From an uncultured Oscillospiraceae bacterium (lineage in GTDB: Bacteria; Bacillota; Clostridia; UMGS1883), in NCBI GenBank assembly GCA_964442035.1, contig CAYTWZ010000002.1, positions 2,211-31,173 on the forward strand: DNA of 28,963 bases. The letters are read 5' to 3'. Positions within the stretch are counted from its first letter, which is position 1; the number at the start of each line of letters is the position of its first letter. A program made the position numbers and the translations under genes. Below, piece after piece: positions 1-28,963 of the stretch. The notes under the pieces were generated by a model, which searched no databases, was not told where the DNA came from, and was given only the letters and a program-made list of their open reading frames with translations.

Positions 1-21
1 TTAAAAATATATCAGAAAAAA

Positions 22-46
22 GCAGTCCCTTAGGGATTGCTTTTTT
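22..46 (+). terminator. Rho-independent terminator of a gene lying upstream of the window
   Basis: The stem GCAGTCCC (22-29) / GGGATTGC (33-40) has 8 bp including one G-U and is followed by T6 at 41-46. It is preceded by an A-run. ATATATCA (7-14) and TGATATAT (50-57) are also complementary, so the palindrome may extend further. Confidence 0.6.
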
Positions 47-65
47 CATTGATATATGGTAAAAT
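37..65 (+). promoter_or_regulatory. Sigma-A type promoter for trmO
   Basis: TTGCTT (37-42), a 17-nt spacer, and an extended -10 TGgTAAAAT (57-65). Confidence 0.45.
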
Positions 66-108
66 ATTCATAATGAACATCACAAAACAAAGACAGCGGG
101 GAGAACAG

Positions 109-816
109 ATGGAGAACACGCTTAAGGTCATAGCCAGAATACACACCGATTTTCCCGAAAAATTCGGTATACCACGCCAAAGCGGACTTGTGCCGGAAGT
201 AGAGGGACGTATCGTTTTTGAACCGTCGTTCAGAAATCCTCAGGCTCTCTTGGGCATTGAGGAGTATTCCCATATTTGGCTGTTGTGGGACTTTTCCCTT
301 GCGCATACTGAGGATTTCCGCCCTACTGTGTACCCTCCCCGGCTTGGGGGTAAGGTGAAAAAGGGCGTTTTTGCCACAAGGTCACCGTATCGGCCCAATT
401 CAATAGGACTGTCCTGCGTCAGGCTGGAAAGGGTGGAGCATGGGCTTGAGGGCCCTGTCCTTGCGGTAAGCGGGGCGGATATGCTGGACGGAACACCAAT
501 ATATGACATCAAACCGTATCTCCCTTATGCGGACAGCCGCCCGGAGGCATCAGGCGGCTTTGGACAGGAGCATATGAATGACGCGATAGCTGTGGACTTT
601 CCTCCGGATATGCTTGAGCTTTTGCCCCAAAGCAAGCGCTCCGCGGCACTTAAGGTGCTGGGACAGGACCCCAGAGCGGCATATAACAAGGGCGATGGCT
701 ATGTTTACGGAATGGAGTTTGCGGGCTTTGATATACGCTTCAGGGTAAAGGACGGACTTCTGACAGTATGCGGAGTTGTGGAAAGCACTCATGGGCAGTG
801 GGATAAGATCAAGTGA
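109..816 (+). CDS. trmO: tRNA (t6A37-N6)-methyltransferase TrmO (TsaA/YaeB family)
   Basis: The translation has the TsaA-like signature (RQSGL..., HIWLLW, ATRSPYRPNSIGLS, DGTPIYDIKPYLPYAD) plus the usual C-terminal domain. I prefer ATG 109, which has GGGGAG 5-6 nt upstream, over the TTG at 37 in the ORF track, because that TTG sits inside the upstream terminator. Confidence 0.85.
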   Translation: MENTLKVIARIHTDFPEKFGIPRQSGLVPEVEGRIVFEPSFRNPQALLGIEEYSHIWLLWDFSLAHTEDFRPTVYPPRLGGKVKKGVFATRSPYRPNSIGLSCVRLERVEHGLEGPVLAVSGADMLDGTPIYDIKPYLPYADSRPEASGGFGQEHMNDAIAVDFPPDMLELLPQSKRSAALKVLGQDPRAAYNKGDGYVYGMEFAGFDIRFRVKDGLLTVCGVVESTHGQWDKIK

Positions 817-829
817 GGTAATGAATTTT

Positions 830-2200
830 ATGATTGAAAAGCTTAAGGGTCTGTACAAGCAGTATCGGGAGCTTATTGCATATGTTATCGTTGGGGGAAT
901 GACTACAGCGGTCAATCTGGCGGTGTATTGGCTGGACAAGGAAATACTGGGCATCAGCCGCGATCCCAATGTGGTGATCGCGTGGATCGCATCGGTGATA
1001 TTTGCTTATTTTACAAATGCGCTGATCGTTTTCCGCAGCAAAAATACCGGCAGGATAAAGGAGTTTTTAAGGTTTGTGAGCAGCCGTTTGGCGTCGCTGG
1101 CGCTGGAGCTTGTGCTGATGAAGGTGTGCAATGACTTTATCGGTCTAGGAGAATGGTTGTCAAAGTACATTGTGGCAGTTGCTGTAATAGTCGCCAATTA
1201 TGTGTTGAGCAAGCTGTGGGTCTTTGCCAAACGGGAGACGGGGACTAAAAAAATGGGAAGCGCGGAAGATAAGGGCGTTATTCTTACAAAAAGCTGGGTG
1301 GTTTGCGCTCTGGCTTTTGTCTGCTGCGCACTTTGGGGCAGCGCCTTCCCTTGTGTAAAGATCGGCTACAGCCTGTTTGAAATATCGGCCTCCCACGTTG
1401 CGTCGCAGGTGCTTTTTGCCGGTGTGCGTTTCACTTTGGCGGGGGTGATGACCGTTATTATAGCCAGTATAGGGCAAAAACGACTTGTTTACCCCAAAAA
1501 CGCCGGAGAGGTAAGGGGAGTATTTAAGCTTTGTCTTTTTCAGACAGTTATACAGTATATTTTCTTTTACATAGGACTTGCCAGAACAGACGGGGTGAAA
1601 AGCTCCATCATTGAGGCATCCAACGTTTTTGTAGCCATACTTATTGCGGCGCTTGTATTTAAGATCGAAAAGCTGACAGCGGTCAAGGTGATAGGCTGCA
1701 TTGTGGGCTTTGCCGGAGTTGTGCTGATAAACTTAGGCAGCGGCGGCTTTGACGCCAGCATGAGCCTGCTGGGCGAGGGATGTATTTTCCTGTCTACGTT
1801 TTCCTATGCAATTTCCTCTGTGGTAATGAAGTCTTACTCCCAAAAATACGATACCGTGATGATGAGCGGGTGGCAGTTCCTTTTGGGCGGAGTGATACTT
1901 ACCTTGGCCGGACTTGCTTTTGGGGGAGGACTGCCGGTGGTATCATCTCAGGGACTGGCTATGCTTTTTTATCTGGCCTTTGTGTCGGCGGCGGCTTATT
2001 CACTTTGGGCGGTCCTGCTCAAGTACAATTCCGTGTCCAGAGTGTGCGTGTACGGCTTTATGAATCCTATATGCGGAGTTCTGCTTTCCACCTTGCTGCT
2101 TAATGAAAGGGGAAGCTTCGGACTTAAGGGACTTGTATCGCTGGCACTGGTTTGTATCGGCATATACATCGTAAACCGTCAGGAAGCAAAATTATGTTGA
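830..2200 (+). CDS. Fused GtrA-like domain and EamA/DMT-family transporter (10-TM permease)
   Basis: The first ~140 aa resemble a GtrA-family 4-TM protein (YVIVGGMTTAVNLAVYW...ANYVLSKLWVF). The rest resembles a duplicated EamA transporter. The frame is open throughout. The start is ATG 830 (GAGGT 10 nt upstream) or ATG 821. An internal ATG at 1253 with GGGGA 8 nt upstream could also start a stand-alone EamA product. Confidence 0.75.
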   Translation: MIEKLKGLYKQYRELIAYVIVGGMTTAVNLAVYWLDKEILGISRDPNVVIAWIASVIFAYFTNALIVFRSKNTGRIKEFLRFVSSRLASLALELVLMKVCNDFIGLGEWLSKYIVAVAVIVANYVLSKLWVFAKRETGTKKMGSAEDKGVILTKSWVVCALAFVCCALWGSAFPCVKIGYSLFEISASHVASQVLFAGVRFTLAGVMTVIIASIGQKRLVYPKNAGEVRGVFKLCLFQTVIQYIFFYIGLARTDGVKSSIIEASNVFVAILIAALVFKIEKLTAVKVIGCIVGFAGVVLINLGSGGFDASMSLLGEGCIFLSTFSYAISSVVMKSYSQKYDTVMMSGWQFLLGGVILTLAGLAFGGGLPVVSSQGLAMLFYLAFVSAAAYSLWAVLLKYNSVSRVCVYGFMNPICGVLLSTLLLNERGSFGLKGLVSLALVCIGIYIVNRQEAKLC

Positions 2201-2224
2201 CATTGGCGCGTTTTGGTGTATAAT
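2197..2224 (+). promoter_or_regulatory. Sigma-A promoter of the BY-kinase/phosphatase operon
   Basis: TTGACA (2197-2202, overlapping the TGA stop of the previous gene), a 16-nt spacer, and TATAAT (2219-2224). This leaves a ~140-nt 5' UTR. Confidence 0.6.
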
Positions 2225-2229
2225 TAAAG

Positions 2230-2323
2230 TAAGGGATTTTTGAATAATTTGCGCTTGCGGCTTAGAACAACTCTTGAGGTTATTTTACTTACAATCAGCG
2301 TTTTAGAATTAATCAGGGCTTCC
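2230..2323 (+). repeat. Short-form copy (R1) of an imperfect-palindromic intergenic element family
   Basis: The left arm 2230-2276 matches 27572-27618 at 35 of 47 positions by my hand alignment. The right arm CAATCAGCGTTTTAGAATTAATCAGGGCTTCC (2292-2323) matches 27709-27740 and the reverse complement of 24476-24507. The central ~80 nt present in the two long copies is absent. Confidence 0.6.
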
Positions 2324-2367
2324 TTAGGATAAATTATAGGGAAAATTATTCCGGGAGATGATAATTT

Positions 2368-3675
2368 ATGGATGAGTATATGGATGAACTTGACGAAACA
2401 ACTATTGATATAAAGAAAATATTTTTGGTTTTGTTTAAAAGTATGCCGGTGATACTTATTGTGACGCTTGTCTGCGGGGCTGCGGCCTATATTTACAGCA
2501 GCCGCTTCATGACTCCGGTATACTCTGCCCGGGTGCGTCTGTACGTAAACAATCAGCAGGGAGATTCGCAGAAAGTGCAGAACTCAGATATCGCAACGGC
2601 CAATTCCCTTGTGCACGGATATGTGGCAATGATAACTACTGACAAGGTACTTCAGGAGGTAGCCTCCAATATCAATCTGGACTATTCAGCCGAACAGCTG
2701 GCATCCATGATAAGCGCCGAGGGTATTGAGGACACGTCTGTGTTTGTGGTGACGGTTCGAAGCACCAACCCACAGCATGCCCAGCAGATCGCCAATGTTG
2801 TTGCAGAAACAGCACCTCCCCTTATACAGGATATCGTCAAGGGTAGCACTGAGATCATTGACCGGGCAAGCCTACCAAAAACACCGGACTCACCCAATGT
2901 TCTTAAGATCAGCCTTATCGGTATGATCATAGGCTTTGCCGCCGGGGTAGTCGGGGTACTTCTGAAGGACAAATTTGACGTTCGGGTCAAAAGCAGTGCC
3001 ATACTTACTGAAAAATTTGATCTGCCTGTGCTGTCTGAGGCCGATAGCTGCGCCGATGATCCTCTTGAGGGCGGCGAAGCCTACAAAAGGATCAATTCCG
3101 GCATTCGGTTTTCACTTCCAAGACGAAAATGCCGGGTTATTGGTGTAACAAGTGCTGTTAACGGTGAAGGAAAAAGTTTTACCGCATCCCGTATGGCTGC
3201 GGAAGCTGCCCGTGCAGGAAATAAAACCCTGCTTATAGATGGTGACATGAGTGGTCATGGCTTAGGTGCGGCATTTGGTTTTGACAAAGGTAATGGACTG
3301 AGCAATGTTATCGCCGGGGATGAGAACTGCGAAGCAGCGGCATTGCATACAGCTGTCAGCAAGAACCTTGATGTAATAACAGGGGGAGATATTCCGCCTA
3401 ATCCGGAGGAGCTGCTTGCCAGCCCCGAAATGAAGTCTATTGTTGAAGGCTATAGGAATGATTACAGCTATATTATAATAGACATGCCTCCCGTGTCTCG
3501 GCAGACAGCGGAAGCGGCAGCCTCTGCAATGGATGGGATAGTCATGGTGGTGCGCGCACGCAAAACCGGCGCTGATGTGATTTCCGATGCATTGAAGTGG
3601 CTTGCCGACGCGGGTGCAAAAAATCTTGGCTTTGTATTCAATGACCCTGTCAAAACCAATGATTTAAAAGGATAA
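2368..3675 (+). CDS. Fused Wzz/chain-length-determinant domain and CpsD/YwqD-like P-loop (BY-kinase family) protein
   Basis: The N-terminal part is a two-TM Wzz-like region. The C-terminal part has Walker A SAVNGEGKS, Walker A'-like LLIDGDMSG, Walker B IIIDMPP, and the PPNPEELL motif. The start ATG is preceded by GGGAGA with a 9-nt spacer. Confidence 0.8.
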   Translation: MDEYMDELDETTIDIKKIFLVLFKSMPVILIVTLVCGAAAYIYSSRFMTPVYSARVRLYVNNQQGDSQKVQNSDIATANSLVHGYVAMITTDKVLQEVASNINLDYSAEQLASMISAEGIEDTSVFVVTVRSTNPQHAQQIANVVAETAPPLIQDIVKGSTEIIDRASLPKTPDSPNVLKISLIGMIIGFAAGVVGVLLKDKFDVRVKSSAILTEKFDLPVLSEADSCADDPLEGGEAYKRINSGIRFSLPRRKCRVIGVTSAVNGEGKSFTASRMAAEAARAGNKTLLIDGDMSGHGLGAAFGFDKGNGLSNVIAGDENCEAAALHTAVSKNLDVITGGDIPPNPEELLASPEMKSIVEGYRNDYSYIIIDMPPVSRQTAEAAASAMDGIVMVVRARKTGADVISDALKWLADAGAKNLGFVFNDPVKTNDLKG

Positions 3676-3688
3676 AGTGAGGTACACT

Positions 3689-4417
3689 ATGGACTATAAG
3701 CTGATTGATTTTCATACACATATTCTGCCCGGCATTGACGATGGAAGCAAAAATGCGGAAACGTCGGTCAAAATGCTCAAAAGACTGGAAGAACAGGGTG
3801 TAAGCGATGTTGTACTAAGCTCCCACTTTTACGCCTCCCAGAACAGCATTGAGGAATTTGCACTCCGGCGAGAAAAAAGCCTCGGCCGTCTTTTGGAAGA
3901 GCTTGATAAGACTCCCGTAAATATCAGGCTTCACCTTGGGGCGGAGATATTGTTCATGGATTACATTGACCGGGTAGAGGGCCTTAGTGAGCTTGCCATA
4001 GGCAAAACCAAATATATTCTGTTGGAGATGCCCTTTGTCAAGTGGAGCGAAAGGATGCTGGGAACAGTCTACAAGGTCATAGGCAACGGCTACATTCCTG
4101 TTATTGCCCACTTTGAGCGCTACATTCCCATACAGGGAAAGCTGGATTATATATATGAGCTAAAACGTATGGGCTGCATACTTCAGATGAATGCCGGCAA
4201 TTTTAAAGGCTTTTTCCGGAAGGGGAAGGCGTTGAAGTTTTTTGAAGATAATACTGCATCGCTTTTAGGAACAGACTGCCACAATCTGGACAGCCGACCT
4301 CCCGAGCTGAAGGCGGCCTATGAAGCAATAGGCCAGAAGCTTGGGGAAGATGAACTTCGGCGCATAAGCGCTGTAGGGGAAAAAATCCTCGAAAATTCCC
4401 GGACAGTGTATAACTAA
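3689..4417 (+). CDS. PHP-family protein-tyrosine phosphatase (CpsB/YwqE type)
   Basis: The N-terminal sequence is LIDFHTHILPGIDDG, with SSHFY, HFERY and GTDCHN metal-site motifs. I prefer ATG 3689 (GTGAGGT upstream) over GTG 3677. Confidence 0.85.
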   Translation: MDYKLIDFHTHILPGIDDGSKNAETSVKMLKRLEEQGVSDVVLSSHFYASQNSIEEFALRREKSLGRLLEELDKTPVNIRLHLGAEILFMDYIDRVEGLSELAIGKTKYILLEMPFVKWSERMLGTVYKVIGNGYIPVIAHFERYIPIQGKLDYIYELKRMGCILQMNAGNFKGFFRKGKALKFFEDNTASLLGTDCHNLDSRPPELKAAYEAIGQKLGEDELRRISAVGEKILENSRTVYN

Positions 4418-4544
4418 ACGAAAGATGTCCCCCGTTGGCGGGCGATCCTTTCGTTTTCGGGGAGATCAATCTCCCACCGAAAACGCCCCATGACGGGCTT
4501 TCAGCCCTTATTGAACTAAAAACAGGAGAACATTCGGTGGGAGA
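4409..4544 (+). promoter_or_regulatory. Conserved structured intercistronic element, copy A (candidate attenuator or cis-regulatory RNA)
   Basis: 4409-4513 aligns with 25391-25499, including identical 20-nt and 19-nt blocks. Pairings are P1 4416-4424/4448-4456, hairpin 4452-4466/4470-4485, and hairpin 4495-4507 followed by TTATTG. There is also a perfect 12-nt complement between 4470-4481 and 4533-4544. Confidence 0.55.
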
Positions 4545-4577
4545 AAGGCTTTGTATTTTTAAAAGGAGGTATTTGAC

Positions 4578-5339
4578 ATGGGTGACGATTTTACCCTCAG
4601 TGACAAGCAAATTCGTGAAAACCGAAATCGGGAGTACCGCAAAGATCCGCCGGAGCTTATCTTAGTCATAATATGCGTGGCCGCTGTAGTGACGGGTGTG
4701 TTTTTCCCGGGGGAAATGTATGATTCGGTGTTTGGTACCGAGCTTATACTCAGCAATCTCATCCGCGTGTTCTTGGCTGTACTTGGTTTTATATTCGGAG
4801 TGCGAATTATTGTTCCTAACCATAAGATCACTTATATTTTTGGCGGAATAGTGATTCTTGTGTCCGTCATACTGGCCTTTTCTGCTACGCCTGAGGCCAT
4901 GATTGCGTTTGCGATGGGCTTCGCGTCTATGATCGTATCTGCGGCAAGACCGTCGGTGCTTGTAATTACGGCAGCTGCTGTGATACTTGTGGAAATAATA
5001 AAGCGGCTGTATATTATATTCGGCCCCGGACAAAAGGCTTCCCGTGGGGGAAAGGTATTGACCCGTGTATCTGCAATCTTGGGCGGGCTTTCCATATTTA
5101 TTGCGCTGCTGATGCCTATGGTCGATCAGGAGTATCCCGGCATGGCAACGGTCGTGCTTTGGATAGTTGGGCTGATATGCGCCGCCGGCGGGTTTATTAC
5201 AGGAGTTGTTGTAAAGCAGCCGTCATATAATACCGGGGACTGGCTCCGGCTCATAGCTTCAGCGGTGGGTATGGGAATACTGCTTTCCTGTATTACTACA
5301 ATATTCGGCCTCCCCGTGCTCGACTTTATGAGGTGGTAA
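4578..5339 (+). CDS. Polytopic membrane protein of unknown family (~7 predicted TM helices)
   Basis: The ATG at 4578 has a strong SD AAAGGAGGT 7 nt upstream. The sequence has hydrophobic segments throughout. I recognise no motif in it. Confidence 0.6.
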   Translation: MGDDFTLSDKQIRENRNREYRKDPPELILVIICVAAVVTGVFFPGEMYDSVFGTELILSNLIRVFLAVLGFIFGVRIIVPNHKITYIFGGIVILVSVILAFSATPEAMIAFAMGFASMIVSAARPSVLVITAAAVILVEIIKRLYIIFGPGQKASRGGKVLTRVSAILGGLSIFIALLMPMVDQEYPGMATVVLWIVGLICAAGGFITGVVVKQPSYNTGDWLRLIASAVGMGILLSCITTIFGLPVLDFMRW

Positions 5340-5427
5340 GGAATAATAAAAGACTTCCTTTCGGACTCTTGAGATAAGGTCTGAATTGAATACTAAAAAA
5401 CTTTGTTTATTAAGCCGCAAATGAACA

Positions 5428-5469
5428 GACCCCCAAAGGTTAGACCTGAAAATCTAACTTTTGGGGGTC
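5428..5469. terminator. Long hairpin between convergent genes
   Basis: GACCCCCAAAGGTTAGA (5428-5444) pairs with TCTAACTTTTGGGGGTC (5453-5469), giving a 17-bp stem with one mismatch and an 8-nt loop. There is no clean U-tract on either strand. Confidence 0.5.
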
Positions 5470-5501
5470 ACGTCATCTGATAGGGAGTATTTTATTGCCT
5501 G

Positions 5502-7034
5502 TTATTTAAAATACGCCAGCGCTGTCTGCATCTGTATGTCAACTACCTTGTTCATATTGTATTCGTAGTCGTTCAGCGCCATGGCTGTGTAGAAATCTAC
5601 CTCACCGGTGATCTCGATTTCGCTGTACCGCTGGAATACCCTTACAGCCGCCTCAGTGCGGCTGTTGTATATTCCGTCCACTTCGCTGTCGGCCAGCAGC
5701 TTGAGGGCGTTAAGCCTTTGCTCCACCCCAAGCCTTGTGCTGTCGGACTCCAGCATGTCTGGGGCAAGTAATATGTCTGCAAAATCCTCCTCATTTACGG
5801 GAGAAACCTCGTTTTCAACCGCGTAATCCGGGGTAAGTCCTGTGCCGTGGATGCGCTGATCGGAGGGGCTGTAATATTCGCCTATCGTGAACTTCAGCCC
5901 GCTGCCTGTGGGGGTATGCATTATTACCTGCATACAGCCCTTGCCAAAGGTTTTGGTTCCCATCAGCTTTGCGGCATTGCGGCTTTGAAGAGCCATTGCC
6001 AGAAATTCGCTGGCGGATGCGGTGTTTTCGTTTACAAGCACCAGCATTTCGTAGCCCGGAGCGTTGTAGTTTTCGGAGTACAGATCCACATTGTTTGCTT
6101 CATCCCGATATTTGAGCTTGCCGATAATTCCGGCTGAGATCAGCTTACGGGCTACCTCAATGGCCGCGTCGATATCTCCGCCTCCGTTGTCCCTCAGATC
6201 GATTATAACATTGTTTATGCCCTGATTTTTGAGCTGGTCAATGTAGCCGTCAAAGTCCTCAGGCAGAGATGCGGTGAAGGAGTCAACATCGATGTAACCG
6301 ATTTTGCGCCCGGCCTCGTTTTCAATGATATCCATGGTGGAATGACTTTCGGTGACCTTTTGGCGTACAGCACGTACATACAAGAGCTCATCGCCGCGAA
6401 CAATGCCTATATCCACAAAGGTGCCTTCCTCGCCAATGATCAGCTCGCGTGTGGCGGCAGGCTCGTAATTGGAGGTGTCAACTCCGTCCACCGATACGAT
6501 CTGATCGCCTACCTGAATGCCGGCCATCTCGGCTGAGCTGCCGGAAAACACATTCTCGATAACTGTGCCGCCCTTTTGTATAGTCATAGTTACACCTATG
6601 CCGTAAAATGAGGCATTGTAGTAATCAAGCTGCTGGGAGTAGAGCTCGGGAGGGTAATACTCCGCATACTCATCCCCAAGGGTCTTTACCATAGTTTCAA
6701 GGGCAAGATCAATGTCAAACCGACCACCGTTGTCAATGGTGGCACAGATCACGTTGTAAAGCAGGTTTTCGTCAGACACTCCGTAATAGTAGTTGTCGGC
6801 CAAAAGGTGGGCGTAATCCCTGATAAGGTTCTTTTGGCGGAATGCGGAAAGGGCATTTTTGAGCTTGGGATTGTCACTCTCTATTTCTGTGCTTTCCGTA
6901 ATTGCTGGAGTATCCGCCTCGGCTTCTTCGGTAGCGGTAGGTGTGTTGACCTCCGTGCTTGCGGGGCTCTCGGCCAAGACAGGGGTAAAAATCAGCGTCA
7001 GCGCCAGCAGCAGTGATAAAAGTTTGTTTTTCAT
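5502..7034 (-). CDS. S41 family C-terminal processing peptidase with PDZ domain and C-terminal peptidoglycan-binding domain
   Basis: It has a signal peptide, a PDZ region (GIQVGDQIVSVDG), the S41 core (DLRDNGGG...NENTASASE...TFGKG), and a PG_binding_1-like tail (GIYNSRTEAAVRVFQ). Its ATG overlaps the upstream stop as ATGA. Confidence 0.9.
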   Translation of the reverse strand: MKNKLLSLLLALTLIFTPVLAESPASTEVNTPTATEEAEADTPAITESTEIESDNPKLKNALSAFRQKNLIRDYAHLLADNYYYGVSDENLLYNVICATIDNGGRFDIDLALETMVKTLGDEYAEYYPPELYSQQLDYYNASFYGIGVTMTIQKGGTVIENVFSGSSAEMAGIQVGDQIVSVDGVDTSNYEPAATRELIIGEEGTFVDIGIVRGDELLYVRAVRQKVTESHSTMDIIENEAGRKIGYIDVDSFTASLPEDFDGYIDQLKNQGINNVIIDLRDNGGGDIDAAIEVARKLISAGIIGKLKYRDEANNVDLYSENYNAPGYEMLVLVNENTASASEFLAMALQSRNAAKLMGTKTFGKGCMQVIMHTPTGSGLKFTIGEYYSPSDQRIHGTGLTPDYAVENEVSPVNEEDFADILLAPDMLESDSTRLGVEQRLNALKLLADSEVDGIYNSRTEAAVRVFQRYSEIEITGEVDFYTAMALNDYEYNMNKVVDIQMQTALAYFK

Positions 7035-7666
7035 GGCAGTTCCTTTCTGATGTGGCCATATATGGAGGCCAGAGCATTGTTAAGTAAAATATATCGAGCC
7101 ATGGCTAAAGGAGCATATCCGTCTCTTAGCCCTTCCCGGTCATAATATTCCGACGCCGCGGAAATGATTTCCTCCGGTTCATCCCAGCCCAAAGCCCACA
7201 AAAGCCTTTCGGCCTCAGAGGATATAAGCAAATTTGCGTCTTCCCGGCCGTCGGGGGGCGTTCCGTGGAGCTCAAGCATTTTTTTCAGCCTGTTATAAAT
7301 ATATATGTGCCTGAATTTCGGGTCAGACATCTCCGGCATAGGTAGCTCAGGCAGCTCCGCAGCAGGGCTCAGAGCTTCGGACAAAAAGCCCGTATCAGAG
7401 AAAAAGCTTACAAAGCCCTTCCCCGTATTTGCCGGGCGCAGACCCCCACGGGGCTCTATTGCTGTTACAAGATTCGCAGCGATTACCTCCGCACTCACAG
7501 ACAACTCCTTCGCAAGTACAAAGGCCGCCGTGACGGAAAAAGCCCCGTTGCTCCTATCCTTGGGACGTATTACGGAAAATTCGGGACAAAAGCCGTACAG
7601 CCTGAACGCGGCTTCCTCCGTGATGGAGCAGACCAGCCCCTTGCGGTTCTCTAAGGCCGCTTTCAC
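7031..7666 (-). CDS. ArgRS-derived protein with an Arg_tRNA_synt_N-like domain plus a DALR-like C-terminus and no catalytic core
   Basis: RPKDRSNGAFSVTAAFVLAK and TGKGFVSFF parallel the ArgRS N-terminal motifs (PKD..HGDY.....A..LA and GPGFINF). The C-terminal helices resemble the end of the DALR domain. No HIGH or KMSK motifs are present. The GTG start overlaps the DUF1934 stop as GTGA. Confidence 0.55.
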   Translation of the reverse strand: MKAALENRKGLVCSITEEAAFRLYGFCPEFSVIRPKDRSNGAFSVTAAFVLAKELSVSAEVIAANLVTAIEPRGGLRPANTGKGFVSFFSDTGFLSEALSPAAELPELPMPEMSDPKFRHIYIYNRLKKMLELHGTPPDGREDANLLISSEAERLLWALGWDEPEEIISAASEYYDREGLRDGYAPLAMARYILLNNALASIYGHIRKELP

Positions 7667-8079
7667 GGGCGCACCTTTACACTCAGCAAATTGTGACTGT
7701 GAGAAATATTGTTGATGGAAAGATTGTAGTCTATATCCAGTTTTCCGCCGTCCTCATCCATGTTTACGGAAACGTCGTTGGCGGTTACGCTTACGGTGAG
7801 GTTGCCGAAAGGTGTTTCGTAGCAGCTTATGTGACACTGTCCCTTTTCAAAAACCATCCTCGTGTTTGCCTCACCGCTGCGGAGCATTGTTATTACTCCG
7901 TCAGGGGAAATCTTGAGGGTGGTGCTGCATTTTTCCCGGCCTATAAGCTCACCCTCAGGATAGTTGATGTAATATTTGCCGGACTTCTTATAAAAGTGTC
8001 CTTCTGTGCAGTAATTCATTTTGTCGGTGTCACCGCCGGCAGTGACATGTCCGTTGATCTCTACATATACCTGTTTCAT
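7663..8079 (-). CDS. DUF1934 (YwiB-like) beta-barrel protein
   Basis: Its length and sequence pattern resemble YwiB-family proteins, which usually sit next to argS in Firmicutes. ATG 8079 has GAGGT 7 nt upstream. I prefer it to the longer ORF-track start at 8136, which would overlap murI. Confidence 0.7.
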   Translation of the reverse strand: MKQVYVEINGHVTAGGDTDKMNYCTEGHFYKKSGKYYINYPEGELIGREKCSTTLKISPDGVITMLRSGEANTRMVFEKGQCHISCYETPFGNLTVSVTANDVSVNMDEDGGKLDIDYNLSINNISHSHNLLSVKVRP

Positions 8080-8104
8080 TTGTTTAACCTCGCAAGTGTA
8101 TCCT

Positions 8105-8902
8105 TTAAAGTACGGTTCTGTGGACGCTGAGCTCAATTTCCCTGCCCAGAAACATCCCTCCCAGCTTTACAAAGCTTTCGGTGCTGTCAGAAACATAGAA
8201 CTCGTAGTGTCCCTTCTTATTTCCTTCGTTGAGCATGTTTTCTTCACTGAGTATCTTTTTGGTGTAGCAGGCTGCTTCACGGCCTGAGGATATGAGCTTT
8301 ACGTCTTCTCCCATTATATCACCGATCACCTTTTCAAGCAAGGGGTAATGTGTACATCCCAAGATAAGCGTATCCACGTTTTCCTTTTTAAGGGGAGTAA
8401 GGTAATCTCTGGCCACTATACGAGCCACCTCACTGTCAGCGTAGCCATTTTCCACAATGGGTACAAACATGGGGCATGCCGCGCTGAACACATGTACATC
8501 CGGCTCAAGCTGGCGGATTATCTGGGCATATTTATCGCTTTGGATAGTACCGGCAGTGCCGATTACACCGATATGGCCGTTTCTTGAACGCTTGATCGCC
8601 GCCCGGCAGGCGGGCTCAAGCACGCCGATGATCCTTACCCCCATGTCTCCAAGGTAGGGGAGGGCAACGCTGCTGGCAGTGCCGCAGGCGGCAAGTATAA
8701 TCTTGATGTTGTATTTAAGCAAAAAATTTACATCGTCCTTTGTGTAGCGTATAAGTGTTTCCCGGCTCCTGTTGCCATAGGGGACACGTCCCGTGTCTCC
8801 GAAGTATATTATATCCTCGCCGGGCAAAACGCTTATTAGCTGCTTGACAGAGGTCAGTCCGCCTAACCCGCTGTCAAAAACCCCGATAGGGCGATTGTCC
8901 AT
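8105..8902 (-). CDS. murI: Glutamate racemase
   Basis: Motifs are PIGVFDSGLGGLT, ACGTAS and LGCTHYP with both catalytic Cys residues. ATG 8902 has GGAGGA 6 nt upstream. Confidence 0.92.
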   Translation of the reverse strand: MDNRPIGVFDSGLGGLTSVKQLISVLPGEDIIYFGDTGRVPYGNRSRETLIRYTKDDVNFLLKYNIKIILAACGTASSVALPYLGDMGVRIIGVLEPACRAAIKRSRNGHIGVIGTAGTIQSDKYAQIIRQLEPDVHVFSAACPMFVPIVENGYADSEVARIVARDYLTPLKKENVDTLILGCTHYPLLEKVIGDIMGEDVKLISSGREAACYTKKILSEENMLNEGNKKGHYEFYVSDSTESFVKLGGMFLGREIELSVHRTVL

Positions 8903-9051
8903 AGAAATTCCTCCATAATTAATGATAGTGGTATTATTGAATCTCCCGCTGAAATCCTGAGGAGTGAGCGTCCCCTGCGCAGGTTGCAATCGTTCGCAAG
9001 ATCCATTTCAAGCAAGCTTGATGGAGCGTTGTTCCGATTTAAACCGGCAGA

Positions 9052-9930
9052 TCAATTTAAAACCAGCATTTTGTCCCAGTGCCTTTGACTGTGATTGCGA
9101 AAAAACACCGCCATAGCGCCGTTGTCATATATTTCCAAAAAAGCACTGCGTATGGCGTTGCCACGGCCCGTTTCAAGGCTGGAAATATTAATCTGGGTCA
9201 GCATGTGGTTATCTGTGCCGCATATTTGACGACCCCAGTCCTTGCCCGCCCATACACTGTCGCCTATGTGAGCATGACCGTAAAAATGTGCCCTGACGTT
9301 ATTTTGGATAGGCAGGAAGTTGCCCATATACTCTGTGGCCCGATTCCCTCCTGGATAGGAATAATGTCCGGCGGTAATTACATCCGCCATGTTGTCGCGC
9401 TTTGCCGCAATAGCCTGAAAATCTTCATATGTATACGGGTAACCGACACCAAATGCCCTTCCGTGGCAAAAATGCCAGCTTCCGTCCTCCGCCGCACAGT
9501 CCGCCAAAAAAAGAACATCTATGCTGCCGATCTTGTCCCAAAAGTAAAAGTCACTTACACGCTTGGTGGTTTTCCAGCCGTCGGAGACATGCGAGACTAC
9601 CATTTCACGGAATGGGAGCACGGCATCGCCGTGCTCCGATATATAGTCCATGTCGTGATTGCCCGGACAGTAGCATACCGGAACCTTCATTCGGAGAAAT
9701 ACCTCCTCCTGCATCCTTGCCATCTGCCAAAGCTTCCCAAGGTCAGCCCCTTCCACACTGTCACCAAGATACCATGCCTTTTCACAGGTCAGGCCCAGTG
9801 AAGCGATATCCTCCGCCGCAGTGTACATACAGCGGCGGCTCCGGTCAGGGTCATGCTGCTGTAGGTCACTTAAAAGCCATACTCGGTGCAGAACATGTTT
9901 CTTTGATTTTTCAAGAAAATATTCAATCAT
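9052..9930 (-). CDS. Calcineurin-like metallophosphoesterase
   Basis: Motifs are LSDLQ, GDSVEG, GNHD, GHYS and GHAHIGD. The gene starts 21 nt after the gpmI stop, so it is probably co-transcribed. Confidence 0.75.
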   Translation of the reverse strand: MIEYFLEKSKKHVLHRVWLLSDLQQHDPDRSRRCMYTAAEDIASLGLTCEKAWYLGDSVEGADLGKLWQMARMQEEVFLRMKVPVCYCPGNHDMDYISEHGDAVLPFREMVVSHVSDGWKTTKRVSDFYFWDKIGSIDVLFLADCAAEDGSWHFCHGRAFGVGYPYTYEDFQAIAAKRDNMADVITAGHYSYPGGNRATEYMGNFLPIQNNVRAHFYGHAHIGDSVWAGKDWGRQICGTDNHMLTQINISSLETGRGNAIRSAFLEIYDNGAMAVFFRNHSQRHWDKMLVLN

Positions 9931-9951
9931 GCCGGGTATCCTTTCACAGAT

Positions 9952-11475
9952 TTATTTTACCAGACTTTCGCCGGTCATTTCCTTGGGCTGTTCTATGCCC
10001 ATAAGCTTGAGCATGGTGGGCGTGATGTCCGCAAGTCTGCCGCCCTCGCGGAGTGAACCGCAGTCCGCGCCTACAACGATGAAGGGAACAGGATTGGTAG
10101 TGTGGGCTGTGAAGGGAGCCTTGGTCACAGGGTCGATTAGCTGATCCGCGTTGCCGTGATCGGCAGTGATGCACACTATGCCGCTTTTTTTGAGTACAGC
10201 CTCAGTGACCTGACCAACGCAGTCGTCAACAGCCTCAACGGCCTTGATGGTTGCGGGGATTATTCCGGTATGGCCTACCATATCGCAGTTGGCGAAATTG
10301 AGAATGATAACATCAAACTTGTCAGCTTCGATTTCCTTTATGACTGCATCCTTGACCTCGTAGGCGCTCATTTCGGGCTTAAGATCAAAGGTCGGTACAT
10401 CTGGAGACTGGATAAGAATTCTTTCTTCCCCGGGGAACTGTTTTTCCTCGCCGCCGTTGAAGAAGAAGGTAACGTGGGCATACTTTTGGGTCTCGGCAAT
10501 TCTAAGCTGAGTAAGACCAAGCTTGCTTACATACTCGCCGAATGTCATTGTAAGGGCTTCGGGAGGATAGGCAACTGTTACGTTAGGCATGGAGGCATCA
10601 TACTGAGCCATGCACACAAAGTTGACGGGGAAGAATCCGCGCCTGCGCTCAAAACCGTCAAAATCCGGATCCACAAAGGCGCGGGTAATCTGACGTGCCC
10701 GGTCAGGACGGAAGTTGAAGCAGATAACGCTGTCACCTTCACTGATCATTCCGTCGCTGTCAACCACAGTGGGAAGCATAAACTCGTCGGTAACGCCATT
10801 TTTATAGGAGTTTTTGATGGCCTGTACAGGGTCATTCTCGCTGACGCCCTCACCAAGCACCATTGCATCGTATGCCTTGACTACACGATCCCAGGCTTTA
10901 TCACGATCCATAGCGTAGTAACGGCCTGCTACAGTGGCTACCCTGCCAATACCGATCTCAAACATTTTTTCAACCAGCTGTGCCATATAGCCCGCTCCAG
11001 AGGTCGGAGGTGTGTCACGTCCGTCCAGAAAAGCGTGTACATATACTTTTTTGACCCCAAGCTTTTTAGCCATGTCGATAAGACCGTAAAGGTGCTCGTT
11101 GTGACTGTGAACGCCTCCGTCAGAGAGAAGTCCGAACAGGTGAAGAGCCTTTCCGCTGTCGGCAGCGGCCTTCATGTTAGCCTTAAGGACACTGTTGTCC
11201 AGTATAGCGCCGTCCTTGATGTCCTTTGAAATTTTCACCAGCATCTGATATACAATACGTCCGGCGCCGATGTTGGTGTGTCCAACCTCACTGTTGCCCA
11301 TTTGTCCGTCGGGAAGGCCTACATCAAGGCCGCTGGCGGAAATTATGGTGTTGGGGCAGGTTGCCATATATCTGTCAAGGTTAGGCTTTTGTGCGGCCAT
11401 TACGCAGTTGCCCTCTTCATTGGGGTTGATGCCGTAGCCGTCCATTATAAGCAGAGCAATAGGTTTTTTAGGCAT
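9952..11475 (-). CDS. gpmI: 2,3-bisphosphoglycerate-independent phosphoglycerate mutase
   Basis: The full-length iPGM signature is present (LLIMDGYG, GNSEVGH, ADHGNAD). GGAGGT lies 7 nt upstream of the ATG. Confidence 0.95.
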   Translation of the reverse strand: MPKKPIALLIMDGYGINPNEEGNCVMAAQKPNLDRYMATCPNTIISASGLDVGLPDGQMGNSEVGHTNIGAGRIVYQMLVKISKDIKDGAILDNSVLKANMKAAADSGKALHLFGLLSDGGVHSHNEHLYGLIDMAKKLGVKKVYVHAFLDGRDTPPTSGAGYMAQLVEKMFEIGIGRVATVAGRYYAMDRDKAWDRVVKAYDAMVLGEGVSENDPVQAIKNSYKNGVTDEFMLPTVVDSDGMISEGDSVICFNFRPDRARQITRAFVDPDFDGFERRRGFFPVNFVCMAQYDASMPNVTVAYPPEALTMTFGEYVSKLGLTQLRIAETQKYAHVTFFFNGGEEKQFPGEERILIQSPDVPTFDLKPEMSAYEVKDAVIKEIEADKFDVIILNFANCDMVGHTGIIPATIKAVEAVDDCVGQVTEAVLKKSGIVCITADHGNADQLIDPVTKAPFTAHTTNPVPFIVVGADCGSLREGGRLADITPTMLKLMGIEQPKEMTGESLVK

Positions 11476-11511
11476 TGTTATTACCTCCGTATCAATAGTG
11501 TTAATAGAACC

Positions 11512-11543
11512 AAAGGGGCGCTAAACGCCCCTTTTATTATTTT
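11512..11543. terminator. GC-rich hairpin between tpiA and gpmI
   Basis: AAAGGGGCG (11512-11520) pairs with CGCCCCTTT (11526-11534). A T-rich tail follows only when read on the + strand. On the transcribed minus strand the tail is short. Confidence 0.4.
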
Positions 11544-11550
11544 GTGAAAT

Positions 11551-12303
11551 TTACTTTGCGGCTTCTGTGATCTGTGCAAAGTCAGCGGATTTGAGGGAGG
11601 CTCCGCCGATAAGTCCGCCGTCAATGTTGGGTTTTGCAAGCAGTTCGGCAGCGTTTTTGGCGTTCATGCTTCCGCCGTACTGGATGGTGATTTCGGCGGC
11701 TGTGGCCTGATCGTACAGTCCCTCAAGCACCTTGCGAATAGCGCCGCAGACCTCCTCAGCCTGATCGGCAGTAGCGGTCTTGCCTGTACCTATGGCCCAG
11801 ATAGGCTCATAGGCTACTACTACCTTCTTGGCATCATCAGCGCTTACACCGGAAAACGCCTTCTTGATCTGTATTGTGATAAGATCCATAGTGATACCGA
11901 CTTCTCTCTGGCCAAGGCTTTCACCTACGCAGAGAATGGGTATAAGGCCCTTTTCCAGCGCTTTCTTTACCTTCAGGTTGACGGTTTCGTCTGTCTCGGC
12001 AAAGTACTGGCGGCGCTCACTGTGGCCTATAATAACGTACTTGACGCCAAGGTCAATGAGCATGTCGGCGCTTACCTCGCCGGTATATGCGCCCTTGTCC
12101 TCAAAGTGGAGGTTTTCCGCGCCGATCTCTACGTGAGTGCCTTCCGCACCCTTAACTGCTTCGGCAAGGTTGACAAAGGGGGTGCAGCAAACAACTGTGC
12201 AGCTTGCGCCCTTGGTGGCCTCGGCCACTTCCTTGACATAAGCGCAGGTTTCGGAGGGAAGCTTGTTCATCTTCCAGTTTCCCGCAATTATATATTTACC
12301 CAT
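11551..12303 (-). CDS. tpiA: Triosephosphate isomerase
   Basis: Motifs are AGNWKMN, IIGHSERR, AYEPIWAIGTG and GGASL. Confidence 0.95.
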   Translation of the reverse strand: MGKYIIAGNWKMNKLPSETCAYVKEVAEATKGASCTVVCCTPFVNLAEAVKGAEGTHVEIGAENLHFEDKGAYTGEVSADMLIDLGVKYVIIGHSERRQYFAETDETVNLKVKKALEKGLIPILCVGESLGQREVGITMDLITIQIKKAFSGVSADDAKKVVVAYEPIWAIGTGKTATADQAEEVCGAIRKVLEGLYDQATAAEITIQYGGSMNAKNAAELLAKPNIDGGLIGGASLKSADFAQITEAAK

Positions 12304-12324
12304 CTGAATTACTCCTTTTGCTGA

Positions 12325-13518
12325 TTACTTGTCATTGAGCGCCGCAATACCGGGAAGGTCCTTGCCCTCAAGGTACTCAAGGCTTGCACCGCCGCCTGTG
12401 GAAATATGGGTCATCTTGTCGCCAAGACCGGCCTGGTTTACAGCCGCAACGCTGTCACCGCCGCCGATAACTGTGGTAGCGCCCTCAAGTGCGGCAAGCA
12501 CCTGAGCGATAGCGTTTGTACCCTTTGCGAAGTTGGGCATTTCAAACACGCCCATTGGTCCGTTCCATACTACTGTCTTGGCGTCCTTAAGAACCTCTGT
12601 GAACAGCTCAACGGACTTGGGTCCGATGTCAAGTCCCTGCCAGCCGGCCTCGATGCCACCCTGAGGAACGACCTTGCTTTCGGTGTCGTTATCAAAATCC
12701 CTGCCCACAACCGTATCAACGGGAAGCACCAGCTTGTCGCCGGCCTTTTCCATCATCTTCTTGGCGTAGTCAACAAAATCAGCTTCAAGCAGGGAGTCGC
12801 CGACTTCCTCACCCATAGCCTTCATGAAAGTGTATGCCATGCCGCCGCCGATAATGAGCTTATCAACCTTGTCAAGCAGGTTCTCAATGACAGAGATCTT
12901 GCTGGAAACCTTACTGCCGCCAAGGATAGCTACCAAGGGACGTACAGGTGCGTTAACAGCGTTGCCAAGGTATTGGATCTCCTTCTGAATCAGGTAACCG
13001 GCAACAGCGGGCTGAAGATATTCCGTAACGCCAACGTTGGAGCAGTGTGCTCTGTGCGCTGTACCGAAAGCGTCGTTTACAAACATATCGGCAAGAGAAG
13101 CAAGCTCCTTGCTGAAGGCTTCAACATTCTTTGTTTCCTCAGCTCTGTAGCGGGTGTTTTCAAGGAGTACAACGTCTCCGTCCTGCATTTCAGCAACGGC
13201 TTTCTTCGCGTTTTCGCCTACAACATTGGCGTCAGCGGCAAATACAACAGGCTTGCCAAGCTTTTCACTGAGGCGCTCCGCCACAGGAGCAAGGGAAAGC
13301 TCGGGCTTAGGCTCGCCCTTGGGCTTGCCCAGATGAGAGCAAAGAATTACCTTTGCGCCGTTATTAATAAGATACTGGATAGTGGGAAGGGCAGCTACGA
13401 TTCTTGTCTCGTCTGTGATAGTGCCTTCCTTAAGGGGTACGTTAAAATCGCAACGTACAAGAACCCTTTTGCCCTTTACCTCAACATCCTCGATGGTCTT
13501 TTTGTTTGTCATGCTCAT
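12325..13518 (-). CDS. pgk: Phosphoglycerate kinase
   Basis: Motifs are RVDFNVP-type [23 protein letters not shown] and [12 protein letters not shown] 13518 has GAGGTG 6 nt upstream. The ORF-track start is GTG 13527. Confidence 0.95.
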
Positions 13519-13600
13519 TTGAATCACCTCATAATTTATTTTTAAAAAATAACCAACAAATGTTATGGAACAATTTCCCGTGTCCCACTGTCACATATAT

Positions 13601-13628
13601 ATTATACCATCTTTTTAAGGAAATGCAA
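13601..13628 (-). promoter_or_regulatory. Sigma-A promoter of the pgk operon
   Basis: On the minus strand: TTGCAT (13628-13623), a 16-nt spacer, and an extended -10 TGgTATAAT (TATAAT at 13606-13601). Confidence 0.55.
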
Positions 13629-13725
13629 GAAAAAAATATACAAATTTGCATTTAATTTACATAGCCTTTAATTCACTTTAATTTGCGTGATTTTTGACAT
13701 AGAATGTTCAGTTATACCATATGCG

Positions 13726-13765
13726 GCTAAGGGCAGCCGGCCGATTGCGGCCGACTGCCCTTAGC
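13726..13765 (-). terminator. Strong hairpin just after the stop of the large secreted protein gene
   Basis: GCTAAGGGCAGCCGGCC (13726-13742) pairs with GGCCGACTGCCCTTAGC (13749-13765), giving 16 bp with one mismatch. No U-tract follows. Confidence 0.45.
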
Positions 13766-13775
13766 AAGAGATCGG

Positions 13776-16700
13776 TTATTTGCTTACTGACGTCAATGCG
13801 CATGAGGATGAGCCTGAGTACGTGCCGCCGGTCACTATTCCGTATGGCTCTTTCCCCGTGAAAGCGCCACCTGTTACGCTCCCTCCGTAATTTAATGTGT
13901 ATGAGCCGCTTTTGATTTCAGGTGTTGATATAAATACCCATGCGTATGCTTTTGACGGTACATATGTCACAATTTCATCCCCGCTTGAATTTGTTAGCTT
14001 GAACGCCTTACCCGCTGATTGTGATGAAAAGCCGCCTGAACCGCCCCACATACCGCTGCCGGAGGAACTTGACGAAGTCACAACGTAATACTGCTTCGCG
14101 CTGTCGGGAGTTATCGCCATATCGGATGAACCTGCGCCAATTACAGTACCTCCTGTAATTGAAAGTGTGTCGCCGTTGTTATCGCCTATGTCAAACACGC
14201 CGTTCCCGCCGCTTGTGGGGCCGTTTACAAGAAGCGTACCGCCCGAAATTAGAGCGCTGCCGTTGCTGTCAAAGCCATCGCCCTCTGCTTCGATATAGAC
14301 CAGTCCGCCGGATATTTCAACATATCCGTATGTCGACGAATCCTCACCGCCCCAGTTGGGACCGCTGTTCCAGCCTTGATTGCCGCCGTTCCAGCCTTGA
14401 TTGCCGCCCGGCCCCGCTAAAAGCTCAACTGACAAAGCGGAAACGGTATCAATGTCATATGCGCTGTCTGTCGGCTTGTCGCCTGCCGCGTTTACACCGT
14501 CGTCAGAGGAAACGATTCTTGTTTCACCGCCTAAAACATATATATTTGCGGCTTCTATGCCTTCATAGCTCTTTGTAATATTTATATCGGCGTTATCGCT
14601 TATATAAAGATAGCTGTCGCCGTGTATCCCATCGTCGCCTGTGGCGGCGGTTATGCTTCCGCCGATTATGCGCACAGTATGGTTTGAATGAACGGCGTCA
14701 TCATAGGTGTTTATATTGAAAGTGCCGCCACTGATATAAACAAGGTTGCCGCCCTTTACGCCCTTACAGCTGCTCGCCGCCTCGGGATTGTTTGCCGAAA
14801 CGGTCTGGGGCGCACCGCCGTATGCGGTCAAATCAAATGTGCCGCCGGAAATATTTGTTATGTTCTCGCTTTGTATACAATCCTGCTGGGAATTTACAGT
14901 GATATTGCCGTCTGTAACAACAACATTTCCGGTCCCGCACTGTATTCCGTCCTCGCTACAGGTTATGTCAAGAGTTCCTCCGTTGATATCAATTTCACCC
15001 TCTACATAGGCGAGAACCGTTGCTCCGTCTGTGTCGTATATTACCTCATTTACTTGAATTCCCTCCAAGGCTTTGGTGATCGTTATATTTGCGCCGCTAC
15101 CTATTGTAATGTTTTTTACCGCTTTGATTCCGTCCTCACCGGCCGACGCGACAATTGTGCCGCCTGTGATCGCCACACAGCCATCGCCCTCGGCAGGCGT
15201 GCCACTTGTTAACGTCGTGTCCTCAAGGTATGCAATGCTCGAAGCATTAGCCTTGATAGCTTCACCCGCGGCGTTGATCGTTATGTCGCCGCCAGTGATC
15301 GTGAGAAGAGTATCAGCTTGTATGCCGTCCCCGTTTGATACAGTGCCGTCCGTGCCTGTTGTTGTTTTTGAGGTTATATTTATTGTGCCGCCGTTTATCG
15401 TAACAGAACCGCCGGAAACGTATTCATTTGTCAGCGCGTCAATTTCAGGATCCTGATCGGACTTGATTCCGTCTCCTCCGGAAACAACCGTTATCGAATT
15501 GTTTTTCTTTGTGATTTTTACGGATTGGTCACCCTTTATGCCGTTGTTTGCGGCAGTAACATTTAAATCGCAGACGCCAATTTCGATGTCGTTCTTACAG
15601 CGTATGCCGTTCCCGTAATCGGATATTGCGTTAAGCGTTCCCTCACCCTTTATTGTAAGGTCATTCTTGCTGTAAATTGCTGTTGTATCCCCGTCCGATG
15701 AAGCTGATCTGAATGTGCTTTCGTTTTCTGTGGGAACAAGTGTTACCGTTCCCTTTAAACCGTCAAACGCGTTCCCCGTTGTGCTTGTTACGCTTACACC
15801 GTCAAGATTGACGGTGATTAAATCTGTCTTTTCGGAGGAATTAACTATTATCTGTCCATCGTTTAATGTGCCCTCAACGGTATATTCTCCCGCCGCCGTA
15901 ATTGTAACGGCAGTTCCAGATACGGTTACATTTTCAATGCCATCGGCATTCACGCTGTCACCCATAAGATGTATTATTCCGTCACCCGCGGAAATTACGG
16001 GATCCTGTGGAGATTCCTCCTCAGTCGCTTTGGTGGTGACGGTAACAGTGATATCGCCTGTTATCTTGGTTATTCTGTATGTATTTTCCCCAAGCTCGGA
16101 GGGCAGCTTTAGATTTTTGTAATTTGTTGACGGGGTCACTTCAACAGATTCGATCTCGTAGCCCTCATCCGCGGTAATCTTAAAATTCACCTGTCCGTTG
16201 CCGGAGGTATCGATTTCGCCGGTGTCGCCGCTTCGCGCGTATGCCTCTGTAACAAACTGCTCATCGCCTGTAAACACCTGCGTGTCAGACACGGCTATTG
16301 ATGCGTGGGAATCGGTCTCAAATGTCGCTTTAAAGCCCTCCGCTGTCGTTGCCTTGGTGGTGACGGTAACAGTGATATCGCCTGTTATCTTGGTTATTCT
16401 GTATGTATTTTCCCCAAGCTCGGAGGGCAGCTTTAGATTTTTGTAATTTGTTGACGGGGTCACTTCAACAGATTCGATCTCGTAGCCCTCATCCGCGGTA
16501 ATCTTAAAATTCACCTGTCCGTTGCCGGAGGTATCGATTTCGCCGGTGTCGCCGCTTCGCGCGTATGCCTCTGTAACAAACTGCTCATCGCCTGTAAACA
16601 CCTGCGTGTCAGACACGGCTATTGATGCGTGGGAATCGGTTTCAAATGTTGCTTTAAAGCCCTCCACAGGAACAAACACATCACTTAGCGGCTCAAGGGT

Positions 16701-17033
16701 CAGTACGCCGTTTTCTGTTTTCCAGAAAAAAGCTTTTAAAACATCGCCGTCATCTTTTAATGTGCTGTTAAAGACAAGCGACTTGTTGCCGGTTCCGTTT
16801 GTTTCTTCGGATACCACAATGCCCTTGAGCTGCCCTAAAGAGTCATATACCGCAACAATTCCTTTCCCGCTTTCGTCTGAGCCTTTGCTTACGACCATTG
16901 ATATATTTCCGTTCTCGTCAATATCCAATGAGGTAATTGAGCAGGCAAGCTCTGCCGCCTCCGCGGCAATTGAAAAAACCATCAGCGATAAAACGATGAT
17001 AAAACATAGAACCTTTGTGGAAATGGATCTCAC
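13776..17033 (-). CDS. Secreted Cthe_2159-like beta-helix carbohydrate-binding-domain protein with duplicated N-terminal domains
   Basis: A signal peptide is followed by two near-identical 108-aa domains. A long run of GDGI(K/Q/H)xD, DDGIH, YEGIEA, DDGVNA and GDGFDSNG turns follows, which is typical of the PF14262-type parallel beta-helix. The GTG start has GAGGAGGA 6 nt upstream. Confidence 0.7.
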   Translation of the reverse strand: MRSISTKVLCFIIVLSLMVFSIAAEAAELACSITSLDIDENGNISMVVSKGSDESGKGIVAVYDSLGQLKGIVVSEETNGTGNKSLVFNSTLKDDGDVLKAFFWKTENGVLTLEPLSDVFVPVEGFKATFETDSHASIAVSDTQVFTGDEQFVTEAYARSGDTGEIDTSGNGQVNFKITADEGYEIESVEVTPSTNYKNLKLPSELGENTYRITKITGDITVTVTTKATTAEGFKATFETDSHASIAVSDTQVFTGDEQFVTEAYARSGDTGEIDTSGNGQVNFKITADEGYEIESVEVTPSTNYKNLKLPSELGENTYRITKITGDITVTVTTKATEEESPQDPVISAGDGIIHLMGDSVNADGIENVTVSGTAVTITAAGEYTVEGTLNDGQIIVNSSEKTDLITVNLDGVSVTSTTGNAFDGLKGTVTLVPTENESTFRSASSDGDTTAIYSKNDLTIKGEGTLNAISDYGNGIRCKNDIEIGVCDLNVTAANNGIKGDQSVKITKKNNSITVVSGGDGIKSDQDPEIDALTNEYVSGGSVTINGGTINITSKTTTGTDGTVSNGDGIQADTLLTITGGDITINAAGEAIKANASSIAYLEDTTLTSGTPAEGDGCVAITGGTIVASAGEDGIKAVKNITIGSGANITITKALEGIQVNEVIYDTDGATVLAYVEGEIDINGGTLDITCSEDGIQCGTGNVVVTDGNITVNSQQDCIQSENITNISGGTFDLTAYGGAPQTVSANNPEAASSCKGVKGGNLVYISGGTFNINTYDDAVHSNHTVRIIGGSITAATGDDGIHGDSYLYISDNADINITKSYEGIEAANIYVLGGETRIVSSDDGVNAAGDKPTDSAYDIDTVSALSVELLAGPGGNQGWNGGNQGWNSGPNWGGEDSSTYGYVEISGGLVYIEAEGDGFDSNGSALISGGTLLVNGPTSGGNGVFDIGDNNGDTLSITGGTVIGAGSSDMAITPDSAKQYYVVTSSSSSGSGMWGGSGGFSSQSAGKAFKLTNSSGDEIVTYVPSKAYAWVFISTPEIKSGSYTLNYGGSVTGGAFTGKEPYGIVTGGTYSGSSSCALTSVSK
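16031..16665 (-). repeat. Near-perfect tandem duplication (2 x 324 bp, in frame) inside the large secreted protein gene
   Basis: 16031-16341 is repeated at 16355-16665 with an offset of 324. The only differences I see are two C/T changes near 16316/16640 and 16325/16649. Confidence 0.9.
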
Positions 17034-17165
17034 TATTATTCCTCCTCTTTCTTTTTTATTTTATAATTATTTTTTTATTTATATTTATTTATCGACTATC
17101 ATTACCTGCGTTGACGTACTTGGGAGACATTATGCTACCGACTGAATAGTATTTCATTTGCTTAA

Positions 17166-17193
17166 ATTATAACATGATTTGTAAAAAAGTCAA
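17166..17193 (-). promoter_or_regulatory. Sigma-A promoter of the large secreted protein gene
   Basis: On the minus strand: TTGACT (17193-17188), a 16-nt spacer, and an extended -10 TGtTATAAT (TATAAT at 17171-17166). The -35 overlaps a perfect 14-bp palindrome TCAACGCGCGTTGA (17190-17203). Confidence 0.55.
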
Positions 17194-17273
17194 CGCGCGT
17201 TGAAAAAATAATTTACAATTTACATCGGCGTAAAAGTGTATTAAAAATTATTTAAAAAAGATTTGAAAAACTC

Positions 17274-17302
17274 TTGACATTTGTGGAAAAACCATATACA
17301 AT
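17274..17302 (+). promoter_or_regulatory. Sigma-A promoter of potABCD
   Basis: TTGACA (17274-17279), a 17-nt spacer, and TACAAT (17297-17302). Confidence 0.6.
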
Positions 17303-17310
17303 ACACTTAT

Positions 17311-17366
17311 AAAAACGGTACGAGTGGCGGATTTGGCGTGCATAGTCCTCCACAGTACCGTTTTTT
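17311..17366 (+). terminator. Intrinsic-terminator-like hairpin in the potABCD leader
   Basis: AAAAACGGTAC (17311-17321) pairs with GTACCGTTTTT (17355-17365). An inner extension pairs GTGGCGGA with TCCTCCAC. A T6 run lies at 17361-17366. A second hairpin TTCCGCG/CGCGGAA follows at 17370-17391. Confidence 0.5.
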
Positions 17367-17450
17367 ATATTCCGCGGTGCTTTTCGCGGAAAATCGTGAG
17401 GGAGCGCTACGATAATTGCACTTCGTAAAAATTAAAGGGGTGACGCAGTT

Positions 17451-18944
17451 GTGAAGGACAACAAAAACATTATCATCGAGCTGAAAAACGTCTCGAAACA
17501 TTACGGTCAGACTTATGCAGTAGAGGATTTTAACTTATACGTGAAGAAGGGTGAGTTCGTTACTTTCCTAGGGCCTTCGGGCTGCGGTAAGACCACTACG
17601 CTTCGTATGATCGCGGGCTTTGAAATGCCCACCGGGGGCGAGATACTGCTTAACGGCAAGAATATCGCCAATCTTCCTCCCTACCACCGTCCGGTAAACA
17701 CGGTGTTTCAGCGCTACGCTCTGTTTCCGCATCTGGACGTTTACGACAACATTGCCTTCGGCCTTAAGCTGAAGAAGATCAACGACGGCAACGGGAAGAA
17801 GCGCAAGCTTACCAATAAGGAGATCAGCGAAAAGGTCAGGGGAGCGCTAAAAATCGTTGACCTTGAGGAGTATGAGGACCGGGACATCGCCACACTGAGC
17901 GGCGGACAGCAGCAGCGCATTGCTATTGCCCGAGCTATCGTAAACGAGCCCGAGATACTTCTTCTGGACGAGCCTCTGGGTGCGCTGGATCTTAAGATGC
18001 GCAAGGATATGCAGCTGGAGCTTAAGGAAATGCACAAAAAGCTGGGTATCACGTTTATTTATGTTACACATGATCAGGAGGAGGCGCTTACTCTGTCGGA
18101 CACTATTGTGGTAATGAAGGACGGCATGATTCAGCAGATCGGCACGCCAGAGGGCATCTACAACGAACCGGCCAACGCCTTTGTGGCCGACTTCATTGGC
18201 GAAAGCAATATCTATAACGGCACAATGATTGACAAGCTTAAGGTTCGGTTTCTCGGTCATGTGTTTGAAGCCCTTGACGACTTTGACAAAAATGAAAAGG
18301 TGGATGTTGTGGTACGTCCCGAGGATATCCACCTTGTGCCTCCGGGAGAGGGAATGCTGGACGGCAAGCTTATCAGCAAGATATTTAAGGGTATACACTA
18401 TGAGTATACTATGATGGTGGGCCGCAATGAGGTGATCATTCAGGATACCCGGAACATGGATATCAACTGTGAAGCAGGTATAATAATCGAGCCTGACGGC
18501 ATACATATAATGAAAAAGGAGCTCACTGCCAACGTATATGATGACGCCTACATTGACAAAAACAACAATGTAGTTATTTCAGATTCCCACTTCCCCTGTG
18601 ATGTGACAAAGCTGGTAGAAGGCTCAACTCTTGACAGTGATGGCTATGTGGTTGGACCTGACGGTACGGTGTACGACTTTACCGATGCGGATGTAAAAGC
18701 CACCATCGGCCTTGCGGATGTGGAAATACTTGACAACGTGGATGAGGGCGCTGTTCAGGGCAATGTTGTGGAGATTATATACAAGGGCGACCACTATGTT
18801 CTCACTGTACGTACCGATGAGGATGAGGACTTTGTTCTGGGTACGGAATATACATATGACGAGGGAGACCGCGTGGGTATACGTGTAAAGCCCGAGCATA
18901 TCGGCCTTACTCTGAAGGGGGAGGCAAAGAAATATGCGAAATAA
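17451..18944 (+). CDS. potA: Spermidine/putrescine ABC transporter ATP-binding protein with an extra C-terminal TOBE-like domain
   Basis: Motifs are Walker A GPSGCGKTT, LSGGQQQR and Walker B LLLDEP. The first TOBE region is followed by ~120 further aa ending in a second TOBE-like beta segment. The ORF-track start is GTG. Confidence 0.9.
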   Translation: MKDNKNIIIELKNVSKHYGQTYAVEDFNLYVKKGEFVTFLGPSGCGKTTTLRMIAGFEMPTGGEILLNGKNIANLPPYHRPVNTVFQRYALFPHLDVYDNIAFGLKLKKINDGNGKKRKLTNKEISEKVRGALKIVDLEEYEDRDIATLSGGQQQRIAIARAIVNEPEILLLDEPLGALDLKMRKDMQLELKEMHKKLGITFIYVTHDQEEALTLSDTIVVMKDGMIQQIGTPEGIYNEPANAFVADFIGESNIYNGTMIDKLKVRFLGHVFEALDDFDKNEKVDVVVRPEDIHLVPPGEGMLDGKLISKIFKGIHYEYTMMVGRNEVIIQDTRNMDINCEAGIIIEPDGIHIMKKELTANVYDDAYIDKNNNVVISDSHFPCDVTKLVEGSTLDSDGYVVGPDGTVYDFTDADVKATIGLADVEILDNVDEGAVQGNVVEIIYKGDHYVLTVRTDEDEDFVLGTEYTYDEGDRVGIRVKPEHIGLTLKGEAKKYAK

Positions 18945-19737
18945 AAGTCTACGATTTCAGCGTAAATATCTTTCCATTCCTTATATGGTATTTATGGTCC
19001 TGTTTGTGGTGATACCATTAGTTCTGATCATTGCCTATGCCGCAACTGATCAGGGAGGGCAGCTTTCGGCGGAAAATCTGCTGTCCTTTTTCAGGGACAC
19101 CAACAATATTAATACCCTTATTATCAGCTTCTATATCGGCATCGGGAATACGGCTCTTTGCCTTTTGATAGGCTATCCTGTGGCTTTTCTTCTGGCTAAG
19201 AAGAATTTGGGCTTTACCATGGCTACGGTCCTGCTCTTTGTGATGCCAATGTGGATCAACTTTGTACTTCGTACGGCAGCTACAAGGGATCTGCTGTTCT
19301 GGTTAGGGCTCAATGGCGGTGAGCATCCTTACGTGGCTACAATGATAGGTATGGTATACAATTATCTGCCATTTACTATACTTCCCCTCTATACCACAAT
19401 GATAAAAATGGATCGAAGCCAGATCGAAGCCGGTTATGACCTGGGGGCTACTCCGGCGCAGGTGTTTGTGAAAAACATACTGCCCATGACCATGCCAGGT
19501 ATAGTTTCTGCGGCAACGATGGTTTTTATGCCCACTATGAGCAGCTACGTAATTTCCGACGTTATGGGTGAGAGAAAAATTTCCCTTATAGGCAACAGCA
19601 TTCAGTTGTACTTTGATCAGGGTCTGTGGCATATGGGCAGCCTTGTGGCGCTGGTAATGCTGGCAATTATACTTTTCGGCTCCTTCCTGACGCGTAATAT
19701 TAAGACTGACGACGATGCAAGAGGAGGGCTTTGGTAA
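18934..19737 (+). CDS. potB: Spermidine/putrescine ABC transporter permease
   Basis: It is a 6-TM permease with the EAA-like loop (IEAGYDLGATPAQVF). Its start overlaps the potA stop. Confidence 0.85.
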   Translation: MRNKSLRFQRKYLSIPYMVFMVLFVVIPLVLIIAYAATDQGGQLSAENLLSFFRDTNNINTLIISFYIGIGNTALCLLIGYPVAFLLAKKNLGFTMATVLLFVMPMWINFVLRTAATRDLLFWLGLNGGEHPYVATMIGMVYNYLPFTILPLYTTMIKMDRSQIEAGYDLGATPAQVFVKNILPMTMPGIVSAATMVFMPTMSSYVISDVMGERKISLIGNSIQLYFDQGLWHMGSLVALVMLAIILFGSFLTRNIKTDDDARGGLW

Positions 19738-19738
19738 A

Positions 19739-20542
19739 ATGAAAAATTCCCGTTTTCTTGATTTTGTATCAAAGTTTTATGTTTATTTAGTGTTGCTGGT
19801 AATGTACGCGCCCATTCTGGTGCTGATTATTTTCAGCTTTACCAATACCAAGCTAATTGGCAGCTGGAACGGCTTCAGCCTGCATCTGTATTCGGCACTT
19901 TTCAAAAACAAGGAGATAGTAGGCGCGGCGGTAAATACCTTTGCAGTGGCCTTCTCCTCCGCGGCGGTTTCCACTGTGCTTGGTACGCTGGGGGCTATTG
20001 GTATTTTTTACAGCAGCAAGCGCAGCAAGGCTATTATGGAAGGCATTGGCCAGATACCGGTAATGAACGCCGAGATCGTCACCGCTCTTTCCCTGACAAT
20101 ACTGTTTGTATTCTGCGGCGTAAAGTTCAACTTTCTGACATTGCTTGTGGGCCATGTGGTTCTGACTATCCCGTTTGTGGTACTCAGCGTCCGTCCCAAG
20201 CTGACGCAGATGGATCCTAACGTCTATGAGGCGGCTCTTGATTTGGGAGCCACCCCAAATAAGGCGCTGATGAAGGTAGTAATGCCAGAAGTCATCCCCG
20301 GGGTGATCAGCGGCTTTATCCTTTCAGTCACCTTGAGTCTTGACGATTATATCATCACTGCCTTTACAAGGGATACCTCCTTCCAGACCCTGAGCACCTA
20401 CGTTTACGGTGTGACAAGCAAAAAGGGCACACTGCCCCCGTCTCTCAGGGCGCTTACCACTATTATAACCCTTCTTGCCATGGCTGTGCTCCTGGTGGCC
20501 AATCTTCGTAGCGGCGGCAAAGTAAAAAAGACAAGGCGCTAA
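19739..20542 (+). CDS. potC: Spermidine/putrescine ABC transporter permease
   Basis: It is a permease with the loop YEAALDLGATPNKAL. I prefer ATG 19739, directly after the potB stop. ATG 19715 is the alternative. Confidence 0.85.
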   Translation: MKNSRFLDFVSKFYVYLVLLVMYAPILVLIIFSFTNTKLIGSWNGFSLHLYSALFKNKEIVGAAVNTFAVAFSSAAVSTVLGTLGAIGIFYSSKRSKAIMEGIGQIPVMNAEIVTALSLTILFVFCGVKFNFLTLLVGHVVLTIPFVVLSVRPKLTQMDPNVYEAALDLGATPNKALMKVVMPEVIPGVISGFILSVTLSLDDYIITAFTRDTSFQTLSTYVYGVTSKKGTLPPSLRALTTIITLLAMAVLLVANLRSGGKVKKTRR

Positions 20543-20559
20543 GGGAGGTAATGTATGAA

Positions 20560-21990
20560 ATGAAAAGAATTATTGCCGCACTTATGGTGACTATGTTTTT
20601 TGCGTGTCTGCTGCCCTGTGCTTACGCTACAGGGGACGAGCAGGTGCTTCGGGTCTACAACTGGCAGGACTATATTAACGAGGGCCTTGACGACGATGGG
20701 GAAAAGGTGGATGACTCCGTTATTGAGCTGTGGGAGGCGGACTATTTTGAACGCACCGGCAAAAGAGTCAGGGTTCAGTATGACACCTTTGAGACCAACG
20801 AGACTATGCTGAACACCCTTCGCACCGGCAAGACTCAATATGATCTGGTCTGCCCTTCGGATTATATAATCCAGAAGATGCTTATCGAAACTCAAAGCGG
20901 TGTTGACGAAAACATCATGATTGAAAAATACGATCTTTCCAAAATGCCCAACTATAATGCCAACTGCTCTCCCTATATTCGGGATATATTTGACCGTTAC
21001 GGCTGGACAGATTACGCCGTTGGCTATATGTGGGGTAGCGTAGGTATAGTTTATAACCCCGAGACTGTCAGGGAGGAGGATGTAAAGACATGGGACATCC
21101 TCTGGAATCCTGACTACAAGAATAAGATTACCTGTAAAGATACCTCGCGTGACGCCTATGTAATAGGTCTGCTTAAGGTCTATGAGGATGAGCTGAGGGC
21201 CAACCGCGCCGCCTATGACAAGGGTGAGATCACCGGGGAGGAGCTTCAAAGGCGAACTCACCAAATCGTTAACCGGGTGGAGGATCAGGACATATACAAG
21301 GTCGAGGCTGCCCTAAAAGAAATGAAGGACAACATCTACGGCTTTGAGGCTGACAGCGGCAAGACTGATATTGTTTCCGGCAAAATTACCGCTAATGTTG
21401 CCTGGAGCGGCGATGCGGTCTACGCAATGGATCTTGCCGAGGAGGAGGACAACAAGTATCTCAACTATGTTGTTCCCGATGAAGGCAGCACTATCTGGTT
21501 TGACGGCTGGGTAATGCCGAAGGGAGCCAATGTGGAGCTGGCTCAGGACTTTGTAGACTTCCTTTGCCGTCCCGAAATCGCCGCCCGGAACGTGGAGTAC
21601 ATCGGTTATACCAGTGTGGTGGCCGGGGATGAACTGTTTGAGCTTGTATATGACTGGTACGGTGACAGTGATGGAGATATTGAGCATGACGTCAGCTATT
21701 TCTTTGACGGAACTCTTTCACCCCAAAACCTTACCGACGGCAGGGCCATTATCCGCACAAGTGAGGAAAACCGTCAGCTTATGGCCATGTACCCGGATAT
21801 GGACACATCCTTCCGTTGCGGCATAATGGAGGATTTCGGCTCTCAAAACGAGCAGGTTCTGAGGGCTTGGAGCCGTGTCAAGGGTACAAACCTTCCATTC
21901 GGAATGTATGTTGTTGCTATAGTGATAGTTGTGGGCGCTGCTGTCCTGTCAATACTGTATGGAGGAAAATACAAAAAAAGAAGAAGATAA
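20560..21990 (+). CDS. potD: Spermidine/putrescine-binding periplasmic-type protein with a C-terminal TM anchor
   Basis: The fold is PotD/PotF-like (NWQDYI..., YDLVCPSDY, WFDGW). It has an N-terminal signal or lipoprotein-like sequence with Cys residues. The C-terminal hydrophobic helix MYVVAIVIVVGAAVLSILY is followed by KYKKRRR. ATG 20560 lies 11 nt after GGAGG. Confidence 0.85.
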   Translation: MKRIIAALMVTMFFACLLPCAYATGDEQVLRVYNWQDYINEGLDDDGEKVDDSVIELWEADYFERTGKRVRVQYDTFETNETMLNTLRTGKTQYDLVCPSDYIIQKMLIETQSGVDENIMIEKYDLSKMPNYNANCSPYIRDIFDRYGWTDYAVGYMWGSVGIVYNPETVREEDVKTWDILWNPDYKNKITCKDTSRDAYVIGLLKVYEDELRANRAAYDKGEITGEELQRRTHQIVNRVEDQDIYKVEAALKEMKDNIYGFEADSGKTDIVSGKITANVAWSGDAVYAMDLAEEEDNKYLNYVVPDEGSTIWFDGWVMPKGANVELAQDFVDFLCRPEIAARNVEYIGYTSVVAGDELFELVYDWYGDSDGDIEHDVSYFFDGTLSPQNLTDGRAIIRTSEENRQLMAMYPDMDTSFRCGIMEDFGSQNEQVLRAWSRVKGTNLPFGMYVVAIVIVVGAAVLSILYGGKYKKRRR

Positions 21991-21994
21991 ACGC

Positions 21995-22025
21995 AAAAAT
22001 CCGGGACAATAAGCCCCGGATTTTT
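21995..22025. terminator. Bidirectional rho-independent terminator between potD and the convergent nucleotidyltransferase gene
   Basis: ATCCGGG (21999-22005) pairs with CCCGGAT (22015-22021). An A5 run lies on the left and a T5 run on the right. Confidence 0.7.
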
Positions 22026-22054
22026 GTGGGTCAGGGACTTTTACTTGGAGCCAT

Positions 22055-24451
22055 TCAATCCTCCAATATCTCGTCCACACACATATCCGCCAGCTCACGG
22101 GCGTATTCTTCACAGTACCCTTGGCTGGTTATATTTATGGAAGAGAAACCCTCCGATGGAGTCAGCAGTACCCAGCCCTTGTCAAAGCTCAGTTTTATAC
22201 CGTCGGTCAGATCCATAGGCTGGCTTTGATGACGGCTGTATATTTTGTTCATAGCTTGGGAGGTTTCGGCGCAGTCTACACCGGTGTGTATCATGTGGGT
22301 CTCGGGCAGACGGGCAAGAAGCTCGGACAATGAAGCGTTTTCGCTTTTCATAAAGTCAATCAGCTTGATCAGCGCGCCCACCGCATCAAAGGCGTAGATA
22401 AACTGGTCATACAGCATGGGGTCATCGGATTTGGTCAGCTCGCGCATAAGCTCCGGCGGAGAATTACGGGTGCGTACCACTACAGCACCGTATTTTTCAG
22501 CCAAAAGCTCAACTCCCGAAGGCGCTGATATCGGAACGTAGATTTTGGCGCCCCTGTGGGTATGCATTACAATCATAGCGGACAGAAGAGTGTATATATC
22601 ACGGCTGATTATTCTCCCGCTAATATCGATGAGGGTCAGTTCCTGACAGGACGGGTCGATAACAGCTCCCAGATCCGCGCCTTCTTCCTTTACGGCCTGG
22701 GCGATCTCATGAGGGCCTTTGTCAGAGGTCTCCACATGGCAGTTGAGATCATTGCCGGCGCTTTTCAGCAGACGCTTTGCCCAGTCGGAGCTGCCTCCTA
22801 CCAGCAACTTGTAGCCGAGGCTTTGCTTTTTAGTGGAGTTGATAAGGTTTTTGAGATAAAACAGCTTGTATTCAAAAAGGTACTCCGCATCCTTAATGTT
22901 TTCGCTGCTCCCCCGGGAAAAGTCCTCCAGTCGAAAGCTGCTTTTAAGCCTGTTCATCAGCTCGGACTGCGGGTCTGCACCGTTGGGACCTATGAGCTTG
23001 ATTTCTCCGTAGTCAGCTCCTCCCCGGGTATATACGTTTACCGCCGCACCGCCCCACAGCCGATGAAAGCGGACTCCGCTTCGGCTTACTGGAAGAGGCT
23101 GTTCCCCAAAGTCAAAGATTTTTGCTCCTGTGGAGAGCACTCCGCCGATGAAGGCGGATTTCAGCATTGCCGCCGCCGGTGAGCCGCTGTCGGATACGCC
23201 TACGCCGCAGCCATCCGCTGCTGTGCCAAAGGCTGCACCAAGGAGGGTCATTGTTTCGGGAGTTATTTCGCTGCCAAGCTCTCCCTGTACTCCGGCAGAG
23301 CTCCATATCCGTCCTCCCCCTACGCTACCCCATATAAGGTTGGAATGCTGCACGGTATCCGGAGGAAGCTCCTTATGTGGCCATATACGGACACCGGGCT
23401 TTACGGCACAGTTTTCACCTACCACGCTGCCGCTGCCTATCACTGCCTGCTCGTATACGGCGCTCCCGCGTTTAAGGACAGCTTCGCGGTCTATTACCGC
23501 ACCTCTAAGCTGAGCGTTTTCCTCCAGTCTGCATCCGTCAAGGGCAATGCCCCGCTTGATGCCGGATCCGGCACAGAGAGTGACCCCGCGGCCTATTACG
23601 CTGTAGGGCTCTACTCTGGAACCACGTAGGATACGGCTGCGCCCTCCGATAAATGCCGGCGGGCGCAGTACGGCTCCCTGCTGTATTTCGGCCCCGCTTT
23701 CAACCCAGATGCCCTCACTGTATTCCTCCGGCATGTTCAGCGCGGTTTTCCGATCAAGTATATCCCCGTGACAGCGGCGGTAGTCCCCAAGGCTCCCGAT
23801 GTTGCACCAGTATCCGCCGTGGGGCATACCGTATATACCGCGTTTGTCATTAAGCAAAACCGGAAATATGTCTCGTATCAGGTCAGTAAAAATTCCCTCG
23901 GGTATCAGTGTCAGCAGCTTAGGCGAGAGCACTCCCACTCCGCAGCTTATATATGAGGATGCAACAAGCCCCCAGTCCGTACTTTCGAACAGCCTGTTTA
24001 TCCGTCCTCCTTCTCCGATGGTCATTGTCGCCCGGTGAGGATATGGGGAGGCGGGTGCCAGCGCAATGGAGGCCAATGCTTTGCGGCTTTTGTGGAAACG
24101 AATAAGAGACGTAATGTCCATGTCCGTTATCACCGAGCCGCTCATTGCAACAAAGTCCCCATCTACAAAGTCCCAGGCGTTTTTTAACGCTCCGGCAGTA
24201 CCCAAGGGTGTATCTTCATTAAAATACGTCAGTCTAACTCCTAAGGCCGTACCGTCACCGAAAAATTCGCGTATTTTGCCTGCCATGTACCCTTCTGTTA
24301 CGGCAATTTCAGTTATGGCGTGCTTCTTCAGTAGCTTTATACAGTGCTCCATTATGGGCGCACCCATAATATTGAGCATAGGCTTTGGCCTGTCACAGGT
24401 GAGCGGCCTAAGCCGCGTGCCCTCGCCGCCGGCCAGAATTATAGCTTTCAC
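22055..24451 (-). CDS. Sugar-phosphate nucleotidyltransferase (GlmU/ManC-like with LbH domain) fused to a phosphohexomutase-like domain
   Basis: The N-terminal motif is LAGGEGTRLRPLT..PKP. Hexapeptide-repeat segments follow, then a four-subdomain PGM/PMM-like C-terminal half. The GTG start has AAGGGGGA 7 nt upstream. Confidence 0.8.
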   Translation of the reverse strand: MKAIILAGGEGTRLRPLTCDRPKPMLNIMGAPIMEHCIKLLKKHAITEIAVTEGYMAGKIREFFGDGTALGVRLTYFNEDTPLGTAGALKNAWDFVDGDFVAMSGSVITDMDITSLIRFHKSRKALASIALAPASPYPHRATMTIGEGGRINRLFESTDWGLVASSYISCGVGVLSPKLLTLIPEGIFTDLIRDIFPVLLNDKRGIYGMPHGGYWCNIGSLGDYRRCHGDILDRKTALNMPEEYSEGIWVESGAEIQQGAVLRPPAFIGGRSRILRGSRVEPYSVIGRGVTLCAGSGIKRGIALDGCRLEENAQLRGAVIDREAVLKRGSAVYEQAVIGSGSVVGENCAVKPGVRIWPHKELPPDTVQHSNLIWGSVGGGRIWSSAGVQGELGSEITPETMTLLGAAFGTAADGCGVGVSDSGSPAAAMLKSAFIGGVLSTGAKIFDFGEQPLPVSRSGVRFHRLWGGAAVNVYTRGGADYGEIKLIGPNGADPQSELMNRLKSSFRLEDFSRGSSENIKDAEYLFEYKLFYLKNLINSTKKQSLGYKLLVGGSSDWAKRLLKSAGNDLNCHVETSDKGPHEIAQAVKEEGADLGAVIDPSCQELTLIDISGRIISRDIYTLLSAMIVMHTHRGAKIYVPISAPSGVELLAEKYGAVVVRTRNSPPELMRELTKSDDPMLYDQFIYAFDAVGALIKLIDFMKSENASLSELLARLPETHMIHTGVDCAETSQAMNKIYSRHQSQPMDLTDGIKLSFDKGWVLLTPSEGFSSINITSQGYCEEYARELADMCVDEILED

Positions 24452-24475
24452 CGTTGTTTCCCCCTTTTGTTTTCA

Positions 24476-24646
24476 GAAAACGCTGATTGATTCTAAAATG
24501 CTGATTGGCGGGAAAATTTTTCTCGCAGTAAGGCAAAAAGCGCATGATTACTTGCTGTATTATGGGCTTCTTTAACCGAACTGCGGGGGAAATAACCGTC
24601 AAGCAGCGTTTTAAGCCGTAGACGTGAATTAATCAGAGCTTCCTTG
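24476..24646 (-). repeat. Long-form copy (R2) of the imperfect-palindromic intergenic element family
   Basis: The reverse complement aligns end to end with 27572-27740. Its arms carry GCTGATT x2 (24482-24488, 24500-24506) and AAGCAG/AATCAG (24601-24606, 24630-24635) in inverted orientation. It ends 24 nt before the GTG of the nucleotidyltransferase gene. Confidence 0.6.
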
Positions 24647-24796
24647 ATATTATTTGCCGGGAGAAAAATCTTATTCCAGGAAAACTACGGATCCATACAT
24701 TTGATATAGTTCGGTTCCATCCATGCGATTTTTGCTTTAACTTTTTTGCCCGCAATCAAAAATACAAATAATACAAAAAAAATTACAAGATTGTTC

Positions 24797-24825
24797 TTGA
24801 CAATCATATGACCGTGTGATATAAT
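24797..24825 (+). promoter_or_regulatory. Sigma-A promoter of the HTH-NfeD-flotillin operon
   Basis: TTGACA (24797-24802), a 17-nt spacer, and an extended -10 TGaTATAAT (TATAAT at 24820-24825). AATCATAT occurs twice around it (24802-24809, 24823-24830). Confidence 0.65.
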
Positions 24826-24852
24826 CATATCATAAGCAAAGAGGGTGATCAG

Positions 24853-25395
24853 ATGTATGTGCTTCCCGGAACAAATATTGAAGTAGGGGAGCTGTCCTTT
24901 GACAGCGTTAATTCGCTGCTGAATTCAATTTTTCTCACAGGAGGACTGGTGCTTAGTCAGGTGGCAGGAATGACTGACTGTGCTCCACATGTGGTGCAGA
25001 ATTGGGTCAAAAGAGGGTTTGTTTCGCCGCCGGTGAACAAGAAATACAGCAAGCGGCAGTTTTGCAGAATAGCCTTTATCAACTTTTTGAAGGATGTGAT
25101 GCAGATCGACAAGGTCACGGCGCTGATGGAATATATTAATGGGGCGCTGGATGATGAAAGCGATGATCTGGTGGATGACTGTACGCTGTACTGCTACTTT
25201 GCTCAGGTAATAGGACAGCTGACGGACTTCCGCCGGGACACCATAGAGTCTGTGGTGGAAAAGTCGGTCTCCGGAGGAGGAGACAGCTATATCCAAGTCA
25301 GGCTCAAGGCCACACTTATAGTTATGGCCACCTCTTACGGAGCGGCAATGCTTCGAAGCAGGGTCAATTTGCTTATAAGTCAGTTGGATATATAA
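24853..25395 (+). CDS. Putative MerR-like HTH protein of the DUF1836 (YkrK-like) type
   Basis: The segment LSQVAGMTDCAPHVVQNWVKRGFVSPPVNKKYSKRQFCRIAFINFLKD fits the pattern I remember for DUF1836 proteins (t..mi.nyvK......P..KkYs..h......i..LK). The SD is GAGGG, 7 nt upstream of the ATG. Confidence 0.5.
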   Translation: MYVLPGTNIEVGELSFDSVNSLLNSIFLTGGLVLSQVAGMTDCAPHVVQNWVKRGFVSPPVNKKYSKRQFCRIAFINFLKDVMQIDKVTALMEYINGALDDESDDLVDDCTLYCYFAQVIGQLTDFRRDTIESVVEKSVSGGGDSYIQVRLKATLIVMATSYGAAMLRSRVNLLISQLDI

Positions 25396-25499
25396 CTAAA
25401 CGAAAGATGTTCCCGACTATATGGGCGGTGAGCGACCCTTTCGTTTTTCGGTGGGATATCAATCTCGAAACGTTGAAAGAGGGCTTTCAGCCCTTATTG
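25391..25499 (+). promoter_or_regulatory. Conserved structured intercistronic element, copy B
   Basis: It aligns with 4409-4513. P1 is 25398-25406/25438-25446. The central hairpin carries the conserved GATATCAATCTC apex. GGGCTTTCAGCCCTTATTG lies at 25481-25499. Confidence 0.55.
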
Positions 25500-25523
25500 G
25501 AAAAAAAGGGGGTCAAGGGGATA

Positions 25524-26162
25524 ATGTTCATTGTGAATTGGTGGAATGCCATGACAGCGGCTCAGCACGGGTTTTTGTATGTAGCGGTTCCGGCTACTTT
25601 AGTACTGGTCATTCAGACACTGTTGCTGATGTTTGGCATAGGCGACAGTGACGGTGATGTGCCGGACGGGGATATTCCCGATGTGGATGTTGGCGATGGA
25701 AATTTTCAGGCGGTGGAGGATTTCTCCAACTGCGATGTTTCCGGTGACTTGGACGGTGATCTGAGGATATTTACGGTCAGGGGTATGGTTGCGTTTTTCT
25801 CGGTGTTTGGCTGGTCAGGCGCGGCAATACTCGGAGGCGGACTTCCGCTGTGGTTTTCCGTTGTGGGGGCTGTAGTGGCGGGAGCTGCCGCAATGCTGGC
25901 GGTGGCGTTTATCGTCAAGTTTGCCCTTAATCTTCAGCAGTCGGGCAATATCAATCCCCGCAATGCCGTGGGTAAGTCCGGAACGGTTTATATAACTGTT
26001 CCTCCGGCTCGAAGCGGCAGCGGAAAGGTCAATCTTGTGCTTCAGGAGCGCTACTCCGAAATGGAAGCTGTTACCGATGGAGAACAGCCAATTTCGCCCG
26101 GTCGTGAAGTAACTGTAGTTGGAACTACAACAATGGGAACACTTATAGTTAGGGAAAAGTAA
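25524..26162 (+). CDS. NfeD/YqiJ-like membrane protein (acidic loop, TM helices, C-terminal OB-fold)
   Basis: It has TM helices flanking a D/G-rich loop and a C-terminal NfeD-like beta domain (GKSGTVYITV...GKVNLVL...VTVVG). It sits in the typical position upstream of flotillin. I prefer ATG 25524 to ATG 25407, because 25407 would translate the conserved non-coding element. Confidence 0.7.
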   Translation: MFIVNWWNAMTAAQHGFLYVAVPATLVLVIQTLLLMFGIGDSDGDVPDGDIPDVDVGDGNFQAVEDFSNCDVSGDLDGDLRIFTVRGMVAFFSVFGWSGAAILGGGLPLWFSVVGAVVAGAAAMLAVAFIVKFALNLQQSGNINPRNAVGKSGTVYITVPPARSGSGKVNLVLQERYSEMEAVTDGEQPISPGREVTVVGTTTMGTLIVREK

Positions 26163-26184
26163 AAAATAGGGGAGGAAAATTGTT

Positions 26185-27561
26185 ATGACTGTTTTAATTC
26201 TGATCTGCGTTATCGTTGTGCTGCTTTTGTCAACGATCATGCTCATCGTCAGCCGTTACCGCAAATGCCCCTCTGACAAGGTAATGGTCATCTACGGTAA
26301 GGTGGGGGCTAACAGCGACGGCACAAGCCGTAGCGCCAAGTGCATCCACGGCGGCGCGGCCTTTATCTGGCCGGTGATCCAGGCCTACGAATATCTGGAT
26401 CTTACGCCTATTTCCATAAGCGTTGATCTTAAAAACGCACTGTCACGGCAAAATATACGTATTGACGTACCAAGTCGCTTCACAGTAGGCATATCCACAG
26501 AAAACGGCATTATGCAGAATGCCGCCGAAAGGCTTTTGGGACTTAAGCTGTCCGAAATTCAGGAGCTTGCCAGGGATATCATATTCGGTCAGCTACGTCT
26601 TATCATTGCGACTATGGATATTGAGGAGATCAATACCGACCGTGATAAGTTCCTTGAGGCTGTGAGCCGCAATGTGGAAAGCGAGCTTAAAAAGATCGGT
26701 CTGCGTCTCATCAACGTAAACGTAACCGACATCACTGACGAAAGCGGATATATCGCTGCTCTTGGTAAGGAAGCGGCAGCCAAGGCCATCAACGATGCCA
26801 AGCAGTCCGTTGCGGAAAAGGATCGTGACGGCGCCATTGGTCAGGCCAACGCCCAGAGGGATCAGCGTATCTCCGTATCTGAAGCAAACAGCCTTGCCAT
26901 AACCGGTGAGAACGAGGCTCAGATAACCATTGCCAAGTCTAACGCTGTTCGCCGTGAGCAGGAGGCCGAAGCTCTTCGCAGGGCTACTGCCGCCGAAAAA
27001 ATTCAGGAGGCAAAAGCCCTTGAGGATGCCTACGGTGCCGAAAAAGAGGCCGAAATGGCCCGTGCCGCCAGAGAGCAGGCCACTCTTGAGGCTGATGTGC
27101 TCGTAAAGGCCGAGATCGAAAAGCGTCAGAAGGAAATCGCAGCCGCCGCCGAAGCGGAGCAGTTGCGTATTAAGGCACAAGGCGAGGCGGACGCCATATT
27201 TGCAAAAATGGCCGCCGAGGCAAAGGGTATGCAGGAAATTCTTACCAAGCAGGCGGAGGGCTTTGAAAAGATCGTTGCCGCCGCCGGAGGCAACGCATCC
27301 GATGCCATGAGGCTTATGCTTGCCGACAAGATGGAGGAGCTTATGCGCATACAGGTCGATGCCATCAAGAATATTAAGATCGACAAGGTCACTGTATGGG
27401 ACAACGGTAAGGAGGGCAATTCCACAGCCAACTTTATCAGCTCTATGGCTAAAGCTGTGCCTCCTATGAGCGAACTGTTCGACATGGCGGGCATGAAGCT
27501 GCCGGAGTATCTTGGCAAGAAAAAGGAAGCGCCCGCCGCCGACGCGGAAGCAGTGGGGTAA
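26185..27561 (+). CDS. Flotillin-family SPFH protein (FloT/YqiK-like)
   Basis: It has an N-terminal TM hairpin, an SPFH domain, long Ala/Glu-rich coiled-coil (EA) repeats, and the flotillin C-terminal region. GGAGGA lies 8 nt upstream of the ATG. Confidence 0.9.
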   Translation: MTVLILICVIVVLLLSTIMLIVSRYRKCPSDKVMVIYGKVGANSDGTSRSAKCIHGGAAFIWPVIQAYEYLDLTPISISVDLKNALSRQNIRIDVPSRFTVGISTENGIMQNAAERLLGLKLSEIQELARDIIFGQLRLIIATMDIEEINTDRDKFLEAVSRNVESELKKIGLRLINVNVTDITDESGYIAALGKEAAAKAINDAKQSVAEKDRDGAIGQANAQRDQRISVSEANSLAITGENEAQITIAKSNAVRREQEAEALRRATAAEKIQEAKALEDAYGAEKEAEMARAAREQATLEADVLVKAEIEKRQKEIAAAAEAEQLRIKAQGEADAIFAKMAAEAKGMQEILTKQAEGFEKIVAAAGGNASDAMRLMLADKMEELMRIQVDAIKNIKIDKVTVWDNGKEGNSTANFISSMAKAVPPMSELFDMAGMKLPEYLGKKKEAPAADAEAVG

Positions 27562-27571
27562 AGCTGTAACC

Positions 27572-27740
27572 TAAGGAAACGCTGAATAATTTACGCCTAC
27601 GGTTTAAAACAAACCTTGGCGATTAATTCACCGGCAGCTCGGTTAAAAAGCCGAGCTGCCGCAAGTATTCATGTGCCTTTTGCCTTGCCTCGAAAAAATA
27701 TTCTTTGCCAATCAGCATTTTAAAATTAAACAACGCTTCA
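27572..27740 (+). repeat. Long-form copy (R3) of the imperfect-palindromic intergenic element family
   Basis: It starts 11 nt after the flotillin stop. It aligns with the reverse complement of 24476-24646 and with both arms of 2230-2323. It contains a perfect 11-bp hairpin, CGGCAGCTCGG (27632-27642) / CCGAGCTGCCG (27651-27661). Confidence 0.6.
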
Positions 27741-27749
27741 TTTAATATC

Positions 27750-27777
27750 TTGACAGGTCATCAAAATGTGATATAAT
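27750..27777 (+). promoter_or_regulatory. Sigma-A promoter of the LRR protein gene
   Basis: TTGACA (27750-27755), a 16-nt spacer, and an extended -10 TGaTATAAT (TATAAT at 27772-27777). Confidence 0.6.
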
Positions 27778-27863
27778 AAATGTTGAAATGATGAACGTAT
27801 CCCGTATTTGTTGAGCTTGCCTCATTCATCATTCTATCACTTTTTAGAAAGAAGGTTCTATGT

Positions 27864-28963
27864 ATGAGCAAAGGAAAGCTTTTGCCGATACTGATGAGTC
27901 TGACAATGTTGGGCTCATCGGTCAGTATCCCCGTTTCCGCGGCGGAATACACCGACAATCAGATAGCGGACACGGTAGCCCGTGTAGCTGTGACGGAGAT
28001 TTTTGCCACGGATGTGAGCGAACCCTCTGAGGATGAATTTATTGCTCCTGCCGAAGATGTAGAAGAGAACGAGGCGGAAAAAGCGTCACAGGAGGATGCT
28101 TATGTCATGACAGACAGCGATGTTAAACTGTTCGCGGATTCATTGACATATGAAAACCTGCAATACGAAGTAAATGACGGCAATATTACAATAGTGGGCT
28201 GCAATGACGGTGTGGAAAGTATTGATATTCCCGCAACTATCGATGGGGAAGCAGTTACGAGTATTTCCGCTTACGCTTTCAGCGGACATTCAGATTTAAA
28301 AAAGCTCACCATACCGGAGGGAGTGACATATCTCGGGGCTTACTTTTTGACGGGAACAGCCGTAGAGAGGCTGACCATCCCCTCCACAGTGACGGAATCC
28401 GGGGGCAGCATCAACGGCGCGTTGGCCGGTTCCGCGGTTACAGAGCTGACCTTTGCGCCGGGCACGGTAAAAATTCCGAATAACATTTGCCGCAGCGATT
28501 CGCAGGGCAGTCTGCTTGAGATAGTCAATTTGCCGGACGGAGTGGAGACTATCGGAGATTGTGCTTTTACAAACGCCAAGAGCCTGACAAGGTGTGACCT
28601 CCCGGAGTCCGTTGTTACGATAGGAAATAACGCTTTTCAGAACTGCGTCAGTCTGGACGGCGAGATAAATATTCCCGCCAGTGTAAAAACTATCGGAGAT
28701 TACGCATTTGATGGCTGCAAAAGTATTACAAGCGTAAAAACCAACCTGAACACAAGCTCCGAGTGGGTAGGGACGGATAAAGTTTCCTTTTCAGCAACAA
28801 TTGGAAAGATGGCTTTCCGGAACTGCACTTCAATGAACGGTTTTGAGCTTGCCGCCAGCGTGAAAACGCTGAATAACTATGCGTTCGAGGGCTGCTCATC
28901 CCTGAGCGAGCTCACCATACCGGAGGGAGTGACATATCTCGGGGCTTACTTTTTGACGGGAAC
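27864..28963 (+). CDS. BspA-type leucine-rich-repeat surface protein (5' partial, runs off the window)
   Basis: This ORF is not in the ORF track because it has no stop inside the window; I translated it by hand. It begins with the signal peptide MSKGKLLPILMSLTMLGSSVSIPVSAAEY. Repeated IP..V..IG..AF..C..L units follow, as in the LRR_5 type. The frame is open to the last base. Confidence 0.75.
   Translation, partial: MSKGKLLPILMSLTMLGSSVSIPVSAAEYTDNQIADTVARVAVTEIFATDVSEPSEDEFIAPAEDVEENEAEKASQEDAYVMTDSDVKLFADSLTYENLQYEVNDGNITIVGCNDGVESIDIPATIDGEAVTSISAYAFSGHSDLKKLTIPEGVTYLGAYFLTGTAVERLTIPSTVTESGGSINGALAGSAVTELTFAPGTVKIPNNICRSDSQGSLLEIVNLPDGVETIGDCAFTNAKSLTRCDLPESVVTIGNNAFQNCVSLDGEINIPASVKTIGDYAFDGCKSITSVKTNLNTSSEWVGTDKVSFSATIGKMAFRNCTSMNGFELAASVKTLNNYAFEGCSSLSELTIPEGVTYLGAYFLTG
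28303..28963 (+). repeat. Long-period direct repeat inside the LRR gene
   Basis: The 55 nt AGCTCACCATACCGGAGGGAGTGACATATCTCGGGGCTTACTTTTTGACGGGAAC at 28303-28357 recur exactly at 28909-28963. The offset is 606 nt, or 202 codons. The second copy is cut by the window end. Confidence 0.85.

Follow-up and report, generated by a model that had tools for sequence, protein, structure and literature searches.

The window analysed here, the whole stretch of 28,963 nucleotides from an uncultured Clostridia bacterium, carries the capsule-type kinase/phosphatase regulator pair in a stand-alone form that is fairly ordinary. Between a sigma-70 promoter (2197-2224, plus strand) and a hairpin (5428-5469), three genes are packed closely together on one strand and encode a fused Wzz/BY-kinase-like protein, a CpsB-type PHP phosphatase and a membrane protein of 253 amino acids. 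A previous sequence-only reading of this DNA had delimited a promoter, a leader, the kinase and phosphatase genes, a structured spacer (element A), the 253-aa open reading frame and the hairpin, and each of these features was found where it had been placed. The same holds for the neighbours, since the Pfam scan recovered trmO and a GtrA-EamA fusion upstream and a convergent S41 peptidase downstream. That reading had also stressed the lack of adjacent polysaccharide assembly genes. Indeed, no glycosyltransferase, flippase, polymerase or phosphoglycosyltransferase (PGT) was detected among the Pfam-scanned ORFs, which cover the window up to 27.6 kb and the one called gene in the 2.3 kb of additional upstream DNA provided by an independent assembly (L089), out of some 31 kb. 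Within this scope, PGT, glycosyltransferase, Wzx and Wzy genes do not occur together in one locus as they do in a Wzx/Wzy-dependent capsule or EPS cluster, and the glycan-related neighbours are limited to the GtrA domain and a distant NTP-transferase/PMM fusion.

The promoter (TTGACA, a 16-nt spacer and TATAAT) matches the consensus at 12/12 positions, the only such match in positions 1-9000 of the window, and its -35 hexamer overlaps the TGA stop codon of the GtrA-EamA gene (2198-2200). It lies within a decayed copy of a repeat family of about 165 nt, and the 5' leader that follows, R1 (2225-2367, plus strand), is a diverged copy of this dispersed MITE-like repeat. R1 retains the right terminal repeat GAATTAATCAGGGCTTCCTT (2306-2325) and aligns with copies at 24478-24650 and 27567-27738 of the window and at 2114-2275 of L089. 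The family, with three well-conserved copies (75-84% identical) besides the decayed R1 copy, inverted ends of about 20 nt (AAGGAAGCGCTGATTAATTC / GAATTAATCAGCGCTTCCTT) and a hairpin-forming body (DNA fold z = -5.25), is MITE-like in these respects. R1 itself folds no better than shuffled sequences (z = -0.6), and it found no Rfam match, either when the window was searched at gathering thresholds or in a sensitive scan of 2190-2380, which returned noise (E of at least 0.63).

The first gene (2368-3675, plus strand) encodes 435 amino acids that combine a Wzz/CpsC-like PCP domain with a BY-kinase-like P-loop ATPase, according to Pfam (Wzz PF02706, 1.4e-15; GNVR, 2.8e-4; AAA_31 and ParA) and NCBIfam. 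The protein scores 139.3 bits against the ‘tyrosine autokinase’ profile TIGR01007 (eps_fam; cut-off 108.05), with a match confined to profile positions 1-189 of 204, so that the tail part is left unmatched; TIGR01006 is also hit (1.7e-44), below its own cut-off. The PCP domain has the two membrane-spanning segments of Wzz proteins, at about residues 18-44 and 179-202 as read from hydrophobic stretches of the translation. Motifs of the kinase domain were read from alignments to homologues and to the CapB and Wzc structures. Walker A (GEGKS, 266-270, aligned with GAGKS in CapB), Walker B (IIIDMPP, 369) and the PPNP motif are present. Both aspartates of Walker A' are kept (LLIDGDM-SGH), the following basic residue being replaced by serine (DGDMSGH) at a position occupied by Arg or Lys after DxDx in 56/58 homologues. 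The EX2RX2R position reads EAYKRIN, with the glutamate and a lysine followed by an asparagine in place of the second basic residue; E-x2-[RK]-x2-[RK] is found in 53/64 homologues. A C-terminal tyrosine cluster is absent: there is no tyrosine past residue 368, and the protein ends in GFVFNDPVKTNDLKG, 13 nt ahead of the CpsB start. By contrast, all 64 homologous kinases of the fetched loci, counted on frame-matched ORFs, bear 3-27 tyrosines (at least 3) in this tail. Because the tyrosine cluster is missing, as are the arginine of Walker A' and the second one of EX2RX2R, the protein does not appear to be a canonical autokinase, and the apparent loss of the tail that is normally phosphorylated is the new point of the present analysis. 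The same 435-aa sequence was recovered in an independent Logan assembly.

The second gene (3689-4417, plus strand) encodes a CpsB/CapC-type PHP phosphotyrosine phosphatase of 242 amino acids when read from the ATG at 3689, with an in-frame GTG at 3677. It matches CpsB_CapC (PF19567) at 2.3e-48 and, aligned to Cps4B (2WJD/2WJE) and YwqE (3QY6), keeps the HxH (HTH), SSH, GAE, LLE, AHFERY, DCHNLD and SRPP motifs, whose counterparts in Cps4B we take to be its metal ligands. Read in this way, the metal-binding and catalytic residues expected of a PHP phosphatase appear intact. The coexistence of a tail-less kinase with an intact cognate phosphatase would be odd if tyrosine phosphorylation were irrelevant at this locus.

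The phosphatase gene is followed by an intercistronic repeat, element A (4409-4521, plus strand), whose first hairpin (4416-4456) is terminator-like, overlaps the CpsB stop codon and continues into a short U tract made of the last U's of the stem and U4457 (4-5 U in all); a second hairpin and then the GGGCUUUCAGCCC hairpin come next. No promoter-like site matching at least 9/12 consensus positions was found in 4418-4577. At 25391-25507, a second copy of the element (73% identity across 124 nt) separates an unrelated gene of DUF1836/MerR-like type from one for another membrane protein. A common origin of the two genes that follow these copies was rejected for want of any BLASTP similarity. The two non-coding elements, leader and spacer alike, belong to repeats dispersed between genes, of which the window has other copies; neither matches a known RNA family, and neither looks likely to be a dedicated regulator.

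The third gene (4578-5339, plus strand; ribosome-binding site AAGGAGG at 4563-4569) encodes an ORFan membrane protein of 253 amino acids with about seven predicted transmembrane segments and its N-terminus inside. It had been deemed unrecognisable, and this assessment was borne out in Pfam (best E-value 0.068), NCBIfam, PHROGs, PADLOC and the PDB, where no family emerged, whether related to the kinase/phosphatase pair or not. A word-indexed search of 5.8 billion database proteins retrieved a single homologue, P0002, with 87% identity; neither phmmer, run exhaustively against 1.84 billion cluster representatives, nor a scan of GTDB genomes yielded anything beyond it, and one other candidate, P0003, was discarded as a repetitive false positive. 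The P0002 gene, from the organism of assembly GCA_037194145.1, is carried by a 1-kb contig, and a copy of the 253-aa gene identical to that of the window is found on a 1.8-kb Logan contig; the NCBI contig of this copy measures 48,340 nt. Of the 39 nt that can be compared upstream of P0002, 33 are identical to the window; that organism has therefore probably retained the spacer as well, in keeping with a conserved linkage. The comparison with P0002 gave a dN/dS of 0.16 and placed 65 of 98 nucleotide differences at third codon positions, thereby excluding a spurious frame: the ORF is a real gene under purifying selection. A recent horizontal transfer was rejected, as GC and GC3 resemble those of the neighbouring genes. 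An AlphaFold model, suggested earlier as a route to the fold, was computed from the two-sequence alignment and proved unusable (pLDDT 44, pTM 0.26), too poor for a fold search, so that no fold was assigned. The region beyond the gene (5340-5501), which lies between it and the convergent S41 peptidase gene, folds with z = -7.4 and contains the closing hairpin (5428-5469), with a 17-bp stem. On the plus strand no T-run follows this stem, and on the minus strand its tail is moderately T-rich; this hairpin is likely a terminator, and its placement suits the peptidase gene on the minus strand better.

The absence of EPS genes had been taken as unusual, on the premise that BY-kinase/CpsB pairs normally head capsule or EPS clusters. 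This premise is weak in the clade. The closest syntenic relative (L006) presents trmO, EamA, CpsC, CpsD and CpsB genes in the same order, with neither EPS genes nor a homologue of the 253-aa protein, and is thus equally orphan; identities to the window reach 58% for trmO, 67% for EamA, 47% for CpsC, 40% for CpsD and 55% for CpsB. Its kinase displays EAYKALR, GEGKS and DCDLRRP motifs and the tail YVKYGNYGAYG. More broadly, among the 37 CpsB loci of Clostridia whose flanks extend for at least 8 kb in both directions, 23 lack PGT, GT4, Wzx and EpsG as judged by local profiles, and Pfam annotation of 135 neighbour ORFs from 16 of these loci revealed no glycosyltransferase among the 25 most frequent families. 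GtrA was considered as a recurrent neighbour of the module and dropped, since it accounted for 3 of these 135 ORFs (Pfam), and the one that could be placed lay 2.7 kb away on the other strand.

We favour, with a probability of roughly 0.6, the reading in which the locus is a lineage-conserved stand-alone regulatory module of the CpsC/CpsD/CpsB type, with a non-canonical fused kinase and a 253-aa gene that is incidental downstream. Its core would be an envelope-regulatory module adjoining trmO and the EamA transporter gene, derived from an ancestor that probably resembled L006, with a split PCP, a canonical BY-kinase endowed with a tyrosine tail and a PHP phosphatase. In the genome of the window, the PCP and kinase genes would have fused to give one 435-aa protein, which retains the nucleotide-binding motifs but has lost the C-terminal tyrosine cluster and two arginines, that of Walker A' and the second one of EX2RX2R. 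Given these motif losses, the fused protein presumably cannot run the canonical cycle of trans-autophosphorylation and dephosphorylation. It may instead be a membrane-anchored ATPase or scaffold in the manner of BY pseudokinases, or it may phosphorylate other proteins. Substrates of the intact phosphatase would then be those other proteins, or another kinase encoded elsewhere. Most likely, the module would modulate how a cell-wall glycopolymer is synthesised or attached; the genes for this polymer would lie elsewhere in the genome, on the assumption that EPS genes exist there. As for the 253-aa gene, it is real and lineage-specific; on this reading it came to lie downstream of the module, and its transcription probably depends on a leaky terminator in element A that lets polymerase read through.

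The sequence-only reading had cast the 253-aa protein as the partner or target of the kinase/phosphatase pair, and a dedicated role of this kind, for instance as a new phospho-acceptor replacing the tyrosine tail, would make the three genes a single signalling system. The genes run in one direction with little space between them, in which no further promoter was detected; the cytoplasmic N-terminal tail of the membrane protein has a tyrosine (Y20), conserved in P0002; and the upstream spacer is conserved on the P0002 contig. The lineage has moreover both lost the tyrosine tail and gained the 253-aa gene, a coincidence (n = 1) that weighs against the incidental-gene reading, as it also fits a functional link. 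However, a homologue of the 253-aa protein is absent from the L006 module and from the vicinity of CpsB at 80 other GTDB loci, no relative of it turned up in 88 loci, and the gene that follows CpsB elsewhere is highly variable (LytR, sortase, PGT, EpsG, radical SAM, metK and others). A terminator-like hairpin separates CpsB from the 253-aa gene, the spacer repeat also occurs in an unrelated operon, and the AlphaFold model was of no use for this proposal. Judged from these gene neighbourhoods, the protein does not appear to be a conserved partner of the pair, and we regard a dedicated partnership as unlikely.

Rather than regulatory, the module could be decaying, with a non-working kinase domain kept only as an open frame in a locus devoid of coherent function. 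Within the syntenic block, it is the kinase domain that has diverged most (40% identity to L006, compared with 47-67% in the neighbouring parts), and it has lost three motif elements that nearly all homologues conserve. Against such erosion stand an intact 435-aa frame, identical in two independent assemblies, the retention of Walker A, both Walker A' aspartates, Walker B and PPNP, a score above the TIGR01007 cut-off, a fully intact phosphatase and a predicted promoter of perfect consensus ahead of the genes, which together leave decay an improbable account of the locus.

A further proposal concerns the spacer, which had been thought to gate expression of the 253-aa gene: element A would be a dedicated cis-regulatory RNA, riboswitch or attenuator, controlling downstream membrane-protein genes. 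Both copies begin at the upstream stop codon, stop some 30-55 nt short of a membrane-protein gene's ribosome-binding site and fold with a z of about -2.3; they share an identical GGGCUUUCAGCCC hairpin, and hairpin 1 has been preserved in each although indels separate them. Yet the element is not specific to this locus, its second copy standing in an unrelated context, and these two are the known copies, so that covariation statistics are not possible. Rfam gave no match at gathering thresholds, nor in a scan of 4400-4590 up to E = 5 (noise, E of at least 0.63), and the search of JGI metagenomes with the core returned 2 chance matches, without flanking similarity. As the genome has other dispersed intergenic repeats, a repeat origin is the simpler reading, and a dedicated RNA regulator seems quite improbable. 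Finally, it is very improbable that the tail-less fused kinase, with an active ATP site and an intact PHP phosphatase beside it, was rewired to phosphorylate, or be regulated by, the newly acquired lineage-specific 7-TM protein, which bears Tyr20 in its conserved N-terminal tail in the cytoplasm, giving a new three-component membrane signalling unit detached from polysaccharide assembly.

Taken as a whole, the sequence-only interpretation holds for the compact unit without polysaccharide-assembly genes and for the unrecognisable 253-aa protein, and is not supported for the EPS-cluster premise, the partner role and the locus-specific element A. The census suggests that Wzz-kinase-CpsB modules of gut and rumen Clostridia often lie apart from glycosyltransferase clusters, which is useful for annotation, and such modules alone provide no basis for calling capsule loci. 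If the tail-less fused protein works, the class of BY-kinase-like proteins acting without tyrosine autophosphorylation, recognised only recently, would extend to Gram-positive Clostridia, and the role of the adjacent intact phosphotyrosine phosphatase would become a question. The 253-aa protein adds one more lineage-restricted ORFan.

Among known systems, CpsC/CpsD/CpsB of Streptococcus pneumoniae and CapA/CapB/CapC of Staphylococcus aureus show the same three domains in the same order as the window, namely a Wzz-type co-polymerase with two transmembrane segments, a P-loop BY-kinase fold and a PHP phosphatase. In the PDB, CapA-CapB chimeras come out best for the kinase protein (1.9e-27) and Cps4B for the phosphatase (9.6e-25). 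The window departs from these systems by the fusion of PCP and kinase, an arrangement shared with PCP-2a proteins, by the lack of the tyrosine cluster, with Ser for the Walker A' Arg and Asn for the second Arg of EX2RX2R, and by the position of the module outside a cps/cap cluster, with no LytR/CpsA gene nearby. The PtkA/PtpZ pair of Bacillus subtilis, with its activator TkmA, similarly associates modulator, kinase and PHP phosphatase away from the polysaccharide (eps) operon, and PtpZ (YwqE) is a direct PDB match of the window phosphatase. PtkA autophosphorylates on a C-terminal tyrosine cluster and its substrate Ugd is encoded in the same operon, whereas the window kinase is tail-less and the gene after the phosphatase encodes an unclassifiable membrane protein. 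The ptkA/ptpZ pair is the textbook stand-alone case, PtkA being an autophosphorylating kinase with many non-EPS substrates (PMC4304235). The BY pseudokinases EcpK of Myxococcus xanthus and HfsB of Caulobacter crescentus, proposed to act on the PCP via protein-protein contacts instead of tyrosine phosphorylation (PMC12004946), share with the window protein a BYK fold without phospho-acceptor tail; both are from Gram-negative bacteria and EcpK also lacks catalytic residues, whereas the window protein has Walker A, A' (Asp) and B and an adjacent intact phosphatase gene. The nearest in architecture are the fused Wzz-kinases of gut and rumen Clostridia (P0005-P0029; loci L003-L005), which share 30-34% identity with the window protein and of which two modules (L004 and L005) are also nearly alone, with only PGT and LytR genes; these kinases all have tyrosine-rich tails, many with a tyrosine-rich linker as well, and span 470-570 amino acids against 435 in the window.

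The gene layout at the locus, as given by an ORF listing with Pfam and NCBIfam scans, confirms the sequence-only reading; the interpretation placed on it is only partly supported. trmO (37/109-816) and a 459-aa ORF fusing GtrA (PF04138) to EamA (PF00892; 821-2200) are followed by a 435-aa protein (2368-3675) that joins a Wzz domain at its N-terminus to a P-loop domain of BY-kinase type at its C-terminus, a CpsB/CapC PHP phosphatase (PF19567, 2.3e-48; 3689-4417, ATG 3689 being the best start), a 160-nt spacer and a hydrophobic 253-aa ORF (4578-5339) preceded by a strong ribosome-binding site (AAGGAGG); beyond this ORF an S41 peptidase gene converges on the minus strand (5502-7034). The point of interest is a tail-less kinase beside an intact phosphatase, rather than an "orphan operon" or the membrane protein. 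With a probability of about 0.6, we favor reading the locus as an envelope-regulatory PCP/BYK/CpsB module, conserved and stand-alone, whose kinase may have turned into an ATPase, scaffold or hetero-kinase that is fused and lacks the tail; the downstream 253-aa gene would be lineage-specific, unrelated to the module and transcribed through a leaky terminator.

On TIGR01007 the 435-aa kinase scores above the cut-off (139 versus 108 bits). Its motifs were read by aligning it with 13 homologues and with structures of CapA-CapB, Wzc and Etk. It retains GEGKS as Walker A, the two aspartates of Walker A' (LLIDGDM), the PPNP motif and, as Walker B, IIIDMPP; the Walker A' Arg is replaced by Ser (DGDMSGH), and the EX2RX2R position reads EAYKRIN, which we count as a lost motif. 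The protein ends ten residues past the last conserved strand (...GFVFNDPVKTNDLKG) and has no tyrosine beyond residue 368. With 13 nt between its stop and the start of CpsB, a frameshifted tail remnant cannot exist, and a second, independent assembly encodes the identical protein. Among 64 homologous kinases counted in the fetched loci, with reading frames checked, the tail holds 3-27 Tyr in 64/64, R/K follows DxDx in 56/58, and E-x2-[RK]-x2-[RK] occurs in 53. Judged by these motifs, the window kinase is not canonical. The adjacent phosphatase appears fully intact, as the Cps4B/YwqE residues that we take to be the metal ligands and the arginine have aligned counterparts. That the kinase is in decay seems unlikely to us, its lost motifs standing alongside retained Walker elements. 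According to PMC12004946, the Tyr cluster is the substrate in the canonical autophosphorylation and octamer-dissociation cycle, and BYK-like proteins without catalytic or Tyr residues (EcpK, HfsB) are pseudokinases serving as scaffolds.

The EamA part is closest to stand-alone EamA proteins from uncultured Clostridia and Oscillospiraceae, one of which sits on L006, an 11.6-kb contig syntenic with the window, in the order trmO, methyltransferase, EamA, (SIR2), CpsC, CpsD, CpsB, then convergent DUF4234, CBS and DUF6062 genes. Identity to the window is 58% for trmO, 67% for EamA, 47% for Wzz, 40% for the kinase and 55% for CpsB; the contig carries no EPS genes. The L006 kinase is encoded separately from CpsC and is canonical throughout (EAYKALR, DCDLRRP, YVKYGNYGAYG tail). 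The synteny without EPS genes implies that a stand-alone module by trmO and EamA predates the split of both organisms, and the separate, canonical kinase implies that the window lineage acquired the fusion and lost the tail secondarily. The GtrA-EamA fusion, confirmed in an independent assembly (a 469-aa call in L089, which extends the window leftward), also seems specific to this lineage: among the non-self matches listed (55-74% identity), none has a GtrA domain and all cover the EamA part alone (65-75% of the query).

The statement that no polysaccharide assembly genes lie nearby stands for about 31 kb, comprising the scanned window ORFs and 2.3 kb to the left in L089, which adds only a DUF4901/SLH protein. 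The remaining scanned ORFs encode glycolysis enzymes, murI, a PotABCD-like transporter, a Cthe_2159 protein, an NTP-transferase/PMM fusion and a flotillin operon. The fusion (798 aa; 22055-24451, minus strand), with nucleotidyl transferase, hexapeptide repeats and a PGM/PMM-like domain, is a possible sugar-nucleotide synthesis enzyme and, 17 kb from the kinase, the window's only glycan-precursor gene besides GtrA. The Cthe_2159 carbohydrate-binding protein gene (1085 aa; 13776-17033, minus strand) contains a 318-nt tandem duplication, 98.7% identical (16024-16341 and 16348-16665). An exact 55-nt direct repeat (28303-28357 and 28909-28963, 606 nt apart) lies at the window's right end, its second copy cut off by the edge. 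A 211-aa protein (7031-7666, minus strand) matches only the arginyl-tRNA synthetase N-terminal domain (PF03485), and its gene overlaps a DUF1934 gene (7663-8136, minus strand) by 4 nt.

On codon-level evidence the 253-aa ORF is a real gene. Compared with P0002, a protein of 87% amino acid identity encoded on a 1-kb contig (L002) of GCA_037194145.1, it shows 54 synonymous and 33 nonsynonymous codon differences, with 65 of the 98 nucleotide differences in third positions and a dN/dS of 0.16 (NG86); its GC and GC3 are like those of its neighbors. The description of the product as unrecognizable is borne out: searching 5.8 billion proteins returned two matches, itself and P0002; no further relatives emerged when 1.84 billion representatives were searched exhaustively with phmmer, or in a GTDB scan requiring exact 8-residue words, and Pfam, NCBIfam, PHROGs, PADLOC and the PDB gave no match. 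From hydropathy and the positive-inside rule, the probable topology has about seven TM helices, a charged N-terminal segment in the cytoplasm and a basic loop (141-164); the AF2 model (pLDDT 44) was unusable. The proposal that this protein is a new partner or target of the kinase/phosphatase pair is in our judgment improbable. A homologue is absent at E < 10 from L006 and all other loci, where CpsB is followed by LytR, sortase, PGT, EpsG, a radical-SAM enzyme, a transporter, metK or a convergent gene, so that no conserved linkage is seen from the module side. Loss of the tail and acquisition of the 253-aa gene coincide, and Tyr20 is conserved in the cytoplasmic tail; rewiring of the kinase toward this protein thereby retains a low probability.

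The kinase operon's promoter (TTGACA-16-TATAAT, 2197-2224) is the sole perfect match within 9 kb. The -35 hexamer and the GtrA-EamA stop codon overlap, and no terminator was seen between that gene and the promoter, so read-through from trmO and GtrA-EamA is also possible. The promoter lies in a decayed copy (~2178-2330, plus strand) of a ~165-nt dispersed intergenic family with ~20-nt terminal inverted repeats (AAGGAAGCGCTGATTAATTC...GAATTAATCAGCGCTTCCTT), other copies being found at 24478-24650 (plus), 27567-27738 (reverse complement) and, just left of the window, L089 2114-2275 (reverse complement). An intact copy folds into a single long hairpin (DNA z = -5.25), hence the term MITE-like. 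R1, previously described as a leader, aligns with this family and folds no better than shuffles (z = -0.6), and is thus a decayed MITE-like repeat rather than a dedicated leader.

Element A (4409-4521) has a second copy at 25391-25507 (73% identity over 124 nt), which, like the first, starts at a stop codon, here that of a DUF1836/MerR-like 180-aa gene (24853-25395), and ends ~30 nt ahead of the ribosome-binding site of a gene for a membrane protein (ATG 25536); a flotillin/SPFH gene (26185-27561) comes next. Each copy lies directly ahead of a membrane-protein gene, and the two gene products are unrelated. Each contains a hairpin whose 3' arm continues into 4-5 U, resembling a weak intrinsic terminator, and a second hairpin able to pair with the U tract; the GGGCUUUCAGCCC hairpin is identical in both. 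P0002 probably has the same spacer, given that 33 of the 39 nt upstream of its gene are identical to the window. Because a leaky terminator would lower expression of the membrane gene relative to the upstream genes, the suggested separate gating could still apply, although not by a locus-specific device. That element A is a true regulatory RNA, which is compatible with any other reading (the four probabilities need not total 1), is quite doubtful. Each copy folds at z ~ -2.3; Rfam gave no match, and a metagenome scan chance matches only.

The 5428-5469 hairpin, proposed as the operon's end, does have a 17-bp stem in a region folding at z = -7.4, but no T-run accompanies it on the plus strand, and its position suits it better to terminating the peptidase gene on the minus strand. 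In L002 a canonical terminator (GGCTTCCG...CGGAAGCC TTTTTT; 802-860) lies directly 3' of the 253-aa gene; the equivalent window segment (5340-5400) resembles a decayed form of that terminator, with the strong hairpin 90 nt further on.

Being an orphan is the ancestral state at this locus and is frequent across the clade. A GTDB scan seeded by two CpsB orthologues yielded 80 Clostridia loci, most in the order Wzz, kinase, CpsB; 23 of the 37 with at least 8 kb on either side lack PGT, GT4, Wzx and EpsG by locally built, narrow profiles. Owing to that narrowness, a Pfam scan was added (135 neighbor ORFs within 6 kb, 16 such loci), in which no glycosyltransferase family figured among the 25 most frequent, and LytR, sortase, CapD-type and Wzx-type families each appeared 2-3 times. 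In eight loci (L022, L026, L029, L032, L033, L055, L063, L079) a single-TM sortase-domain protein (~250-270 aa) follows CpsB by ~0.6-0.7 kb, with a LytR/LCP gene at ~2.1-2.3 kb, and four further loci have a sortase-like ORF at different positions; this arrangement suggests a tie between Wzz-kinase-CpsB modules and cell-wall anchoring. In L004 and L005 the fused kinase and CpsB are accompanied solely by PGT and LytR. Together with L006, these loci weaken, for this clade, the premise that such pairs normally head EPS clusters, as does B. subtilis, where ptkA and ptpZ share one operon outside eps and PtkA has many substrates (PMC4304235).

Follow-up and report, generated by a model that had tools for sequence, protein, structure and literature searches.

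An uncultured Oscillospiraceae bacterium carries a probable MITE-like repeat insertion between the promoter and first gene of a Wzz-kinase/CpsB operon

The kinase/phosphatase leader

The window, meaning the whole 28,963-nt stretch of DNA analysed here, derives from an uncultured Oscillospiraceae bacterium and includes a BY-kinase/phosphatase operon. Beyond these two genes it carries trmO, a GtrA-EamA transporter gene, an S41 peptidase gene, murI, gpmI, tpiA and pgk. It also encodes a sugar ABC transporter, an NTP-transferase/phosphomutase fusion, a DUF1836/MerR protein, an SPFH protein and a BspA-type LRR protein. The genes are mostly housekeeping genes and the window is not a polysaccharide locus. 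A copy of a palindromic repeat, R1, lies in the operon leader, where the following features are found.

2197-2224, + strand: sigma-70-type promoter TTGACA-16-TATAAT (12/12) of the Wzz-kinase/CpsB operon, overlapping the end of the EamA gene
2230-2325, + strand: R1, short-form repeat copy located by repeat finder, alignment and nhmmer profile
2230-2277, 2278-2291 and 2292-2325, + strand: left arm, 15-nt spacer (AGGTTATTTTACTTA) and right arm of R1
2355-2370, + strand: RBS GGGAG and ATG (2368) of the Wzz + BY-kinase gene
2368-3675, + strand: ORF of the Wzz + P-loop tyrosine-kinase gene (435 aa), assigned by domain match
3677-4417: CpsB-type phosphatase gene, next after the kinase ORF

The promoter and the ATG reported by the first-pass annotation are both present, and the promoter is the sole 12/12 match within positions 1-6000 of the window. 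R1 is ~95 nt long with TA at 2230-2231 and at 2324-2325. Its termini are inverted (TAAGG...CCTTA); these ends, the right arm and the ~15-nt spacer can all be read in the sequence as first described. Given a perfect promoter ending 6 nt upstream, conserved in position and sequence at the orthologous locus in a relative, R1 very probably forms the initial ~95 nt of the transcribed Wzz-kinase/CpsB leader. The transcription start would fall near 2231-2233. This agrees with the earlier proposal that R1 is almost certainly transcribed in the sense orientation as a leader.

A family of palindromic repeats

Further copies of the repeat lie in the window, on the adjoining contig L001 and in one other genome. 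L001 is a short-read contig of the same organism which extends past the left end of the window by 2.3 kb, with window position 1 corresponding to L001 position 2285. The copies and the signals next to them are as follows.

L001 2118-2289, + strand: R0, long form, its last ~3 bases being window positions 1-3 (83-87% identity with reverse-complemented R2; nhmmer E 1e-58)
17-46, + strand: terminator read from the sequence, a hairpin and T-run (AAAAAAGCAGTCCCTTAGGGATTGCTTTTTT) directly 3' of R0
24468-24652, - strand: R2, long form
27570-27745, + strand: R3, long form
27750-27777, + strand: promoter (12/12) of the BspA-type LRR surface protein gene (ATG 27864), downstream of R3
L006 ~3838-3937, - strand: short-form copy in the MAG of another uncultured Oscillospiraceae bacterium

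The comparison of R1 with these copies establishes that it belongs to the same family. A recount of its left arm (2231-2277) against R3 (27572-27618) gives 35/47 identical positions, the figure originally counted by hand; by the repeat finder the identity is 73% over 52 nt. The right arm (2292-2325) is related to R2 and R3 by both repeat finder and alignment. A leave-one-out nhmmer profile, built from the three long copies only with R1 withheld from the model, served as the control for chance. In ~225 kb of DNA it recovers the R1 left arm at 2225-2285 (E 9e-6) and the right arm at 2292-2326 (E 2e-5). The two arms are collinear on the + strand of R1, while the minus strand reaches just 12.8 bits. 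On this evidence R1 is a true short-form member of the palindromic repeat family. It aligns as the long form minus ~75-85 nt of centre, which bears out the initial description of a short form without an ~80-nt central part.

The first-pass annotation counted three copies. There are at least four in the source genome (R0, R1, R2 and R3 within 31 kb), and the copy in L006 makes five. R0 matches the reverse complement of R2 at 87% over 132 nt by BLAST and at 83% by global alignment. It starts 2 nt past the stop codon of an SLH/DUF4901 gene and, since a canonical terminator lies directly 3' of it, belongs to the 3' UTR of that upstream gene. R2 aligns best to R1 and R3 as its reverse complement in a four-way alignment. 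Some 12 nt separate the end of its right arm from the RBS of the NTP-transferase/phosphomutase gene (22055-24451, GTG 24451), which is on the minus strand. Short-read contigs of the source organism break inside R2, as is expected of repeated DNA.

R3, which includes a perfect 12-bp hairpin (GGCAGCTCGGTT/AGCCGAGCTGCC), starts 9 nt behind the SPFH/Band_7 stop codon (gene 26185-27561), and 4 nt separate its end from the -35 box of the promoter that serves the LRR gene. It does precede the LRR gene, as first noted; however, it lies upstream of that gene's own 12/12 promoter and hence outside the LRR transcript. The L006 copy belongs to a branched-chain amino-acid ABC transporter operon. It sits there between the genes for a LivJ-like binding protein and a LivH-like permease, with ~20 nt between it and the RBS of the latter. 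Just upstream of this copy, after the binding-protein gene, L006 contains two further hairpins (3940-4060, - strand). One is formed by GGGCTGCCATG...CATGGCAGCTC, and the other has a 17-bp stem (CCCTTAAAATTTGCGG...CCGCAAATTTTAAGGG) and may represent another repeat family.

All five copies are intergenic, and intergenic DNA makes up 8% of the window. The common direction noted for the original three with respect to the gene downstream extends to 5/5 copies (two-sided p about 0.06), each oriented like local or downstream-gene transcription. A block of 12 extra bases (ACGCCTRCGGYT), present in the left arm and absent from the right, allows the orientation to be assigned. Apart from this block, the left arm and the reverse-complemented right arm align with each other in R0, R2, R3 and the L006 copy, and more weakly in R1.

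The copies range from 95 to 177 nt, with a long form of ~170-177 nt and a short form of ~95 nt. The central ~75-85 nt missing from R1 are likewise missing from the L006 copy, the other short form. Terminal inverted repeats of ~45 nt form the arms, with AGGAAGCGCTGATTAATTC as the end sequence of the family. Each arm contains two AATCAGCG-type motifs, giving four per element at conserved spacing. Stop codons occur in all frames of all copies, leaving no coding capacity, and a census by way of translated peptides was rejected for this reason. In the five-copy alignment mean column identity is 68%, the arm blocks being near-invariant and the centre variable. Copy-to-copy identity is just 70-83%, which indicates that the family is old. 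TA flanks both ends of R0, R1, R3 and the L006 copy but not of R2. The G+C content of the four copies from the source genome lies below the 49% of the window (R1 36%, R3 39%, R2 42%, R0 46%), whereas the L006 copy equals it at 49% and is hence not AT-rich.

Few copies are visible elsewhere. The right-arm pattern has eight matches in 185,579 GTDB species-representative genomes, of which only that in L006 is genuine. The same pattern gave a single chance match in JGI metagenomes and another in IMG/VR, the latter in coding DNA, and the left-arm pattern gave none in IMG/VR. R2 has no blastn match among plasmids and phages. No Rfam family is reached at the gathering score anywhere in the window, and relaxing the threshold to E up to 10 for the R1, R2 and second-repeat regions returned only noise from miRNA and snoRNA models. 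Within a census covering the window, L001, the relatives' contigs and the pattern scans (n=5 copies), the family is restricted to one lineage. Two of the chance right-arm matches, at L007 3860-3900 in a Deltaproteobacteria MAG and L008 885-925 in a Thermodesulfobacteriota MAG, are surrounded by a shared sequence, AAAATGCAAAATTAGCAATCAGCATTTTAAAATTAA. This may be a repeat proper to those two MAGs, which are not related to each other, and has no relation to the R1 family.

The window contains other repeats as well. A second intergenic family has two copies.

4405-4525, + strand: first copy of the second family
25384-25510, + strand: second copy of the second family

These are ~115-125 nt long, ~75% identical to each other and unrelated to the R1 family, with no match in Rfam. 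Each begins exactly at a stop codon (TATAACTAAACGAAAGATG...), forms a CGAAAG...CCTTTCG stem and a GGGCTTTCAGCCC hairpin, and precedes a gene of ~215-250 aa without a Pfam match. In L013 and L015, contigs of relatives, just ~16 nt separate the DUF1836 gene from the next gene, which gives the second family, too, the look of an insertion. The copy at 4405-4525 contains the end of the short-read contig L001. Within coding DNA, a 300-nt direct repeat with 99% identity and 324-nt spacing (16024-16323 and 16348-16647) lies in a minus-strand gene for a 1085-aa protein with a Cthe_2159 domain (13776-17033), and is best read as a very recent internal domain duplication. A 55-nt stretch occurs twice with 100% identity, 606 nt apart (28303-28357 and 28909-28963), in the BspA-type LRR gene. 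It points to long near-identical repeat modules in this gene, which runs off the window.

Empty orthologous sites and RNA folding

Orthologous sites were examined in related Oscillospiraceae, reached through the syntenic EamA and NTP-transferase neighbours. These relatives are distant, with 58-74% amino-acid identity. At the locus corresponding to that of R1 in L027, TrmO, EamA and Wzz are 59%, 74% and 58% identical to those of the window and the gene order is the same. The source organism is poorly sampled, and the best full-length homologue of the window BY-kinase is just 33% identical. The EamA-Wzz spacer measures 70 nt in L027 vs 167 nt in the window, and the difference of 97 nt corresponds to the length of R1. 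The promoter itself is conserved, aligning as TTGACT-16-GTGTATAATTA in L027 vs TTGACA-16-GTGTATAATTA in the window. Downstream of it L027 has AAGGAGG in a 33-nt leader, a GTG start codon and no R1. In L018 the corresponding promoter (TTGACT-17-TATAAT) is followed by a ~35-nt leader, again without the element.

When R1 is removed from the window and one TA is retained, the junction reads TATAATTAAAGTAGGA; the L027 counterpart is TATAATTATAATAGAA. The R1 site is therefore suggestive of a TA target duplication. The genes upstream are arranged differently among these genomes. In the window GtrA (N-terminal) and EamA are fused in one 469-aa ORF (776-2200), while EamA is a stand-alone protein of ~312 aa in the relatives. 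The EamA gene directly follows TrmO in L027, and a methyltransferase gene lies between the two in L018.

The sites of R2 and R3 are also empty in relatives. At the R2 site, the spacer between the divergent NTP-transferase and DUF1836 genes is 136-149 nt in L013, L014 and L015 vs 401 nt in the window. R2 is absent from all three, and the DUF1836 promoter there aligns almost base for base. At the R3 site, the Band_7(SPFH)-LRR spacer of L015 and L016 holds an ordinary hairpin and T-run, and R3 is absent. A profile search of ~155 kb of the relatives' DNA found no copies vs four per 31 kb here. As aligned, R1 is an insertion relative to its orthologous loci in L027 and L018, and gain would be more parsimonious than loss in several lineages.

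The DUF1836/MerR-like gene promoter (12/12, window 24797-24825) is near-identical in L013, L014 and L015 despite 62-68% protein identity. Its spacer contains a near-palindrome (ATCACATGGTCACATGAT in the relatives), which looks like a putative MerR-type autoregulatory operator.

As RNA, the elements fold into long imperfect hairpins, which is inevitable for inverted repeats. R2 and R3 are more stable than shuffled sequences (z = -4.6 and z = -3.7, respectively). R1 by itself is not (-20 kcal/mol, z = -0.9), and neither is the complete leader, 2231-2385 (z = +0.6). The sense strand of R1 reaches -18.7 vs -11.0 kcal/mol for the antisense strand, via G-U pairs, but in 4/5 copies the antisense strand is equally or more stable. 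Strand asymmetry was thus inconsistent among copies and was rejected as a sign of sense-strand RNA function. Sequestration of the RBS by R1 was likewise rejected, as the predicted fold leaves the RBS unpaired or weakly paired. A promoter inside the element was rejected too, as just a weak 9/12 match was seen on the R2 antisense strand, not conserved in the other copies. No outward promoter is readable at the element ends.

Comparison of the five sequences yields an unfavourable RNAalifold covariation term of +1.92. On the named structure 87.2% of cells are paired vs 85.6% with partners shuffled. Double-sided changes occur at five pairs, a value reached by 37/500 shuffles, and no significant covariation is found among the five copies. 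This analysis gives no positive support for RNA-level selection on the repeat structure.

These results bear on the possibility that the repeat spread as mobile DNA and then became a domesticated RNA module, the retained copies being selected in the sense orientation. Transcribed hairpins at operon junctions and at 5' or 3' ends would then, for instance, stabilise mRNA, be processed by RNase III or RNase Y, or cause partial termination. The co-orientation of 5/5 copies with transcription is consistent with this, as are the starts of R0 and R3 just behind stop codons. The L006 copy, between binding-protein and permease genes, occupies the classic position of REP elements in ABC transporter operons. 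ERIC, REP and Correia hairpins act in such ways, an effect on mRNA stability or processing having been shown for ERIC and proposed for REP. The stability of R2 and R3, the advantage of the R1 sense fold and the double-sided pairs, as weak hints of covariation, point in the same direction. However, the equal or greater stability of the antisense fold in most copies and the unfavourable covariation term argue against RNA function, and the pairing is accounted for by column conservation. R1 and its leader are no more structured than shuffles, and n=5 is too small for a significant orientation bias. Hence, a domesticated RNA module is unlikely. If it were correct, the 5'-terminal hairpin of R1 would set the half-life or processing of the BY-kinase/phosphatase message. 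This would add a new post-transcriptional layer to capsule/exopolysaccharide control that is missing from relatives.

It was proposed at first that the repeats share a cis-regulatory role for envelope genes. The element would be an envelope/polysaccharide platform on which AATCAG-N-AATCAG binds a regulator, or an RNA antitermination or processing site. The regularly spaced motifs, the strong promoter ahead of R1 and the neighbouring genes, among them those for an SLH protein, the BY-kinase, a sugar-nucleotide enzyme and the LRR surface protein, would suit such a role. Nonetheless, the comparisons do not sustain it. The orthologous operons of relatives retain the promoter without the element, R0 and R3 lie at gene 3' ends, the former in a 3' UTR ahead of its terminator and the latter upstream of the LRR promoter, and the L006 copy belongs to an amino-acid transporter operon. 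No NusG-like or other candidate regulator is seen among the genes of the window, which are largely housekeeping genes and not those of a polysaccharide locus. A conserved leader RNA would be present in orthologous leaders, yet those of L027 and L018 lack the element, and it would show covariation or belong to a curated RNA family, neither of which is found here (no Rfam family). A dedicated envelope platform is therefore highly improbable.

A probable MITE-like insertion and its known counterparts

The reading that best accounts for these observations, with a probability of roughly 75%, is that R1 is a MITE-like insertion of the ordinary kind, lodged between a promoter and a gene that were there before it, and not a dedicated envelope control element. 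R1 would be a decayed, internally shortened and non-autonomous copy of a lineage-restricted small palindromic interspersed repeat. It would have inserted 5-6 nt downstream of the -10 box, ahead of the pre-existing short leader. An insertion into an existing promoter-leader would for that reason be transcribed as the 5' end of the mRNA. Mobilisation was presumably in trans by a transposase, a TA-duplicating IS630-like enzyme being the best guess because of what is established for RUP and Correia-type elements. No transposase or parent IS with matching ends was found in the part of the source genome covered here. Any effect on expression would probably be a by-product of the imperfect 5'-terminal hairpin predicted for R1 (around -19 to -20 kcal/mol), as opposed to a dedicated regulatory circuit. 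Such a hairpin could change mRNA stability or serve as a target for a double-strand RNase.

Bacterial MITEs are described as non-coding, AT-rich elements of <200 bp with terminal inverted repeats, TA ends, target duplication and multiple copies (PMC2229807). The repeat is shorter than 200 bp and non-coding, has terminal inverted repeats and occurs as dispersed copies, and genomes differ in whether the R1, R2 and R3 sites are filled or empty. In anatomy it agrees with what has been published on bacterial MITEs (PMC2229807, PMC10969869). The 2024 MITE review does not mention Clostridia, Firmicutes, Oscillospiraceae or Ruminococcaceae (PMC10969869). The element type is well known, while the family itself appears undescribed, with no Rfam model and no match in the collections searched.

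As a MITE-like family, the repeat would be the first small interspersed repeat family described for this uncultured Oscillospiraceae lineage, apparently with a second one nearby. The R1 locus offers a clear natural case of such an insertion, with the repeat between a conserved promoter and the gene that it serves. Such repeats are also relevant to annotation and assembly, as short-read contigs break in them and they can be mistaken for regulatory RNAs.

A REP/BIME-type origin, with two inverted REP units mobilised by a RAYT (an IS200/IS605-like Y1 transposase), is the least credible reading: the element is palindromic with two inverted arms, its copies are intergenic and close behind stop codons and a unit is repeated inside each arm, but the ~45-nt arms are not G+C-rich and start with TAAGG, the TA ends would better suit a TA-duplicating transposase and no RAYT gene lies in the part of the source genome covered here.

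Among known systems, REP/BIME elements resemble the R1 family in being palindromic, in lying just past stop codons and in occurring between genes of ABC transporter operons. They differ in their units: the account of REP super-families in PMC3733652 gives 20-40 bp, G+C-rich sequences with GTAG or CGTC heads, whereas the arms of the R1 family are longer and carry no such head.

The MITE-like interpretation of the R1 family has further counterparts, although the likeness to Correia, ERIC and RUP elements is one of architecture only, an analogy and not family membership. Correia elements (CREE/NEMIS) of Neisseria are, in the passages devoted to them in PMC2229807 and PMC2649163, small, non-coding and intergenic with terminal inverted repeats and TA ends. 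The same passages describe a long and an internally shortened form, of 155 and ~107 bp in Neisseria compared with ~175 and ~95 nt here. They also describe frequent co-transcription with neighbouring genes as hairpin RNA and positions between promoters and genes, in which the R1 family is probably alike (PMC2229807, PMC2649163). The hosts of Correia elements belong to another phylum; the R1 family has no readable outward promoter, and few copies of it are visible.

ERIC/IRU elements occur in enterobacteria and Yersinia. In being imperfect palindromes of ~100-170 nt, in transcription with flanking genes, in orientation bias and in size variants due to internal segments they recall the R1 family (PMC2229807). 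ERIC has orientation-dependent effects on the stability of flanking mRNA (PMC2229807). Sequence and host are different, however, and the antisense strand of the R1 family folds as well or better. The RUP element of pneumococcus, which is mobilised by IS630-Spn1, shares a Gram-positive host, a length of ~100 nt, terminal inverted repeats and intergenic location with the R1 family, which may also resemble it in inserting at TA (PMC2229807). It differs from the R1 family in having an identified parent IS with matching ends.

Follow-up and report, generated by a model that had tools for sequence, protein, structure and literature searches.

A stop-codon-associated structured repeat of Clostridia, probably REP/BIME/MITE-like and polymorphic for insertion

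HUH Y1 transposases move IS200/IS605-derived PATEs and REP/RAYT elements in single-stranded form, and the targets of IS605-type elements are TTTAA(C)-like, with insertion on their 3′ side. Most REPs are found downstream of ORFs, they are probably transcribed and their ends often provide a stop codon; a survey of these repeats distinguishes GTAG- and CGTC-tagged superfamilies and never mentions Firmicutes or Clostridia (PMC3733652). The Acido-Lenti-1 RNA motif (RF01687; Weinberg et al. 2010, PMC2864571) has been an orphan since 2010; it occurs in multiple copies, often in tandem. Here we describe an element that occurs twice in a 28,963-nt stretch of DNA from an uncultured Oscillospiraceae bacterium (the window, by which we mean the whole stretch analysed). 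We conclude that it is neither a riboswitch nor an attenuator but probably a REP/BIME/MITE-like, insertion-polymorphic structured repeat, which is predicted to be transcribed together with the upstream gene.

Pairwise alignment of positions 4395-4580 with 25380-25530 revealed that window positions 4409-4516 and 25391-25502 have four conserved blocks in common, none of which is expected by chance. The first, TATAACTAAACGAAAGATGT, occurs exactly twice in the window (4409-4428 and 25391-25410; shuffle expectation 0.00), as does the 19-mer GGGCTTTCAGCCCTTATTG (4495-4513 and 25481-25499; shuffle expectation 0.01), while CCTTTCGTTTT(T)CGG and GAT(A)TCAATCTC are found in both copies and the stretches between blocks vary in length and sequence. 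The ~105-nt match reported in a preliminary description of this DNA, with its blocks and variable spacers, is thus confirmed by alignment and shuffles. Copy A (4409-4516, forward strand), extending from a 5′ box to the ...CCCTTATTGAAC tail, scores 91.8 bits with our covariance model R1 (E = 6e-19), and the partly decayed copy B (25391-25502, forward strand) scores 90.0 bits (E = 1.6e-18). The box itself, TATAACTAA, is at 4409-4417 in copy A and 25391-25399 in copy B, both on the forward strand, and is kept in other copies. The upstream genes stop at different TAA triplets of this box: the CpsB-type phosphatase gene (3677-4417, forward strand; Pfam CpsB_CapC) at 4415-4417, and the DUF1836/MerR-like gene (24853-25395), whose product has a C-terminus equal in length to that in relatives without the element, at 25393-25395. 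Downstream lie a membrane-protein gene (4578-5339) after copy A and an nfeD-like gene starting at 25524 after copy B. A 251-aa ORF called at 25407 begins at an ATG within copy B that is merely in frame with nfeD, and this is a spurious ORF start.

Comparison of eight full-length copies, the two in the window and six from four other Clostridia genomes, resolves the element into four helices, P1, P1a, P2 and P3. A full copy consists of the 5′ box, (T)TATAAC-TAA, followed by P1 enclosing the variable GC hairpin P1a, then P2 and finally P3. Compensatory changes affecting both sides were found at 8 base pairs across all four helices (0-1 of 500 shuffles match), and 93% of cells are paired over the eight sequences, compared with only 45-62% in slid controls. 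The fold of the element is real, and its helices are maintained by compensatory change. This evidence for structure comes from covariation among homologues and not from fold energy, since single-sequence energies are unremarkable (z = -1.9 for copy A and -1.6 for copy B). The excess of G-U over A-C, which would favour folding of the sense strand, is mild (23 versus 9, or 16 versus 9 without one invariant pair).

In copy A, all on the forward strand, P1 pairs 4416-4424 with 4448-4456 and contains two pairs with compensatory changes; in the first copy of locus L041 its strands are AAAUUAAG/CUUAAUUU. The P1a hairpin within it pairs 4427-4434 with 4439-4446 (one compensatory pair). P2 (4457-4483; three compensatory pairs) consists of the 5′ strand UCGGGGAGA, the loop UCAA and the 3′ strand UCUCCCACCGA(AA); its core pairs 4457-4465 with 4470-4481, and it is imperfect, with bulged bases and mismatches in the covariance-model alignment. 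The P3 module (4490-4515), defined by RNAalifold and single-sequence folds, is an imperfect hairpin of ~30 nt between the conserved flanks UUGAAUGAC...UUAUUGAA; in copy A it reads AUGA-C-GGGCU-UUC-AGCCC-UUAU plus a UGAA tail, with a bulged C and a stem of 4495-4499 with 4503-4507. In relatives the stem varies (GGGGC/GCCCC, GGGG/CCCC, GGCGC/GCGCC) and the flanks are unchanged. Copy B, on the same strand, has P1 at 25398-25446 (25398-25406 with 25438-25446), enclosing a variable hairpin, and P3 with its UUAUUG tail at 25481-25499; ~5 nt of the 3′ strand of P2 are missing from its covariance-model alignment, so that this hairpin is broken. P1, the core of P2 (hairpin 2) and P3 (hairpin 3) had all been placed at the right coordinates in the preliminary description, and each is borne out by compensatory changes in homologues. 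Its proposal that P1 and hairpin 2 exclude each other was not supported: the CGUUU/AAACG alternative shows no covariation, and in L029 and the first L041 copy compensation keeps P1 intact where it has changed, and the alternative pairing breaks.

The element is ~100-118 nt long, contains no ORF, is modular and occurs sporadically in Clostridia. Full-length copies are found in Lachnospiraceae, Acetivibrio sp. MSJd-27 and a mouse-gut Clostridia MAG, and variant and short forms in other Clostridia; four loci (L013, L020, L023 and L035) have P3 only, and L041 carries a tandem pair whose second copy has no 5′ box. In 11 of 15 elements the start is no more than ~35 nt from the stop codon of an upstream ORF in the same orientation, and copies lie on the sense strand just past stop codons, where the TAA of the element itself is often the stop of the upstream gene. 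The flanking gene pairs are unrelated (cpsB and a membrane protein, DUF1836 and nfeD-flotillin, purE and purM, AraC and rnc (in MSJd-27), engB and an M50 peptidase, GH28 and GNAT, a PPIase and a Zn-ribbon protein, and others). Copies are scattered irrespective of gene context, a pattern that the preliminary description itself had named as speaking against its reading.

Copies within one genome are 70-78% identical, no more than copies in different genomes (64-82%); they are old and divergent, unlike the products of a recent burst. The orthologous element of L030 and L034 is 92.3% identical, compared with 93.7% for third codon positions and 97.5% for the flanking genes, so that orthologous copies in this comparison drift at about the synonymous rate, under weak constraint. 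Copy number is apparently low, with two copies in the 29 kb here, at most three exact 19-mer copies in each of the other Clostridia genomes that have the 19-mer, and one divergent copy in ~106 kb from relatives. The 19-mer, with AUG..C upstream, is also present in dispersed non-coding repeats of Verrucomicrobiota, Hydrogenedentota, Bacteroidales and others. It had no match among viral contigs, and blastn against plasmids and phages returned none. A metagenome scan with AAGATGT-N55-85-19mer returned solely a duplicate of the L029 copy, and in the searchable literature the signature sequences gave only chance primer matches. It should be noted that contig L001 starts within the element, that L052 ends within a P3-type module, and that many 19-mer matches in Verrucomicrobia MAGs are at contig ends.

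Both sites in the window are empty in relatives. At site A, locus L060 (CpsB 91% identical), whose CpsB gene ends ...TAC AGG TAA at a position equal to the copy A stop, is ~100 nt shorter, the gap falling precisely between stop codon and AAAACAGGAG. At site B, only 11-21 nt separate the DUF1836 stop from the nfeD start in eight loci without the element (L053, L057, L058, L059 and L062-L065; flotillin 79-92% identical). The empty state is ancestral at site B, which makes copy B an insertion; the single empty locus at site A would fit either insertion or precise deletion. Presence/absence polymorphism at orthologous sites, a mark of MITEs, was thus found at site A (one locus) and site B (eight loci). 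The element widens the intercistronic gap at site B, where 11-21 nt become 128 nt, and at site A, where 57 nt become 160 nt.

The same comparison bears on TTCGGTGGGAGA (4533-4544, forward strand), a perfect 12-nt complement of 4470-4481 located beyond the element, within the 5′ region of the gene for the membrane protein. The coordinates and the perfect match given in the preliminary description are correct; the regulatory role that it attached to them is not upheld, as the complement accompanies copy A only and an equivalent is absent beside every other copy. Its flank has counterparts in L060 (TTCGGGGGAAAA) and L052 (GTGGGAAAGG); L060 has no adjoining element and L052 is cut there. We take the complement to be specific to copy A and part of older flanking DNA.

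Based on these findings, namely hairpin-rich, gene-less copies at unrelated stop codons that are missing from the same sites in close relatives, we suggest that the element is non-autonomous mobile or recombining DNA of the REP/BIME/MITE kind. Its landing sites would resemble TAYANNTAAA at gene ends. Once co-transcribed with the upstream gene, it would fold in the mRNA as a 3′-UTR or intercistronic hairpin cluster, and its effect there is most likely generic and weak. Candidate effects are a barrier to 3′ exonucleases, a processing point, a longer gap between cistrons and, where the element abuts the stop codon, possibly interference with termination; neither ligand sensing nor transcription attenuation would be involved. 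Our best guess for the mover is a trans-acting, hairpin-recognising transposase or recombinase that would bind P3 and its flanks, and an excised or circular form would carry a junction in which ...CCCTTATTG is joined to AACTAAACG....

The likeness to REP/BIME sequences is close. Both are short hairpin repeats that contain no ORF and in which a conserved unpaired tag adjoins a covarying stem; both lie mostly downstream of ORFs, between co-directional or convergent genes, are probably transcribed and often supply a stop codon; both come in modular and tandem arrangements, and some REP families likewise have no linked transposase. The tags here, however, are AUGAC (P3) and AUGUC (P1a) instead of GTAG or CGTC, the upper stem of P3 is just 4-5 bp, and the element comprises four distinct hairpins where a REP/BIME is one repeated palindrome. 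Low apparent copy number, the lack of a RAYT gene nearby, the Clostridia host and a much stricter placement at the exact stop codon also set it apart. With MITEs such as Correia, RUP, BOX and bcr1 it shares a length of ~100 nt, a non-coding and intergenic character, presence/absence polymorphism among close relatives, stable RNA folds and co-transcription with neighbours (the last being predicted for the element). Unlike them, it has neither terminal inverted repeats nor a reproducible target-site duplication, and it shows no recent burst (copies are 64-82% identical); a parent insertion sequence was not found. On inspection, TATAACTAAACGAAAG at the 5′ end does not match CAATAAGGGCTGAAAGCCC, the 3′ end in reverse complement. 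Both junctions of copy A carry the 7-nt AACTAAA, a sequence that doubles as the conserved start of the element; nothing comparable flanks copy B or the other copies.

Absence of inverted repeats and of a reproducible duplication is shared with IS200/IS605 PATEs and REP/RAYT, as is strand-specific orientation. As in PATEs, imperfect same-strand hairpins lie near both ends (P1a and P3), each after a similar motif (GAUGUC and AAUGAC), and a conserved short AT-rich sequence abuts the left end; the two end hairpins nevertheless differ in sequence, and membership among the PATEs is suggested by resemblance only. Scanning 49 DNA stretches with 19-mer matches, together with flanking ORFs, detected no tnpA, tnpB or RAYT gene next to copies or variants, and no tnpA- or tnpB-bearing parent with the same end hairpins. 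No transposase or recombinase was found among the flanking ORFs of any copy (29 kb here, loci of up to ~20 kb elsewhere).

A further likeness is to the Acido-Lenti-1 motif, in which a longer hairpin leads, across 12 nt of linker that close with ..UAUG(N)C, to a hairpin of 5 bp and a UUC-type loop, and then to a U. In the element P2 leads in a similar way through the 12-nt linker ACGUUGAAUGAC to P3 and a U, but P2 differs in length, loop and the CU motif, so that homology is a possibility only; Acido-Lenti-1 seed members such as UUAUGUC-GGGCUUCCAGCCC-U are nearly identical to AAUGAC-GGGCUUUCAGCCC-U of the element. The RF01687 model meets the element in P3 only (model positions 28-45), at 13.5 bits against a threshold of 37, while true RF01687 matches, of 43.1 and 37.8 bits, were obtained in L028 and L016, close to the 19-mer in the former and ~2 kb from it in the latter. 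P2 of the element is longer (9-12 bp, 4-6-nt loop), the conserved CU after the first hairpin is missing, the phyla are others, and the Clostridial element additionally has the 5′ box, P1 and P1a. That P3 and its flanks are so deeply conserved across phyla counts against our main reading, as it hints that they have a specific partner. The repeat arrays of Verrucomicrobiota, Hydrogenedentota and Bacteroidales are large. We consider it unlikely, but worth stating, that the element or its P3 module (UGAAUGAC, a covarying 4-5-bp hairpin and UUAUUGAA) is the substrate of a widely distributed trans-acting machine, either a hairpin-guided recombinase or transposase inserting at stops or a conserved RNA-binding factor. 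The former would insert ORF-less modules exactly at stops, replacing the stop with the TAA of the element. If true, this would join the Clostridial repeat, Acido-Lenti-1 and the other repeat arrays into one ancient multi-phylum superfamily.

Some of the same observations could indicate a host-selected RNA punctuation element, that is, a 3′-UTR or intercistronic motif binding a conserved factor, with mobility incidental. The sense orientation after stop codons, the conserved flanks and covarying stem of P3, the recurrence of the 19-mer with AUG..C upstream in non-coding repeats of other phyla and the likeness to the 3′ half of Acido-Lenti-1 all agree with such a motif, and divergence within genomes equal to that between them is expected of functional motifs. 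An RNase, an RNA chaperone or the ribosome are candidate factors, with roles in mRNA ends, stability or translational coupling. Yet the comparison of L030 with L034 shows the element drifting at the synonymous rate, copy B has decayed, and the same operon junctions are empty in close relatives with no visible compensation. Given also its sporadic and low occurrence, we regard host selection of this kind as improbable.

An independent small-RNA gene is a considerably weaker candidate. TATAAC, which differs from TATAAT at one of 6 positions and in nearly all copies precedes P1 by 5-7 nt, would be a -10 box, with transcription starting near AAACG, P1 forming a protective 5′-terminal stem and P3 with UUAUUG ending an RNA of ~100 nt; a compact multi-hairpin RNA is indeed conserved across families. 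There is, however, no conserved -35 or extended -10, and the promoter scan was empty at copy A and returned only a downstream site at copy B. The second tandem copy in L041 lacks the box, P3 is not terminator-like and has no U-tract, both TAA triplets of the box are stop codons of upstream ORFs, and the element is insertion-polymorphic and decays, leaving this reading very unlikely.

The preliminary description had seen in the adjacent hairpins the logic of an attenuator or riboswitch expression platform, and the resemblance is genuine in that a CGUUU stretch has two possible partners (it can pair with either conserved AAACG in 5 of the 7 full-length copies counted), the minimum-free-energy fold of copy A includes the long-range 12-bp helix, structure is conserved and, as the description had anticipated, no known family matches: the whole window has no Rfam 15 match at the gathering threshold, and the best sub-threshold matches have E >= 0.4. 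A cis-regulatory switch, in which P1, hairpin 2 and the 4470-4481/4533-4544 helix control downstream read-through or translation, is nonetheless close to refuted, because flanking genes have no common theme, the element trails stop codons instead of preceding a regulated gene class, relatives with otherwise intact operons have empty orthologous sites and so dispense with it, no terminator-like hairpin with U-tract was found in 4300-4700 or 25250-25650, the alternative pairing lacks covariation and breaks in the two copies with a compensated P1 (L029 and the first of L041), the 12-mer accompanies copy A alone and is part of an older flank, P2 of copy B is broken, and orthologous copies drift at a roughly neutral rate.

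Several other identities were rejected. The copies are not att sites (attL/attR) of an island, since the 21 kb that separates them belongs to the core chromosome (pgk-tpi-gpmI, with an S41 peptidase and an ABC transporter) and they are probably separate insertions. An ATG at 4425 opens a 22-codon frame, but this is not coding, since indels between copies are not multiples of three. Scans for an intrinsic terminator or promoter were negative at the element, and by eye the tail TTATTGAA has no consistent -10 in the downstream sequences that would make it a -35 box. Rfam searches of the window and L009 were negative at both gathering and E-value thresholds. A TnpB/IscB guide RNA or IS605-type end was discarded because the vicinity holds no gene of this kind, the 411-aa ORF that precedes the L031 copy encoding an Asp-Al_Ex permease. 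An integron attC site would have RYYYAAC/GTTRRRY boxes and ends that pair with each other, neither of which is seen on inspection, and to our knowledge the conserved cores of the K-turn, the hammerhead and group II domain V do not match. Phage or plasmid origin was set aside with the negative viral-contig, plasmid and phage searches. A degenerate second copy at 4514-4577 was also dismissed: the covariance model and nhmmer were negative, and L060 shows ordinary flank there.

Overall, the element is not a new riboswitch class, and its pursuit as one is unwarranted. Instead, it adds to the Clostridia a structurally supported REP/BIME-like repeat family that has no Rfam model. Its habit is unusual, as it sits exactly on stop codons, supplies the stop and widens the gaps between cistrons within operons. 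It also affects genome assembly, through contig ends, and annotation, through spurious ORF starts. Finally, the likeness of P3 to Acido-Lenti-1, together with repeats in at least four other phyla, provides a testable lead on the nature of orphan motifs.

An alignment of 4395-4580 with 25380-25530 bears out the preliminary description in that two stretches of the window, copy A (4409-4516) and copy B (25391-25502), both on the forward strand, are built from shared blocks. Each copy contains the 20-mer TATAACTAAACGAAAGATGT and the 19-mer GGGCTTTCAGCCCTTATTG once, and neither occurs elsewhere in the window (~0 expected from shuffles); the blocks CCTTTCGTTTT(T)CGG and GAT(A)TCAATCTC are common to both copies as well. 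A covariance model search of the window returned these two copies only, also with filters off. Copy A is flanked by a CpsB-type tyrosine phosphatase gene and the gene of a 253-aa membrane protein with no Pfam match, copy B by a DUF1836/MerR-like gene and an nfeD-like/flotillin pair. In both, the 5' box TATAACTAA contains the stop codon of the upstream gene, which is a different TAA triplet of the box in each case (4415-4417 in A, 25393-25395 in B). The element is able to mislead gene callers: the listed 251-aa ORF at 25407-26162 begins within copy B, at an ATG that is by chance in frame with nfeD, the true start of which is most likely the ATG at 25524, preceded by GGGG...GGGGATA. A 68-aa gene call likewise overlies a divergent copy in locus L057 of another genome.

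The element had also been described as structured, and compensatory changes in eight copies support this. Fold energies of the single copies are unexceptional (z = -1.9 and -1.6). RNAalifold on seven copies gives four helices, namely P1 (AAACG.AAG with CUU.CGUUU), the variable GC hairpin P1a enclosed by it, P2, and P3, whose stem is extended by AUGA/UUAU around a bulged C. When eight copies are aligned to the model, 93% of cells are paired, falling to 45-62% when partners are slid as a control, and eight pairs have changes on both sides (two in P1, one in P1a, three in P2 and two in P3); the observed covariation measures were reached by 0-1 of 500 shuffles. The P1 strands of the first copy in L041 read AAAUUAAG/CUUAAUUU, and the P3 stem occurs as GGGGC/GCCCC, GGGG/CCCC or GGCGC/GCGCC between the constant flanks ..UUGAAUGAC and UUAUUGAA, with which it folds into a ~30-nt imperfect hairpin. 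The structure is genuine, with all four helices supported. G-U pairs outnumber A-C mismatches by 23 to 9 (16 to 9 when one invariant pair is left out), which slightly favours the sense strand as the one that folds.

A scan for the 19-mer, the conserved block of P3 and tail, across one genome per species matched 49 stretches of DNA, which fall into four groups when their flanks are read. Full-length homologues are found in a Lachnospiraceae MAG (L009), Acetivibrio sp. MSJd-27 (L029) and mouse-gut Clostridia MAG loci (L012, L041, L042), with two complete copies in tandem in L041. Variant forms have additional or differing hairpins (L002, L030, L034), and short forms, lying directly after a stop codon, consist only of TATAAC, some further bases, CGYTGAATGAY, P3 and TTATTGAA (L013, L020, L023, L035). 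Of the matches outside Clostridia, many belong to non-coding repeats present in multiple copies in two Verrucomicrobia MAGs, frequently at the ends of contigs, and others come from Hydrogenedentota, Bacteroidales and further phyla. About five matches are ordinary coding sequence, in line with a chance expectation of ~4 by our own estimate for this collection. Searches of viral contigs, plasmids and phages found no element, and the sole result of a metagenome scan was a duplicate of L029. Copies are 70-78% identical within a genome and 64-82% between genomes; identity within genomes is thus not the higher, and there has therefore been no recent burst of copies.

Of 15 Clostridial elements, 11 begin no more than ~35 nt from the stop codon of an upstream ORF in the same orientation, often with that stop codon inside the 5' box. 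The flanking genes are unrelated (purE|purM, AraC|rnc, engB|M50 peptidase, GH28|GNAT, and genes for a DUF975 zinc-ribbon protein, a sialate esterase, a PPIase and an Asp-Al_Ex permease). No transposase is among the genes flanking the Clostridial elements, and the loci checked in other phyla have neither a transposase nor a shared gene theme.

Comparison with relatives shows that the sites can be empty. Flotillin homologues led to eight loci in which flotillin is 79-92% identical (L053, L057, L058, L059, L062-L065), and in all eight site B is empty, with 11-21 nt from the DUF1836 stop to the nfeD start (..TTG TAA AATAGGGGG, as opposed to ..ATA TAA CTAAACG...CCCTTATTGG AAAAAAAGGGGG when filled). 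The length of the DUF1836 C-terminus is unaffected by the element, which therefore begins exactly at the stop. As more distant relatives are empty too, copy B is a derived insertion. At site A, L060, a relative with CpsB 91% identical, has ..GTA TAC AGG TAA AAAACAGGAGG.. where the window has ..GTG TAT AAC TAA [ACG...CCCTTATTGAACTA] AAAACAGGAG..; insertion and precise deletion cannot be told apart there. AACTAAA, also the conserved start of the element, stands at both junctions of copy A and may be a duplication, a recombination core or a coincidence. In ~106 kb of relatives' sequence there is a single divergent copy, in L057/L058. Between the orthologous loci L030 and L034, genes are ~97.5% identical, third codon positions 93.7% and the element 92.3%, and some of the changes in the element weaken P2. 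This drift and the decay of copy B point to an element that, once inserted, evolves nearly neutrally. A module of P3 type (GGCGC-UGC-GCGCC between the usual flanks) also lies at a contig end in L052 (973-1006, minus strand), ~170 nt beyond the end of a membrane-protein gene (protein 87% identical to that of the window) and on the opposite strand. The matching convergent intergenic region of the window (5339-5502) is without the element, which may be a third presence/absence difference, though the L052 contig is cut at that point.

Against this background we weighed the attenuator or riboswitch expression platform, with mutually exclusive pairings, that the preliminary description had proposed. 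CGUUU does have two possible partners, the upstream AAACG (in P1) and a downstream AAACG (extending P2). No compensatory change for the downstream pairing exists among the homologues, and that pairing is lost in L029 and the first copy of L041, precisely where P1 is compensated. A terminator-like hairpin with a U-tract is absent from copies A and B, and P2 is broken in copy B, its 3' strand being short by ~5 nt. The 12-nt complementarity of 4470-4481 to 4533-4544 is present and used in the minimum-free-energy fold of copy A, but has no counterpart beside other copies, and its 4533-4544 strand sits in a flank that an element-less relative carries slightly altered (TTCGGGGGAAAA in L060, GTGGGAAAGG in L052). 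The P2 3' strand is indeed matched perfectly, but as a trait of a single locus, not of the family. This ancestral flank, TTCGGTGGGAGA, is identical to the family consensus of the P2 5' strand, of which copy A's own lacks two bases; chance, conversion, selection or an older remnant are possible origins. Nor does the context look regulatory, the copies being scattered after stop codons of unrelated genes as a plain dispersed repeat would be. That the two copies are the ends of an island was ruled out, because the 21 kb between them hold core genes (S41 peptidase, pgk-tpi-gpmI, ABC transporter and similar), and the DNA around both is core chromosome.

Further repeats occur in the window. The 73% identical copies at 2225-2276 and 27567-27618 form a second repeat family and start right after the stops of an EamA/GtrA gene (2200) and the flotillin gene (27561); no common fold was found for this pair. 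The latter copy has AAACGCTGAATAAT in common with the short form L035, with other sequence replacing P3. The motif AATCAGCRTTTTA occurs five times between genes (0.19 expected), at 2293-2305(+), 24476-24488(-), 24494-24506(-), 24601-24613(+) and 27710-27722(+), sometimes in close direct or inverted pairs, and adjoins a further common block, GAATTAATCAGRGCTTCCTT (2306-2345, 24626-24665); it could be bound by a protein or belong to another repeat family. A 99% identical 300-nt direct repeat (16024-16323 and 16348-16647, spaced 324 nt) within a 1085-aa minus-strand ORF (13776-17033) probably reflects domain duplication in a large surface protein, and an exact 55-nt repeat near the right edge (28303-28357 and 28909-28963, spaced 606 nt), apparently in an ORF that begins near 27865 and continues beyond the window, may also be a repeated domain. 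In two Anaerovoracaceae MAGs and an Oscillibacter MAG (L013, L020, L023), a near-identical DUF6809 gene is followed by a short-form element and a strong terminator hairpin, with a C-5 cytosine DNA methylase gene ~440 nt downstream in L020; this may be a shared mobile region.

We consider it probable that the element is a dispersed, insertion-polymorphic repeat of REP/BIME type and not a regulatory switch. REP/BIME sequences offer the closest functional analogy: according to a survey (PMC3733652), REPs are found mainly downstream of ORFs, probably undergo transcription and often provide the stop codon, and one REP superfamily has no linked transposase. The element does not, however, carry the defining GTAG or CGTC tags of REPs, its copy number looks low where REPs are abundant, no RAYT gene lies near it, and unlike MITEs it has no inverted repeats. 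Liang, Rudd and Deutscher reportedly found in 2015 that, in E. coli, REPs no more than ~15 nt from a stop codon reduce translation of the preceding gene through ribosome stalling. The element is probably co-transcribed with its upstream gene, may exert a generic and weak effect at the RNA level, and may move by means of a hairpin-recognising enzyme.

The preliminary description could not place the element in any riboswitch or leader class, and no Rfam 15 family reaches threshold in the window. The one suggestive sub-threshold match is of P3 to the last 18 positions of the Acido-Lenti-1 motif RF01687 (13.5 bits, threshold 37), and true RF01687 matches are found next to or not far from the 19-mer in L028 and L016. 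The published Acido-Lenti-1 seed alignment includes members such as UUAUGUC-GGGCUUCCAGCCC-U and shows tandem arrays, and its authors assign no function (PMC2864571). The order P2, 12-nt linker, P3, U in the element parallels that motif, a resemblance rather than demonstrated membership. In Verrucomicrobia the P3 module stands within mosaic repeat arrays several hundred nucleotides long. Those of MAG JAAYVR01 (L005, L006, L017, L032, L047 and others) and of the JARYMD01 loci are non-coding, up to ~830 nt long, common to many contigs and often at contig ends, and mix short repeats of the ACGTTG type, the 19-mer hairpin and hairpins resembling Acido-Lenti-1; in L047 one such array has a group II intron (RF02005, 66 bits) ~1 kb away. 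In Hydrogenedentota the module forms inverted pairs ~240 nt apart, with the 19-mer hairpin and a CCUGGGGC..GCCCCAGG hairpin (L027 5129-5380, L043 4286-4540), a layout like that of REPINs or MITEs. This strong likeness of P3 and its flanks across distant phyla is, in our opinion, the most interesting point about the family.

Follow-up and report, generated by a model that had tools for sequence, protein, structure and literature searches.

Small palindromic repeats are well known from Neisseria, enterobacteria, pneumococci and the Bacillus cereus group, the last of which harbors bcr1-type repeats, transcribed MITE-like sequences of about 155 nt that lie in intergenic regions of these Firmicutes and are accompanied by a short target duplication. 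To our knowledge, such repeats have hardly been described for the uncultured Oscillospiraceae, which dominate many gut and digester communities. According to the literature, bacterial MITEs are elements under 200 bp with terminal inverted repeats (TIRs) and TA termini, transcripts that form long stem-loops, and sites found both filled and empty; they are non-coding and range from about 50 to 800 bp in size, usually under 200 bp (PMC2229807, PMC11602168). Among the described families, Correia elements come in two sizes, 107 and 155 bp, the difference lying in an internal stretch of 50 bp, the ERIC/IRU (RU-1) sequences of enterobacteria are imperfect palindromes of ~127 bp with TA termini and no known transposase, and the pneumococcal RUP is a ~107-bp Firmicute MITE with a TA target that is thought to be mobilised in trans by IS630-Spn1 (PMC2229807).

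In this study, an intergenic segment (R2) was examined in a stretch of 28,963 nt from an uncultured Oscillospiraceae bacterium (contig CAYTWZ010000002.1; hereafter, the window), the nearest protein homologues of which carry Oscillospiraceae labels. These labels, and that of a MAG with a further copy, agree with the assignment to Clostridia assumed when the segment was first described. R2 probably represents a copy of a small non-autonomous transposon-derived intergenic repeat family, that is, a bacterial MITE, of an uncultured Oscillospiraceae-type lineage. The family is previously undescribed and is an ordinary kind of element; literature searches retrieved neither a match to its box sequences nor a MITE described for Oscillospiraceae.

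Sequence Organization of the Repeat

R2 occupies positions 24475–24644 of the window, is read on the minus strand and has a core of 170 nt (nhmmer E-value, 3e-56). An earlier sequence-only reading of this DNA had delimited the segment at 24476–24646, which was right to within 1–2 bases, and had aligned it end to end with a copy at 27572–27740 and, through both of its arms, with a shorter one at 2230–2323. Both matches were recovered, and the two copies are now placed at 27574–27742 (R3; plus strand, long form, core 169 nt) and 2232–2324 (R1; plus strand, short form, core 93 nt, the central ~70 nt being absent). The repeat search in the window revealed two inverted blocks shared by R2 and R3, namely 24478–24555 against 27661–27738 (78 nt, 77% complementary) and 24571–24645 against 27573–27647 (75 nt, 79% complementary). 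In the same search, 2282–2333 and 2306–2345 matched both R2 ends, and 2225–2276 matched 27567–27618.

Local alignment scores were expressed as z-scores, with 500 dinucleotide shuffles as the control. The values were 44 for R2/R3, 11 for R2/R1 and 58 for R2 and a further copy, R0, and the pairwise alignments of copies scored 8–58 sd over shuffles as a whole. In the nhmmer search, the long copies reached E-values of 1e-53 to 1e-56, and the short copy X15, found in another assembly, 2e-23. The sequence-only reading had named the lack of any other copy, combined with alignments at the level of shuffles, as the outcome that would speak against it; instead, further copies were found and the scores lie far above those of shuffles. 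The 170-base segment thus genuinely belongs to a repeat family. Identity among the copies ranges from 67% to 82%, with 67–79% for the window's own copies; R2 and Y168, a copy from another assembly, are 82% identical, which exceeds the mutual identities of the window copies.

R2 is an imperfect palindrome, as had been proposed: alignment with its own reverse complement gave a z-score of 13.6, with 5.4 for R3 and 4.6 for R0, and palindromy was not significant in the short copies (R1, z 0.3; X15, z 2.0). According to the alignment of the copies, arm A of R2 spans 24597–24644 and arm B 24475–24510 (minus being the element strand for both), and the right arm equals the inverse of the left arm plus an extra 11 nt. 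Pairing of the arms over all copies gave 170 complementary positions, 70 mismatches and 26 gaps; the arms are ~64% complementary over ~50 nt.

The earlier description of two GCTGATT boxes per arm, spaced by ~18–20 nt, agrees with the boxes of R2 arm B, which are read directly on the plus strand at 24482–24488 and 24500–24506, 18 nt apart. These two boxes are candidate binding sites for a protein, possibly a transposase. A pattern search revealed that the box pattern is almost confined to copies of the repeat, and ~100 nt outside the boxes are also conserved among the copies. The 11-nt insert is present in arm A only (24615–24625, minus strand; GCCGTAGACGT on the plus and ACGTCTACGGC on the minus strand). 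With the consensus rCGyCyrCGGy, it is kept in six of the six copies with DNA and sets the polarity of the element, a role that had been attributed to an extra ~10–12 nt in one arm.

In the alignment of all copies, the arm A consensus runs AGGrAgC.CTGAaTAATTy, followed by the insert and TTAAAACnnnCyTGrCGG, and that of arm B, CGCCAATCAGCrTTTTAGAATyAATCAGnGCTTCCT, corresponds to arm A inverted and lacking the insert. The core ends of the copies read AGGrA...TyCCT, and the element ends, in consensus form, AGGrAGCnCTGAtTAATTy...GCTGATTGG. TIRs, which in MITEs measure at least 10–15 bp, are present as AGGrAGC.CTGAtTAATTy and its inverse, with a weak signal in R1 and X15. At some positions, all copies show the same difference between the two arms, e.g., GCTG[A/C]TTG, with C in arm A and A in arm B; thus, the ends of the master element would already have been unequal, as in insertion sequences.

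The copies differ in core length (93–170 nt). The long forms (R2, R3, R0 and Y168) have a core of ~170 nt and the short forms (R1 and X15) of ~93–100 nt, the central ~70 nt being found in the former and absent from the latter. In the alignments, the boundaries at which this central block is deleted coincide among the forms.

Six-frame translation of the copies revealed no coding capacity with a conserved start or ribosome-binding site (RBS); like MITEs, the element is small and non-coding. A small ORF on the reverse strand (MLIGGK...) was rejected as a gene: it has no start in R0 and R1 and no RBS, and its frame is lost in the short forms. The same translation, used as a probe against the protein collection, led to two further copies. 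A role of arm A as a donor of stop codons in three frames was likewise rejected, the stops not being consistent among the copies.

At 27631–27661, R3 contains a perfect hairpin of 11–12 bp (CCGGCAGCTCGG / GCCGAGCTGCCG). At this place, the other long copies have a non-complementary, GCCCAAGATACAGC-like right half, and the five or six differences are all toward complementarity in R3. This suggests that the quasi-palindrome underwent templated correction, or that a stem was selected for downstream of the SPFH gene.

Copies of the Repeat and Their Gene Contexts

In total, seven copies were found, six of them with DNA and one seen as a spurious ORF. Four (R0–R3) lie within ~31 kb of a single genome; the remaining three come from other assemblies. 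R1 is situated between a promoter and the Wzz/tyrosine-kinase gene and ends 43 nt ahead of the ATG at 2368. The gene directly downstream of R2 (22055–24451, minus strand) encodes an NTP_transferase-hexapeptide-phosphomannomutase fusion of 798 aa; R2 ends 23–24 nt before its GTG at 24451, as against 24 nt counted previously. R3 starts 12 nt past the stop (27561) of the SPFH/Band_7 gene and lies 5′ of the LRR_5 (BspA-type) surface-protein gene. R0, a long copy that is 84% identical to R2 over 161 nt, was found at ~2120–2287 of a Logan contig (L026) that carries the window's Wzz protein and reaches 2.3 kb left of the window. It starts 2 bases past the stop of a DUF4901/SLH gene and ends just before a hairpin and T-run, which are read as the terminator of that gene.

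The scan of 185,579 species-representative genomes with the arm-B pattern gave 24 loci, with a true copy only in an Oscillospiraceae MAG (CAZIBK010000093; contig L015). This short copy, X15, separates a gene for a Liv-type substrate-binding protein from a permease gene. The long copy Y168 (L168, GCA_037193645.1) overlaps the last codons of a biotin carboxylase gene (accC): the ORF continues for ~20 nt within arm A, where it terminates at a TAA that belongs to the element (L168:628–646, minus strand). Since the stop codon sits within the element, the insertion of Y168 has replaced the original end of accC. The seventh copy is a spurious ORF (P0241), identified by comparing the reverse-strand translation with the protein collection. 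The genes adjoining the copies (Wzz-kinase, NTP-transferase, LRR_5 protein, TrmO, Liv permease and accC) are functionally unrelated.

The metagenome scan with the arm-A pattern gave no matches, and that with a shorter arm-B pattern gave, among the matches listed (at least 120), chance matches covering the pattern only. BLASTN against plasmids and phages found no match to the element; in viral contigs, one chance match in coding DNA was obtained, and two further scans were empty.

Base 1 of the window is the base right after R0, and another Logan contig (L001) starts at window position 24547, the center of R2. These contig starts fit assembler breaks at palindromes or repeats, or coincidence.

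A second, unrelated intergenic repeat of ~115 nt is found at 4409–4521 and 25391–25507 (73% identical over 124 nt; E-value, 5e-12). Its copies start at the stop codon of the preceding gene or directly beside it (CpsB-like, 3677–4417; DUF1836, 24853–25395), and each precedes an ORF of ~250 aa without a Pfam hit, the two ORFs being dissimilar. Several hairpins are predicted for this repeat, which has no match in Rfam. For one of the two ORFs (25407–26162), the listed start falls within the repeat; the true start is probably further downstream, since the homologues in relatives are 205–222 aa long. Two duplications within genes were also observed, namely a near-perfect tandem duplication of 300 nt (16024–16647; period, 324 nt) inside the gene for a 1085-aa Cthe_2159-domain protein, and an exact 55-nt repeat (28303–28357 and 28909–28963) whose copies are spaced by 606 nt within the LRR_5 (BspA-type) gene. 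In both of these surface-protein genes, internal repeats have expanded recently.

Flanking Sequences and Empty Sites

TA is found on both flanks of four of the six copies with DNA (R0, R1, R3 and X15), as read from the sequence at 2230–2231 and 2325–2326 for R1 and at 27572–27573 and 27743–27744 for R3. Y168 has TA on one flank and GA on the other, and the flanks of R2 are CA and GA, not TA. Alignment of the copies revealed that flanking sequence is not duplicated along with the element.

The X15 site was found both filled and empty. The filled site of L015 reads GAGAAC-TA-[AGGAACC...GCTTACC]-TA-AAAAG. In three related contigs (L154–L156), in which the neighboring substrate-binding protein (SBP) is 97% identical, the site reads GAGAAC-TG-AAAAATCAG and the element is absent; it is likewise absent from two contigs with an 83% identical SBP (L158 and L162). 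The intergenic region between the SBP and permease genes measures 280 nt in L015 versus 181 nt in the contigs with the 97% identical SBP, with the flanks intact and ~100 nt missing at the element. The empty junction carries a single TG, and the comparison concerns one pair of sites, with a nearby indel of 3–4 nt and TG versus TA. A duplication of TA is thus supported, but not clean. The repeat is polymorphic for presence and absence.

In the same intergenic region (L015:3940–4075 and the corresponding region of L154–L162), two hairpins are strongly conserved, down to relatives with 83% protein identity. One consists of GGGCTGCCATG...CATGGCAGCTC followed by T-rich sequence, and the other of GCCCTTAAAATTTGCGG...CCGCAAATTTTAAGGG. 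They probably serve as an intercistronic terminator or stabiliser and thereby set how much binding protein is made relative to permease.

For R2 and R3, the intergenic DNA of relatives is too diverged for empty sites to be aligned, and only the length difference and the promoter block of the DUF1836 gene are usable. Relatives at 62–68% protein identity, i.e., at the level of a family, keep the divergent layout of the DUF1836 and NTP-transferase genes as well as this promoter block, and their intergenic region measures 136–149 nt versus 401 nt in the window. No copies of the element were detected in 91 kb from these relatives or in 81 kb from relatives of the L015 organism. The possibility that R2 and R3 are the ends of a composite transposon around the DUF1836 gene, the 251-aa ORF and the SPFH gene was rejected, since relatives have the same three genes at the same place without the repeats. 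The window contains no transposase genes, and no RAYT gene was seen in the sequence examined.

Promoters and Orientation of the Copies

In the intergenic region that holds R2, including the space between R2 and the GTG, the strict scan revealed no minus-strand promoter. A relaxed scan gave only weak candidates (8/12), all of them upstream of R2. The nearest, TGGAAT-18-AATAAT (24649–24678, minus strand, 8/12), abuts arm A. Since the 23–24 nt before the GTG contain no promoter and the weak candidates all lie upstream of the element, a location of R2 in the 5′ UTR is plausible, and the whole of R2 would belong to the 5′ UTR if the site at 24649–24678 were used. The sequence-only reading had seen no convincing promoter between R2 and the gene and had placed R2 in the 5′ UTR; the scans agree on the former, and the latter, with weak 8/12 candidates upstream, is plausible only. 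A promoter-donor role of the arms was rejected, as the only candidates are weak (8/12) and all lie outside the element.

On the R1 side, a 12/12 promoter is found at 2197–2224 (plus strand), and R1 starts 7 nt after its −10 hexamer; on the R3 side, R3 ends 7 nt before the −35 hexamer of the 12/12 promoter of the LRR_5 gene (27750–27777, plus strand). From these positions, R1 and R2 would lie at the very start of transcripts, and R0, R3, X15 and Y168 would be transcribed as 3′ or intercistronic sequence.

The promoter of the DUF1836/MerR-like gene (24797–24825, 12/12 with TG) and its leader (24790–24852) are nearly invariant among relatives at 62–68% protein identity (L148, L149 and L150). The spacer of this promoter holds a palindrome, ATCATATGACCGTGTGAT, that runs into the −10 hexamer and looks like a MerR-type autoregulatory operator.

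All six copies with DNA are oriented with local transcription, which would pass through arm A first and arm B last; R2, the sole copy on the minus strand, is next to a minus-strand gene. The notion that the asymmetric insertion points each copy toward the gene downstream of it, drawn from three copies, was extended by three independent ones to six of six. By chance, such co-orientation is expected with a probability of 1/64 for the six copies, and of 1/8 for the three found after the hypothesis had been put forward. Possible causes are counter-selection of one orientation, a role at the RNA level, or small numbers.

RNA Structure

Both strands of the copies were folded, a check that had been suggested along with the first description of the repeat. 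R2 folds at −51.9 kcal/mol (z −5.0 versus shuffles) and R3 with z −3.4; the short copy R1 folds no better than shuffles (z −0.6). The stable folds of the long copies follow from the inverted repeat, and in four of the five copies the fold of the antisense strand is at least as stable as that of the sense strand. RNAalifold returned a penalising covariation term (+1.28), with double changes in 4 of 35 pairs and many pairs broken. Mismatches between the arms comprise 16 sense-compatible wobbles versus 24 antisense-compatible ones, and 30 transversions. The 3-bp mini-stem of the 11-nt insert varies only through one-sided, G–U-compatible wobble transitions. There is no sign of RNA-level selection for pairing. 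The idea that the long stem is important as RNA or as a cruciform was not borne out, given that the folding is a consequence of the inverted repeat and that neither covariation nor a wobble bias was observed.

The search of Rfam 15 gave no match at gathering thresholds, and permissive E-values yielded chance-level hits only (best E-value, 0.48). None of the hallmarks of a structured cis-regulatory RNA, that is, membership in a curated family, covariation, a link to a gene family and conservation at orthologous sites, was found for the repeat.

Origin and Possible Roles of the Repeat

Several lines of evidence converge on a decaying MITE family: multiple dispersed copies, which occur in unrelated gene contexts and in other assemblies, the filled/empty pair with the accompanying presence/absence polymorphism, the absence of the element from orthologous sites, and the lack of both an RNA-family match and covariation. 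The same observations uphold the MITE-like interpretation of the long and short forms that had been offered at the outset. The master element would have been an asymmetric imperfect palindrome, with two box-like motifs in arm A split by the 11-nt insert, a ~70-nt center that was kept in the long (~170 nt) and deleted in the short (~95–100 nt) forms, and an inverted arm B with two GCTGATT boxes. A transposase supplied in trans, its class being suggested by the insertion sites, would bind the boxes of both arms; given the TA flanks, mobilisation in trans by an IS630-type enzyme is proposed, with insertion at TA in AT-rich intergenic DNA and duplication of the TA, as IS630/Tc1-mariner-type enzymes do. 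The copies, 67–82% identical, would be old and decaying, and would have survived at spots of low harm, i.e., after stops, between operon genes or at the start of a transcript, where they may be co-transcribed with their neighbors and fold into a long hairpin. R2 would have inserted close to the promoter of the nucleotidyltransferase gene or in its leader, and is most likely a passenger in the 5′ UTR of that gene, with transcription running through it, and may affect the stability or processing of the mRNA. Several findings count against parts of this scenario: the low identity of the copies against recent mobility, the co-orientation of six of six copies with local transcription against random insertion, and the lack of a partner transposase or of an IS with matching ends in the window against a MITE. 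The small number of copies, their weak terminal complementarity in the short forms, the non-TA flanks of R2 and of one side of Y168, and the small differences beside the filled/empty junction also weigh against it.

The co-orientation would be accounted for if a MITE-derived element had become a module selected for its orientation in RNA, its hairpin and bulged 11-nt insert serving RNase III/RNase E processing, mRNA stability or translation; overall, we consider this account unlikely. It would make the repeat a 5′-UTR stem at R1 and R2 and a 3′-UTR or intercistronic stem at R0, R3, X15 and Y168, maintained or tolerated in transcription units solely in sense orientation, and it fits the location of all copies in or at the edge of such units, with arm A upstream in each. 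It also draws on the low folding energies of R2 and R3 relative to shuffles, and on the insert, which is present in all copies and whose mini-stem changes only through G–U-compatible transitions. Orientation-dependent RNA effects are known for ERIC. They have also been documented for Correia/NEMIS elements, where they involve RNase III (PMC2229807). For the present repeat, however, the pairs are often broken and do not covary, sense wobbles are not in excess (16 vs. 24), the antisense strand folds at least as well, and the short copy R1 has no unusual fold. Moreover, the element is absent from the orthologous sites of relatives, and is thus not required at those sites, and six orientations are too few for certainty.

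The decaying MITE family is also to be preferred over two further explanations. That the spacer was multiplied locally by segmental duplication or gene conversion, or that a REP/REPIN palindrome was spread by a RAYT-type enzyme without target duplication, appears highly improbable: the clustering of four copies in ~31 kb, the lack of a transposase in the window and the lack of TA at the R2 flanks would suit such an origin, but copies exist in two or three other assemblies in unrelated contexts, Y168 is closer to R2 than the window copies are to one another, flanks were not duplicated with the element, the filled/empty site involves TA, and the arms consist of direct boxes rather than short GC-rich REP hairpins. 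We give slightly less credence still to an operator array in which the GCTGATT boxes bind a dimeric or tetrameric regulator, e.g., the adjacent MerR/DUF1836-like protein, that co-regulates the surface-polysaccharide and surface-protein genes next to R1, R2 and R3. The DUF1836 gene with its promoter palindrome and the NTP-transferase gene are retained in relatives that lack the element, and that conserved palindrome differs from the element in sequence, although the regulator gene is the divergent neighbor of R2, the boxes are regularly spaced in inverted arms, and only a few bases separate R1, R2 and R3 from promoter hexamers. No coherent regulon emerges from R0 between a stop and a terminator, X15 between Liv genes and Y168 at the end of accC, and ~100 nt beyond the boxes are conserved as well. 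The position of several copies after stops, together with presence or absence at near-identical loci, disfavors an operator array.

Elements of this kind may break short-read assemblies, can endow the transcripts of surface-structure genes with long hairpins in the 5′ or 3′ UTR, and seed spurious ORF calls, which is how two new copies were found. If upheld, the orientation bias would offer a handle on RNA-level effects of MITEs in the Oscillospiraceae group, and if the repeat does act as an RNA module, R1 and R2 would tune surface-polysaccharide genes in an uncultured Oscillospiraceae lineage. Without the bias, the repeat is useful for annotation and strain typing and holds no new principle.

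Comparison with Known Elements

The architecture of the element agrees with the published definition of bacterial MITEs (PMC2229807, PMC11602168). In design, the element is closest to Correia/NEMIS, ERIC and RUP and is a member of none, as its host and the structure of its arms are different; the resemblance was judged from architecture. The bcr1 repeats differ from it in sequence and in their target (TTTAT). Identity with REP/REPIN was rejected, as the arms are AT-rich direct boxes, not self-palindromic units, and TA flanks are present. Identity with integron attC sites was also rejected: no RYYYAAC/GTTRRRY core sites occur at the ends (AGGrAGC... and ...GCTTCCT), and the neighbors are housekeeping and surface genes with their own promoters, not a promoterless cassette array.

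The element shares with Correia/NEMIS a small, non-coding, intergenic nature, inverted arms, TA termini, filled and empty sites and a stem-loop that is often co-transcribed (PMC2229807). Long and short forms arise in both through an internal segment, ~70 nt here versus 50 bp in Correia. The likeness, which was assessed by description, is architectural, with no apparent sequence relation and a Firmicute host. Unlike Correia elements, the present repeat has much less perfect arms (~64% complementary over ~50 nt), which hold two direct GCTGATT boxes each, with the 11-nt insert in one arm only, and no IHF site or outward promoter was identified in it. All of its known copies take one orientation relative to transcription, and a handful of copies is known versus hundreds of Correia elements.

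Like the element, ERIC sequences are imperfect palindromes with shorter and longer variants, produced by internal deletions or insertions, and lie in transcribed intergenic regions (PMC2229807). As seen from its description, ERIC is unrelated in sequence and differs in how boxes are arranged in its arms. Both orientations occur among ERIC copies. For RUP, in contrast to the present repeat, a matching IS is known and no long form is described (PMC2229807); RUP, from a Firmicute host as well, inserts at TA, a mechanism that the TA flanks suggest for the element.

Follow-up and report, generated by a model that had tools for sequence, protein, structure and literature searches.

A degenerate copy of a small, probably mobile TATAA-targeting repeat in the HTH–NfeD–flotillin operon of an uncultured Oscillospiraceae bacterium

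The HTH–NfeD–flotillin locus and two copies of one element

The 28,963-nt stretch of DNA analysed herein (hereafter, the window) carries genes for a DUF1836/MerR-type HTH protein, an NfeD-like membrane protein, and a flotillin/Band 7 (SPFH) protein downstream of a sigma-70-type consensus promoter, and a structured element, designated copy B, stands between the first two genes (Table 1). The stop codon of the HTH gene, TAA at 25393–25395, was found to lie inside the TATAA motif that precedes copy B, and the native ribosome-binding region of NfeD (25505–25520) was retained. As no terminator-like site was detected in 24600–25700, including within and after copy B, the element would be co-transcribed from the upstream promoter in the HTH–NfeD–flotillin mRNA. 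Neither tRNA nor tmRNA genes were found, and no protein identical to the HTH protein or the CpsB-like phosphatase of the window was on record.

Table 1. Features of the window
Feature	Positions	Strand	Basis or remarks
Sigma-70-type consensus promoter of the HTH–NfeD–flotillin operon	24797..24825	+	TTGACA, 17 nt, TATAAT, TG; 12/12 matches
DUF1836/MerR-type HTH gene	24853..25395	+	PF08876, PF13411; orthologues likewise 180 aa
TATAA, left-flank target motif (TAM-like)	25391..25395	+	found in the empty site of a strain with 99% identity; (T/A)ATAA before every copy
Copy B, inserted DNA, degenerate	25396..25503	+	CTAAACG...TTATTGG; L001 alignment; 88 bits; right edge uncertain by ~3 nt
Helix P1 of copy B around weakened hairpin H1 (~25408–25434)	25398..25446	+	arms AAACGAAAG (25398–25406) and CTTTCGTTT (25438–25446); fold, covariation
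Hairpin H2 remnant of copy B	25446..25470	+	~5 nt missing from the 3' arm; alignment, fold
Hairpin H3 of copy B	25481..25493	+	GGGCT TTC AGCCC, 8 nt from the right end; sequence repeat; covaries across copies
NfeD-like membrane protein gene, true start as predicted	25524..26162	+	closest listed homologues 202–220 aa, covering 84% of the ORF
Flotillin/Band 7 (SPFH) gene	26185..27561	+	PF01145
Copy A (TATAA 4409–4413, element 4414–4515)	4409..4515	+	alignment, covariance model
5'-truncated fragment of a longer variant, same modular repeat superfamily	8938..9047	+	antisense between two minus-strand genes

The ORF that includes NfeD opens at an ATG at 25407, within copy B, and is 251 aa long. A coding reading, in which the element would furnish either this N-terminal extension or a peptide of 22–39 aa from its ATG, draws on the in-frame opening of the ORF and on one stop-free frame of the element consensus. 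However, the closest listed NfeD homologues cover just 84% of the ORF, from MFIVNWW on, where the homologue N-termini align; the frame is shifted by indels between element copies; and the internal ATG has no Shine–Dalgarno sequence before it. The probability of the coding reading was thus regarded as negligible, and the small peptide was dropped from further consideration. The ORF has 128 homologues, and the 120 listed span 196–251 aa, most being 200–245 aa. Based on the coverage by the closest listed homologues, NfeD is predicted to start at 25524, not at 25407, and should be annotated accordingly; the 25407 start had already been suspected to be an annotation artefact, in good agreement with these homologue lengths and coverage.

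Positions 25391–25505 and 4409–4519 were revealed to be two copies of one element of ~118 nt. A covariance model constructed from 17 element copies matched the window at exactly these two places, with 88.8 bits (E 5e-19) at 4409–4519, designated copy A, and 88.1 bits (E 7e-19) at 25391–25505, which is far past the chance level. The string TATAACTAAACG occurred in the window only at 4409 and 25391. In copy B, 25455–25466 read GATATCAATCTC and the H3 segment read GGGCTTTCAGCCC, which recurs in copy A at 4495–4507 as part of GGGCTTTCAGCCCTTATTG, common to copy B and to copy A at 4495–4513. The preliminary description of copy B, made from the letters of the window, had named P1, GATATCAATCTC, and the GGGCT/AGCCC hairpin as retained, and all three were present. 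Pairwise alignment of the copies also confirmed that the central hairpin of copy B is short by ~5 nt in the 3' arm and that the P1-enclosed hairpin differs between the copies. Furthermore, blocks without any change alternated in the alignment with indels that put the copies out of frame, in support of the proposal that conservation acts at the nucleotide rather than the peptide level.

Upstream of copy A, Pfam searches identified a Wzz/BY-kinase gene followed by a CpsB phosphatase gene, and gave no family match for the 253-aa product downstream. The phosphatase ORF reads across TATAA of copy A in another frame and stops at the TAA of 4415–4417, which is borne by the element; the C-terminus of the phosphatase is altered by copy A. 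The earlier proposal that the element supplies stop codons therefore held for copy A, but not for the stop within TATAA at copy B, which, judging from the empty site described below, is probably native target sequence. A third feature, the fragment at 8938–9047, exhibited 79–91% identity to segments of three other loci (L026, 2987–3090; L029, 5897–6000; L030, 3718–3763). In the first of these, the module matching the fragment is located directly 3' of a variant copy of the main element.

Insertion footprint and target motif

In the orthologous loci, the distance from the HTH stop to the NfeD start was 19 nt (L001), 21 nt (L002 and L003), or 18–19 nt (L004–L007), compared with 128 nt in the window. 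The NfeD of L001 is 91% identical to that of the window, and BLAST placed L001 537–1151 on window 24777–25391 and L001 1155–2473 on window 25504–26822, with 112 nt of the window standing where L001 has 3 nt. As the relatives have only 18–21 nt between the two genes, these alignments indicate that copy B is an insertion, and TATAA at 25391–25395 is probably host sequence outside the inserted DNA. The right end originally given for the element, 25499, was moved by the L001 alignment to ~25501–25503. The corresponding sites in the relatives read ATG TGA, CTG TGA, or TTG TAA, not TATAA, and the ancestor of the window presumably read ATA TAA, two transitions away from L001. A synteny check had been suggested for the possibility that the element is kept with NfeD–flotillin operons; it was absent from all of L001, L002/L003, and L004–L007.

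At the copy A site, the only close contigs begin inside or just after the element; the start of one of them (L047, of a strain with 100% identity) falls within copy A itself. More generally, contigs from close strains were seen to start or end within the element, since assemblies break at repeats. Meanwhile, L048, with a relative (87% identical) of the gene that follows copy A, carried a partial copy on the opposite strand at a place where the window has none. The element breaks metagenome assemblies as well as giving rise to false N-terminal extensions, and a covariance model for it would better the annotation.

A clean pair of filled and empty sites was obtained from homologues of the ThuA gene that lies downstream of a canonical copy, L035. 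The site was empty both in L054, whose ThuA is 99% identical, and in the 75% relative L053. The empty site in L054 reads GTTCGCTTATAATCGGAGG (in longer context, GTTCGCTTATAATCGGAGGAG), and the filled site in L035 reads GTTCGCTTATAA, then 116 nt, then TCGGAGG; across the filled junctions, GTTCGCTTATAA is followed by the insert, CTAAAAGCAAG to CCCCTTATTGAA, and then by TCGGAGGAG. The insert of 116 nt (CTAAA...TTATTGAA) stands directly 3' of a pre-existing TATAA, and the flanks are otherwise identical. This TATAA contains the native TAA stop of the upstream gene and, being already present in the empty site, is the target and not a part borne by the element. The junctions are ambiguous by 2 nt, AA, shared by both junctions and the empty site. 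No target-site duplication was present in this pair, and no terminal inverted repeats were detected, the best end-to-end inverted match being 4 nt versus a shuffled mean of 5.5. With both hallmarks missing, a classical MITE (DDE-derived) was rejected.

The sequence (T/A)ATAA preceded every copy, including six found without using the motif. Based on this left-flank conservation and the one clean filled/empty pair, the target rule is taken to be insertion 3' of (T/A)ATAA. Since TATAA is often found at the end of a gene (..TA TAA) or within a -10 box, the copies that survive would come to lie flush with a stop codon or just 5' of a ribosome-binding site. Indeed, the upstream ORF ended inside the first 9 nt (TATAA plus the first insert bases) in eight of ~24 copies, and others sat at the position of a would-be -10 box. 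TATAA targeting would thereby explain the apparent operon architecture.

Distribution, structure, and gene context of the family

Species-representative genomes were scanned with an 18-mer from the 5' block of the element, a pattern that included the TAA of TATAA. Out of 25 loci retrieved, four were chance matches and 21 carried the element or a fragment, in 10 Clostridia assemblies. A further scan of metagenomes with the block linking H2 and H3 yielded additional distinct copies and a second subfamily, one contig being labelled human gut. Besides the genome of the window, no fewer than 10 Clostridia species genomes accordingly carry the element, which also occurs in gut metagenomes; the carriers include Oscillospiraceae, Lachnospiraceae, Monoglobus, Eubacterium, and MAGs from rabbit and other guts. 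In one MAG, CAZYDW01, at least eight full-length copies plus variants were found on eight contigs, with pairwise identities of 79–100%. Two of these, L009 and L025, were identical over 118 nt (TATAAC...TTATTGAA) within unrelated flanks, which fixes the ends of the element and points to recent activity. The element is thus widespread in gut Clostridia and appears to have been recently active in at least two lineages. The window copies share only ~70% identity with any other copy, and both scored 88 bits, compared with 104–150 bits for the other 16 full-length copies.

Neither blastn searches of plasmid and phage collections nor searches of IMG/VR with three patterns returned real copies, and these collections thus gave no evidence of a plasmid or phage vehicle. 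The whole window produced no family match in Rfam 15 at gathering thresholds; when both window copies, a canonical copy, and the long variant were searched at E ≤10, the best scores were 11–20 bits against thresholds of 33–111. A literature search on the sequence string returned no matching paper. The family therefore appears to be undescribed, and it seems to be a new family within a known category, namely a small non-autonomous mobile repeat that is modular and has longer variants. Module-shuffled variants also exist.

The consensus comprises four covarying helices: P1, which encloses H1; H1 itself; H2, a central hairpin of 12 bp; and H3, a hairpin of 5 bp. Across 25 copies, 96.2% of cells were paired and nine pairs changed on both sides, a level reached in none of 500 shuffles, and slid controls gave 46–57%. 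P1 displayed a compensatory change between the subfamilies (AAACGAAAG/CTTTCGTTT versus AAAAGCAAG/CTTGCTTTT), and H3 covaried through at least five sequence versions. Located 15 nt from the left end, H1 forms an imperfect palindrome in which a bulged C is conserved, and an ATG-containing motif precedes both H1 and H3. G·U pairs outnumbered A·C pairs across the copies (25 versus 12), which favours the strand as written, the top strand, as the one that folds. Pairing of the H2 loop (CAAU) with the 3' tail (AUUG) in a pseudoknot was rejected, as the same tail is kept in copies with other loops. The covariation, together with the homologue start at 25524, was in good agreement with the preliminary view of the element as a non-coding structured nucleic acid. 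Covarying structure alone, however, cannot tell RNA from structured single-stranded DNA, and covariation tests can also be passed by a mobile repeat that has no regulatory role.

The two copies in the window are degenerate relics: the H1 loop and part of H2 are missing from copy A, and the 3' arm of H2 is gone from copy B, whose H1 also carries mismatches. Compared with shuffled sequences, copy A folded with z = -3.5, whereas copy B, with z = -1.7, folded no better than its shuffles.

The immediate neighbours of copies elsewhere encode RecG, an HTH_11 protein, a HAD hydrolase, a Cys/Met PLP enzyme, an amino-acid kinase (ProB-like), IlvD, Fe-ADH, a GFO/IDH/MocA oxidoreductase, ThuA, and a TrpB-like enzyme. 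The 150 ORFs flanking the copies (within ~4 kb) matched 178 Pfam families, none with more than three members. The element is thus without a link to membrane or envelope functions. Copies between co-directional genes were sense in 11 cases and antisense in five, a mild and non-significant bias, and the others were located between convergent or divergent genes.

These observations bear directly on the regulatory role originally envisaged, a shared conditional read-through or translation control of membrane and envelope genes based on a common layout of promoter, regulator, element, and membrane protein gene. A cis-regulatory RNA (of riboswitch, attenuator, or read-through type) that couples a regulator to membrane or envelope genes would be consistent with the covarying structure and with the sense orientation of both window copies, each preceded by a regulatory or signalling gene and followed by a further gene, which for copy B encodes a membrane protein. 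We nevertheless consider it very improbable: orthologous operons do not have the element, its neighbours elsewhere are unrelated housekeeping genes, five of the 16 copies between co-directional genes are antisense, no terminator-like site is in or adjoins copy B, no Rfam family matches, and helix arms have been lost in the window copies. Absence from relatives and the existence of many unrelated copies were precisely the two findings named beforehand as speaking against shared control, and the common layout is accordingly seen as a coincidence. For the window, this removes a false lead, as the capsule-kinase and NfeD–flotillin operons share no riboswitch-like control. For surveys of structured RNAs, it means that a TATAA-targeting mobile repeat can mimic an architecture of stop codon, structured RNA, and next gene. 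Several other readings of the element were likewise dropped: an outward promoter (TTGAAT-17-TATTGA) was too weak, an integron attC, whose complementary R''/R' ends (RYYYAAC...GTTRRRY) pair with each other and whose copies form cassette arrays, did not fit since the partner of the 5' end is internal (P1) rather than the 3' end and the copies are dispersed, not arrayed, and a CRISPR-like repeat was also considered.

Co-option of the mobile repeat at the RNA level was weighed separately. As an mRNA stabiliser, RNase processing site, or partial attenuator, the element might shift the ratio of HTH to NfeD–flotillin expression, as has been proposed for REP/BIME, ERIC, and BOX repeats (precedents in PMC3049150). 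The sense excess of 11 to 5 leaves room for selection on the RNA, transposase binding alone does not explain the covariation of P1 and H2, G·U pairs exceed A·C pairs, and copy A folds well. On the other hand, the fold of copy B is no better than shuffled, both window copies are degenerate, and the orientation bias is not significant, such that co-option is judged rather unlikely. The element is most likely a passenger at the NfeD locus. Through its insertion, the spacing from the stop of the HTH gene to the start of NfeD grew from ~19 to 128 nt, and hairpins were added to the mRNA; a side effect on NfeD–flotillin expression is possible and, if any, would be a by-product.

Mode of mobility and comparison with known repeats

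Taken together, copy B is likely the decayed copy of a small, non-autonomous, TATAA-targeting mobile element carried as a passenger in the operon, and it is probably no longer able to move. As to how the family moves, IS200/IS605 elements, which transpose through a single strand by "peel and paste", insert 3' of a motif of 4–5 nt that is kept on the left flank, cause no duplication, and have subterminal top-strand hairpins, and protein-less PATE derivatives of them exist (PMC5934647; PMC10055086). By analogy, an IS200/IS605-type Y1 HUH transposase may act in trans on the element and move its top strand as single-stranded DNA in a PATE-like fashion, a route that we put forward tentatively. TATAA would then serve as the left cleavage and target motif and TTGAA would mark the right end, with H1 and H3 as the subterminal hairpins. 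When guides were sought by inspection under the IS608 rule (PMC5934647), GATGT (5' of H1) with TATAA and ATGAC (5' of H3) with TTGAA gave no convincing pairing.

The window contains no transposase, and inspection of ~8 kb around each copy revealed no Y1 transposase or tnpB with matching ends. No transposase family was enriched among the 150 flanking ORFs, in a census that would miss families occurring once, and an all-against-all BLAST of the loci disclosed no shared long repeat. The ORFs adjoining a copy with a replaced 5' part encode GNAT, PEP-utilising enzyme, methyltransferase, and WYL domains (Pfam), with no autonomous partner among them. An IS110 element beside the ThuA gene in L055 was examined as a partner and rejected, its ends being unrelated and giving no model match. 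The partner transposase, if found, would extend the single-strand transposon toolbox by a new target motif.

The same mobile repeat might instead be served by another class of enzyme, such as an IS607-like serine recombinase acting at AA, an IS91/rolling-circle enzyme, or an IS110-type enzyme. The 2-nt AA common to both junctions and the empty site fits an IS607-like exchange, and IS607, which also lacks terminal inverted repeats and target duplication, exchanges over an identical dinucleotide (PMC6188088). However, IS607 has no target preference past the dinucleotide (PMC6188088), whereas TAT before AA is conserved here; its ends carry short direct repeats, not covarying hairpins; and the only IS110 element seen was the unrelated one in L055. 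Other enzyme classes as a whole are thus fairly improbable, and the IS607-like exchange is a weaker alternative than the IS200/IS605 reading.

Two further proposals concern the structure itself. In the first, the 116 nt would constitute a complete omega-RNA-type guide scaffold carried by a PATE: an upstream read-through transcript running into the right flank would combine scaffold and guide, TnpB or IscB encoded elsewhere would be guided to the TATAA-flanked empty site, and the element would home back after excision. This would explain the covariation of P1 and H2, the high conservation of single-stranded segments across bacterial families, and the sense excess; we hold it to be quite unlikely. 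The second, an alternative, would place the element in a new class of structured mobile RNAs or single-stranded DNAs, mobilised by a dedicated enzyme.

Among known systems, the PATEs of IS608, ISDra2, and ISGst resemble the element in insertion 3' of a left-flank motif of 4–5 nt and in the scarless empty site (PMC5934647; PMC10055086), as well as in the lack of target duplication and of terminal inverted repeats, and the many short gene-less copies; the candidate subterminal hairpins, H1 and H3, would likewise lie on one strand. The element differs from them in its motif, TATAA as against TTAC, TTGAT, and TTTAT in described elements, in its very small size of 116 nt, in that cognate tnpA/tnpB genes were not found near copies, and in having an extra enclosing P1 and a strong central H2, both covarying. 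Moreover, the two end hairpins of IS608 are alike, whereas H1 and H3 of the element differ in sequence and size. The IS608 model does not call for covariation in P1 and H2.

The pneumococcal BOX repeats, and likewise RUP and SPRITE, are modular, highly structured dispersed repeats of Firmicutes that are co-transcribed in operons. For 36 coding sequences of S. pneumoniae, the end falls within a BOX repeat, which "encodes the stop codon" (PMC3049150), comparable to the upstream genes that end at element copies. In contrast to the element, BOX reportedly carries terminal inverted repeats resembling those of ISSpn2 and is confined to a single species group, whereas the element spans several Clostridia families; the two show no apparent sequence likeness. 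REP/BIME and ERIC of enterobacteria and the Correia repeats of Neisseria are also extragenic structured repeats at gene ends in operons, whose hairpins can change mRNA stability or processing (PMC3049150). These repeats, however, belong to other phyla; terminal inverted repeats are found in Correia and ERIC, and a TA duplication in Correia, neither of which the element has, and REPs are single palindromes of 20–40 nt tied to RAYT genes. Finally, the element fits the "mobile/repeat sequence candidates" (MRSC) in being multicopy, in its inconsistent orientation, and in its covarying structure (PMC11109978), although such candidates often adjoin transposase or integrase genes, whereas the element adjoins housekeeping genes.

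Truncated, shuffled and diverged variants of the main element

Besides copies A and B of the main element, a structured mobile repeat of ~118 nt, the window was found to contain a fragment of a longer variant of the same superfamily, which displayed 79–91% identity to segments of three fetched loci (L026 2987-3090, L029 5897-6000 and L030 3718-3763). This fragment lies antisense, with a racemase-like gene on one side and a metallophosphoesterase gene on the other, and the start of the racemase-like gene is likely to be at 8902 rather than at 8989.

Several module-shuffled variants were clustered in L030 (2850-4900) and L029 (5870-6110 and 7290-7380). In these variants, the left-flank target motif TATAA and H1, the hairpin enclosed by helix P1, were retained as a module, joined to different 5' leaders (CCTATTCGCCGATGT) or to different 3' modules, and head-to-head fragments were also present. 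These arrangements suggest that the element families recombine with one another, in the manner of the BOX A/B/C modules.

A diverged relative was detected in L004, the 62%-identity relative of the window, where it is intergenic, between two genes, and carries GAAAA at the position of TATAA. The 68-aa "gene" annotated across it is likely another annotation artefact due to this repeat family.

Features located in the window and in the fetched loci
Feature	Location	Strand	Remarks
5'-truncated fragment of longer variant (~175 nt)	window 8938-9047		same modular repeat superfamily as main element
Diverged relative of main element	L004 1052-1189	-	27 bits; also at L005 143-280
~180-nt repeat	window 27562-27745	+	
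~180-nt repeat	window 24478-24665	-	
Short form (~115 nt) of ~180-nt repeat	window 2220-2345	+	
300-nt repeated segment	window 16024-16323 and 16348-16647		99% identity; 324 nt apart
55-nt repeat	window 28303-28357 and 28909-28963		exact; 606 nt apart
IS110-family transposase gene	L055 639-1814		DEDD_Tnp_IS110, Transposase_20

Repeats and a transposase gene unrelated to the main element

A second family, the ~180-nt repeat, bears no relation to the main element and was not detected in the fetched loci. Like those of a classical MITE, its ends (CTGATTAATTC...GAATTAATCAG) resemble terminal inverted repeats. The HTH-NfeD-flotillin operon is flanked on its two sides by a pair of inverted copies, and a third copy is situated upstream of the BY-kinase gene.

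The transposase gene of L055, found in one metagenome sample, is directly 3' of the ThuA gene; in L056 and L057, from other samples, the next operon gene occupies this position. As kin of the main element, the IS110 element was rejected as unrelated, having different ends and no match to the covariance model.

Operon content and further repeats in the window

In one relative (L002 10637-11483), NfeD and flotillin are separated by a gene of the SdpI family; the corresponding gap is only ~22–26 nt in the window and L004, so the gene content of this operon differs among relatives.

Both 300-nt segments fall inside a 1085-aa ORF (13776-17033, minus strand), and SLH-domain proteins of similar size are encoded near the corresponding position in a relative; the repeat is probably an internal domain duplication of a surface protein. 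The 55-nt repeat is located at the window's right edge, and its second copy is truncated by the end of the window.
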